Positions 1-38,932 of a stretch of DNA of 38,932 bases are shown one piece after another. The translations under genes and the position numbers were made by a program. Position 1 is the first letter of the stretch. Each line of letters opens with the position of its first letter. Source of the DNA: a virus (lineage: Duplodnaviria; Caudoviricetes); IMG/VR virus record IMGVR_UViG_3300020430_000035, positions 1 to 38,932 of that record; one strand, given 5' to 3'. Below the pieces are notes generated by a model that saw nothing but the letters and a program-made list of their open reading frames with translations, was not told the origin of the DNA and did not search any database.

Positions 1-276
1 TTGAGTGCGTGGGTTTACTTTGTGCAAAGTAGAAGTCACAAGAACGAAAAACTATACAAGCGATATGGTGGACATGAAGACACTTATAACATATCTACCG
101 TATCAGACCATCGTAAATGGTGTGAATATTTACAAGACGATATCTATTGTCCTAATTGTGATGGTGTTCTTACCTACAATAACAATGGAGTTTATCATTG
201 TGATGGTTGTATGGATACTATTGCAGACACTTACTATGAAGAAGATATTAGGGGCTTTAACAATCCCCTATTTTAA
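1..276 (+). CDS. hypothetical Zn-ribbon protein (possibly 5'-truncated)
   Basis: ORF from the window edge; CPNC...CDGC Cys pairs. Confidence 0.6.
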   Translation: MSAWVYFVQSRSHKNEKLYKRYGGHEDTYNISTVSDHRKWCEYLQDDIYCPNCDGVLTYNNNGVYHCDGCMDTIADTYYEEDIRGFNNPLF

Positions 277-285
277 TTTTAATTA

Positions 286-301
286 AAACACTAAAACTAT
301 G
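286..301 (+). repeat. 16-bp direct repeat copy 1, translation-initiation leader AAACACTAAAACTATG
   Basis: Identical to 495-510; ends in the ATG of ORF 299. Confidence 0.9.
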
Positions 302-496
302 ACAATTAGAAAACTTATTCAAGAACTTAAAAAAATTAAGGATAAAGATTCACAAATAAGAATTGCATTACCTTATTATATTGACAAACAAATTGATTAT
401 GAAAATTTGTGGTTAACAAATAAAATAGACATCCATGAGAAAGGTACAGATGGTTACGAAGAACATGGAGAGATAGATATTTATACAACAACTTAA
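299..496 (+). CDS. hypothetical early protein
   Basis: 65-aa ORF, MTIRKLIQELKK N-terminus common in small phage proteins, A-rich leader. Confidence 0.75.
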   Translation: MTIRKLIQELKKIKDKDSQIRIALPYYIDKQIDYENLWLTNKIDIHEKGTDGYEEHGEIDIYTTT

Positions 497-510
497 ACAC
501 TAAAACTATG
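495..510 (+). repeat. 16-bp direct repeat copy 2, translation-initiation leader
   Basis: Identical to 286-301; ends in the ATG of ORF 508. Confidence 0.9.
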
Positions 511-741
511 CAGAAAACAATTACGTTTCCGAGTGAACAAAAATGTAGCACAAAGAAACAATTTAGTAAATACCTAAACTTTTATAAAGATGAAAGTTTT
601 GATGTAACGGACACACCGAGATTACCTTACAAAAAAGAAAAATCGGTTTCGATTAGTGGAGACGTACAAGCCTTTATTAATCTATTACAAATGGATGATG
701 TTCAAAAAGCTAAAATAGTAAAGGAGGTAAGTAATGGATAA
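508..741 (+). CDS. hypothetical early protein
   Basis: 77-aa ORF packed in an operon. Confidence 0.7.
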   Translation: MQKTITFPSEQKCSTKKQFSKYLNFYKDESFDVTDTPRLPYKKEKSVSISGDVQAFINLLQMDDVQKAKIVKEVSNG

Positions 742-1081
742 CTACAAAAAACTTTTTGAATATAATAAAAATCTTCTTGACATAATAGAGATGCAAAATC
801 CTAGAGCAGTACAAGAGGCTCTTGATTATCATGCTGAAGAAAAAAAAGAAAATGTTCAAGACGAATTATTAAAGGAATGGGACGGCTCTTTAGTAAAAAC
901 TAAGGATGGCATGATATGTAAAGTTACTTACATAGATGTATTAGATGGTGCTTATGATTATAATTCCGATACTGTAGATGATGAATCTGTAGAATGTGAA
1001 TGTGAAGAGGATGACAATGTAACATTTTCACTAAAGTATGCTAAAGAAAATTTAGTAAGAAAGGGGGAAAGTGATGAGTGA
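734..1081 (+). CDS. acidic hypothetical protein
   Basis: D/E-rich ORF; AAGGAGGT at 721-728 upstream. Confidence 0.75.
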   Translation: MDNYKKLFEYNKNLLDIIEMQNPRAVQEALDYHAEEKKENVQDELLKEWDGSLVKTKDGMICKVTYIDVLDGAYDYNSDTVDDESVECECEEDDNVTFSLKYAKENLVRKGESDE

Positions 1082-1304
1082 TAAATTTAACACAGTACCT
1101 AATTCTGATTTCATGGAAGTAGTAGATGAAATAACCTCACAGTTAGTATATGAGAGTTTTGGAGAAGATGCTTATGATGTTCCTCAAGATGACGATGATA
1201 TCAATAAGTTAACAGAAGACGCACAAGATTTTTATAATACTAGATATGATGAGATTGAATCTTTACTTATAAGGTTTTTAAAACTTAAAATAACAGACAA
1301 ATGA
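1071..1304 (+). CDS. acidic hypothetical protein (start 1071 or 1074)
   Basis: D/E-rich ORF; AAGGGGGA at 1061-1068. Confidence 0.75.
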   Translation: MMSDKFNTVPNSDFMEVVDEITSQLVYESFGEDAYDVPQDDDDINKLTEDAQDFYNTRYDEIESLLIRFLKLKITDK

Positions 1305-1459
1305 AAAAGTTACACGAATTAAATTATGATGAGTTAAAAGAGTTGTTAGATGCTAAAAAACAACAACAACTAGCAATAGGGTTTGGAACTAAAGATATTT
1401 GGTATATGCAAATGATAGAGGAAGAACTAAATAAAAGAGAGGGGGTTGATTATGAGTAA
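1301..1459 (+). CDS. hypothetical protein, 52 aa, absent from the ORF track (MKKLHELNYDELKELLDAKKQQQLAIGFGTKDIWYMQMIEEELNKREGVDYE)
   Basis: Hand translation; ATGA overlap with the previous stop; fills the operon gap exactly. Confidence 0.75.
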   Translation: MKKLHELNYDELKELLDAKKQQQLAIGFGTKDIWYMQMIEEELNKREGVDYE

Positions 1460-1646
1460 GGACATTACAGAATACCTAGATGATTATTGCTATGAAGTTT
1501 ATGGACACAAAGATTGGTTTTTTATAGATACAGAGCCTAAGTGGGTTATTGATAAACTTATAAAAAGTGGTACAATAGAATTACATAATCATAATATAGC
1601 AATATACATTAAAGATAGAAAGGGGGTTAGATATGGTAATAACTGA
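1452..1646 (+). CDS. hypothetical protein
   Basis: ATG at 1452 follows GAGGGGG (1439-1445); the track start 1446 is a TTG alternative. Confidence 0.7.
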   Translation: MSKDITEYLDDYCYEVYGHKDWFFIDTEPKWVIDKLIKSGTIELHNHNIAIYIKDRKGVRYGNN

Positions 1647-1869
1647 TAAAGAGTGGAAAGCTAAAAAGTTTTTAGAAAAAAAAGGGTGGCAAACTTTTAA
1701 TCTTTGGCACGTTGAGGATGTACTTGAAAGGTTTAATTGTTCTAAAGATACAGCTATGGAAATACTAATAGAATCTATGGAAAGCGAATCAACTATGGAA
1801 GTTATACATGATAATATTTCTATAATAGCAGGAGAAGTTCATAGGCTTAAAGAAAAAACACATGAGTAA
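1633..1869 (+). CDS. hypothetical protein
   Basis: AAGGGGG at 1620-1626 upstream; WHVEDV motif. Confidence 0.75.
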   Translation: MVITDKEWKAKKFLEKKGWQTFNLWHVEDVLERFNCSKDTAMEILIESMESESTMEVIHDNISIIAGEVHRLKEKTHE

Positions 1870-2071
1870 AATTAAAATAAAAAAGTTAAAAGAAACTTAC
1901 AAAGACTACGTTCTATTAGATGAAGTTGTAGAGTTTTCTATTGAAGAAGATGACAACAAATACTTGTGGGAGGGATATTGTGATGAAATAGATGTAGATT
2001 GTAAAGAAGCTGATGAAATAGTGTTGTTGGTTGTGGGCTTTAAAAGTAATAAGTTGAAACTAAACGATTAA
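1862..2071 (+). CDS. acidic hypothetical protein
   Basis: Operon-packed ORF. Confidence 0.7.
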   Translation: MSKIKIKKLKETYKDYVLLDEVVEFSIEEDDNKYLWEGYCDEIDVDCKEADEIVLLVVGFKSNKLKLND

Positions 2072-2073
2072 TT

Positions 2074-2277
2074 ATGAAATACACACAAATAAATGATGTA
2101 GATAAGTATGGTTCTAATATCCTTAGACAATTTAAAATTAATTACAGAACTAGGATGTCACAACATGAGTATCATCCCGTTCTTTGTAAACATTCTATTA
2201 AGGTAATGAAAAAAGAACTTAAAGATTGTTTGGACTTTTTAGAGGTAGAAAAAAAATCAAAATTGTTTGTTGAATAG
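2074..2277 (+). CDS. hypothetical protein
   Basis: Last ORF before a strong terminator. Confidence 0.7.
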   Translation: MKYTQINDVDKYGSNILRQFKINYRTRMSQHEYHPVLCKHSIKVMKKELKDCLDFLEVEKKSKLFVE

Positions 2278-2299
2278 CAAACATTGTTTTATGTGTTTC

Positions 2300-2327
2300 G
2301 GGGGGACTTTTGTCCCCCCTTTTTTTT
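2300..2327 (+). terminator. intrinsic terminator
   Basis: GGGGGGAC-TTTT-GTCCCCCC perfect 8-bp stem followed by T8. Confidence 0.9.
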
Positions 2328-2347
2328 AATGACCATACGACAGTATT

Positions 2348-2373
2348 ACAAACAATTATATCTAATTGTTTGT
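2348..2373. repeat. 11-bp perfect inverted repeat upstream of the recombinase (operator or recombination-site candidate)
   Basis: ACAAACAATTA-tatc-TAATTGTTTGT. Confidence 0.7.
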
Positions 2374-2444
2374 TATTGTAATTATTTATAAGTAAATTGT
2401 TAATCTATTTGAATTATTATTAATTTATATTAAACAAGCAATTT

Positions 2445-2479
2445 TGAGAGTGAAGTTTTCTTTGCTCTCATTTTTGTTT
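2445..2479 (+). terminator. terminator-like hairpin immediately before the recombinase start
   Basis: TGAGAGTGAAG...CTTTGCTCTCA stem with G-U pairs, then TTTTTGTTT. Confidence 0.5.
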
Positions 2480-2483
2480 ACAT

Positions 2484-3626
2484 ATGAAAAACACACTTAG
2501 CAACCTTTCGTTAAAAAACAAATACACTTTAAGTGATGCTATACAAAACTTTGTTACACAGAAATATCACGTAACAAAAGGAACACAAAGAGCAGACATT
2601 ACAATAAAGTCTTATAAAACAATATCTAACATACTTTTAAAAACAATTCAAAAACATAAAGTAGATTATGATTTGTTACAATTAAATCTAAATAAATATT
2701 TAGACGACCCAATCAAATCAAATGAAATCAAAAACAAATACAAAAAAATATCTGAGGTAATAAAAAGCGAATCACAACACTTATCACACAACACTTTACA
2801 AAAAAGATTAAACATCTTAAAATATAGTTTGTACTCAGCTGAAAAAGATATGACAATAAAAACTTATGTAGTGCCGTTTGATATGAAATCCAAATCAACA
2901 AAGCGTCAAGTGATGAGTGCGTCAGCTTTCAAGACTACAATTAAAAATGCGTTTTTAGTATTGCGTCAGCAGGAAGGTGAAAAAATAAGAAGGAAGCAAT
3001 GTCCTGCTTCAGGAAAATTTATCAAATCACCTGAACAAATAAGTCAGGCAGGAGATGTAAAAATGATGAAGCGAGGAGCGTTTGCTTTTCTTTTAGTGGC
3101 ATTTACGAGTGCAAGAATTAAAGATGTTATGTCTTGGAGGTTTACTAAAAACATTAGTATTAACAAACATCATTATATTCTTTCTTACAAACCCAACAAA
3201 ACAAAACATACTGTTATTGATATACCCTTGCCACTACAACTAAACGGATACATAAATCATTTGATACGTAACAATGACCATCCGATGAAAGATTATTTTT
3301 TAGATAATCTATCTTATACACATTTGTTAAAGTGCTTTAGGTGTTTTATTAAATCAATCCCCGAACTAAATCAAAATGTTTCTGTACATAAAGACCTATC
3401 AAATGGGGAAGTGATTACTAAACAAAAAAAACTATATGAAATACTTACCTTTCATAATATACGTGCTACATTTATTACGCAAATGGTTGAGAAAGGCATA
3501 GACCTAGAAACTATTATGAACTTTAGTGGACACACTAACATACAAACACTTTCACAGAAGTATACAAACATAAGCGATGAACACAAAGGCAAAATGTATC
3601 AAAAATTTATGTCTGAAATCTTATAG
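2484..3626 (+). CDS. tyrosine recombinase / phage integrase
   Basis: Catalytic set visible: SARIKD (R), PNKT (K), HNIR (HxxR), SGHTN (H), QKY (Y). Confidence 0.9.
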   Translation: MKNTLSNLSLKNKYTLSDAIQNFVTQKYHVTKGTQRADITIKSYKTISNILLKTIQKHKVDYDLLQLNLNKYLDDPIKSNEIKNKYKKISEVIKSESQHLSHNTLQKRLNILKYSLYSAEKDMTIKTYVVPFDMKSKSTKRQVMSASAFKTTIKNAFLVLRQQEGEKIRRKQCPASGKFIKSPEQISQAGDVKMMKRGAFAFLLVAFTSARIKDVMSWRFTKNISINKHHYILSYKPNKTKHTVIDIPLPLQLNGYINHLIRNNDHPMKDYFLDNLSYTHLLKCFRCFIKSIPELNQNVSVHKDLSNGEVITKQKKLYEILTFHNIRATFITQMVEKGIDLETIMNFSGHTNIQTLSQKYTNISDEHKGKMYQKFMSEIL

Positions 3627-3695
3627 CTTATTTTAAATAATTAATTTCTAATGCAATAAATTTGTTTTTATTATAATAAATGTTTTTATTTGAGC

Positions 3696-3974
3696 ATGGA
3701 TAAAGAAGTGATGGATTTTTTAAATAAAACAATACATAACGCCTTTATTCAACACAGTAAAAAAACAAACCACAAAAGAGAAAACCTTGAATCTTTATTA
3801 CTGCTGAAACAACTTTTATCTTGTATCAGCAACTACAAAGATTTTTGTAACATAACAATAATGCAAAACAATATTAATGTCTCTTTTATTGATAAAGAAC
3901 ATCAAGTTATTAACACAACGTTCAATATTAATAAAGAAGATATTAGTAAAAATGCAGATAAATCAAACAATTAG
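3696..3974 (+). CDS. hypothetical protein
   Basis: ORF; ATG 3696 preferred over TTG 3690. Confidence 0.55.
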   Translation: MDKEVMDFLNKTIHNAFIQHSKKTNHKRENLESLLLLKQLLSCISNYKDFCNITIMQNNINVSFIDKEHQVINTTFNINKEDISKNADKSNN

Positions 3975-4227
3975 AATTCATAATTGGAATATCAATCTTG
4001 AGTTTGATATTGTAACTGATAAAAATGTTATGTGTAAGTTTTCAGATATTAAAAAATATATATCTGATAAACGACCAGACTTGATAAAGAAATACTTAAT
4101 CAAGTCAAAACTAAAGAAGAATGTAGATATAGAAAGAATTATAGCTTGGGATTCTTTAGTGACAGAATTAATTGAATGCAACTTATTAAAACATATTATA
4201 AATGAAATTCGAGACAGTAAATATTAA
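3952..4227 (+). CDS. hypothetical protein
   Basis: ATG 3952 with an A-rich leader minimises overlap (track start 3877). Confidence 0.55.
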   Translation: MQINQTIRIHNWNINLEFDIVTDKNVMCKFSDIKKYISDKRPDLIKKYLIKSKLKKNVDIERIIAWDSLVTELIECNLLKHIINEIRDSKY

Positions 4228-4609
4228 AGGAACGCCATACGTGATGGCAAAAGAAAGAATTAAGTATTTCAGAACCACTCCTATTTTTAAAGGTTGGTCT
4301 TTGAAAACAGAAATGATTTATCATACAGATGAAAAGGTAATATTTAAAACAGAGGCTTACGACACTAAAGGAACTTTAAGAGCAACGGGTCATGCCTTTG
4401 AATTAAAAGGCTCATCTTTTATAAACAAGACGAGCTATATAGAAAATTGTGAGACATCTTCAGTATCAAGATGTTTAGCTTTATTAAACATAGGCATTGA
4501 TGAAAGCGTTGCATCTTACGAAGAAGTAGCGAATGCAAAACTAAATCAGAATGGTCAAGCGAAACAAACGAACCCACTCCAAACAATCTCTCAAAACACT
4601 GTATCTTGA
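4202..4609 (+). CDS. putative single-strand annealing protein (Rad52/Sak-like)
   Basis: IKG.PYV..KERIKYFR and GHAFE..SSFINKTSYIENCETS.V.R.L..L.IGID motifs; lies next to the YqaJ exonuclease. Confidence 0.6.
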   Translation: MKFETVNIKGTPYVMAKERIKYFRTTPIFKGWSLKTEMIYHTDEKVIFKTEAYDTKGTLRATGHAFELKGSSFINKTSYIENCETSSVSRCLALLNIGIDESVASYEEVANAKLNQNGQAKQTNPLQTISQNTVS

Positions 4610-4859
4610 AATTTGGAATGAAAGACAACATAATTGTACGGTTTGTAAAAAGTATCTTTGGAATGAGCCAAAAGCACAGTTCTTCGCACACATATTATCC
4701 AAAGGAGCGTATCCAAGCTACAAATTCAAGAAAGAAAACATCACTATTCTTTGTTACGATTGCCATTATCGTTTTGACTTTGGGAGCAGTAAGGATGACA
4801 AAAGATTTAAATGGTTACACAAAGAAAAAGAGAGGCTCAAAAGAAAATATTACGAATGA
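4551..4859 (+). CDS. HNH endonuclease (NinG-like)
   Basis: CTVC...AHI...ENITILCYDCH. Confidence 0.8.
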   Translation: MVKRNKRTHSKQSLKTLYLEIWNERQHNCTVCKKYLWNEPKAQFFAHILSKGAYPSYKFKKENITILCYDCHYRFDFGSSKDDKRFKWLHKEKERLKRKYYE

Positions 4860-5911
4860 AGAAGTACGAGATTGACAATTATACACTTTACCCTTACTCA
4901 CATTTGTCTTATGAGGAATGGTTAGAGATAAGGAGTAGTTTTGGTTTAGCGTTAGGGGGTAGTGATATTAGCGTAGTAATGGGGGTTAATAAATATTCTA
5001 CCCTAGCTGAACTCTTTGACCAAAAACTTGGACTATCCAATCCCCCAAACTTACAGGGAAACAAATCTGTTTTTTGGGGCAACGCATTAGAAGATGTTGT
5101 TCTTGAAAAATCACAATACCTTGATATAGACCATAAAGATTCTTATTTAGATAATTCAGCACACGAAAGAAAGATGCGAAATCATGTCCCTTTTAATTAT
5201 ACTATACAAAATGACAACTTACATTGGTTATTTGCAAACGTAGACGGTTTATGGGTTGATGACAATGAAAAAACAATAGAGTCTAATTTAAAAAAAGGTA
5301 AACTACCTAACCCTAAAGCAATTATAGAAATCAAAACCATGAATAGAAATGTGTTTGATATGTGGGAAAACGGTATGCCAATAGGATACCTGTATCAGGT
5401 TCTTAGTTACCTGACACAGTATACCTTTATGAATGAAGAGATAGAAGGATACATTTTTTCTTTGGTAGCAGGTATAGAATTACATGGTTACAGAATTAGA
5501 TATGACGATGAAGTCATAAATGAAATGTTAGAGCGTTCAAGAGAGTTTTATGAGCTGTTACTTATGGGTCAAGACATAATACAAAACTCTTCAAATCCAG
5601 AACAAATGGAGCTTGGGTTACACGACATTAGACCAGAAGCTGATGGCTCACTAAGATATCAAGAATATATGAACAAAAAATATTTAGAGAGATTAGACAT
5701 CTCCAATATAGCAGAGGGAGACGATGCTATACAAGAAATTGCTGAAAAGTATGCAGAGCAAAATGCTTTCATAAAAGAAGCAAATAAACACAAACGACTA
5801 TATGGGAATCAAATTAGAGAAACTCTAGCTAAGATGAACGTAGGTCAAATTAATCTTCCGAAAGGGGGATATGTTAAATACAATAACAAATTAATTATAA
5901 AAGTTAAATAA
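4856..5911 (+). CDS. YqaJ / lambda-exonuclease family recombination nuclease
   Basis: EWL..R...LGGSD....GVNKY, WG..LE, ANVDG, IEIKT, Y..QV..Y; ATGA overlap at 4856. Confidence 0.88.
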   Translation: MKKYEIDNYTLYPYSHLSYEEWLEIRSSFGLALGGSDISVVMGVNKYSTLAELFDQKLGLSNPPNLQGNKSVFWGNALEDVVLEKSQYLDIDHKDSYLDNSAHERKMRNHVPFNYTIQNDNLHWLFANVDGLWVDDNEKTIESNLKKGKLPNPKAIIEIKTMNRNVFDMWENGMPIGYLYQVLSYLTQYTFMNEEIEGYIFSLVAGIELHGYRIRYDDEVINEMLERSREFYELLLMGQDIIQNSSNPEQMELGLHDIRPEADGSLRYQEYMNKKYLERLDISNIAEGDDAIQEIAEKYAEQNAFIKEANKHKRLYGNQIRETLAKMNVGQINLPKGGYVKYNNKLIIKVK

Positions 5912-5912
5912 C

Positions 5913-6083
5913 ATGGAAAAATTAATTTACAAACATGATGAACTTTGTGAATCTTTAGGACTTTCTAAATACCAACTTGGTCAATATAGAAAAGACGGTA
6001 AGATTCAAGCCATTGAAAATAGACGACCACTTATGTTTAAAAAAGATGAAGTTGAACGCTTTATAAGAGAAGAATTGTCGTGA
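5913..6083 (+). CDS. excisionase-like (MerR/HTH_17) DNA-binding protein, 56 aa, absent from the ORF track
   Basis: MEKLIYKHDELCESLGLSKYQLGQYRKDGKIQAIENRRPLMFKKDEVERFIREELS has the winged-HTH Xis pattern; GTGA overlap with the next gene. Confidence 0.75.
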   Translation: MEKLIYKHDELCESLGLSKYQLGQYRKDGKIQAIENRRPLMFKKDEVERFIREELS

Positions 6084-6475
6084 AAATTTTAGATGAACTA
6101 TACGAAGATAAAAATAAATTTACTCCTAGCTTAAATCTAAGAGATTTTGGTAAGGAGGAAGTAGAGACGTGGAATTCTATTGTCAATGCAATACGATTTA
6201 ATTTTGTATTGAAACCAACAGTAGATGATAAGTTTTTAGCAAAAAAATCAATAGAAGGAATTAAAACCCTTCCTCATTTGGTGATTATGTTTTTGTGTAA
6301 AACTCATGATGTTTCAGATAGATTGATGATTATTAACATGAATCTTACTGAAAAAAAATACAACGAATTTGAAAAAAGATTACAGTCTGGTATTCATAAA
6401 AATGAACCAAACCTATTAAGAAAAATACGATTATGTCAAAGATATCTGATAGAAGCAAAAAGAAAACGCAGATAA
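6080..6475 (+). CDS. hypothetical protein
   Basis: GTG start coupled to the previous stop. Confidence 0.7.
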   Translation: MKILDELYEDKNKFTPSLNLRDFGKEEVETWNSIVNAIRFNFVLKPTVDDKFLAKKSIEGIKTLPHLVIMFLCKTHDVSDRLMIINMNLTEKKYNEFEKRLQSGIHKNEPNLLRKIRLCQRYLIEAKRKRR

Positions 6476-6792
6476 AGAGCCACGAAAGAGGAGCAAGAGT
6501 AAAATTTGTAGATGATATTGTGGTAATTAAGAATAGAAAAACTGTAAAGTTTGTTGTAGATATATTTGAGAAGGATTTCAACTATATACCATATATGTTA
6601 GAAATGTATTGTTACGAAAGTGAAGTCATAAATGACGCTGTTACTATGAAAAAGAATGACTACATAATTGTGAGGTACAAAACTAAATCAAAAAAAAATA
6701 AAAAGACGGGACTGTTTTACACAACAAATACTTGTGTCAAAATTACACCCGCAACAGAAGAAATAATTTTAAATTTTAATAAACACTTATGA
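6433..6792 (+). CDS. putative OB-fold protein (DUF3127/SSB-like)
   Basis: Beta-strand pattern KFVV...LE...ND.I.V.Y..KSK...G.FYT; replication-module context. Confidence 0.45.
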   Translation: MSKISDRSKKKTQIKSHERGARVKFVDDIVVIKNRKTVKFVVDIFEKDFNYIPYMLEMYCYESEVINDAVTMKKNDYIIVRYKTKSKKNKKTGLFYTTNTCVKITPATEEIILNFNKHL

Positions 6793-7136
6793 ATTATAAT
6801 AACAACTCAGGAAATCAAACTCAAGGAGTAGATTTCAAGAATATGATTAACCATTACGTAGGAAATGGACAACAGAAAAACCCTAACTATGATATCGTAG
6901 GATTTAGACTTTATCTAGATAATGTCAATCAAGACGTTAGGCAAGATGAAAAAGGTAGAAACTACGTTGATTTAAATGTGGGTAGAAAAAAAGCAGTAGA
7001 CCAATTTGGATGGACACACAGTGTGTGGGTCAAAAGAATGGGTCAAGCTCAACAGCAACAACCAATACAACAACAACAACCAACGCAATCACAAGGAGGC
7101 ACTCAGCAATACAATAATGAGAACGTTCCGTTTTGA
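6789..7136 (+). CDS. putative single-stranded DNA-binding protein
   Basis: Compact core, Q-rich linker and an SSB-type C-terminal tip (ENVPF); upstream of the primase-helicase. Confidence 0.7.
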   Translation: MNYNNNSGNQTQGVDFKNMINHYVGNGQQKNPNYDIVGFRLYLDNVNQDVRQDEKGRNYVDLNVGRKKAVDQFGWTHSVWVKRMGQAQQQQPIQQQQPTQSQGGTQQYNNENVPF

Positions 7137-7140
7137 TGCA

Positions 7141-7222
7141 ATACTTACAGTATTATATATATTCTATACTTATAAAGTATAGAATATATAATACTTAAAG
7201 TATAAAGTAATACTTATAGTAT
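7141..7222. promoter_or_regulatory. palindromic AT-rich element, candidate replication origin
   Basis: Four ATACT-N3-5-AGTAT units nested in a ~47-bp near-perfect inverted repeat (7149-7195). Confidence 0.55.
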
Positions 7223-7250
7223 AATTAAAAAATAAATAAAAAAATTAAAT

Positions 7251-8900
7251 ATGCAACTAAATTGGGAAGAGATTTCAAAACAGTTACCAACCACTCCAAA
7301 ACAACAAGTCAAACTAAGGTGTCCCGTATGCGATGGTATACGTAGTGACAAAAAAGATAGGTCTCTTTCTGTTAATGTTAAAGATAAAGTATGGAATTGT
7401 TTTTACTGTGGGGAAAACGGATACGATACTAACGATGTAAAAAAAAAAGATATTCCAACATTTGTTATGATTAAATCTCACGCAGACAACTTATCAAAAG
7501 AAACATTGAAATGGTTTAAGGACAGAGGCATTTCTTCTGATACAATAAACCAGTTTAAGATACAAGAAAAAAATAATGAAATACATTTCAATTATTACGA
7601 AGATGATATTTTAGTTAATATCAAATACAGAAGCACTAAAGAAAAAAAGTTTAGACTTTATCCTAACGCAAAACTTATAGCTTACAATATAGATTCTGTT
7701 AATGAAGACACAGAAACATTAGTGATTACAGAAGGAGAGATTGATGCACTTACCGTTTATGAAGCAGACAGTTCTCTTGCAGTCATCTCTGTGCCTAATG
7801 GTGCTAACGGTCTTGATTGGGTTGATGCATCTTATGATAAAATTAAGAATGTAGATAGATATATTCTTGCTTTAGATGGAGACTCTAAAGGTCAAGAGTA
7901 TCAAAAAGAACTATCAAGAAGACTTGGTAGACATAAATGCTCTTATTTAAGCTATCCTAAAGGCACGAAAGATATAAATGAGGTAATGGTATCACACGGT
8001 ATAGATAGTGTCTTAGAATGCATCTCCAATCCCGTAGACTATCCTATCGTTGGTATCTATGAGAAGTCAGACTGGAAAAATAATCTCTGGGATATTTTTG
8101 TTAACGGGTATGACAAGGGAGATACTGTGGGTCTTGGACACTTTGATAACCTTTTATCTTTTTCTACAGGACAGATGACAGTTATATCAGGAGTACCTAG
8201 TTCAGGAAAATCAGAATTTTTAGACCAGATTGTTTTAAATCTGGCAATGAAAAAAGATGTAAATAAAAAGGAATGGAAGTTTGGTGTGATATCTTTTGAG
8301 AATCCTGTTCACCTACACATATCAAAACTTGTCAAGAAATACCTTCACAAACCTTTTGATAAGCAGTACATACACGAAGAGGAAATAGTTGACGCAGTAA
8401 ACTTCATTGATTCTAAGTTTAAATTTTTCAATGTATCAGAAGCAGACATGACAATAGAAGGTATTCTAGATACCTCGAAGGAATTAGTAGCAAGATATGG
8501 TATCACATCACTTGTGATAGACCCATACAACTACATAGAAAGTAAAATGGAAAAAGGACAAAGCGAAACTAATTACATATCTGATGTTCTTACGCAAGTA
8601 TTAAACTTTGCTAAAGAATATTCAGTTCATGTATTCTTTGTTGCTCATCCAACTAAAATACAAAAAGACGAAACAACAGGTAACTTCAAACTACCTTCTT
8701 TATATAGCATTAGCGGTTCTGCTAATTGGTATAATAAAACCGATAACGGTATAATAGTTTGGAGAAACTTTCAGACAGACGAAATTGAAGTTCATGTGCA
8801 AAAGGTAAGGTTTGCTTGGAATGGAAAGGTAGGATTAGCTAGGTTTAAATATAACAAAGAGACTGGCGAGTTTAAGGCTGACTACTTAAATCCATGCTAG
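7251..8900 (+). CDS. bifunctional DNA primase-helicase (T7 gp4/Twinkle type)
   Basis: Zn finger CPVC..CFYC, TOPRIM ITEGEIDAL and DGD, Walker A GVPSSGKS, VIDPYN, VAHP, SGSA.W.NK.D. Confidence 0.93.
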   Translation: MQLNWEEISKQLPTTPKQQVKLRCPVCDGIRSDKKDRSLSVNVKDKVWNCFYCGENGYDTNDVKKKDIPTFVMIKSHADNLSKETLKWFKDRGISSDTINQFKIQEKNNEIHFNYYEDDILVNIKYRSTKEKKFRLYPNAKLIAYNIDSVNEDTETLVITEGEIDALTVYEADSSLAVISVPNGANGLDWVDASYDKIKNVDRYILALDGDSKGQEYQKELSRRLGRHKCSYLSYPKGTKDINEVMVSHGIDSVLECISNPVDYPIVGIYEKSDWKNNLWDIFVNGYDKGDTVGLGHFDNLLSFSTGQMTVISGVPSSGKSEFLDQIVLNLAMKKDVNKKEWKFGVISFENPVHLHISKLVKKYLHKPFDKQYIHEEEIVDAVNFIDSKFKFFNVSEADMTIEGILDTSKELVARYGITSLVIDPYNYIESKMEKGQSETNYISDVLTQVLNFAKEYSVHVFFVAHPTKIQKDETTGNFKLPSLYSISGSANWYNKTDNGIIVWRNFQTDEIEVHVQKVRFAWNGKVGLARFKYNKETGEFKADYLNPC

Positions 8901-9244
8901 AGTATATAGTTTTAGAATGGGAAGGACATATATCATTGAATCAATGGTATTCCTCAAAACATTGGAGCTATAGAAAAAAGCAGAAAGACCATTGGCATGA
9001 GATTTTCAAAACCAAACTACAAGATTACGATAAAACCCTTTTTGACAGATACAAATTTAAATTGTATTATAACTCAAGATTAGACCCATCTAATACAATA
9101 ACGATGGTCAAACTATTAGAGGATACAATGAAAAAAGAGGGTTGGATTATTGATGACTCTCCTAAATATTGTGCCGAAATAAGATTGAAGTTCGACTCAG
9201 AGCTACCAAAAAAATCTTATAGAGCAGTAATTGAAAAATTATAA
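8894..9244 (+). CDS. RusA-like Holliday junction resolvase
   Basis: SLN, RLDPSN, K..ED.M, I.DDS motifs. Confidence 0.75.
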   Translation: MLEYIVLEWEGHISLNQWYSSKHWSYRKKQKDHWHEIFKTKLQDYDKTLFDRYKFKLYYNSRLDPSNTITMVKLLEDTMKKEGWIIDDSPKYCAEIRLKFDSELPKKSYRAVIEKL

Positions 9245-9656
9245 TGTAGTTGGAAAGCAGGCTGAATACTTTGTAGTATCTAGTATGATTGGAGAAGGGT
9301 TTGAGGTCTTTAACTCAATGACCAATAACTCAAGGGTTGATTATGTTGCTTTAGACACAGAGACCAACAAACTTTATAAAATTCAAGTAAAGACAACTAT
9401 TGAAATGAAAGATGGTTGCTTGCAATATACGATTAAAAAAAGCTCTAAGAACTATTCATACATATATAAAAAAGGAGACTTTGATATTTATGCTTTTGTT
9501 TACCTACCCACTAATGAAATAATGTATAAGTGGTTTGATGATGTGTACTGTACAAACTCAATACACTTCAGGGTAACTCTACCTAAAAACAATCAGGTAA
9601 GAAACATAAACTTATGGTGTCCTAATACATTAAAGAGTTTGACTAATGAAGTTTAA
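9231..9656 (+). CDS. PD-(D/E)XK endonuclease (group I intron-associated type)
   Basis: GKQAE, RVDYV, KIQVKT, Y...DFDIYAFV. Confidence 0.75.
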   Translation: MKNYNVVGKQAEYFVVSSMIGEGFEVFNSMTNNSRVDYVALDTETNKLYKIQVKTTIEMKDGCLQYTIKKSSKNYSYIYKKGDFDIYAFVYLPTNEIMYKWFDDVYCTNSIHFRVTLPKNNQVRNINLWCPNTLKSLTNEV

Positions 9657-10035
9657 TAGTGACTTTAAATATGATTTAATATTAGGGAATCAAGGAGAAA
9701 ACATTATATCAGAACTTTTAAAAGATTCTACCATAGAAGTTAAGATGGATTTTTTAGCTCACAGAACTAATAATTTATTTATAGAATATCTAAGCAGGGA
9801 AAAACCAAGTGGTATATCAACCACGCAAGCAGAGTTTTGGTTTTATATAATACTTAAAAAAAATACACCTAGAGACCCAAAAAAAATTACAATTAAAAAC
9901 GTTCAGGACATAAGATTTTTTAAAGTAAATAAATTAAAAAAAATATGTAGAGAATGGTTAAGTTATAACAAACCTATAAAAGGAGGAGATAACAACACAT
10001 CGCTTGGCTGTTGCATACCATTAAGTTTATTATGA
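9646..10035 (+). CDS. phage PD-(D/E)XK-like nuclease
   Basis: F..DL..G..GE, IEVK.D, TNNLFIEY, PSGI.TT.A..W. Confidence 0.65.
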   Translation: MKFNSDFKYDLILGNQGENIISELLKDSTIEVKMDFLAHRTNNLFIEYLSREKPSGISTTQAEFWFYIILKKNTPRDPKKITIKNVQDIRFFKVNKLKKICREWLSYNKPIKGGDNNTSLGCCIPLSLL

Positions 10036-10283
10036 GTTTTTTTTCACAAAAAATGTTAAAGAAAGATTTCAATGAAATCATGTCTCACGAAAACACAATC
10101 GCTTATGTTTATTTTAAAAAAAACACTTTAGAGCTTATAAATAAAACATCTGGAATTAATCACATCTGGGTAGACGGAAGTGAGAAAATTATTATGTCTC
10201 ATGAGACATCACTTAAATTTCAAAAATTTTACGAAGAGTATAGAAAAAAGAAACCAATACAGTCCTATTATACAAAAAAGTAA
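10032..10283 (+). CDS. hypothetical protein
   Basis: ATGA overlap at 10032. Confidence 0.6.
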   Translation: MSFFSQKMLKKDFNEIMSHENTIAYVYFKKNTLELINKTSGINHIWVDGSEKIIMSHETSLKFQKFYEEYRKKKPIQSYYTKK

Positions 10284-10291
10284 TATATTTG
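10284..10291 (+). promoter_or_regulatory. Bacteroidota-type -7 promoter element TATATTTG
   Basis: Matches TAnnTTTG; no + ORF lies between it and the terminator. Confidence 0.5.
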
Positions 10292-10294
10292 CAA

Positions 10295-10364
10295 CTGAAA
10301 CTTTGTACATAAACCTGTTCATTGTTTTAGTGTTTGGACAGTCTCTGCGGAGACTGTTTTTTTT
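10295..10364 (+). ncRNA. candidate small RNA antisense to early-gene start leaders
   Basis: Promoter word, then ~45 nt including CATTGTTTTAGTGTTT (15/16 complementary to 286-301 and 495-510), then a terminator; the 5' end is approximate. Confidence 0.45.
10336..10364 (+). terminator. intrinsic terminator at the convergence point
   Basis: ACAGTCTC-TGCG-GAGACTGT stem and T-tract. Confidence 0.85.
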
Positions 10365-10599
10365 AGTATTCTCCTTCTGATTCTGACTTGCACATCATAT
10401 AAACCATGCTAATGCATCCTAATGCTTGCTCCATTTTTTCTGCCATGAATGGTGAAACTTCTTTTTTGTTCTCCATGTATGGTGCAAGCATTTCCATCTT
10501 CTTAGATAGTTGATTGAAGTCATCAATAAATGCCTTAGCACTTGGTTGAGTCTTTTCCATTAACTCAACAAAGGCTTTCTTTTGATATTCTTTCATCAT
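10363..10599 (-). CDS. hypothetical protein
   Basis: Last ORF of the late arm. Confidence 0.7.
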   Translation of the reverse strand: MMKEYQKKAFVELMEKTQPSAKAFIDDFNQLSKKMEMLAPYMENKKEVSPFMAEKMEQALGCISMVYMMCKSESEGEY

Positions 10600-10679
10600 T
10601 TCTTTTTCTTTTTTTTATAAGTTTTTTTAGCTTTTTTTTTGCTACTACTTTTTTTTCCGTATGATTTTTTTCCGTACAT
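10596..10679 (-). CDS. 27-aa lysine-rich microprotein MYGKKSYGKKSSSKKKAKKTYKKKKKK
   Basis: Hand translation; ATGA coupling to the next gene. Confidence 0.6.
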   Translation of the reverse strand: MYGKKSYGKKSSSKKKAKKTYKKKKKK

Positions 10680-10688
10680 AACTATAAT

Positions 10689-10832
10689 TTAACTACCACA
10701 ACTTAAACATTCTTCATCATCTATAGAGCACGATTCAGTGTTCTCTACAAATGGGGTTCTGTTGTCTATATCTAATATAATACAATCACACGATTCTTTA
10801 TTGTCTTCGCAGGTGCATGGTATGTTTTTCAT
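10689..10832 (-). CDS. 47-aa Cys-rich acidic microprotein ending CSIDDEECLSCGS
   Basis: Hand translation; ATGA coupling to the upstream gene. Confidence 0.7.
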   Translation of the reverse strand: MKNIPCTCEDNKESCDCIILDIDNRTPFVENTESCSIDDEECLSCGS

Positions 10833-10960
10833 CTTCCTTGTCCTTTATATTTTTTTACATAGTTTCTAGAGAGCTTGTGATTACTCGTATTGTTTTTTGA
10901 GTGAACACCCTTTCTTTTTATCTTCTTCTTTTTCTTATACTCAAATAGTATCCTTCTCAC
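10829..10960 (-). CDS. 43-aa basic microprotein (…KRKGVHSK…YVKKYKGQGR)
   Basis: Hand translation; GTGA and ATGA overlaps on both sides. Confidence 0.7.
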   Translation of the reverse strand: MRRILFEYKKKKKIKRKGVHSKNNTSNHKLSRNYVKKYKGQGR

Positions 10961-11139
10961 TTTACCTCTATAGAATCAATAATCTTTTCGATTTTTTTAA
11001 AAACTTTCATCTCTAATAATAACCTATCTGGTACGTTTGAATCATCTAAAGTTTGGACTACCGATAATAACTCAGAAATAAGATTTGTCTTATCTTCTAT
11101 ACTTAAATCTTCTTTTTCTTGTATTTCTTTTGTAATCAT
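10957..11139 (-). CDS. hypothetical protein
   Basis: Coupled ORF. Confidence 0.65.
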   Translation of the reverse strand: MITKEIQEKEDLSIEDKTNLISELLSVVQTLDDSNVPDRLLLEMKVFKKIEKIIDSIEVK

Positions 11140-11351
11140 TTTTTAACCTTTTCAAATGTGCTTATACCAAAACAACCCAGAGTAACCCAGACAAAAGAAT
11201 TATATACTACTTCATTAATAATTAAATCTTTATCAGCTATCAGGCTTGTCATTAAATCAGCTACAGCAAATAATACCATAACTATAAATGAAATAAATCC
11301 TACTACATTTTTTTCATTAATATCATTCTCGTCTTTAAATAATGCCCACAT
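11136..11351 (-). CDS. two-TM membrane protein, holin-like
   Basis: Two hydrophobic segments and a basic C-terminus; in the lysis cluster. Confidence 0.65.
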   Translation of the reverse strand: MWALFKDENDINEKNVVGFISFIVMVLFAVADLMTSLIADKDLIINEVVYNSFVWVTLGCFGISTFEKVKK

Positions 11352-11356
11352 AATTA

Positions 11357-11764
11357 TTATTTATTAATTATTCTTTTTCCTTTTTCGTATGAGCGACCCC
11401 CAAAAAATGCTCCTACGGTTGTTATTAGAGTTAATTGTAATAAATCCACCCATTTTTCTTCTACTTTAAATTTTATAGAGCCACTGTCTATAAATACAAG
11501 AAGAACTGTACTTACTATTAAAAATATTAACACTAAAGGTCTTACACTTCTTGTCAACCAGTTTCCATGTTCTAAATCTGCTTTCCAACGTTCTGTAACG
11601 TTCTTTTGCATTTCAGCTTCTGCATTTATAAAGATAGTTTCCATCTCCTTTTGAAACTTTCTTTTCTCATCACCAGTTGTGATAAATTTATCTGCAACAC
11701 CAGCAAGTTTTTCAACAACACCACCAGCAGCGTTGCCAAATATTTTACCTAAAATCTTACTCAC
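11357..11764 (-). CDS. holin (GTA 3TM-like family)
   Basis: RW.AD....WL..SVRP, AFFGGRS.EK motifs. Confidence 0.8.
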   Translation of the reverse strand: MSKILGKIFGNAAGGVVEKLAGVADKFITTGDEKRKFQKEMETIFINAEAEMQKNVTERWKADLEHGNWLTRSVRPLVLIFLIVSTVLLVFIDSGSIKFKVEEKWVDLLQLTLITTVGAFFGGRSYEKGKRIINK

Positions 11765-11877
11765 TTTTTATTATTTTTCTTTCTAAGAAGCATAAAATCC
11801 ATTTTATCAATTCTACCATTCTTATTCAAGTCTATTTTCCTCTGATTTGCTGTAAGTTTTCTTTTTACTTTTTTCAT
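11761..11877 (-). CDS. 38-aa basic microprotein with an EF-hand-like loop (DLNKNGRIDKMDF)
   Basis: Hand translation; GTGA coupling to the holin. Confidence 0.7.
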   Translation of the reverse strand: MKKVKRKLTANQRKIDLNKNGRIDKMDFMLLRKKNNKK

Positions 11878-11881
11878 AATT

Positions 11882-12058
11882 TTATCTTCCTGCTTTTCGC
11901 ATAGCTATTTTATGTGAATTACCAAACGTTGCACCTTTTTTCATAGCGTTTACCATAACTCTTATATGCTTTACAGTATGATGCTTTGCGTGTCTTTTCA
12001 AAGCACCTTGCTGTCTTTTATTAAGTGCGTCTATATTAATACCTTTAACCTTAGCCAT
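11882..12058 (-). CDS. 58-aa basic His-rich protein
   Basis: Start MAKVKG at 12058 preferred over the track start 12139, which lies inside the endolysin. Confidence 0.7.
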   Translation of the reverse strand: MAKVKGINIDALNKRQQGALKRHAKHHTVKHIRVMVNAMKKGATFGNSHKIAMRKAGR

Positions 12059-12515
12059 AAACTTTATACCTTGTTTTGCCATTGTCTTTATAAGCCTGCA
12101 AAACTCTGTTTCTATTTTTTTCTTCTGAGTAACTAACATGAACCCAAGCTGGATTCATTGCATCACCAAACTCATAGATAAGTTGGTCAAACTCTAAGTT
12201 CATCATTATATAATCAAATATATCTCTGTTACTTACCTTACTGTTTCTGTTGTCTTGGTCTATATCTAAGGCTTGTCCGTGACAATGCTGAGATGTTTTA
12301 CTTCCTCCTATTGCTTTGTTAAGAGATTCACTTCTATATCCACTAGATATATATATAGGTACTCCGAAGTGTTCTCTTATTGGTTGGAATATCTTCTCTG
12401 CTATTAACTTAAGGTTTTTTGTGTGTTCTTCTGTAGGACTATTATCAATCCCCAGCCTAGAGGCTGTGTTAGATTTTATACACTCTTCTAATTTTAAATT
12501 TTCTGATAAACGCAT
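12051..12515 (-). CDS. endolysin, peptidase M15A family
   Basis: SSGYRS..LN..IGGS..SQH..G.A.D and WVHVS Zn-peptidase motifs. Confidence 0.9.
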   Translation of the reverse strand: MRLSENLKLEECIKSNTASRLGIDNSPTEEHTKNLKLIAEKIFQPIREHFGVPIYISSGYRSESLNKAIGGSKTSQHCHGQALDIDQDNRNSKVSNRDIFDYIMMNLEFDQLIYEFGDAMNPAWVHVSYSEEKNRNRVLQAYKDNGKTRYKVYG

Positions 12516-12565
12516 ATGTAAAATTACTTAGAGGTAGTGCGTTTTATCTCTCGGAGAGGGTAAGA
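12516..12565 (-). promoter_or_regulatory. candidate late promoter, copy A
   Basis: TCTTACCC..GAGATAA-N17-TAATTTTACAT; shared with 26712-26761. Confidence 0.5.
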
Positions 12566-12568
12566 GTA

Positions 12569-15500
12569 TTATTGTTCAAGTGGTTCTAATATACTTGTAG
12601 CTTCGTAAGACCTTACTTCTTCTATTTCATCTTTAAATTCATCAAATAAAACAATATTTCTTTTTGCTATGTCAACTACATTAGGAACACCCATTAGTTT
12701 AAAATCTTCTAAGATTTCAAATTTTTCTTTTTTATCAAGCTTTCCAAAATATTTAAAAAATATAGCACTTCTTGCAAATGCGTTGTCTTCATATTTAATT
12801 CTTAATCCTATTTCTATGTTGTCAGGATTTTTAATTTTTGTTGACTTGTAGTTATATTTATAAAACTCAAGAGCCTGTTTCTTTTGTTTTTCAGTAAAAT
12901 TCTGACCATCTATTACTTGTCTAAATTTTTTCTCTGAATCATCTATATCAGGATTTTTTTGAATTAGTATTTTTAATTTTTGCCTAAAATCACCATCTCT
13001 ATAATTAGCTTTTTCTATTAATTCATTTAAACTCTCATCACCAAAGTCTATAATCGGAACTGTTGATATTACTTTTTGTGTTCCAAACAATGACTCAAAA
13101 GGATTTAAAACATTTTTGTCAGCGTATTTAGATTTATAAGCAAATGATACATCTGAACCATCTACATCTCTTATCATATTATTAATGTGCTCTCCCATAA
13201 TATATGCAGAACCTATTAAAAAATGATTTCTGTCTGAGGTTAAAACACTTTCAGTAAAATGTTTCATTTTAGGAGCAGAATCTACACCTGTGGATTTTAT
13301 AATTTCAGCTGGAGCAGATTCTGACTTTTCAAGAACTTCTGCAAAAGTTTTATAAAAAGAGGGTATGTCTTTTCTGTCTATACCCCTTCTGCTAGGTGAT
13401 ACATTTGCGTCAGATTGTGTTTCTATTGGTCTATCTCTAAAAACATCATAATTAGTATTTACTTCAACAAGTCCTCTTGCCACTGGCGGTAGTGGAATAC
13501 CTTGTACTGGGCTAAATCCTTTTAAAATATCACCACTAAAATTTAAAAATTGACGATACCTAGAAGTTGTAGTTGCGCTTATGTCAAAGGTAGATGGCTC
13601 AGATTTCCCTCCATTTGAGTTATATACTAAACTTTCAGCTGCGGCTATAGATGGTTGAGTTATAAAATTTGCTACCTGTGGAGCAAGTCTTATCTTCACA
13701 TATTTTCTAACTTTATGTTCTACACCGTTTTTTTCTATTGTTTCATATGCTGAATCACCCATAAACTTAGGGTATAATACTACGTAATTATTGTTTTTTA
13801 TATAATCAGGTACTTTGTTCCAGTCTTCTTTATCTTCCTCATCGTAATTTAAAAATGAATAAACATAAGCGCCAGCTAAACCTAAATTTCCATAAAACAA
13901 TTTTTTACTAAAATTTAAGGGATTATTTCTTATATAAGCTCCTGCGGTTCTGGCAGCTTGAAAAGCAACATTTGTATATGGATTTACTTGGTCAATCATT
14001 TTAATAAATGCATTACCCATGTTAAAATCTAATGCTTGTCTTGTTTTTTCTACAGCTCTAATATCAACCTCTTCTTGCGAAAGTTCTGGATTATTTTTTT
14101 TAATATTTTTTCTTGCTTGCTCAAATCCCGCTAACCTTACAGATAGTTCTGACACTTCTCCCGTAAAAGCTAATCCTCTTTTCAAGTAATTAAATAACGA
14201 TTCTTTCTTTGTTGTTAGTCGTTGGTCTGTGTCTAGAGCATCTAATCCAGTTTGACCAGCAAGCATACTCATTAATCCTCCATTTTTCATATATGACTCT
14301 AAAAGCTCATTAAATTTTTTGCTTTTAAATTTTTGAAATTTTTTATTTTCTGTTCTTTCTAGCACAATATCTTTTGCCATAGCGGAACTTCTTCCCAATA
14401 GTCTCAAACCAGCAAAATAAATATTAACATCATCATGTATGTCTGTAAAAAAGACTTGATTACTTATATCCATAGGTACATTTACAGCTGCAAATTGAGG
14501 ATTATATCCAGTAGCAAAAGCTCTTAAAATATTTGCACCCATAACAATACCTAAATTTTTAGTTATAGGATGATTTATTTCAATTTTATCCATAAATTCT
14601 GTAGCTAAATTCTCTTGAATAGCATATTTAACTACTTTACCATCTTGTTTAAAAGACATTTCGGTAAATCCATTTGGTGCAGGTTCATATTCAGTTACAA
14701 ACCTTTCTCCCTTTTTTTTAGGTTTTTTCTTTAATTGTTTAAACCAACTAAACTCTTGTCCTGTATCTGTAATTTTGTTTGTGGTTTCTTGATATAATGA
14801 CTTTGTCATTTTATTTGCGTGCATTCTTTTTATGTGTGTAGATTGTGCTAGCGCTAATAAGGTTTCAAAATCGGTATTTAAAGGAGTGTCAGCACCCATC
14901 CTGATATTATTTAATTCATTCTTATCAAAATTAAAAGATGAGTTTAAAAATTTAACATCATCACCATCTAAGAGTTTTTCTAAAAATCTTCTAGGAGAAT
15001 AAAAATCGTCTTTTAACTCTTTATAAGTATCTTCAGTTATAAGACCAGCATCATATTTTTCTTCTAGCATTTTATTAAAAACTCCACTATAATTATCGGC
15101 TCTTGCGTCTAAATCTTTGTAGTTTTTTCTACCTAATTTTTTTCTTATTTCTTTTAGTTTTTTTGAAGCGCTTTCTAAATTATAACCATCAGGGTGTTTA
15201 ATTCTTTCTAAATTTTTTGAATCTCTTTTAGAATCTAATTGTATAATTCTTTTAAGTATTATCAAATCATTTAATGCTTCTGTACCTTCTTTTTTTATTT
15301 TTTTCGGTATTGAACCAAATATTTTTTTGTTTTGTTTATATGCTACTTCGCCTCCATATGCCATCATACCAGCCATATTTGTCATATAAGCTCTTGTGTT
15401 TATAAAGTTTTCATTTGTTAATATTCTTCTTATATTAGACTGTCTGTCAAAAATAGCCTCTCCAGTTTCAATAATTTTTTTTGTTTTTTCTTTTAATGTT

Positions 15501-17320
15501 TCTTTAAATGTTTTTGGTTTTCCTTCTTTGTCTTCTGGTTTTGTAAATGCAGACTCATAACCAGCAAATGCTGATTCTATTGGTGTGTCTGTTTCAGATA
15601 ATTCGCTTTTCTTTTTGTTTAATATTTCTTCTGCTCTTTTGTCATTTAAGACATTGTACTTTTTTAATTCTGATAAGGATGTTACACTCTTGAGTTTTTT
15701 TATAAAATCTGCTCTTGGAATATCTTGCCCATTTATTGTGAACATTTTATCTAAATTCTTTTTAGATAATTTGTTTAGAGTATAATTCAATCCCCCGCCT
15801 ACACTACCTGTCAATACCACTACACCACCGCCACCTACACCTTCATCAACTGCTGACTTAAAAACTTCACTAAAATCTATAGTCTTATCTTCTGTTGTAA
15901 TTCTATCTATAGCAAATTGTCCTATTACATTTTGTCCCCCGCCAGTAATAAACTCTGTAGCAAACCCTTTAAATCCGTTTTGTAAAGTGTTAAATACAAA
16001 ACCTTTGTTTCCTATATTTTTTCCTGTTTTCTTTATTGTGTCTTTGGCTATGTTTTTTATTACTTTACTTGTTAAGTTTACAACTTTACCAGCTCCTAAT
16101 AAATCTAAAGAAGCCATCATAGCAGACGCTCCTAATATAGTTTCTGTATCATCCTCTCCGCTACCTATAAGAGATAACATTTCTTCTTGTGTATAATCGT
16201 CTCCAAATTTTTCTATAGCCTTTTCATTTAATGCATCCATATACAAACCACCACCTTCTAATATAGCAGAACCTATCATAGGTTGAACTACTGCATATGC
16301 CATATTAGGTAAACTTTGACCTAATATTTTTTTAAACTGCATAAATGATACGTCATCAACAAAATGTGTTGATTCATCTAAATTCCCTAAAAACTTACTT
16401 ATACCTGTAGCTTCTGACATATTTATAACAGCTTCTTTTTTCAAGGCAGGTATTGCTTTGTTTATTTCAGCCAACCTTTCACCTACAGTAATTTCTTCTC
16501 CCATACTGAATTGAGAAAAATCGTTTTTTCTTCTTCTCCTTAAAACATCGTTAGCGTCTTTTTTTAATAAATTTCTTTTTTCTCTGTTTAATTTTTTTAT
16601 TTGTTTTGAGTTTGATAGTGCTCTATACGATTTTTGTGACATAGGCATACTATATTTAAAAGCATCATACATAGCAGGAAAAAATCCCTCTCCCTGAAAT
16701 AAGTTACCTGATAATCCAAATTTTGAAAAATCTTTTTGTACGTCAGTAAACCTTGTTAATTTAGCTTGTGTTTCATCGTAATTTTTTACAGCATCTGTAA
16801 AAAGCCTTATACCTTCTTGATTATATTTACTTAATATCTGATTGTATCTTGTGTTATCTGCTAGGTTTTTCTTAGCAATAAAACTAAAATCATTATTTAT
16901 TTCTTCTGAAACACGAAATAAATCATCTTCACTTTCTACATTTATGTTGCTTAACGACTCATATTGATTTACAAAAACATCAGCTACAGACTTTGTGTTT
17001 TCTATGCTTAGATTATAAAGGTCTATAATCTCAGGGTCATTTTGTATCCTTTTACTTATGTTGGATTTTATTTCATTAAATGTTTTATCTAAAAAAATAT
17101 CTCTCGGACTTTTCTTAACTTTTTCTTCAACTTCTTCGATAAGCTCCGTAGAACCTTCCAAAGAGGGTGATTCCGATGTAAGGTCTTTTTTTTTTAAGTC
17201 AACCTGACTTTTATACTGTGGATATTTTTTTATTATTAATTCAATTAAAGCATCATCTCCAATATCATTGTATTGTGGATATTTAGTACGGATGTTTTTT
17301 AAAAAATTATCTCTATTCAT
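12569..17320 (-). CDS. large internal virion/ejection protein with an LPD38-like C-terminal region
   Basis: 1583 aa, predicted helical; KYPQY N-terminal repeat; ED.NKVPDY.K.N.YV...YVKI and FRDRPIE motifs; last of three core genes. Confidence 0.65.
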   Translation of the reverse strand: MNRDNFLKNIRTKYPQYNDIGDDALIELIIKKYPQYKSQVDLKKKDLTSESPSLEGSTELIEEVEEKVKKSPRDIFLDKTFNEIKSNISKRIQNDPEIIDLYNLSIENTKSVADVFVNQYESLSNINVESEDDLFRVSEEINNDFSFIAKKNLADNTRYNQILSKYNQEGIRLFTDAVKNYDETQAKLTRFTDVQKDFSKFGLSGNLFQGEGFFPAMYDAFKYSMPMSQKSYRALSNSKQIKKLNREKRNLLKKDANDVLRRRRKNDFSQFSMGEEITVGERLAEINKAIPALKKEAVINMSEATGISKFLGNLDESTHFVDDVSFMQFKKILGQSLPNMAYAVVQPMIGSAILEGGGLYMDALNEKAIEKFGDDYTQEEMLSLIGSGEDDTETILGASAMMASLDLLGAGKVVNLTSKVIKNIAKDTIKKTGKNIGNKGFVFNTLQNGFKGFATEFITGGGQNVIGQFAIDRITTEDKTIDFSEVFKSAVDEGVGGGGVVVLTGSVGGGLNYTLNKLSKKNLDKMFTINGQDIPRADFIKKLKSVTSLSELKKYNVLNDKRAEEILNKKKSELSETDTPIESAFAGYESAFTKPEDKEGKPKTFKETLKEKTKKIIETGEAIFDRQSNIRRILTNENFINTRAYMTNMAGMMAYGGEVAYKQNKKIFGSIPKKIKKEGTEALNDLIILKRIIQLDSKRDSKNLERIKHPDGYNLESASKKLKEIRKKLGRKNYKDLDARADNYSGVFNKMLEEKYDAGLITEDTYKELKDDFYSPRRFLEKLLDGDDVKFLNSSFNFDKNELNNIRMGADTPLNTDFETLLALAQSTHIKRMHANKMTKSLYQETTNKITDTGQEFSWFKQLKKKPKKKGERFVTEYEPAPNGFTEMSFKQDGKVVKYAIQENLATEFMDKIEINHPITKNLGIVMGANILRAFATGYNPQFAAVNVPMDISNQVFFTDIHDDVNIYFAGLRLLGRSSAMAKDIVLERTENKKFQKFKSKKFNELLESYMKNGGLMSMLAGQTGLDALDTDQRLTTKKESLFNYLKRGLAFTGEVSELSVRLAGFEQARKNIKKNNPELSQEEVDIRAVEKTRQALDFNMGNAFIKMIDQVNPYTNVAFQAARTAGAYIRNNPLNFSKKLFYGNLGLAGAYVYSFLNYDEEDKEDWNKVPDYIKNNNYVVLYPKFMGDSAYETIEKNGVEHKVRKYVKIRLAPQVANFITQPSIAAAESLVYNSNGGKSEPSTFDISATTTSRYRQFLNFSGDILKGFSPVQGIPLPPVARGLVEVNTNYDVFRDRPIETQSDANVSPSRRGIDRKDIPSFYKTFAEVLEKSESAPAEIIKSTGVDSAPKMKHFTESVLTSDRNHFLIGSAYIMGEHINNMIRDVDGSDVSFAYKSKYADKNVLNPFESLFGTQKVISTVPIIDFGDESLNELIEKANYRDGDFRQKLKILIQKNPDIDDSEKKFRQVIDGQNFTEKQKKQALEFYKYNYKSTKIKNPDNIEIGLRIKYEDNAFARSAIFFKYFGKLDKKEKFEILEDFKLMGVPNVVDIAKRNIVLFDEFKDEIEEVRSYEATSILEPLEQ

Positions 17321-17327
17321 TTTTTTA

Positions 17328-18746
17328 TTATAAAATACCTAATGGGTCATCATTTTTTATTTCTTCATCAGTAAACAAGCTGTTATCTAGAAAGTAATCT
17401 AAACCTGCTCTTGCTATGCCCTGTTGCTCTTTTTCTAAATCTAAAGCAGAAGTTTTTAAATCTTTGTGAATAGTTTCGTTAAAAGGTAAAACTTTCAGCT
17501 CATCTAATCCACCTAATTTATTTAAAATTTCTACTTTTGTTTCTCTTTCTTCTGGACTTAAATCCTCATCATCTTGTGACAAAATATCTTCAAGGTCTGA
17601 TTGTAAAATTAATTCTTTAAATTCACCAATATTCTCTGCGCCTGTATATGCATATACTAATTTTTCTCCTTTATTGTTTTCTCTTAGCCCTAATACTCTA
17701 TAATCTTTCAGAACCTCTTCACCCTCTAAAGGTTCAACTGGTCTATATACAAGAGGTTTTGAGAAGTTGTATCCTTTTAAAGTAGGTATGTTACTGTTAA
17801 GTTCATCAAACTTATATGTGTTAATGTCTCTTAATGCGTTAAAAACTACATTATCATCGCCATTTTTACCATCTCCAGTAACTGGCGATATATCTTCTTT
17901 AACAATGCTTTTAGGTTTGAAAAAATCTTGCACTAATAATTTTACATCTGCACGATTTTCTTCTTTAAACTTTAATGGGTTTGTTTTTATTAAAATATCT
18001 GTGTATTCATCAATTTTATCATTATCAAATGTAAAATTACCTTTACCATCTACTCTTACTACGTCTAAATTATAATCTAATCTTTGTTCTGTTTTTACAT
18101 TTTGCTTATTTATAATTTCTTTTTTAGAAAAAGTTTTAGAAGATGTTTCGTCATTTTTGGTTAGTTCTGCTAAAGAATTATTCACTAACAATTCTGGATT
18201 TTTAGCACCGAAAATAACTTCCAGAAACATATCTTCTGGAGCTCTGTTGCTTAGTAGTGTGTTTTTGTCATTAGCTAAATCAATAATCTCTTGATTTGTT
18301 TTGGTTTTATCTAATATAGTATCATCATTTCCTACAGCTTTCAAAGCATCTTGCATTGCTTTATATGTAGGCTCGCTTCTGTTTATTATTTTAGAAAACT
18401 CATTAACTTTACCTTGAACAAAATTTCTTATCTGTGGGTCATATATATCAAATCCCCTTACTTTACCTTTCTTGTTTTTTTTTGCAAACAAATTAAAAAC
18501 ATCATCTTTAAGTTTCGCTATTTCATCAGCAGCGTACTCTTGATGAATCAAAGCAGATTCTTCCATCAAATTATCAATATTGTTAAGAGTGCTTTGAACT
18601 ACCTCTCTTTCATATCTTTTTTTTGCTCTTATTTTTCTGCCTATGTTTGCTATATCTGTAGCTCCCCTTCTTCCTATTATATCTATTTCTCTGCTTACAG
18701 AACCTGCTTGCGGTTGAAATGTTAAATTGTATCTTCTTCTTGCCAT
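17328..18746 (-). CDS. internal virion protein (putative)
   Basis: Between two ejection-like genes; ends DDPLGIL. Confidence 0.55.
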   Translation of the reverse strand: MARRRYNLTFQPQAGSVSREIDIIGRRGATDIANIGRKIRAKKRYEREVVQSTLNNIDNLMEESALIHQEYAADEIAKLKDDVFNLFAKKNKKGKVRGFDIYDPQIRNFVQGKVNEFSKIINRSEPTYKAMQDALKAVGNDDTILDKTKTNQEIIDLANDKNTLLSNRAPEDMFLEVIFGAKNPELLVNNSLAELTKNDETSSKTFSKKEIINKQNVKTEQRLDYNLDVVRVDGKGNFTFDNDKIDEYTDILIKTNPLKFKEENRADVKLLVQDFFKPKSIVKEDISPVTGDGKNGDDNVVFNALRDINTYKFDELNSNIPTLKGYNFSKPLVYRPVEPLEGEEVLKDYRVLGLRENNKGEKLVYAYTGAENIGEFKELILQSDLEDILSQDDEDLSPEERETKVEILNKLGGLDELKVLPFNETIHKDLKTSALDLEKEQQGIARAGLDYFLDNSLFTDEEIKNDDPLGIL

Positions 18747-18749
18747 AAT

Positions 18750-19823
18750 TTATCCACTTAGAGCTCCTGATAAAGCACTTCCTATATTAGAAATAGTTGA
18801 AGCTCTTGATTTTGCTAAATCTAATTCTCCTTGATTTACTGCTTGTCTGTATTGTAATTCTGTATTAAGACCTCCAAGTCTTAAATCTACATTTTGTTGT
18901 GCTCCCGCTAAACCAAATTGCGCTAAACTTCTAGCTCTTCCCATTCCTGTTTCAAATCCTAACAGTTGATTTCTTACATCGGCAGCTTGTTCTCTTGCTA
19001 AGAAATCTGATTCTGCTCCTGCTTGTCTTCCTAATGTTGCTAAAACACCAGCATCTCCTATTTGTGCTGCTCTAAATATATTACCAGAACCCATCAACTG
19101 TGTTCTTACTAAAGCATCATCTCCTCTCAATCTTTGAGCTGCTAAATTTTGTTCTGCTCTTGCTATATTTTGTTGTCTTTGTTGGTCTGCTCTTGCTAAT
19201 ATATTTTCTTCTGATGCTCCTTGTGCTTGTACATTTCTAGATATTGCTGCTAAAACATCTGATGAACTTCCTCCAACTCTTTTAGCTCTAGCATTTGCGT
19301 CTGCTATTCTTCTTCTTGAGGCATCTAACATTCTTTCTGTACCAATACCTCTACCACCTTGTGCTCTTACTATAGCATCTTGACCACGACCTATAGCTCT
19401 ATCTTGTAAAGCCTGAACACTTTGTCTATTTTCTTCTGCAATTCTTTCAGCTAAACTAGATAATCCAGTTCGTTGACTTCTTGCTTCATCAACCAATCCC
19501 GAAAACATACCCCTTGCTGGGTCAAAATCAAGTTGTGCTAAATCATCAGCATTTAGAGCCTCAACCCCTCTTAATTCACCTAAAACATTTCTATCTAATT
19601 CTCTATTAAATTTGCTTTCTATGTCTTTATTTCTGCCTCTCGCAAATCTTTGGTCTTCTTCTAAAGACTGGTTATAACTTTTTAATCCTTGATTTAATTG
19701 TCTTCCAGCAAATACTGAAGCAAGTCCTGATATTAAACCACCTCCTATTGCTGAAACAGGATTCAAGTCAGCAAGACCTGATAGCAACCCTTTTGCTGAT
19801 TCTGATTTGTTTTTATCTGACAT
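18750..19823 (-). CDS. internal virion / DNA ejection protein (putative)
   Basis: Gly/Ala hydrophobic termini around an A/Q/R-rich coiled coil. Confidence 0.65.
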   Translation of the reverse strand: MSDKNKSESAKGLLSGLADLNPVSAIGGGLISGLASVFAGRQLNQGLKSYNQSLEEDQRFARGRNKDIESKFNRELDRNVLGELRGVEALNADDLAQLDFDPARGMFSGLVDEARSQRTGLSSLAERIAEENRQSVQALQDRAIGRGQDAIVRAQGGRGIGTERMLDASRRRIADANARAKRVGGSSSDVLAAISRNVQAQGASEENILARADQQRQQNIARAEQNLAAQRLRGDDALVRTQLMGSGNIFRAAQIGDAGVLATLGRQAGAESDFLAREQAADVRNQLLGFETGMGRARSLAQFGLAGAQQNVDLRLGGLNTELQYRQAVNQGELDLAKSRASTISNIGSALSGALSG

Positions 19824-19838
19824 AGTATATTATTTTTA

Positions 19839-19846
19839 CAAAGTTA
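19839..19846 (-). promoter_or_regulatory. Bacteroidota-type -7 element TAACTTTG
   Basis: TAnnTTTG match 15 nt upstream of the ejection-gene ATG. Confidence 0.5.
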
Positions 19847-19858
19847 AACACACATACG

Positions 19859-22396
19859 TTAAGATATGTGACCCGCAGATACATCGGTATCTACTAAAAT
19901 GTTATTTATTCTCATCTCTTGAGATGTATCTTTTAAATTCAACAATAATTCATGTAATTGACCAACCATATACTCTCCTTCTATCAAACCACCTGTAGAG
20001 TTTTTATCTCTTAATACATGAGCAAACAAAACAGTGTCTTCATGTAAGAAATTACTTTCAACTATATCTGTAGCTTGACCATTTTCATTAGTCAAATCTA
20101 CATCTAACAAGGTAGCTTTTACATCATTATCTTGAGAGTAATCTGCTACTGTCATATTACTATATATTTTTATGTTTTTAGGTACTTCAGGAAGCTGAGT
20201 ATTCATCACGTATTTTATTGATGCTGTTCTATTTGTGCCTAGTAATGAAAGATATGTTGTCTTTAAAGATTCATAAGCGGATGTACCTTTAAATAAAATC
20301 ATCTTATCAGCTCTATAGTTGCCTTCTACTGGGTCTAAATCATAAAATGACACCCATCTATTCCTTTTGTTAGAAAAGCCCACAGAGACTGTATCTGAAG
20401 TAAATCTAATATGGTATATATCTAAGAATGGGTCAAAGAATCCTATAGCGTCTCCAGACTTGTCTAAGAAATATGAAGACATTCCAATATCAGATATTGG
20501 GAGCACTCCATTTACACCATATTTCAACACTTTCTTTTTGTTATTATCCCACCAGTAAACATTACCACCATAAGAAAATACAGACTTTTTATGAACACAA
20601 CCAAATCCACCTTTTAAGTTTCTTACTGTACCAATAACTTTATCTGATACTGAAACTATTTGTGAACCTGTAGTATCGTTAAAGACTTGTTCTCCTATAT
20701 ATAAAGATGCTGTCTCCCTTTCACATATAGCAAGCATTACGCTTCCTTCATTTTGTAACTTACTTGTTCTGATTAAAGAAGTGATTTCTCCATTTTCATA
20801 TGGCACTTCTTCTTGTGAAAATGCATCAAAAGAAGATATTGGATTTATAGATGTGCCTTGTATGTATTTTCCAGAGTATCTTATTTTAGATTTATTTCTA
20901 TTGGTTTGTTTCCCATCATAAACTATTAAAGGTTTACCTGCGTTGGTACTCCAAACAGCTCCAGCTTTTGTTCCATCTATTTTTCTTATTAAAACTTTAT
21001 ATGCTTGGTCTAAACTATCATCTGTAGGTAAAGCCTCTGCTGTTGCATTTACAGCAGTAGAGTTACTATACCCTTTTACTTCTATGTTTTGAAACATCAT
21101 ATCTCCCTCTACTGTATTAGCACCTATATCAAAAGTTACTGTGTCATTATTGTTAGTAAAATCTGTAGCTACTGTTCTAAGAGTACCACACTCAAAAAAT
21201 ATTGTAGTATCTGTTTCTGCTTTTGGAGAATACACTTCAAAGAATAATCTATATACTTCTGTTTTGTTTGCACTATCCCAAGCATCTACTGTAAATCCAT
21301 CTTTTGCAGAAAACTCTATATATAATAAGTTATCTGCTTGTCCTATTACTTTAAGGTTTCTAATAATTTTTGTGTTATTAGCCTCATTTGCTGTAGCTGT
21401 AGTATCAAAGTTTATATTTATCCTATCCCCTTCCTGATATGTGTAAGTATACCCAGAACGAATCATACCAGACAAATCAATAACAAAATATTTTACTTCA
21501 CCTTTTTTAGAATCACTTAATGTTTTTATTCTTGTAGCTGCCGTATCATTTAATATCCAATAATAATTAGAGGCATATCCTTCTAAACTAAAATCTTTAC
21601 TTAGATTTTTAGTCATTACTATTTGATAGTATTTAGCCCATGTAGGAATAGAACCTAATGTGTCGTTTCTTTTTAAAGTAAAGTCTGGATATATAGGATA
21701 GGTAAAGTTCCCTGTTTCAAAGTCTATAAAATCTTCTACCCCTCTAGTTCTAAAATATTCATCATATAACGCATAGCCTATTTTATATAATGATGAGTTT
21801 GCATACGGGTTATTACCAAAGTCAGTAACTCTTTCTGACACATCACTAGAATACCGTAAATAAGATATTGGATTTGCAGCGTTAGAACTATCTGTTAATG
21901 TTTGTGCAGTTGATGCAGCTGCATTATATGTAATTTCTAAACCATTACCCGTAGTATCAGCATCAAAAGAATCCTTGTTATTACCTAAAAATATTCTATT
22001 GTTAGAAACTTCTATAGCTTTTGTTTCTAGAGGAACAGAATCAAATAATTTTGCGCTTTCTGTACTATCCAATGCCTCAAACGACTCTCCAGTAAAACTA
22101 ATACTTGTAGAAAAAGCACTATCTAAATTTATAGTTGTAACTCTAAATAATGTTCCTGTATTGTTTTTTCTTGCATAAATTTCTAAATACTTAGCATATG
22201 TAGGATGTGTAATACCTGATATATTTAATATAAGTCTTGATATACCTGTTATGTGAGCGTTTGTTAAATCTAAAGATTCTCTAGCCTTTATCATTTTAGA
22301 AAATGGCGATAAAGCTGATACTTCTCCAGAGTCATATACATATCTAGATGTAAACTGAAACCCAAAATCTTTAAATATATCTTTTATTATAGCCAT
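19859..22396 (-). CDS. tail stabilisation/muzzle protein, C-terminal major part
   Basis: F..RY.Y..GE.S.LSPFS, VP....A.EV..NRI..GN, LYDEY.R, FG, YWWD, W.SFY motifs of crAss-like stabilisation proteins. Confidence 0.75.
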   Translation of the reverse strand: MAIIKDIFKDFGFQFTSRYVYDSGEVSALSPFSKMIKARESLDLTNAHITGISRLILNISGITHPTYAKYLEIYARKNNTGTLFRVTTINLDSAFSTSISFTGESFEALDSTESAKLFDSVPLETKAIEVSNNRIFLGNNKDSFDADTTGNGLEITYNAAASTAQTLTDSSNAANPISYLRYSSDVSERVTDFGNNPYANSSLYKIGYALYDEYFRTRGVEDFIDFETGNFTYPIYPDFTLKRNDTLGSIPTWAKYYQIVMTKNLSKDFSLEGYASNYYWILNDTAATRIKTLSDSKKGEVKYFVIDLSGMIRSGYTYTYQEGDRININFDTTATANEANNTKIIRNLKVIGQADNLLYIEFSAKDGFTVDAWDSANKTEVYRLFFEVYSPKAETDTTIFFECGTLRTVATDFTNNNDTVTFDIGANTVEGDMMFQNIEVKGYSNSTAVNATAEALPTDDSLDQAYKVLIRKIDGTKAGAVWSTNAGKPLIVYDGKQTNRNKSKIRYSGKYIQGTSINPISSFDAFSQEEVPYENGEITSLIRTSKLQNEGSVMLAICERETASLYIGEQVFNDTTGSQIVSVSDKVIGTVRNLKGGFGCVHKKSVFSYGGNVYWWDNNKKKVLKYGVNGVLPISDIGMSSYFLDKSGDAIGFFDPFLDIYHIRFTSDTVSVGFSNKRNRWVSFYDLDPVEGNYRADKMILFKGTSAYESLKTTYLSLLGTNRTASIKYVMNTQLPEVPKNIKIYSNMTVADYSQDNDVKATLLDVDLTNENGQATDIVESNFLHEDTVLFAHVLRDKNSTGGLIEGEYMVGQLHELLLNLKDTSQEMRINNILVDTDVSAGHIS

Positions 22397-24141
22397 TATG
22401 GTTGATTTGTTAATGTTACACTTATTGCAAAAGTTAAACTATCTCCTACCTGTGCAGCTCCCACTAAATCAAAGCTCCAGTTAAATGTTATAGTTGTATC
22501 ATTAGCTGTTGTTGGGTTAGAGCTTACAGTCAAATTCTGTAAATCAGCACTATTTTCTGATGATGAAATACTTATCTCACTTGCGGTATTTCCTGTAAAA
22601 TTACCTGTTGCGGTTGCAGTACCACTAACAGTACCTGTTTTTCCTACTCTAACTGTTCCTCCTGTGTTCACTGTAACTCCACTTAAATCATCGTCAGTTT
22701 CTGTTATAGTTACTGTTAATGATGGAATTGAAATATTTACATTAGCGGTATTTCCAAATGTATTTGAGCCAGATGGGTCTTTTGCTTTGTATGTAAATTG
22801 AGCTAAATTAACACCTCCAGCAGAAGTATAAGTAAATGCTCCTGTATTAGCGTTGTCTAGTGATAAAGAACCGTTAGAAGGATTTGTTACGATTTCATAT
22901 AAAACCGCATCACCTTCTGGGTCGGTTGCATTTAGTGTTCCAGAAACCGCATTACCACTTGTTATAGATAAGTTTACATTACTAGATACAGGAGGCTCAT
23001 TTATGTTGCCAATATTAACAGTAATAGTTCCTGTTCCTACTCCTCCACCAACATCTGTTGCTGTTACTGTTAAATTATAAGAAGTTGTTGTCTCAAAGTC
23101 TGGTGAATTAGCAACAGTAATTTGTCCTGTAGAAGAATTTATAGCAAAATCATTATTTGTATTACCTCCAGTTATTGCATAAGTGAGTCCTGTGTTTGTT
23201 CCATCCGCAGAACCATTTACAGCGACTACACTATGTACGTTAGTTCCTACAGATACATTTTCATTTATTGATACAGTAGCTCCTGTTACTGTAGGATTTA
23301 CATTTGTGACTGTAATGTTAAATGATTCTGTATAAGAAAGACCATCACCATCAACTACCTTGATATTTAAAATAAAACTTCTATCATCTGTGTTATTAAA
23401 ATTAAAAGTTCCTACTGTTTTAAGTAAACAAGTTGCATCAGTATTATCAGAATCTACAAGAGTAAATCTAGAAGAAGCATCATTATTACTTGCATCTACA
23501 GCGTTCATTATTGTAAAATCTGCTGTGTCACTAGAAGTAGAATCTGTAACTGTTATAGTTCCAATAGTCGTTGCTGCTGCATCTCCTTCAGAAAAAGTAG
23601 AGCTAGATATAGATAAGTCAGATGGAGCATCTCCTGTACTTTCTATAGATACAGGTAAAACAAACGCAGGTGGTTTTTTTATCAGAGTTAAATCTGTAAT
23701 GTCTGTAATGGTCGCTGCCGACCTTTCTGTATACCAACTAAGAGGAACGCCTCCTTCTCTATAGTTCCAAACTAATACATCACCTATAATATTTATATCT
23801 GGGTCAAAGTCTGTTGTTACTGCGTGAGTATATGTTAGTAGTAATGTAGCAGTGCTACCTGATATTTTATAAATCTTAGCTTTTGTAGTCCCTTTTACAA
23901 GTACGTATATATTATCATCATTATCTCTAATGCTAGCTTTTACTACGGGATTGGTCAATCCCGATGATAAATCTACATTTATAGTAGATACAGAGTTCAT
24001 TGTTTTAGTAGAACCAGCTCCTCCTTCTTTTCCAGTTTCTACTACAATATTTTTAGCATCTAAGTAATCACCTTTTGGAAAGTAGTATTTGTCAGCATCT
24101 TTGTTTAAACCTCCGCTTGATATAAAATTATTTCTAGGCAT
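22396..24141 (-). CDS. tail stabilisation protein N-terminal part fused to cadherin/Ig-like repeats
   Basis: NF..GGLNKD.D.....GDY.DA.NI and LIKKPP, then cadherin motifs (SINEN, FAI.S.TG.I.V, DFET...Y.L.V.ATD, NINEPP, ATDPEGD). Confidence 0.8.
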   Translation of the reverse strand: MPRNNFISSGGLNKDADKYYFPKGDYLDAKNIVVETGKEGGAGSTKTMNSVSTINVDLSSGLTNPVVKASIRDNDDNIYVLVKGTTKAKIYKISGSTATLLLTYTHAVTTDFDPDINIIGDVLVWNYREGGVPLSWYTERSAATITDITDLTLIKKPPAFVLPVSIESTGDAPSDLSISSSTFSEGDAAATTIGTITVTDSTSSDTADFTIMNAVDASNNDASSRFTLVDSDNTDATCLLKTVGTFNFNNTDDRSFILNIKVVDGDGLSYTESFNITVTNVNPTVTGATVSINENVSVGTNVHSVVAVNGSADGTNTGLTYAITGGNTNNDFAINSSTGQITVANSPDFETTTSYNLTVTATDVGGGVGTGTITVNIGNINEPPVSSNVNLSITSGNAVSGTLNATDPEGDAVLYEIVTNPSNGSLSLDNANTGAFTYTSAGGVNLAQFTYKAKDPSGSNTFGNTANVNISIPSLTVTITETDDDLSGVTVNTGGTVRVGKTGTVSGTATATGNFTGNTASEISISSSENSADLQNLTVSSNPTTANDTTITFNWSFDLVGAAQVGDSLTFAISVTLTNQP

Positions 24142-24147
24142 AGTACA

Positions 24148-24951
24148 TTAATTTTTAATTGAACCATGAATACCTTGTCTAAATGATGCTATAATATCTG
24201 CATATGTCAACGCATTTAATCTTGATTTTAGTTTTCTTTTAGCATTTATAAAATCTTGTTTAGCTAAACCAACTTTATTAAAAGCTGAATTTGTGTGATA
24301 AAACTTTTGATATATAATGTATTTTTTAATAGTATCTTGTGCATAAGGATGAACTACATTAGCATTAGATACAGTTACACCATTCGTGATATATACTAGA
24401 GTTACTTTTGTAACATCTACATTGTTATTAAATACTATTTCTCCTTGATGTATGTCTACATTATAAGATTGAGATTGTCCTGTTGACAAACCATATTGTC
24501 TACCAACGTGCTCACCAAATTCATTTACAGCTCCATAATGAGAGGTATGTGCATATAAAAACTCTAAATCACTATCACCTAGAGTAGCATCTGGATGTGC
24601 TATTTTTGTTCCTTGAGCATCCACATTCTGTATTAAGTTTAGTTGTGGGTCTCTTCTTAAAGGTAAAAGATGTTCACCATATTTAGCCATAACTTCTACT
24701 ACATCTACACAATCAGAAGGTATTATAGCTCTTTTATATGAAGTTACATCAAGTTCTACAGACTTAACGTTACTTGATGTAGCATCTGTAGAGTTTGCAC
24801 CTACAGCTCCAGTAGAGCCTAAAGGTATATCATAGTTTATTTCTTCCAAACACTGTATGCCATAATGTAAAAACCTTACATAATAATGCATAGGATATTG
24901 CATATCCATCAATGTATTTCTAACTATATGGTCAAGCGTTATCGTTTTCAT
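24148..24951 (-). CDS. tail ring/adaptor protein (putative)
   Basis: IP.D.V..V, L.Y..NG, A..TI..YI, A..KL..RL pattern; position. Confidence 0.6.
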   Translation of the reverse strand: MKTITLDHIVRNTLMDMQYPMHYYVRFLHYGIQCLEEINYDIPLGSTGAVGANSTDATSSNVKSVELDVTSYKRAIIPSDCVDVVEVMAKYGEHLLPLRRDPQLNLIQNVDAQGTKIAHPDATLGDSDLEFLYAHTSHYGAVNEFGEHVGRQYGLSTGQSQSYNVDIHQGEIVFNNNVDVTKVTLVYITNGVTVSNANVVHPYAQDTIKKYIIYQKFYHTNSAFNKVGLAKQDFINAKRKLKSRLNALTYADIIASFRQGIHGSIKN

Positions 24952-25624
24952 GTTTAGCGTTTAATTCTACTTGGGATATTCTACCGTTACTTATCTGTCT
25001 TAATACTTCTTCTATAACACTTGATTCTATCTCTGGACTTACAGGTAATAAATCTGAATCAGAAAGCTGTGATAAATCTGCAACTAAAAGTAATACTGTT
25101 ACTTGTGATACAGAACCGTTAGCTGATGTTGTAATATTTTTTGTAAAGTAAATTCTTTTTCCTTCTATATAATAACCTGTCTGTTGTTCTAAATATGACG
25201 TATTGATTCCTGCGCTTTGTGTGCCACTATTATATCCAACCCCCATGACAGACCAGTCTTGAGAAGATATTGGGATATAAGGCGAATGTGGGTTTCCTGT
25301 AGGTGTTATATTCCACACTCCCATATCCATCGGTAAACTTAATGGAATAGCAGTAAGGTCAATGTATGCTCTATTGTTATTTGCATCTGCTGTGACTGAT
25401 ACTGGACTAAATGTAACAATATTACATCTAGGAATGTCAACATATCCATCGGTAAATCTTTCAAAAGTTTGTGCTTTTAATAATTTATTTAACGCTTGCT
25501 CTATTAATAAATATATTTCTCTTGTATCAAATGACTCGTTTGTACCTTGCACATTATCTCTATCTTTAAAACGTGCATAATTTCTTTGTATTTGTTCTGC
25601 TATTTTTTTTTTAGTTGTTGCCAT
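24932..25624 (-). CDS. tail ring/adaptor protein (putative)
   Basis: YYIEG.RIYF, P.....I.E.VL pattern; position. Confidence 0.55.
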   Translation of the reverse strand: MATTKKKIAEQIQRNYARFKDRDNVQGTNESFDTREIYLLIEQALNKLLKAQTFERFTDGYVDIPRCNIVTFSPVSVTADANNNRAYIDLTAIPLSLPMDMGVWNITPTGNPHSPYIPISSQDWSVMGVGYNSGTQSAGINTSYLEQQTGYYIEGKRIYFTKNITTSANGSVSQVTVLLLVADLSQLSDSDLLPVSPEIESSVIEEVLRQISNGRISQVELNAKHENDNA

Positions 25625-26306
25625 CTCTTTGCTGATTAGTGTCTATAACTGATTCTAATTGAATTGTTTGGTTATCCTTAATAGGAAATCCTAAATATGT
25701 AAGTGCACGATTTGCTATGTCTGAAAAAGACCTCACGTCCCAATCTAAATTTGTGCTTCCTGAATTTGAGTAGGTAATGTTTCCGTTAGATGTTGTAAAA
25801 TTAAATACACCATCAGTAGGTTTCTTAAAATATAATAAAACAAAATTATATGAGCCTGTACTAGGTCTTGGAGCTATCTCTATTTGTCCATCATATATAG
25901 TAGCTATTGGTTTATATTCGTTTGTAGATGTATTTATAATAGGAGGAACGATGGTGGAATTCTTTCTATCAATAAAAGAATCCCACTTCATCAAATTTCC
26001 TTCATGTAAGTTATTACTTGAATCTTTGTAATAAAAAGTAATAGCCTCAATAAAATTAGCATCTATAGATGATAACGACTTAACACCATTATCATTATTA
26101 GAAACACTAAAATTACTTTGTTTTAAAAATAAATGGTCATAATCAAACTTTTCAGTTTTTTTATAATTTTCAACTAAGGAGTCAAATAAATCAAACTGAG
26201 CTCTATTTATTGCTCTGTCTATATCACTTGGAGAAACAAATCCACCATAGTTTTTCTTAATTGTTCCTCTAATAAAATCATGTAAATCCTTAATTGCTAT
26301 CGCCAT
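25611..26306 (-). CDS. tail ring/head-tail adaptor protein (putative)
   Basis: K...GFVSP..I....N.AQ.DLF, I.P, Y.KKP, I...AL.Y.G pattern. Confidence 0.65.
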   Translation of the reverse strand: MAIAIKDLHDFIRGTIKKNYGGFVSPSDIDRAINRAQFDLFDSLVENYKKTEKFDYDHLFLKQSNFSVSNNDNGVKSLSSIDANFIEAITFYYKDSSNNLHEGNLMKWDSFIDRKNSTIVPPIINTSTNEYKPIATIYDGQIEIAPRPSTGSYNFVLLYFKKPTDGVFNFTTSNGNITYSNSGSTNLDWDVRSFSDIANRALTYLGFPIKDNQTIQLESVIDTNQQRDGNN

Positions 26307-26690
26307 TTATTCTTCTATATACTCTTTAAATACATTCATAAAACTTGGAGGTAATTTTATGTCTCCAAATTCTTCTATACTTACTGGCTCAGATAAAACT
26401 CTAATTGAATCTTCCTGAGTTAAAAACGCAGTAATGTCTTTATTAAACTTTTCTACGTTCTTTTTAGGAATCTCCACTTGTCCGTCTTTCTCAACGCCAT
26501 GCTTTTTAAAAATCTCTTGCCTTTGTTTCTCAATAGTTTCAGAAACTTTAGCAACTTCATCTCTAAACCTAGCCATTTTGTAACCTAGTTTAGCACTGAT
26601 TCCCTGCCCTTCGGCAGCTTTTTCAAATGACATCAAGGCTATACCTAGAGCCTGTATGTCTAAGACTTTCATCTTTTTTTCTTTTAACAT
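26307..26690 (-). CDS. hypothetical phage protein (DUF1617-like)
   Basis: K..YK..R....V......IE.QR..I..K.G pattern. Confidence 0.55.
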   Translation of the reverse strand: MLKEKKMKVLDIQALGIALMSFEKAAEGQGISAKLGYKMARFRDEVAKVSETIEKQRQEIFKKHGVEKDGQVEIPKKNVEKFNKDITAFLTQEDSIRVLSEPVSIEEFGDIKLPPSFMNVFKEYIEE

Positions 26691-26711
26691 AATTTGATTG
26701 TTTAATTAATA

Positions 26712-26761
26712 ATGTAAAATTATTTCTTATTGTATTATAAATTATCTCTGAGGGGTTAAGA
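26712..26761 (-). promoter_or_regulatory. candidate late promoter, copy B
   Basis: TCTTAACCCCTCAGAGATAA-N19-TAATTTTACAT. Confidence 0.5.
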
Positions 26762-26765
26762 CCTA

Positions 26766-27236
26766 TTAATTGTTTTTACCTCTTGAACTACCACCTCCTG
26801 ACGTTACGGGATTACTTGCTATTGGTGCATCTCCTCCTCCTGTTGTTTGACTACCTACCACAATAGGTGGATTATTATTTACATTAGGGTTGGGAGTTAC
26901 ATAACCAAAAGTACCATTTACATTACCATGATATCTCCATCTGCTATCATGATATCTATAGTCATAGTGTCTATCGTAATGAGGTACATAATATCTACTA
27001 TCTTGCCATCTTACAAAATCATAACCAACTACATGGTACATTCTTTGTGGTTGTATGTCTTGAATTTTTATTTTTACTGTATCACCTGAGTTTGTTAGTG
27101 CTAGAACATGAGTTACTATTACTCTATTTGAATCATATAGGACACTAGCACAGCTTGAACACATACCTACTAATAATATTATTATTAAAATAGAAAGTGT
27201 TATAACTCTACCTTTGTCTCTTTGATTATCTGTCAT
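26766..27236 (-). CDS. putative lipoprotein
   Basis: Hydrophobic signal ending MCSSC; TAATG coupling at 27236. Confidence 0.6.
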   Translation of the reverse strand: MTDNQRDKGRVITLSILIIILLVGMCSSCASVLYDSNRVIVTHVLALTNSGDTVKIKIQDIQPQRMYHVVGYDFVRWQDSRYYVPHYDRHYDYRYHDSRWRYHGNVNGTFGYVTPNPNVNNNPPIVVGSQTTGGGDAPIASNPVTSGGGSSRGKNN

Positions 27237-27541
27237 TACCACTTAACTTTATTAGCCCAATATGCAGCACTCATTTTACCTCTAGCAATATTTTTTGCGT
27301 GACGAGCCTTGAAGGACTTTCTTTTCATTTTCATCCTTCTAGATTCTCCTTTCTTTGCCTTACCAGCAGTTCCAGATAAAGTTCCTACCTTTTTACCCTG
27401 TTGACCAAATCGTATAGTTTTAATTTTACTACCTTCTTTAGCTACTACTATATGAGATTTTGTAGGATGATTAGGAGTTCTCTTTGGTTTATTGTAACCT
27501 CTTACTCCTGCTCTTTTAAGTCTAGGGTCTTTCTTTTTCAT
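27236..27541 (-). CDS. highly basic phage protein (DUF5824-like)
   Basis: K.IRFGQQG, RKSFKARH, SAAYWA.KVKW. Confidence 0.75.
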   Translation of the reverse strand: MKKKDPRLKRAGVRGYNKPKRTPNHPTKSHIVVAKEGSKIKTIRFGQQGKKVGTLSGTAGKAKKGESRRMKMKRKSFKARHAKNIARGKMSAAYWANKVKW

Positions 27542-27726
27542 AAACTATCCTTTTTAATTATAAGGCTATCTTGCATAATTTCTTGAGGTTCGGGATTGCT
27601 GAATTCACCTGATTTGTATTTACCATATAAGCCACCACATATACCTAATACAGCTATAAACATAATAAACCAATGTACATTTTCTTCAAAATCTAACTCA
27701 TCAAAAAACTTTCCAATCTTATTCAT
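27538..27726 (-). CDS. single-TM membrane protein
   Basis: One hydrophobic segment. Confidence 0.6.
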   Translation of the reverse strand: MNKIGKFFDELDFEENVHWFIMFIAVLGICGGLYGKYKSGEFSNPEPQEIMQDSLIIKKDSL

Positions 27727-27811
27727 CTTTAAAATATTTATTCATCAATGTTATAAAAAAAATAAAAATACAAGCAACAGTAAATAATACCCACATCGCT
27801 TCTTCTTTCAT
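27719..27811 (-). CDS. 30-aa single-TM microprotein MKEEAMWVLFTVACIFIFFITLMNKYFKDE
   Basis: Hand translation; ATGA coupling; fills the gap. Confidence 0.55.
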   Translation of the reverse strand: MKEEAMWVLFTVACIFIFFITLMNKYFKDE

Positions 27812-28206
27812 GCTCTTCTTACTTTTCTTGCTACGCTTTTACTATACTTAGCTCTTTGTTTACCTGCTTTACTAGCAGCTCTTTTTCTTCTGTTTGTTGC
27901 TGCTTTTTGAGAAGGGGTCAAACTTTTTCTTACACTAGCTGGTAAGTATCTACCTCTTTTTGCTCTTGGTTTTTTCTTATCTCCTTTAGATACATAATCC
28001 CATTTTTGTTTTGACCACTTTGTTAATCTGTTTTTTGAAGACTTTGCTCCTCTATATCCTCCTCCTGCTTTTTTATATCTTGCAGTTGCTAACTGAGCTT
28101 TCCTTGCTGACCACTGTCCCGCTCTTCCTCCTTTTGTGCCTCTTTTAACACTAGCTACTATTCTTTTCCAAAGAGCTGGTTTCGTTTTGGTTGCTGACTT
28201 ACTCAT
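27808..28206 (-). CDS. highly basic phage protein (DUF5872-like)
   Basis: KGG.AGQWSARKAQL....YKKAGGGY, L.KW..QKW, RYLP. Confidence 0.8.
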   Translation of the reverse strand: MSKSATKTKPALWKRIVASVKRGTKGGRAGQWSARKAQLATARYKKAGGGYRGAKSSKNRLTKWSKQKWDYVSKGDKKKPRAKRGRYLPASVRKSLTPSQKAATNRRKRAASKAGKQRAKYSKSVARKVRRA

Positions 28207-28516
28207 TTTTCCAAATTATATAATTACTATTTTGCCAAAACTCATTTGTGTTTTTTACATCTACAATAACTGATTGTTTATCAACAATAAATCCTGCATC
28301 TTCTATTGAGTTTTCAATAGCAAAAAAATCTACGTAATGGTCTTTTTTAAACTCTATATTAAAGGTTACATCTTCTATATCTACATTTACTTTATCTACA
28401 AAGTATACTTCCTCTATATTTTTTTGAGCATTTAATGAACATATACTACAAGCCAATCCCGTAACTTTAAGAGTTACGTTGTTAAGAGATAAAAAAAATG
28501 CTAGTATATACATCAT
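28199..28516 (-). CDS. heavy-metal-associated (HMA, CopZ/MerP-like) domain protein
   Basis: L.V.GLACSIC...V.VD....IEDAGF. Confidence 0.8.
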   Translation of the reverse strand: MMYILAFFLSLNNVTLKVTGLACSICSLNAQKNIEEVYFVDKVNVDIEDVTFNIEFKKDHYVDFFAIENSIEDAGFIVDKQSVIVDVKNTNEFWQNSNYIIWKNE

Positions 28517-28818
28517 CTTTTATAAACTTTGTCTTCTAATTCTTTTATTGATTCTTTATTGTCAAGAATATCTTCTTTGAGTACTTCAGTTGATTTTTCT
28601 ATTTGTATAATAGTAGACCTTACAAGTTCATCTTTTAGTTGAAACTCCATTTTTTGTACAAACTCCTCACTACTAAAGTTGTCTATTTTATTATTAAGTT
28701 CTTGTATTTCTCCTTGCAAAGTAAACCACATACTAGCTAGTGATATTACACCACCAACTAATAAACCGATTGTTTTAAGGTCTAATTTAACTTCTGTGTC
28801 TTCGCTAATTTTTGTCAT
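28513..28818 (-). CDS. TM plus coiled-coil protein (paralogue of 29147-29449)
   Basis: One TM; ends LEDKVYKR. Confidence 0.7.
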   Translation of the reverse strand: MTKISEDTEVKLDLKTIGLLVGGVISLASMWFTLQGEIQELNNKIDNFSSEEFVQKMEFQLKDELVRSTIIQIEKSTEVLKEDILDNKESIKELEDKVYKR

Positions 28819-29150
28819 TATTGTCTAAGTTGGTTTATATATTCTTGAATATTATCTTTTGTTACGGGTAATTTAAAATCTAATCCTGCTTGATAAGTTT
28901 TTACTCTTTTACCATCTAACCAAATTAATATTACAGGAACAGATTTAATTTGACTTTTTAGATTATCTCCTTGTTCTTCTAACCAAGCGTACTCGTATTT
29001 ACAACCCTTTAAATTGTCTAAGTATAATGTATTTTGTTGATTCCACTTTGCGTTAATTTGAACAACTCTTATTTGTTGACTAGTGCTTGCACGTTGGCTA
29101 TATCCTGTATACCCAAACAATAAAAATATAATTAAAATTAATTTTTTCAT
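28818..29150 (-). CDS. secreted thioredoxin-like fold protein lacking CxxC
   Basis: Signal peptide; VVQINAKWN replaces the WCxxC position; I.SVP.I....DG. Confidence 0.65.
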   Translation of the reverse strand: MKKLILIIFLLFGYTGYSQRASTSQQIRVVQINAKWNQQNTLYLDNLKGCKYEYAWLEEQGDNLKSQIKSVPVILIWLDGKRVKTYQAGLDFKLPVTKDNIQEYINQLRQ

Positions 29151-29449
29151 CTTTTGTATACTTTATTTTCTAGGTCGTTTACCTTGTCTTCTAACTTTTC
29201 TATTTCTTTTTCAAGATATTCAACTTTTTGTTTTAACAGCAAGCCATCTGAAGTTTCTTTTACTTCATAAGCAGGAAGTTCTTTAGCTAATTCTATCTCT
29301 TGTTTTAGGTTATTATAACCCATAGTACCAGATATAATAAATCCTATAACGATAGCAATGCTTTTCACATCAACTTTAAAATCTGGCTTTTTGTCGCCAT
29401 CTATATCAATACCTATTGTTTTGTCTCCTAATTCTTCTATTTGCTTCAT
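29147..29449 (-). CDS. TM plus coiled-coil protein with a DxDGD loop
   Basis: DIDGDKKPD, one TM, ends LENKVYKR. Confidence 0.7.
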   Translation of the reverse strand: MKQIEELGDKTIGIDIDGDKKPDFKVDVKSIAIVIGFIISGTMGYNNLKQEIELAKELPAYEVKETSDGLLLKQKVEYLEKEIEKLEDKVNDLENKVYKR

Positions 29450-29727
29450 CTAAATATATCGTATATGTATTTACCTATTAAACCAAAGACACCTAAACCA
29501 ATCCCCGTTCTCCACTTAGTAGTGTCTCTTCTAAATTCTGTGTTTGCTTGAACCTCAGACCATAACCCTTCCTTTGGGTCAAACAAATTCTTTTTAATAA
29601 AACGTAAGTCGTCTTTTACCTCTTTATGGGCAACATCGTTACTTTGCTTTATAGCTTTTATTTCTACAAATATTTGTTCAACCTGATACTCAATTAACTT
29701 AAAGTTATCTTTCTCAGTTTTGTTCAT
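29446..29727 (-). CDS. coiled-coil protein with a C-terminal membrane segment
   Basis: Heptad pattern; GIGLGVFGLIG tail. Confidence 0.65.
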   Translation of the reverse strand: MNKTEKDNFKLIEYQVEQIFVEIKAIKQSNDVAHKEVKDDLRFIKKNLFDPKEGLWSEVQANTEFRRDTTKWRTGIGLGVFGLIGKYIYDIFR

Positions 29728-29730
29728 TTA

Positions 29731-30102
29731 CTAAACGTCTTTGTACTCTTTCCAAGTATCGTCTGCTTTCATTGCAGTATATGCTTGTACAACTGGATTT
29801 TTAGCACTTGCTTTTGTATCCATTTCAAACGAACCACCTACTGAACAAATCCATTCATTTGGTTTGCTGTCTCTAGATGCTTTGTCTTTATATACATTTG
29901 CATTCCAGTTACCATAAGTGTTTTGTACCCACTTAGTTTCCATAACAGCTTCACTTTTTAAAGTTCCGTCTTCGTTATATTTAGCAGGTGTTTTTTCACT
30001 TGTAACTTGATTGCTACTGCAAGACCAGTTTACACTATTGATTTTAACATATGCTTTTGCAATGTCAAGACCTTTCCAAGAGTATGCTCCTTCTAATGCC
30101 AT
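29731..30102 (-). CDS. tail-fibre-associated protein (putative)
   Basis: MAL...GL....AY.KI...QAY..K......DV pattern; position. Confidence 0.6.
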   Translation of the reverse strand: MALEGAYSWKGLDIAKAYVKINSVNWSCSSNQVTSEKTPAKYNEDGTLKSEAVMETKWVQNTYGNWNANVYKDKASRDSKPNEWICSVGGSFEMDTKASAKNPVVQAYTAMKADDTWKEYKDV

Positions 30103-30182
30103 AATTATTAAATTTAAATTCTAAAACAAAAATAAGTTATAGAGTCTGGTTTTGTTTGTTTCTTGGGTATGTTACTCCTATC

Positions 30183-30767
30183 CTATGGAGCAGCGTTACC
30201 ACGACCACCGCCGCCTCCTCCGCCACCGCCTCCTCCAGACGCAGCAGCTTGGCTAACAGCAGTAGACCTTGTGGTTGTAGTGTTTGCATCACCCAATCCC
30301 CCACCAGTTGTTCCTACATCAAATGTAACCACTATGTTACCACTTCTAGCACTACCACTATTAGCGGCAACACTAAATGTGACAGTTCCATCTCCTGTAT
30401 CTTTTAAACTACTTCCTTCATTACCAGATGTAATTGTAACCCAACTGGGTTTTGAAGATACATAAAATGTAGAATATTCTGCGTGTGTAACCGTTATTGT
30501 TCCTGCGCTACTATGAGAACCACTTGAAAACTGACTAAATGATGCAGGTGTAGTTCCTAAACTAACGCTATGCTCGTAAGAAAAAAACTCTTTTAATTGA
30601 TGAGGGGCTGATGTATCGGGTTTGTTGTCATTAAGGTTAGTAACATTTATTGTACCATTAGTACCATCGTTTAATTCTTTTAAAGATGTATTTGCAGTAG
30701 TACCAGTTCTACCTAGTTCTACATTAATGCCATTCATAGAAATTTGTCCTGATACAGGTAGTGTCAT
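30183..30767 (-). CDS. tail-tip/adhesin protein with a BACON-like domain and poly-Gly tail
   Basis: LP.SG.ISM..IN.ELG N-terminus; PSWVT...GTVTFSVAAN....RSG.I.V; G11-RG C-terminus. Confidence 0.7.
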   Translation of the reverse strand: MTLPVSGQISMNGINVELGRTGTTANTSLKELNDGTNGTINVTNLNDNKPDTSAPHQLKEFFSYEHSVSLGTTPASFSQFSSGSHSSAGTITVTHAEYSTFYVSSKPSWVTITSGNEGSSLKDTGDGTVTFSVAANSGSARSGNIVVTFDVGTTGGGLGDANTTTTRSTAVSQAAASGGGGGGGGGGGRGNAAP

Positions 30768-31342
30768 CCTTTATAATTTACAAGTGGAACTTTATATATA
30801 TCTTTTGTGTAGTATTTGTTATCTGGGGGATTGATAGAAACCTCATGATGTTCTACTTCATCAAAACCTAAATCTGAATCATTATTCCAATAAGTTACTT
30901 TACACTTAGATTTTGCATGTCTTTCTACTAAAGGTCTTAAAGCGTGTCTATACTCATCTCCATAAGTGTCTTGTAATATGCAATCGTATTTACCATACTC
31001 ATCTAATACTTCTATCCACAAACCTTCTATTATGGTTACATTAGGTTTGTCTTCTGCCCATTCTTTTAGTCTAGGTATAATATCTTTATGGCACTCTACT
31101 ATAGTATGTGATTTAGGTTTTTTCAACTGTATTGCATCAGATAATATACCCATGCCAAATCCTATCTCTAATACATCGTCTCCTTCACTTACGCACAACT
31201 CTGCCATCTTATCCATTATAGGTTGTTCCCAATCCATCATTACTTGATAGGTTTCATCGTTTTCGGGATTGACCCAATAAATACCATTATCATCAAATGT
31301 TAAATCTGCTGCTCTATAGTTTTCCGCAAATGTTGGCATCAC
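30764..31342 (-). CDS. class I SAM methyltransferase, GAMT/RMT2-like
   Basis: VMM.WE.PIM, VLEIGFGMGI, HTIVECH, G.W, YD.I..DTY. Confidence 0.85.
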   Translation of the reverse strand: MMPTFAENYRAADLTFDDNGIYWVNPENDETYQVMMDWEQPIMDKMAELCVSEGDDVLEIGFGMGILSDAIQLKKPKSHTIVECHKDIIPRLKEWAEDKPNVTIIEGLWIEVLDEYGKYDCILQDTYGDEYRHALRPLVERHAKSKCKVTYWNNDSDLGFDEVEHHEVSINPPDNKYYTKDIYKVPLVNYKG

Positions 31343-34300
31343 TTATTTAGTTTTTTTTTGAGTTCTTTTACTTCTCCTTTAAGTTCTTTTACAGCTTCTA
31401 TCAACACCGCAGTTAATTTTTCATAATCAACTGTCTTATATGTTCCTCCTTCTATTAGAGCCATTTTCTTTTCTCTTACTATTTCTGGTATAACTTCTTC
31501 TACTTCTTGTGCTATAACCCCTATATCTTTTTGTCCTTTTCTTGATGTAGCGTTCCACGTATATTCAACCCCCCTAAGTTTGCTTACTTTATCTAAAGAG
31601 TTTTCTAATGTTAATACGTTATCTTTTAATGCTTTGTCTGATACTGTAGTAGAGTATGCTATAACATCACCATCAACATGAAGGTCACCATCTGACTCTA
31701 AACGCATACGTTCTGAACCTCCTGCTTGTACAATTGCATTACCAGATGAACTACCAAAAACAACTGTGCCACTACTGTCTATAATTTCAATTTGCGAATC
31801 TGCAGATGATGATGTAAACCTTGCAGAAATTTGAGTTGAATTAACTGATAAAGGTCTTGCAGGCGATGTCGTTCCAATTCCTACGTTTTCTTCAGAAGTA
31901 TCAATATATAATATGGAAGCATTATTATTACTGCCTAACTGTACATCTCTTGTTCCATCGCTCATTAATGACAGTTTACCACCATCATTAATTAATTTAC
32001 CTACAAAAGTTGCTGATGTACCTACTCGCCAACCACCAGTTGTATAAGCATCTGAATTAACGTATAATTTATCATTAAAAGAAGTTGAAGTTGCATTTAC
32101 TAATAATCTACCTGACGAATCCAGTCGCATACGTTCTGTGTTGTTTGCGGCAAAAAGAATATTACTGTTTTCTCTTTGCCAAAGTACAGCTTCATTAGTT
32201 GTATTGACACCAACATCAAATCCATCTCCACTTGTAGCTCCTGTTTGTGCATTACTAAATTTAGCATACGATACTGAAGAAGCTGTACTATTATGAACGT
32301 GAAGTTTTTGAGCAGGCGAAGTTGTTGAAATTCCGACTTTTCCATCTCCTTTAATAAACATTCTTATATTTCCATTTGATGAAAATGCTAACTCACCACC
32401 ATCATTCTCTGAATCAGCAGAATTAATTTCAGCACAACCTGAATGTTGTCCACCTGATACATCACTTCTAGTTCTTATTTCTAACCCTCTTGAACTTGTA
32501 CCAGTAAAAATAGCGTGTGTTAGAGTACCACCACCAGTACCACCTCTTACGTCAAGTTTTTGTGTTGGCGAGGCGTGTCCGATTGCTACATTACCATCAT
32601 TCCTAATTAAAAATCTTGAATTAGAATCAGTCCATACTGAAAAAGGTGCAGCATCAGTTCTACTAGAATTATTAGTTTTTATTTTAACATTATTACCATC
32701 ACCAGAATTAAAGAACTCAACCATTGCACCCATGCTAGAACTTATACCAGCAAATCCTGCTATTGCATCAACTTGCAAATATCTTGCTTCTGAAGTACCT
32801 GATATTTCTAATTTTGCATTAGGCGATGTCGTACCAATTCCTACTTTTGCATTATCAAAAACAATATCACAATGGCTTAATCCACTATTAATAGGTAACT
32901 CTCCACTAGCAGTTCCTTCACCAAAACCATATTTTCTATTTTCTGCATCGTAAACCCAATCAACAAAAACAGCATCTGAGGCAGACGTATCAACTCCTTG
33001 TATTCTTATACCAGTCCTACCTGTATTTGAAGACTTAAATCTTGCTATTAATTGGTCGGCAGTATTTACCATAAGTTTTGCATCAGGCGATGCAGTTCCA
33101 ATTCCAACTTTTCCGTCTGATAAGATACGCATACGTTCTGTTCCACCAGTAATGAATTGTATTCTATCTGATTCAGGTAAATTTATTCCTGTATTGGTAT
33201 CGCCTTCACAATTAAATGTAGGTTGTCCTGCAGAACCTGCACCTGCTGATATTCTTCCATCTGTTTCTATTTTGTTACCACTTGTTCCTGATGTTTTTCC
33301 AACTAAAACATTACCTGTGCTATCTAGTCGCATACGTTCTGATGATGATGTTGTTCCTGTTTTAAAAAGTAAATTACCTACATTAGTATTTTCAATTTCT
33401 GAAGTACCAACTACAGTAGCACCAGCTTTTGATTGTAGTATTAATCCTGATGAAGTATTACCAGTTGCAAGAACTCTAATTTTATTTTCTGCACTTTGTT
33501 CAATGTCTAATTTATAACTCGGATTTGTCGTTCCAATTCCTACATTGCCAGAACTGTCTATTCTTATTGAATTTGATGACGCACCTGATTCAACAACAAA
33601 AAATTCATTACCACCTTCTTCTTGAATTACAAATTTATTAGCATTATCTACTCTACTTGTGTATTCTTTTGTGCCTCTTTTTAATTGTAGTTTTGGTGAT
33701 GTGCTGTTTGTAATTTGTACAGTTCCATCGCTCTCAATACGCATACGTTCATTATTACTACCACTACTATTAGTGTGAAAAATTAAATCCTGTCCTGTCG
33801 CTGTACCTAAATGAGAACTTGTAGATGAAGAATATAAAAAGAAATCAAAATCTGTTCTACCTAGCAATATTTGACCACCTGCTGTATCACGTATATCTAA
33901 AGTATTATAATTACTATTATTAGTTGGGCTGTTTGTACCTAATGCAAAATTACCATTATTATCTAGTGTTGCTTTTTGTCCACCATCAATATAAAATTTT
34001 ATTGTAGAACTACCTTGCTCATTATTTTCATCAGCAGATATATTGATACCACCAGTATCATCAGAATAAATAAGAGCATCAGTATTATTAGTAGTGTCTA
34101 AAAGTGTTATTTGTGGTGAAGAATTTTGTATTGTAACATCACCTGCAAAAGTTGCAGAGCCATCATTTTCAAATAAAACCTTTTGAGTACCTTCAAAGAA
34201 AAATCCTAAATCTGAATCATCTGCGGCTCTTCTTATACCAGCTATATGTATATCTGCATCTTTATTTCTAAGATGCAACATAGCCATAGTACCCGCCGTG

Positions 34301-37300
34301 TTACTAGTATTTTCTATTCTTATACCTTCACTACCCCAAGCACCACCACTACCTCCAGAAAAGCTAGTATCTGTATTAGAAAATTCTACGTGTAATTTTT
34401 GGTCAGGCGAGGTTGTTCCGATTCCTACTCCAGTATTATCAATGTGCATTCTATCATCACCCCCAGTTCTAAAAGTCCATTGGTCTCCTTGTGCTCTTAT
34501 ATAAGTGTTATGGTCGCCATTATGATATATATAATCATCAATACCTATACTACCAGCCACCTCTAATTCAAAGTCAGGCGATGCCGTTCCAATTCCTACG
34601 TTGCCTGATGTGTCCATTACAAGTTTTTTTGTGTTACCACCACCTGTAACTATTCCAAAAGCACCTTCACAAAACATGGTTATATCTGACGCTAATCCGA
34701 CAGTCGCCCAAGAATCAAGACCTAAACCACCTCTAAATGTTGTATTGTCAAAAAACCTAATAGCGTTAGTAGTTGACTTTGTTATATCAATAAATCCGTT
34801 AACTTGTAATGCTTGACCAGTTATGTTAGACGACTGGTTTATCATTACCCTTCCATCACTATCAATACGCATTTTTTCACTGCCTGAAATTAAAAATTGT
34901 TGTGATAAAGCATCTGTTCTTGAATTCATATAAGCTGATGCAGTTCTATCATAATGAGTAATACCGTTTGTGTCTGTAACTACTTCAGGTTGAAACTCTA
35001 TTCCTGATGCACCCCCATTAGAAACAACAAATTTAGTTAAAGGCGTAATTGTTCCAATTCCTATATTTCCATCGTGTTCTATAGCCATAATATTTCTAGT
35101 AAAGCCATAAGAATCGTTTAACCCTTGAAATATAAGTGCTGGATATGAACCTGACATCATCATAGAAAATGCCCTTTTTCCACTTGTTACTCTGTCATTT
35201 TTAATGTTAAAACGTAGATTATCAGAATTTCCATTTAGAGTTATACCATCATTATTAGTGTCAGTATTTACTTCTAATATAGTATCAGGCGAAGTCGTTC
35301 CAATTCCTAAATTTGTATTTGTAAAATAAGCATCTACAGTACCATCACCACCTTTTATTCTGAAATGCTCATTTTCACCACCACCTGCTGCTGTACCAGT
35401 TTTAATAACAACAGCACCGTTAGGTGTTCTGTTTGTAAGAAAAGGATATGAAGCGTTGTTTGTATAATCAAACATTAGGAAGAATCTATCTGTAGCACTA
35501 CCACTTTCAACGGGTCTATATACTTGCCCTAAAACAGCACCACCAAAGTGCAAATCTCCATCAAACTTACCAGTACCACCTACGTGAAGTTTTTCATCGG
35601 CAGTTGTGCGACCTATCGCTACATTACCACCAGTCAAGATACGCATACGTTCTGTGCTATTAGTAGCTAATGTAATAAAAGAAGAACCCCCTGCTGTTTC
35701 AATATTTAATTGATTAGAAATTCCAGTAGAAAATGCTGTCCTTATTTGCATACCATTTGCAATAGAAGAAATATCTAAAAATTGTTGAGATGTACCTGAA
35801 ATATCTTTAAATCTTGCTATATTTCCATTAGTAGTAGTATCTTCTATGTGTAATTTAGCATTAGGCGATGACGTACCCAGCCCAAGTCGTCCTGACGAAT
35901 CCAGTCTCATACGTTCACTTCCAGCAGTCTGAAATTGCAATGAGTTATCTGAATGATAGTATCTTATTTGACCTACGTATGATGATGCCCCTGTACCATC
36001 TCCAAATAATAAATAACCATAACCAGATGAACCAGATAAAATAGATATTTGAGAACTATATGCAGGTGTTGATGTGCTTCCTACTGCTAATATTGGATTG
36101 TCAGATACATCATAATTACTTGGGTTTGACTCTCCAATTCCGACGTTTTTTGAAGTATCTATTGTTATTGCTGCTGCACCATTTTGTGTTATTGTGAACG
36201 AATGATTGCTTGATGAACCCACAAAAGTATCAAAATCATCGTGGTCAGCACCACCAAATAAAACTTTATCAGTAGATAAATCTTTTTGAAACTTAAATCT
36301 AGAAGCTAGGTTGGTTGTACCTCTTACATCTAACGCCATTGTAGGAGCATGACCACCAATAGCAACGTAACCAGTAGTATCAACTGTAAATTGAGTGTTG
36401 GCAGCGCTAAAACTAGAACCGTAAGCAAGAGACCAATTAGCTTGTTGATTTAAACCAGACCACCAATAGTTACTACCTGTAGATTGATTGTTATATTTAA
36501 TTGCTACTTCTTCTGGAGTGCTACCGTCTGTTGATTCTAAAGTTAGATATACATCTCCAGTTTGCTGTACTGTTACATCCCCTGCAAATTTTGCATAACC
36601 ATCTTGATGTAAATTAAGTATTTTAGTAAATGTGCTTAAAGCATGAGAACCTCCAGTTGTGCCATGTTTTTTTACATAAAATTCTAAACCACCTACACCA
36701 CCACTTGGCATCTTAATTATTGACATACCTGCACTTGAAGCACCAGCATAATGAGGTGTGTATGTTGCAGTTTGACCACCATCATAATCAGCATTAAAAG
36801 TTAATTGTGCTGTGTTACTTGCTCCTGTTCCAATTTCTAAATATGCTCCATTAGAAATAATTGAAGTAGAGCTAGTATTTATTATATCACCAGTTACAGT
36901 TAAATTACCTGTTATACTTGCGTTACCAGTTAGACTACCATCCCACTCTCCTGTAACACCTGTTAAGTTACTACCATCACCATAAAAATGAGTTGCAGTC
37001 ATTGTTCCAGTAACCGTTGTATTACCACTATTACCAGCAATAGTTAATCTTGCAGTTTCATTTGTACCTAATACTAAATCTCTAATACTACTATTATGAT
37101 AGATATACATAGCAGTTGCGTTTAAAGCGATTGCCCCTGTATAACCATTACCTTCAACTTGTAATTGACCAGCACCACCACTACTCATGCTTATATTGGT
37201 ACTATCGCCTAACTCTACATTACCTGCAAAAGTTGCGTTTCCATTGTTTAATAAATGAAGCGCTCTAGTTCCTGAGTTTGTAGCAAATCCAGTAGCAGTA

Positions 37301-38932
37301 GTTGCTCTATCAACAAAGAATAATAAACCACCACTTGTGTTACTTGCTGAAATAACAGCGTTGTTATCACCAACAGCTAATCTTAAAGCTTGTTGTGTAC
37401 TGTGTGTATTAGGGTCATTTCCTTCAATGATAGCTAAACACGGAACATCATCTTGTGCTACAACTACTGTATCAAAATTAGTCTTGGCAGCAATATCAGT
37501 TCCAGCTCCAAAATATGCAACATGACCATTGCCTGAGCTATATGCTTTTTTAACATCTAAAACATAATTATTACTAGCGGCAAGAGATGTAGAGCCTGCA
37601 GTAATATTTCCTGCAAAAGTTGCATTTTGTGAATCGTCTAATTCAAGAGCCTCTATACCAACTGTAAAAAATTTCATCGTTGAGCCAAGTGATTCAGCTC
37701 TTAGTTCTACATTATCTCTATCTGAAGCATTTAATAATAGCTTGGCTCTTACTGTGCCAGCGTCTGTTAAATGAATATTATCCTCTGCTGCAACAGTTCC
37801 TGTAAAAGTTGCGTTAACTGCTCTAAATACACCACTTGAACCAGCACCAGTAACTACGACATCACCATCTTGTTGTAATTCAAAAGTGTGTGCTGCTACA
37901 CCAGTTAAACTTGGAGTTGCTGCTTGTGGATAAAATTGTAAATTTGGCGAAGCACCATTTCTACAAGAAATATCCCACCTGATTGCACCATTAACATCAA
38001 AAAATAATTCAGCTGGGTTGTCAGTAATACTTCTTAATCTCATTGTTGCCCTACCAGTTAATGCTTCATTTATAAAACCACTTGTACTATCAGAACCATA
38101 ACTACCACTAGAATAACGAAGATGTAATGCAGAAACTGGCTGCCTACCTATACCAACATACCCTGCAAAAGTTGCGTTGCCACCTTCTGACATATCTAAA
38201 GTTAATGCCGTGACTGTAGACCCACCTTGATTTCCTTTAAATACAATATCTTTATCTTGATTAATGGAGTTGATGACTAAACCATTATAGCCTTTAATAT
38301 CTCCGTATAAATAAAGGTCTCTCCATCTATTAGTTTCTTTACCTAAATCATTTACAGCATCAGCATCAGAACCATTTGAATATGTACTTACAAACGCAAC
38401 GCTATCTTGTTTAAATCCTCTACCACCATCAGTTGTAAAAAATGGTGCTTTTACGTGCCCTGCAAAAGTTGTGCCTGTGCTAGTAAATGTTGCAATATGC
38501 GCATCACCACTACTCAACATTTTTAATTGTCCACTTCCTTCGTGCTGTAATCTAGCAACACCACTTATGTTTCCAAGAGCAACATTTCCATCAGCTTTAA
38601 CAACACCTTCAAAAGTCGCGTTTCCAGACGTGTCTAAAGTTAATTGGTCAGAACCTTCAGAATCAATTGTTCCATTTTTAAATTTTAAAGAAACAGCATC
38701 TGTAAGTATAACAGCGTTGTTAGCTCCTGTTTTATCAAAGAATAATGTTGGCTGTTGTCCTCTAATTGTTATTTGACCATTGTTAGTTGTATCACCAACT
38801 ACTAAACCAGGTTTATCTGTCGTTATAGCATCATCACCAATAATAACTCTTCCTCCAAAAGTTGCATTACCAGAACTATCAATACCTAAATGAGTAGTAG
38901 ATGATGGAACATTAATAAAACTAAAAGCACCT
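31339..38932 (-). CDS. long modular tail fibre with a C-terminal peptidase S74 intramolecular chaperone (5'-truncated by the window)
   Basis: The frame stays open from 38520 to the window end (checked by hand); many ERMRIDSSGNVGIGTTSP and GNATFAG repeats; SDKALKDNV...GVIAQEVE...VDY.KL..L.EAVKEL. Confidence 0.92.
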   Translation of the reverse strand, partial: GAFSFINVPSSTTHLGIDSSGNATFGGRVIIGDDAITTDKPGLVVGDTTNNGQITIRGQQPTLFFDKTGANNAVILTDAVSLKFKNGTIDSEGSDQLTLDTSGNATFEGVVKADGNVALGNISGVARLQHEGSGQLKMLSSGDAHIATFTSTGTTFAGHVKAPFFTTDGGRGFKQDSVAFVSTYSNGSDADAVNDLGKETNRWRDLYLYGDIKGYNGLVINSINQDKDIVFKGNQGGSTVTALTLDMSEGGNATFAGYVGIGRQPVSALHLRYSSGSYGSDSTSGFINEALTGRATMRLRSITDNPAELFFDVNGAIRWDISCRNGASPNLQFYPQAATPSLTGVAAHTFELQQDGDVVVTGAGSSGVFRAVNATFTGTVAAEDNIHLTDAGTVRAKLLLNASDRDNVELRAESLGSTMKFFTVGIEALELDDSQNATFAGNITAGSTSLAASNNYVLDVKKAYSSGNGHVAYFGAGTDIAAKTNFDTVVVAQDDVPCLAIIEGNDPNTHSTQQALRLAVGDNNAVISASNTSGGLLFFVDRATTATGFATNSGTRALHLLNNGNATFAGNVELGDSTNISMSSGGAGQLQVEGNGYTGAIALNATAMYIYHNSSIRDLVLGTNETARLTIAGNSGNTTVTGTMTATHFYGDGSNLTGVTGEWDGSLTGNASITGNLTVTGDIINTSSTSIISNGAYLEIGTGASNTAQLTFNADYDGGQTATYTPHYAGASSAGMSIIKMPSGGVGGLEFYVKKHGTTGGSHALSTFTKILNLHQDGYAKFAGDVTVQQTGDVYLTLESTDGSTPEEVAIKYNNQSTGSNYWWSGLNQQANWSLAYGSSFSAANTQFTVDTTGYVAIGGHAPTMALDVRGTTNLASRFKFQKDLSTDKVLFGGADHDDFDTFVGSSSNHSFTITQNGAAAITIDTSKNVGIGESNPSNYDVSDNPILAVGSTSTPAYSSQISILSGSSGYGYLLFGDGTGASSYVGQIRYYHSDNSLQFQTAGSERMRLDSSGRLGLGTSSPNAKLHIEDTTTNGNIARFKDISGTSQQFLDISSIANGMQIRTAFSTGISNQLNIETAGGSSFITLATNSTERMRILTGGNVAIGRTTADEKLHVGGTGKFDGDLHFGGAVLGQVYRPVESGSATDRFFLMFDYTNNASYPFLTNRTPNGAVVIKTGTAAGGGENEHFRIKGGDGTVDAYFTNTNLGIGTTSPDTILEVNTDTNNDGITLNGNSDNLRFNIKNDRVTSGKRAFSMMMSGSYPALIFQGLNDSYGFTRNIMAIEHDGNIGIGTITPLTKFVVSNGGASGIEFQPEVVTDTNGITHYDRTASAYMNSRTDALSQQFLISGSEKMRIDSDGRVMINQSSNITGQALQVNGFIDITKSTTNAIRFFDNTTFRGGLGLDSWATVGLASDITMFCEGAFGIVTGGGNTKKLVMDTSGNVGIGTASPDFELEVAGSIGIDDYIYHNGDHNTYIRAQGDQWTFRTGGDDRMHIDNTGVGIGTTSPDQKLHVEFSNTDTSFSGGSGGAWGSEGIRIENTSNTAGTMAMLHLRNKDADIHIAGIRRAADDSDLGFFFEGTQKVLFENDGSATFAGDVTIQNSSPQITLLDTTNNTDALIYSDDTGGINISADENNEQGSSTIKFYIDGGQKATLDNNGNFALGTNSPTNNSNYNTLDIRDTAGGQILLGRTDFDFFLYSSSTSSHLGTATGQDLIFHTNSSGSNNERMRIESDGTVQITNSTSPKLQLKRGTKEYTSRVDNANKFVIQEEGGNEFFVVESGASSNSIRIDSSGNVGIGTTNPSYKLDIEQSAENKIRVLATGNTSSGLILQSKAGATVVGTSEIENTNVGNLLFKTGTTSSSERMRLDSTGNVLVGKTSGTSGNKIETDGRISAGAGSAGQPTFNCEGDTNTGINLPESDRIQFITGGTERMRILSDGKVGIGTASPDAKLMVNTADQLIARFKSSNTGRTGIRIQGVDTSASDAVFVDWVYDAENRKYGFGEGTASGELPINSGLSHCDIVFDNAKVGIGTTSPNAKLEISGTSEARYLQVDAIAGFAGISSSMGAMVEFFNSGDGNNVKIKTNNSSRTDAAPFSVWTDSNSRFLIRNDGNVAIGHASPTQKLDVRGGTGGGTLTHAIFTGTSSRGLEIRTRSDVSGGQHSGCAEINSADSENDGGELAFSSNGNIRMFIKGDGKVGISTTSPAQKLHVHNSTASSVSYAKFSNAQTGATSGDGFDVGVNTTNEAVLWQRENSNILFAANNTERMRLDSSGRLLVNATSTSFNDKLYVNSDAYTTGGWRVGTSATFVGKLINDGGKLSLMSDGTRDVQLGSNNNASILYIDTSEENVGIGTTSPARPLSVNSTQISARFTSSSADSQIEIIDSSGTVVFGSSSGNAIVQAGGSERMRLESDGDLHVDGDVIAYSTTVSDKALKDNVLTLENSLDKVSKLRGVEYTWNATSRKGQKDIGVIAQEVEEVIPEIVREKKMALIEGGTYKTVDYEKLTAVLIEAVKELKGEVKELKKKLNK
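31703..35916 (-). repeat. dispersed 11-bp repeat GAACGTATGCG (ERMR)
   Basis: + strand CGCATACGTTC at 31703, 32126, 33128, 33329, 33740, 35642; variants at 35906 and 34868. Confidence 0.85.
31861..36144 (-). repeat. dispersed 24-bp repeat, + strand consensus AGGCGAnGnnGTTCCAATTCCTAC (VGIGTxSP)
   Basis: AGGCGA copies at 31861, 32314, 32821, 33085, 34405, 34576, 35287, 35863; variants at 32566, 33520, 35041, 35599, 36121. Confidence 0.85.

Follow-up and report, generated by a model that had tools for sequence, protein, structure and literature searches.

A candidate small-RNA gene of a probable Bacteroidota phage, predicted to pair over the start codons of the phage's own early genes

Little is known, as far as we are aware, of how early genes are shut off in phages of Bacteroidota. 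The mRNAs of these phages are without Shine-Dalgarno (SD) sequences. Phages P1 and P7 encode an antisense RNA, c4, with an antirepressor target. The closest described systems are the Bacteroides small RNAs GibS and FopS, which are reported to act as repressors by base-pairing around the start codons of SD-less mRNAs (PMC7366714, PMC11697453); the paper on the FopS family also notes one copy in a Caudovirales phage (PMC11697453). A review of phage small RNAs describes sar of P22, OOP and aQ of lambda, 24B_1, VpdS and PreS as setting the timing of development, or lysogeny, by base pairing, with sar blocking translation initiation of ant (PMC12197685); the word 'Bacteroid' is absent from this review. 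In the open-access literature, we found no report of a Bacteroidota-phage RNA aimed at the shared leader of the phage's own early genes.

We analyzed a window of phage DNA (the whole stretch, 38,932 nucleotides), which is a 38.9-kb part of a ~59-kb genome encoding an integrase and is extended by G001 (58.8 kb) and G002 (56 kb), two records nearly identical to it. The + strand carries, over 1-10283, small early genes without known family, the integrase, a RecE-like nuclease, a primase-helicase and a RusA-like resolvase, and the lysis and virion genes follow on the - strand from 10363 onward. The tyrosine integrase (2484-3626, +; PHROGs and Pfam PF00589) suggests a temperate phage. Among annotated phages, the best primase matches listed are mostly to Flavobacterium phages, at ~33%, and because of these matches and the A-rich, SD-less leaders the host is likely a member of Bacteroidota. 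Late-region genes of the window encode a heavy-metal-associated domain (28199-28516), a BACON domain (30183-30767) and a methyltransferase-like domain (30764-31342). The preliminary description had recognized no repressor gene, and we likewise recognized none among the proteins scanned; most early proteins match no family, so the missing match is not evidence of absence. At 10284-10364, where the replication and late operons converge, a promoter-like word, a 16-base stretch complementary to early-gene leaders (the seed) and a terminator follow one another on the + strand. With a probability of about 0.62, we read this unit, from its sequence, as a phage small-RNA gene with its own promoter, whose ~69-nt RNA would block translation of the phage's own early genes.

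The unit opens with the TAnnTTTG word TATATTTG (10284-10291, +), the predicted -7 promoter box of the Bacteroidota primary sigma factor; in Flavobacterium psychrophilum, TAnnTTTG is reported at -12 to -5 (PMC9723704). It lies directly 3' of the stop codon of the last + gene, which is also the last gene of the replication operon (10032-10283, +; no Pfam family), and 28 bases separate it from the 16-mer. A TTG at the expected -33 position is absent upstream of the word. TAnnTTTG occurs 58 times in the window, so the word alone is weak evidence and the weight rests on its position and conservation. It stands 25-75 nt upstream of one of nine predicted terminators in G001 and one of seven in G007, a phage of a related clade. 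Among the 289 terminators predicted in loci anchored on the primase (L141-L223 and L005-L014), 12 have the word 20-75 nt upstream, and five of these 12 are the window unit or its counterpart. A scan for sigma-70 promoters returned fewer sites than shuffled sequence (53 versus a mean of 69) and was uninformative.

The predicted RNA spans 10296-10364 (+), about 69 nt, with its 5' end taken from promoter spacing and its 3' end from the terminator. Its predicted fold is more stable than expected (z = -4.0; 0/200 shuffles as stable). A weak 5' hairpin (10296-10329, +) is predicted to cover the middle of the seed and to leave the last 5-6 seed bases free. The seed itself, CATTGTTTTAGTGTTT (10320-10335, +), is the reverse complement of the early-gene leader plus AUG; it is predicted to be partly paired inside the RNA, at an opening cost of ~7 kcal/mol, and its predicted pairing with the best target reaches back to about 10315. 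The intrinsic terminator (10336-10364, +), which also ends the replication operon, consists of a 10-pair hairpin (10336-10359) followed by a T-run to 10364, and the last gene of the late operon (10363-10599, -) converges on it. The coordinates that had been given for the word, the 16-mer, the terminator and the duplicated leaders all hold. It had also been stated that no + strand ORF follows the word; a GTG-started frame of 66 codons (10180-10380) does cross the unit, but it overlaps a real gene out of frame and we take it to be a shadow ORF. Contigs from RNA libraries (three marine runs of one study, in which ends and strand are not readable) cover the last late gene to 10350 and 10393 and have zero cover over 10167-10349; since a ~70-nt RNA is usually lost from contig data, this gap says nothing either way.

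The reverse complement of the 16-mer matches each of the duplicated leaders at 286-301 and 495-510, which end in the ATG of two early genes, at 15 of 16 positions. Three matches at one mismatch or fewer (the seed and the two leaders) were reached in 0/100 dinucleotide shuffles (mean 0.02), so the match put forward in the preliminary description stands and composition does not explain its frequency. The leaders are predicted targets on the + strand: 286-301, leader and ATG of early gene 299-496, pairs at a net -9.8 kcal/mol after opening costs, and 495-510, leader and ATG of early gene 508-741, at -10.7 kcal/mol. A genome scan for the leader, as had been suggested, uncovered further leader-bearing early genes outside the window. 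In G001, genes 28512, 29053 and 30820 carry leaders of the same kind, 31775 carries a looser one, and exact copies lie at 32838 and 33005. The overlapping downstream early genes at 734, 1071, 1452 and 1633 have strong G-rich, SD-like words before their starts, in contrast to the A-rich leaders of the free-leader genes, and are possibly translationally coupled. The G001 early region also encodes a glutamine amidotransferase/gamma-glutamyl cyclotransferase (L025 7776-8816), whose gene is preceded by a TTGACA-17-TAATAG word (L025 7700-7775), and a hairpin plus the palindrome TTGCAATATTGCAA (L025 4987-5053) lies before the best target gene.

Start regions (-30 to +20) were taken from a simple ORF caller and scored against the RNA body with RNAduplex; for G001, one spurious start gave way to 32838, which bears the leader. 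When only the window is scored, its two targets come second and third of 53 starts. Among the 65 starts of G001 (11 early), the top five duplexes all fall on early genes, and the best, on 29053 (outside the window), reaches -26.1 kcal/mol with pairing that runs from the leader through the AUG to the third codon. The three best early duplexes average -23.5 kcal/mol, compared to -13.4 +/- 1.5 for shuffles (0/100 as low), and early genes are separated from the others with an AUC of 0.85, a value reached by 0/100 shuffles. Natural controls behaved differently from the RNA body: 378 genomic 42-mers gave AUC values of at most 0.61, and of nine pre-terminator stretches in G001 only the window unit and a second unit, described below, exceeded 0.61 (AUC 0.82 and 0.77). 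Net energies (RNAduplex plus the opening energies of both partners, with sub-windows limited to 24 nt) were -9.2 to -15.8 kcal/mol for the two window leaders and five G001 leaders, compared to -2.6 to +4.4 kcal/mol for four control starts; 31775 gave -5.9 kcal/mol and early gene 29724 gave no pairing. With early genes on top against dinucleotide shuffles, the pairing test proposed beforehand comes out in favor of the idea, and on these sequence data we judge it quite probable that the seed acts as RNA on the early leaders.

In the close relative L223, proteins near the unit are 64-97% identical to those of the window and the flanking genes 79-89% identical. The seed is conserved at 16/16 positions and the promoter region at 11/12, with the TAnnTTTG word kept, while the 24 bases before the seed agree at 18/24. 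The L223 terminator has three one-sided stem changes, all of which keep the pair. Among three sequences, 10 of 11 pairs of the 5' hairpin are unchanged, one is broken and none shows a two-sided change; between the window and L223 there are no two-sided compensatory changes, and the shuffle control with three sequences has no power. The L223 RNA body on G001 early starts gave -21.8 kcal/mol (0/100 shuffles) and an AUC of 0.76 (1/100), with early genes making up only two of the top five (13/100 shuffles).

These comparisons bear on whether the 16-mer instead leads a real gene on the opposite strand, a 37-codon ORF antisense to the unit (10209-10322, -; no PHROGs or Pfam family) that would encode a 37-aa membrane peptide at the end of the late operon. 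The peptide might be a type I toxin whose antitoxin is the + RNA, antisense to it in cis, and the resemblance to the early leaders would then come from a shared leader style. Type I toxin-antitoxin systems combine a small hydrophobic ORF with a cis-antisense RNA that overlaps its start, and the geometry here fits. The encoded peptide is hydrophobic, layouts of hairpin, leader and gene exist elsewhere (L044, L052), and L223 keeps the length of the ORF, its changed stop codon still being a stop. In addition, the exact word leads an ORF of at least 50 codons in 36 of the 80 IMG/VR matches examined. Hydrophobicity is, however, what the genetic code leads one to expect opposite a Lys-rich, codon-aligned frame. 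All 14 changed sense codons in L223 alter the residue (6/6 outside the overlap), unlike the neighboring genes, in which silent and altering codons number 37:16, 22:6 and 18:4. The equivalent frame has four codons in L142 and nine in L141, and 21 at the second unit. Further, the U-run faces the + strand only, and no late gene uses the early-type leader. Judged by its codon changes, the minus-strand ORF is not conserved as a protein; it is probably a shadow ORF, and a lineage-specific peptide or a type I toxin-antitoxin pair here is highly improbable.

The exact 16-mer was found in 111 stretches of IMG/VR. In only three of the 80 examined was the word followed by a terminator of at most -8 kcal/mol; one is the phage's own copy, and the other two are real genes on the opposite strand that lie behind bidirectional terminators. 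In the other 31 a terminator was present only at the phage's own copy. The promoter word combined with the seed core occurs in at least 119 stretches, with three terminators among those listed, one being the phage's own. Since terminators are rare after the exact seed elsewhere, the exact seed is not a widespread family.

A second clade, represented by L141 and L142/L143 (records G006, G007 and G008), shares 57-58% identity in primase, 76% in capsid and the gene order of the window phage. The same junction in L141 and L142/L143 consists of TATGTTTG, 45 bases and a terminator, and in both clades the TAnnTTTG word is kept 45-47 nt from the hairpin though little else aligns. The second-clade seed is different: an anti-AUG stretch lies in a small loop and a free stretch is complementary to TTAACCTAA-type leaders, which are those of the second clade's own early genes. 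For scoring in G007, we manually added start 58686 and used the G008 sequence for the truncated leader of the first gene; for the G007 and L141 bodies on own-clade starts, one duplicate start call was dropped. On the 63 G007 starts (13 early), the top three duplexes of the G007 body were all early, with best early energies of -18.1 versus -12.9 kcal/mol (0/100 shuffles) and an AUC of 0.76 (3/100); the L141 body on G007 starts gave -16.7 kcal/mol (0/100) and an AUC of 0.76 (0/100). The top predicted targets in the G007 clade include its first early genes, which encode a MoxR-type AAA ATPase and a vWA protein (L142 23-3169); G001 has its amidotransferase/cyclotransferase gene instead. Swapping seeds between genomes mostly failed: the window seed on G007 was matched by 16/100 shuffles, L223 on G007 by 74/100 and L141 on G001 by 24/100, with the G007 seed on G001 early starts being borderline (4/100). 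Net pairing in the G007 clade is weaker and split in two, at -3.7 to -6.9 kcal/mol on four own early starts, compared to -1.1 to -4.9 kcal/mol for the second-clade RNA on the early starts of the other clade. Another G007 pre-terminator stretch had lower energies on early starts than the unit itself (-22.7 kcal/mol; AUC 0.66). Early genes share no homology between the two clades, so the change is not base-for-base compensation at one site, and with only two clades the seed/leader contrast counts as one independent change. A third close clade did not turn up in searches with capsid and resolvase, nor did prophage relatives in GTDB genomes. The covariation between seed and leaders foreseen in the preliminary description is borne out in part: the seed is kept in L223 and changes together with the leaders in the 57% clade, but base-for-base compensation is not seen.

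Two further readings keep the complementarity and assign it another role. The repeated word might be bound by a protein, as DNA or as RNA, or be a relic of recombination, in which case the inverted copies by the terminators would not be RNA seeds. The gene modules next to the exact leader repeats are not the same in G001 as in the window, which indicates that the repeats take part in recombination; the genes behind them partly differ (window 286-2071 versus L025 8826-9751 in G001), suggesting module exchange at the leader tag. Yet the inverted copies in the window occur only directly before + strand terminators (2/2), and the second-clade mirror is an imperfect two-part complement reaching into the first codons, which fits RNA pairing better than a protein site. 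We regard a protein site or relic as very unlikely. The other reading is that of a captured, FopS-like regulator whose main targets are host mRNAs with similar leaders, the early genes imitating strong host leaders. The leader word is widespread in IMG/VR, a FopS sequence is reported in a Caudovirales phage (PMC11697453), and the otherwise unrelated phage G030 has FopS-shaped units. These are two units on its minus strand, near 49345 and 44184 (L291), with an anti-AUG word and a U-rich stretch before the terminator; on the strand opposite them lies a block of small genes that share AAACTAATATTATG-type leaders, and one of the two units has TAnnTTTG upstream. Host mRNAs have, in our view, only a slight chance of being the main targets, as the seed follows each phage's own early leaders, late-gene starts rank low for seed pairing, and a match to the FopS model is absent.

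The anti-start-codon RNA of the preliminary description has passed the pairing, ranking and conservation tests, and its existence as an RNA, its own 5' end and its repression stand as predictions. Beyond what was described there, the window contains a second anti-leader with one extra base (2282-2298, +) at the 3' end of the early operon, without TAnnTTTG upstream. The early-operon terminator (2300-2327, +; 8 pairs, 7 of them G-C, and T8) follows directly, and upstream of the second unit a small hairpin takes in the stop codon of gene 2074-2277 (window 2260-2327). On G001 early starts, this anti-leader gave an AUC of 0.75 (1/100 shuffles as high) and a best-three energy at 5/100, and 2260-2327 is a candidate 3'-derived feedback RNA. 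Between the early terminator and the integrase lie an inverted repeat (ACAAACAATTA and its complement, 2340-2385) and a hairpin with a T-run (2445-2470), which may mark an attP site or an operator; of the 16 positions at which the window and G001 differ in 2050-2500, most are in this interval. The G007 early-operon terminator has no anti-leader (AUC 0.37).

An analogue of the second unit, which G007 lacks, was found in the more distant phage G011 (capsid 36%), which has about a dozen CACAC-type early leaders. Its anti-leader adjoins the early-operon terminator, is complementary to these leaders without an anti-AUG, and is not preceded by TAnnTTTG. On its own 84 starts (17 early), it gave an AUC of 0.82 (0/60) and a best-three energy at 2/60, and it showed no preference for G001 early starts; the G011 early starts were hand-picked after the leaders had been seen, which makes this supporting evidence and not a blind test. 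At the thresholds used, the promoter-plus-terminator unit is absent from the distant capsid relatives G012, G020 and G022, and G011 has none at the convergence point. On the G011 minus strand near 35372-35258 (L286), an anti-leader and terminator precede a stretch that resembles a tRNA but is not called by ARAGORN, and then another, similar terminator.

Units of this kind raise the question of whether the RNA at 10284-10364 could be the stable, processed 3' end of the replication-operon mRNA, with the same seed and targets but with TATATTTG not a working promoter. The terminator closes the replication operon as well, the word is common in the window and lacks the -33 TTG, and neither the second unit (2282-2327) nor the G011 unit has TAnnTTTG. 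Against processing speak the constant spacing of word and hairpin in two clades with little else aligning, the predicted 5' helix, which begins at the inferred +1, and the effect of added upstream bases, with which the seed is predicted to become almost fully paired. A processed 3' end is unlikely in our estimate, and we favor an RNA with its own promoter.

For such an RNA we infer how it is transcribed, where its 5' end lies, and how it would pair inside the cell, repress and be timed, as follows. Host RNA polymerase with the primary sigma factor would start at the TAnnTTTG box and make the ~69-base RNA (10296-10364). The free end of the seed would nucleate on an A-rich leader and pairing would then extend over the AUG, so that roughly six early genes of the phage itself could be paired over leader and AUG by a seed of 16-20 bases. 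By analogy with GibS and FopS on SD-less mRNAs, pairing over the AUG would block 30S loading. The most likely role of the RNA would be to damp the first wave of protein synthesis, either from the time when the replication region comes to be expressed or in the lysogen: the unit closes the replication operon, which suggests that early synthesis is damped midway through infection, and the presence of an integrase allows a role in lysogeny. The second anti-leader (2282-2327), at the 3' end of the early transcript, may add feedback of the early operon on itself. Tentatively, and at less than even odds, we propose that these phages have a repressor regulon made of RNA only, in which early genes would carry a leader tag that is read by two anti-tag RNAs, one with its own promoter and one, from the 3' end of the early transcript, as a feedback timer. 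Tag and anti-tag would be rewritten together in each lineage, and swapped genes would join by recombining at the tag. If true, one short RNA set against a standard leader would provide protein-free control of a whole gene set and would account for the near-identical leaders among early genes; such regulons could be read from sequence alone, and the RNA could serve as a small programmable repressor for Flavobacteria and Bacteroides.

With the class of trans-encoded small RNAs, the unit shares a seed complementary to distant initiation regions beyond chance, and a seed that is either conserved (L223) or changes with its targets (one independent contrast). No Rfam family reached gathering level, the best being sbrA at 21 bits versus a gathering threshold of 45, over the terminator only. 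Neither FopS nor GibS had an Rfam 15 match up to E 5 (1-13000) or E 10 (10200-10450), no sequence match of the window unit to GibS was found, and the same two intervals returned no row for a c4-type RNA, with no antirepressor among the proteins scanned. The phage RNAs of Proteobacteria phages covered by the review differ from the window RNA in acting, as described there, on one or a few regulators or on host genes, several of them in cis, and none is described as mirroring a standard leader of an early-gene set 8-14 kb away, the distance between the unit and its predicted targets here (PMC12197685). GibS of B. thetaiotaomicron is closer, being trans-encoded and reported to repress by annealing across start codons and Kozak-like A-rich leaders, as the window RNA is predicted to do, but it differs in its length of 145 nt, two seeds, non-canonical promoter and host metabolic targets (PMC7366714). 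FopS of B. thetaiotaomicron is described as a short RNA with a primary-sigma promoter, a seed and a Rho-independent terminator, all predicted likewise here, and as repressing translation at the initiation region of SD-less mRNAs, again as predicted for the window RNA; one of its members is 3'UTR-derived (PMC11697453). Binding to RbpB and repression of susC-type mRNAs are further features of the FopS family. Its TAnnTTTG promoter has a counterpart here as a word that is present and positionally conserved in two clades. A terminator is present in the window unit, and the seed adjoins it and is predicted to be partly paired. FopS comprises multicopy paralogues; the window has two seed-terminator units, one with the promoter word, and G007 has one. 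The reported FopS targets are host PUL genes, whereas the window gene is phage-encoded with its own early genes as predicted targets; and the FopS seed is reported as conserved, whereas the window-type seed changes between clades (PMC11697453). Judged by the Rfam model, seed position and phage targets, the window RNA is not a FopS member. The mechanism, pairing over the start codon, is already known from GibS and FopS; what would be new is its phage origin, its self-directed targeting of multiple genes and its lineage-specific tag.

Follow-up and report, generated by a model that had tools for sequence, protein, structure and literature searches.

The distal part of the giant tail-fibre gene in this marine phage consists of unrelated modules joined by copies of one repeated junction. 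Near-identical single modules bounded by such junctions are found in other phages, and the junctions therefore likely serve as short homology patches. We give a probability of about 0.7 to the reading that recombination between co-infecting or resident phage genomes exchanges, inserts or deletes in-frame modules at these patches. Ordinary recombination, not a dedicated enzyme, is the likely agent that remixes the fibre.

Architecture of the tail-fibre gene

The window, i.e. the whole stretch of 38,932 nucleotides analyzed here, contains the distal part of the fibre gene; the full gene encodes 4,417 aa in record G001, which represents the same phage.

31339..38931, minus strand, tail-fibre gene, truncated at its 5' end by the window edge, with 2,530 aa remaining (PHROG tail fibre families)
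31477..31641, minus strand, Peptidase S74 intramolecular chaperone, PF13884 (match E 2.6e-15), aa 2431–2485, starting with SDKALK

The distal part of the 4,417-aa protein comprises 19 modules (57–104 aa) joined by 20 junction copies with the consensus ERMRIDxxGNVGIGTxSP. The initial annotation, made from the sequence alone, had described the ERMR linker and VGIGTxSP as two motifs; both are real, but they are halves of one single junction. It had also given 171–465 bp for the modules between them, of which the lower bound stands, while the upper one falls to 312 bp once degenerate junctions are included (spacing of the 20 junctions, 171–312 bp). All copies are in direct orientation, and the module bodies are without mutual similarity (171 pairs, best raw score 42, top z 4.2), both as first described. 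The junctions are listed below with the ends of the patches that are common to other phages.

31642..31719, minus, junction 20, ERMR half, exact word 31703–31713; relatives' common chaperone block begins at 31707/31715
31843..31920, minus, junction 19, VGIGTTSP half, TCG CCT
32065..32142, minus, junction 18, ERMR half, 26-bp word 32111–32136
32296..32373, minus, junction 17, VGISTTSP, TCG CCT
32548..32625, minus, junction 16, VAIGHASP, TCG CCA; patch ends 32567–32578
32803..32880, minus, junction 15, VGIGTTSP, TCG CCT; patch ends 32823–32847
33067..33144, minus, junction 14, both halves; cultured Pelagibacter phages match 59 bp at 86% and 36 bp at 94%
33268..33345, minus, junction 13, ERMR half
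33502..33579, minus, junction 12, VGIGTTNP; patch end 33533
33679..33756, minus, junction 11, ERMR half; patch ends 33735–33750
33907..33984, minus, junction 10, degenerate, FALGTNSP; patch ends 33955–33973
34114..34191, minus, junction 9, ATFAG type; patch ends 34135–34145
34387..34464, minus, junction 8, DRMH...VGIGTTSP, TCG CCT; patch ends 34400–34427
34558..34635, minus, junction 7, VGIGTASP, TCG CCT; patch ends 34589–34606
34807..34884, minus, junction 6, EKMR
35023..35100, minus, junction 5, IGIGTITP
35269..35346, minus, junction 4, LGIGTTSP, TCG CCT
35581..35658, minus, junction 3, ERMR half
35845..35922, minus, junction 2, both halves, 26-bp word 35891–35916
36103..36180, minus, junction 1, ITIDTSKNVGIG; patch ends 36125–36144

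The best PDB match of the fibre is 8OND (Bd2133), found by phmmer at E 3e-11 through ERMRIDxSGNxGxGT..P. The capping-loop motif VG.G..xP...L of Bd2133 and Bd3182 is present in the fibre junctions, and the C-terminal S74 domain carries SDxxxK (as SDKALK). By this match, the junction corresponds to the "capping loop" of Bdellovibrio fibre structures, linking successive S74-type fibre blocks; on the same homology, the fibre probably has a trimeric beta-helix fold and undergoes autocleavage.

Codons of the junctions

The word GAA CGT ATG CG occurs six times exactly, in frame on the minus strand (31703, 32126, 33128, 33329, 33740 and 35642), as initially noted, and a seventh copy with one mismatch lies at 35906–35916; 0.07 copies are expected by chance, and 0/100 shuffles reach seven. 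The eight in-frame TCG CCT copies and the 25/26 match between 32111–32136 and 35891–35916 were likewise confirmed. With junctions defined by the protein motif alone, the proposed comparison of junction with other Arg and Ser codons reveals a strong bias. The first Arg is CGT at 7/8 junctions versus 4/79 in the rest of the gene (p 4e-7) and 22/363 in 35 other genes; the second is CGN at 6/7 versus 7/79 elsewhere. Ser is TCG at 9/10 junctions versus 7/251 elsewhere (p 8e-12) and Thr is ACG at 6/10 versus 9/255, while the Pro CCT bias is not significant (8/11 versus 14/32, p 0.09). NIRMF and DDRMH, first taken as independent codon controls, turned out to be degenerate junctions themselves.

Codon-pair context explains little of this: E-R pairs in the genome's other genes use CGT in 2/22 cases and S-P pairs TCG in 3/17. 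Among genes with GC3 < 0.2, junctions exceed other sites for TCG in S-P (43/131 versus 4/95), CGT in M-R (55/91 versus 5/32) and ACG in G-T (50/222 versus 38/824), and more weakly for CGT in E-R (35/90 versus 4/23). The genome avoids GATC, CCGG, GGCC and CGCG; restriction-site avoidance was rejected as the cause of the codons, because the alternatives AGA, TCT and TCA form no avoided site.

Homogenisation of synonymous spelling

We then turned to junction copies with unrelated flanks in 108 genes. Their synonymous identity is 0.548 within genes versus 0.387 between GC3-matched genes, with the excess seen in 98/108 genes, and the non-junction control gives 0.395 versus 0.386; conservation at the DNA level, as initially proposed, is therefore upheld. 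In this phage's own gene the effect (0.47 versus 0.40) is weaker than the family mean. Homologues with free choice of synonymous codons had been named as evidence to the contrary; many spellings do exist, but the copies of each gene share one. That there is one spelling per gene points, at the sequence level, to homogenisation rather than a fixed recognition site.

The spellings behave as linked haplotypes (248 identical pairs versus 161, maximum 241 in 3,000 shuffles). The 26-bp word recurs exactly, with other flanks, in seven other records (six distinct fibre genes, GC3 0.10–0.49), and its spelling accounts for 1/91 in the codon-unbiased sample. CTC and TCC appear in the most frequent spelling of ERMRLDSSG. 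Junctions of the most AT-rich genes have TCG at 28/59 sites versus 1 expected and ACG at 24/105 versus 4 expected. Among the window's own junctions (190 pairs), homology averages 46% over 54 nt, and the longest exact run has a median of 6 and a maximum of 18 nt.

With the remaining genes of each locus as reference, junction GC3 is 0.27 versus 0.15 in AT-rich phages (13 loci) and 0.57 versus 0.57 in GC-rich ones (7 loci). Against module bodies there is no regression to the pool mean (slope 1.24). As to such regression or GC-biased conversion, the module-body and other-gene backgrounds disagree. The CpG excess at junctions persists after G+C matching and is only partly explained.

Modules common to other phages and their probable exchange

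Junction-bounded modules are common to other phages at 88–99% identity, some single modules at 98–99%. Record L213 shares 32847–32567 at 95%, L215 shares 33750–33533 at 92%, and L220/L221 share 34605–34405/34417 at 88–89%. In 162 non-redundant ORFs, 46/64 internal patch ends lie in junction zones, where nulls give 17–23 with a maximum of 36 in 2,000 draws. Contigs of four other runs place 24/29 internal ends (18/20 distinct places) in junction zones, which make up 31% of the region in this test; the chance expectation for the two sets is 27–35%. These counts are inflated by the sampling of loci via the junction or the chaperone, and BLAST patches extend into any conserved motif near the true breakpoint.

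Moreover, G001 and record G002 are 95.4–95.7% identical over 25 and 12 kb, while their distal fibres, nearly equal in length, are almost wholly different. There they have only four patches in common (179–299 bp), in the order A-B-C-D versus A-D-C-B. The proposal that breakpoints of module exchange fall within the motifs thus agrees with both patch-end sets and with the G001/G002 patches. These exchanges are known from sequence comparison; no crossover was observed.

An active accordion, also proposed at first, found no support in the contigs of the four runs, which contain no module-number variants and no junction-to-junction variant with long sides. Joints at 33550–35049/35050, 33044–36842 and 38259–33818 were rejected as deletions, having sides of 20–39 nt and most likely representing other phages' junctions; similar joints in other runs' contigs, with sides likewise of 20–39 nt, were not counted. 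X12–X14 yielded low-depth identical pieces only. Nor were silent cassettes found: copies of the word outside the fibre gene number 0, all six in G001 (87% complete) and all three in G002 (91%) being inside it.

Recombination genes and proposed mechanism

The genome encodes the following recombination proteins.

4202..4609, plus strand, predicted Rad52/Sak-fold single-strand annealing protein (fold matches), candidate engine, putative link to the fibre
4811..5911, plus strand, YqaJ/RecE-like exonuclease, candidate partner, putative link to the fibre
8894..9244, plus strand, RusA-like Holliday junction resolvase, putative link to the fibre
2484..3626, plus strand, tyrosine integrase (intact PF00589), judged outside the system

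The model of ORF 4202–4609 (pLDDT 78.7) matches Mgm101 (E 1.5e-4) and RAD52 (6e-4) in Foldseek, and RAD52 (Z 8.8, rmsd 2.9, 99 aligned) and Sak (Z 8.1, rmsd 3.1, 96 aligned) by VIA. As modelled, the product has a Rad52 fold, with RAD52, Mgm101 and Sak as top fold matches, and annealing activity is predicted; at 135 aa it is shorter than most listed homologues. A PDB sequence search with the Sak alignment gave no match. The initial annotation's pairing of an SSAP with YqaJ is correct as to presence, since the ORF adjoins the exonuclease gene. G004 (91% complete) and G005 (83%) have related fibre ends and are without this Sak family; neither has a demonstrated array.

In the mechanism that we propose, junction DNA would act as the homology patch at which whole in-frame modules are swapped. 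The engine may be single-strand annealing, with the Rad52/Sak-fold protein and the YqaJ exonuclease as candidates whose link to the fibre, as for any enzyme here, is inferred. Selection would retain the crossovers that keep the fibre fold in register and so sharpen the breakpoints. Each exchange or short conversion would overwrite part of a junction with donor sequence, and spellings would move as alleles within a broad pool of phages and spread from copy to copy inside a gene. Through such rewriting from donors, an AT-rich phage could hold CGT, TCG and ACG against its own mutation bias. The outcome would be a shift of the host-binding repertoire over evolutionary time, with no programmed switch.

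A bolder extension is tentative: the capping-loop junction would be a DNA interface common to aquatic phages of different hosts, with alleles circulating alone as 25–55-bp conversion tracts, modules of common spelling moving more, and CpG/GpC-rich spellings favoured in transmission. If true, fibre modules would make up a single library of mobile parts for the whole community, joined by a connector that maintains itself, and no enzyme would be dedicated to it.

Alternative explanations

The initial annotation had offered the tyrosine recombinase as an alternative engine, and site-specific cassette exchange or excision by the 2484–3626 product at the motif would accord with the intact PF00589 gene in this genome and its close relative and with an 11-bp word that is exact six times and confined to the fibre gene. 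This reading is largely refuted and very improbable. Patch ends range between -12 and +9 residues with no single crossover position, and crossover intervals span about 70 bp, differing case by case. Only 1/54 columns is invariant across the 20 junctions, and many spellings occur in sets of 129 and 91 codon-unbiased copies. PF00589 is found in 0/5 array-bearing records, including 0/3 near-complete genomes; in another five-record set it occurs in 2/5, the phage itself and its close relative. No population variants appeared in the contigs of four runs, and no dyad was detected: a stem can be sketched by hand in the junction, yet the fold energies of 78 canonical copies are no better than those of null sets, either G+C-matched or position-specific and synonymous (RNA p 0.11 and 0.55; DNA p 0.26 and 0.83), and RNAalifold gives no consensus structure for the junction copies. 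Since crossovers spread over about 70 bp, no core is invariant and arrays occur in integrase-free phages, we rejected site-specific recombination.

Illegitimate or microhomology crossovers could instead occur anywhere, with only those in capping loops being foldable and the codons a relic of duplication and common descent without a role in recombination. In the alignment the subdomain borders of Bd2133 fall on the junction, which makes the constraint on the protein a real one; several of the crossover partners have a different sequence within the junction and are without CGT or TCG, and junction homology within the gene is short. We still regard this as unlikely, because it leaves unexplained the likeness of synonymous sites in junctions whose flanking modules are dissimilar, the persistence of TCG and ACG in the most AT-rich genes although each is a single step away from a preferred codon, and the presence of an exact 26-bp word across genes of such different GC3. 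A signal or transmission bias of the junction DNA itself is less probable still: a recombination or nicking protein might bind CG-N4-CG, or CpG/GpC-rich spellings might be favoured through GC-biased conversion or because they anneal more strongly. CG-N4-CG arises in both junction halves, each in its own frame (12 in the fibre versus 0–4 for other spacings up to 30); CpG, GpC and CG-N4-CG exceed the G+C-matched synonymous expectation in all three GC classes, with CC/GG below it, and junction GC3 exceeds the module-body expectation in 34/37 genes with GC3 0.45–0.65. But wherever two CG codons stand two residues apart a spacing of 4 is the automatic result, spellings that do not contain CG-N4-CG (AGA, AGT) are fixed in many genes, CTC and TCC appear in the commonest spelling, and the GC3 excess over other genes is not significant (21/36 loci, p 0.17). 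Neither a hairpin nor a palindrome excess speaks for it (4-bp palindromes in the window's junctions, 2.65 versus 2.64). A genome-wide CG-N4-CG signal was rejected as well: 13 lie outside the fibre, yet another spacing reaches 12.

Selection for rare codons, which would slow translation at capping loops for folding or suppress an internal start at the ERMR methionine, fits codons that are rare in this genome and located at structural borders. It is very doubtful all the same: other rare codons are not raised (ACC 2 versus 5, TCC 2 versus 1 and CCG 0 versus 3 expected), TCG and ACG are still enriched in GC-rich genes despite being commoner there, spellings are gene-specific, and AGA precedes ATG in 24/46 AT-rich copies. 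Hardly credible is short-read misassembly at repeated words, even though all relatives are metagenome contigs, some of low depth, and the G002 fibre has a short gap of unknown bases. A second record repeats the order of the window at 99.98%, and a single contig of 5,677 bp without a break (which may be the source sample) repeats it too; patch ends lie at partner mismatches, identical borders for one module recur across different studies, and codon homogenisation is independent of joins.

Relation to known systems

Among the closest known systems are the T-even adhesin genes (gp38 with its glycine-rich motifs, and gp37), where recombination takes place at conserved motifs according to Tetart et al. 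1996 and 1998, as cited in the available part of PMC3157838. Both have conserved motifs alternating with variable segments (here unrelated modules) in a receptor-binding fibre (predicted here), natural exchanges in or near the motifs, and general recombination without a dedicated recombinase (probable here). The motif and fold are unrelated, and 20 junctions here join whole 57–104-aa modules in a 4,417-aa protein, as against five motifs around four short loops. Modules here reorder and move between distant phages, unlike in that T-even account, and the synonymous homogenisation seen here is not mentioned in the available part of PMC3157838; T-even swaps were demonstrated by crosses, ours by comparison alone. 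The only long-tail-fibre PDB match is 6F45, over the chaperone region, with no gp38 match at E 0.01. By analogy, the fibre seems to work like T-even conserved-motif shuffling and is not assigned to the gp37/gp38 family, whose marks are the His boxes of gp37 or the glycine-rich motifs of gp38.

The available part of PMC10769870 describes Bd2133 (PDB 8OND) as a MAT fibre with an S74-type triple beta-helix capping loop and subdomain borders at G683 and E813/N814. The Bdellovibrio fibres reported there have the same loop motif, an S74 chaperone with SDxxxK and a chimeric architecture; they are predator surface proteins, whereas ours is a phage virion gene with putative binding modules. That part of the paper discusses tip swapping and contains no DNA-level analysis or internal module exchange. 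Our gene is in a virus record and is not filed as a member of the MAT superfamily, which is marked by a signal peptide and a conserved N-terminal domain of ~130 aa in a predatory bacterium.

Rad52-like phage recombinases act on short, diverged sequences, and 23–27 bp is quoted as the Red-beta minimum homology (PMC3945230, available part). The relaxed recombination of Sak, Red-beta and Erf described there resembles our case in that homology at the borders of mosaics is short and diverged, exchanges within genes are small, and the genome has an annealing protein and an exonuclease; most junction pairs here are shorter than the quoted minimum. In our gene the homology is a protein repeat at about 20 places, which permits ectopic exchange.

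Site-specific tail-fibre inversion systems, shufflons and integron cassettes also change adhesin parts combinatorially at repeated words. Unlike these, the fibre has no invariant core, inverted sites, fixed crossover point or silent cassettes, and a recombinase is not required. We found no literature on this junction's DNA or on concerted evolution or gene conversion of phage tail-fibre repeats, in a search with subscription papers mostly outside its scope.

Biological significance

Distal fibres have diverged in genomes that are 95% identical, and their modules occur elsewhere at 98–99%; host recognition in these abundant marine phages would therefore change through exchange of modules, at a pace well beyond that of the remaining genome. 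The synonymous spelling of the junction is a record of exchange and a marker by which gene flow from phage to phage can be measured. With it one can test how short a homology suffices for phage annealing proteins in nature, and whether recombinability is itself a maintained trait. Because the same junction is present in cultured Pelagibacter phages, such experiments are within reach.

Fibre locus of the phage

The virus record of 38,932 bp (G+C 32%) contains genes for an integrase, a YqaJ exonuclease, a primase-helicase and virion proteins, and the sequencing runs that carry this phage are marine metagenomes, 11 of which may themselves be where the DNA came from. A second record of the phage (G001) matches the window at 99.98% over 18 kb and supplies the complete fibre gene, whose product is 4,417 aa long counted from the first Met. 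The fibre gene and its neighbours are listed below.

Features of the fibre locus
31339-38931, minus strand: fibre ORF, 5' end cut by the window; tail-fibre PHROG matches, C-terminal Peptidase S74 chaperone
30764-31342: SAM-dependent methyltransferase-like gene that immediately follows the fibre gene; Pfam matches weak (RrnaAD, Methyltransf_25)
30183-30767: small protein behind the methyltransferase gene, bearing a BACON domain and ending in poly-glycine

The methyltransferase-like gene stays with the chaperone end in relatives. The BACON domain hints at a Bacteroidota host, and its protein is possibly a fibre-tip or adhesion accessory. The proximal half of the fibre (window 36500-38932; G001:C1:39500-45442) is made of other repeat types, xNATFAG (9 copies) and, further up, GDLQIYHDG-like and EGSSNLYFT-like repeats; their junctions are written in common codons, and this half is also a patchwork between G001 and its relative G002. 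Fibre length is nearly equal in the two phages (4,417 aa, G001:C1:32165-45442; about 4,380 aa, G002:C1:4286-17452) although most of the middle has been replaced, so length may be constrained. Elsewhere in the window, two genes at 19859-24141 (one of 581 aa that carries cadherin and Big_9 domains, the other of 845 aa) appear to be matched by a single longer ORF in the compared loci L002 (9438-13121) and L007 (7692-11261), and the window's phage appears to have the split form, with adhesion domains added. Short palindromes are strongly avoided (CCGG 0, GGCC 0, CGCG 1; GATC 0, where the two strands without the fibre gene should have 184), likewise in G002, which suggests that the phage meets strong restriction in its host.

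Junctions and their codons

The initial annotation had described two rare-codon motifs in the fibre gene, and its motif counts were all confirmed by recount. These two motifs are the halves of a single junction, ERMRIDxxG-NVGIGTxSP, of which there are 20 copies spanning 31642-36180, the majority with just one well-spelled half. They delimit 19 modules of 57-104 aa each, and comparison of all 171 pairs found no relatedness among them, as had been proposed. When junctions were defined by protein sequence alone, the proposed codon bias was upheld: the Arg of E-R-M is CGT in 7/8 junctions vs 4/79 in the remaining fibre gene, and the Ser preceding Pro is TCG in 9/10 vs 7/251. Likewise, the second Arg is CGN in 6/7 vs 7/79 and Thr is ACG in 6/10 vs 9/255, while the junction Pro codon has no significant bias against the rest of the gene. 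The junction array is a real feature of the fibre gene.

The bias is family-wide. Among 30 AT-rich genes (GC3 <0.15), including the window's, the second Arg is CGT in 30/46 (expected 4), Ser is TCG in 28/59 (expected 1) and Thr is ACG in 24/105 (expected 4); ACC, TCC and CCG are not raised at the junctions of these genes.

Probable exchange of modules at junctions

Outside the distal fibre, identity between G002 and G001 is 95.4% across 25.3 kb and 95.7% across a further 12.0 kb. Within it the two have just four common patches of 179-299 bp (75-92% identity), in the order A-B-C-D in one and A-D-C-B in the other, and identity restarts at 31715, 2 bases ahead of the last exact copy of the 11-bp word GAA CGT ATG CG. 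Single window modules, each running from one junction to the next, also occur in other contigs: 32847-32567 in L213 (95%) and to 32542 in L214 (78%), 33750-33533 in L215 (92%), and 34605-34405/34417 in L220 and L221 (88-89%).

The initial annotation had proposed the motifs as possible crossover sites, to be tested by whether mosaic breakpoints fall inside them, and comparison of fibre genes supports this. When 162 non-redundant ORFs were compared all against all, 47 patches reached >=120 bp and >=80% identity. Of their 64 distinct internal ends, 46 lie inside junction zones of 26 residues, against 22.7 for random positions (maximum 36) and 17.4 for local shifts (maximum 32) in 2,000 draws. Several of the 18 ends outside zones sit nearer the N-terminus, where the repeats are of other types. 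Modules up to 98-99% identical but with foreign flanks are present in contigs of four further runs, each from a different study, and among the pieces listed (32 of 619, picked for length or position at a joint) 24/29 internal ends, or 18/20 distinct places, fall in zones that make up 31% of the region. Four of the five misses, from four contigs in three runs, are at 35482-35492 (residues T-D-R-F-F-L), outside the annotated junctions; noticed post hoc, this place looks like a decayed ERMR half-junction. For both sets of ends, loci were sampled via junction or chaperone, the ends are not independent, and BLAST patches extend into a conserved motif that is just close to the true breakpoint.

Separately, module bodies in GC-rich phages are more AT-rich than neighbour genes (expected GC3 0.46 vs 0.57; 7/36 loci), as imported modules would be.

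The junction in the protein and in known systems

The closest solved relative of the fibre, Bdellovibrio Bd2133 (8OND, E 3e-11), is aligned via the junction itself. The protein motif is already known: PMC10769870 names it the capping loop in beta-helix fibres of the S74 type. Transferring the construct numbering of that paper to our alignment, we mapped the Bd2133 subdomain borders G683 and E813/N814 onto the junction, and because of this coincidence the junction is predicted to be a structural border of the fibre. A crossover inside it would therefore keep the reading frame and likely the fold.

T-even adhesin genes recombine at conserved motifs, according to PMC3157838, and the window's fibre probably works likewise. 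It probably falls outside that gene family, however, and differs from the adhesins described there in scale, in the reordering of whole modules and in synonymous homogenisation. Our literature search, mostly outside subscription journals, found nothing on the junction DNA or on exchange at the junction; the supplement of PMC10769870 (Fig. 18, which concerns these loops) may bear on novelty.

Candidate recombination machinery

The tyrosine recombinase had been offered as one possible engine, and an accordion change of module number as one outcome. Site-specific recombination was rejected, since crossovers are spread, spellings vary and an integrase is absent from the other array genomes compared. 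Patch ends range from -12 to +9 residues about the junction; among the base-level alignments listed, identity sets in ahead of E, past M-R, past S-P or at L-H-V, and crossover partners often lack CGT or TCG. Only 1/54 columns is invariant over the window's 20 junctions, no hairpin or palindrome signal was found at the junction, and a PF00589 integrase gene occurs in 0/5 other records with junction arrays, 3 of them near-complete genomes. In a codon-unbiased IMG/VR scan (122 stretches from 4 of 64 parts, 129 junction copies), every degenerate position is spelled several ways among the classes listed. Homologues thus have many synonymous spellings, though any one gene tends to favour a spelling of its own. 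Every copy of the 11-bp word in G001 and G002 lies within the fibre gene; hence no silent cassette is present. As to the accordion, a search of four runs showed no module-skipping variant of the window's phage among the contigs, which drop rare variants; one 5,677-bp contig, which may stem from the window's source sample, spans all junctions with zero differences.

General recombination functions are encoded near the YqaJ exonuclease gene (4811-5911):

4202-4609: candidate annealing protein, no Pfam match
4551-4859: HNH endonuclease, overlapping the annealing-protein and YqaJ genes
8894-9244: RusA-like resolvase, further along from YqaJ

A model of the first product (pLDDT 78.7, built on 71 aligned of 120 listed sequences) has its best matches in Mgm101, RAD52 and phage 80alpha Sak, and together these predicted proteins would make a complete recombination kit. 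PMC3945230 describes exchange between short, diverged sequences by Rad52-like phage recombinases and quotes a Red-beta minimum homology of 23-27 bp. Junction pairs within the window's gene are mostly below this (exact run median 6, maximum 18), which fits population stability and suggests that the usual partners are better-matching junctions of other phages. The predicted Rad52/Sak-fold protein might act on the fibre junctions.

Shared spellings in the phage pool

Examples of a spelling favoured by one gene, each present three times in it, are AGA ATG CGT in L147, CGG ATG CGT in L057 and CGT ATG CGC in L071. Among junctions with unrelated flanks (35/1,549 pairs excluded for related flanks), synonymous identity is 0.548 within genes vs 0.387 between GC3-matched genes, with a within-gene excess of codon sharing in 98/108 genes; the control values for non-junction codons are 0.395 vs 0.386. 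The p-values are optimistic because genes share descent. Codon choices within a junction form linked haplotypes, with 248 pairs identical vs 161 (maximum 241) in 3,000 stratified shuffles. The window's own gene reaches 0.47 vs 0.40; against it, seven module-sharing relatives score 0.42-0.51 and two others 0.31-0.33. From the relatives' scores, homogenisation acts at least partly across a phage pool, not strictly within one gene.

The 26-bp word at 32111-32136 and 35891-35916 is exact in 7 other IMG/VR records, representing 6 distinct genes with GC3 0.10-0.49, and its flanks there are unlike the window's. Two carriers have a common upstream flank and two are distant relatives of the window's phage; this spelling is 1/91 flank-independent ERMRLDSSG copies. 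Cultured Pelagibacter phages match junction 14 (59 bp at 86%, 36 bp at 94%). Two of them, Bylgja and Kolga, have 'hypothetical' genes (L227 3212-4798; L228 926-5075) made up of modules linked by this same junction, whose copies also use the rare CGT and TCG codons.

CpG, GpC and CG-N4-CG are above G+C-matched expectation in every GC class, and transmission bias may favour CG-rich spellings. Measured against module bodies, junctions have an elevated GC3 in GC-rich genes too (slope 1.24, 179 genes), a result at odds with simple regression to the pool mean. Compared with other genes of the same loci, however, the excess is mostly limited to AT-rich phages and not significant overall (21/36, p 0.17), which argues for such regression. 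We infer that junction DNA is passed on in the form of short alleles, moving from phage to phage and spreading among copies.
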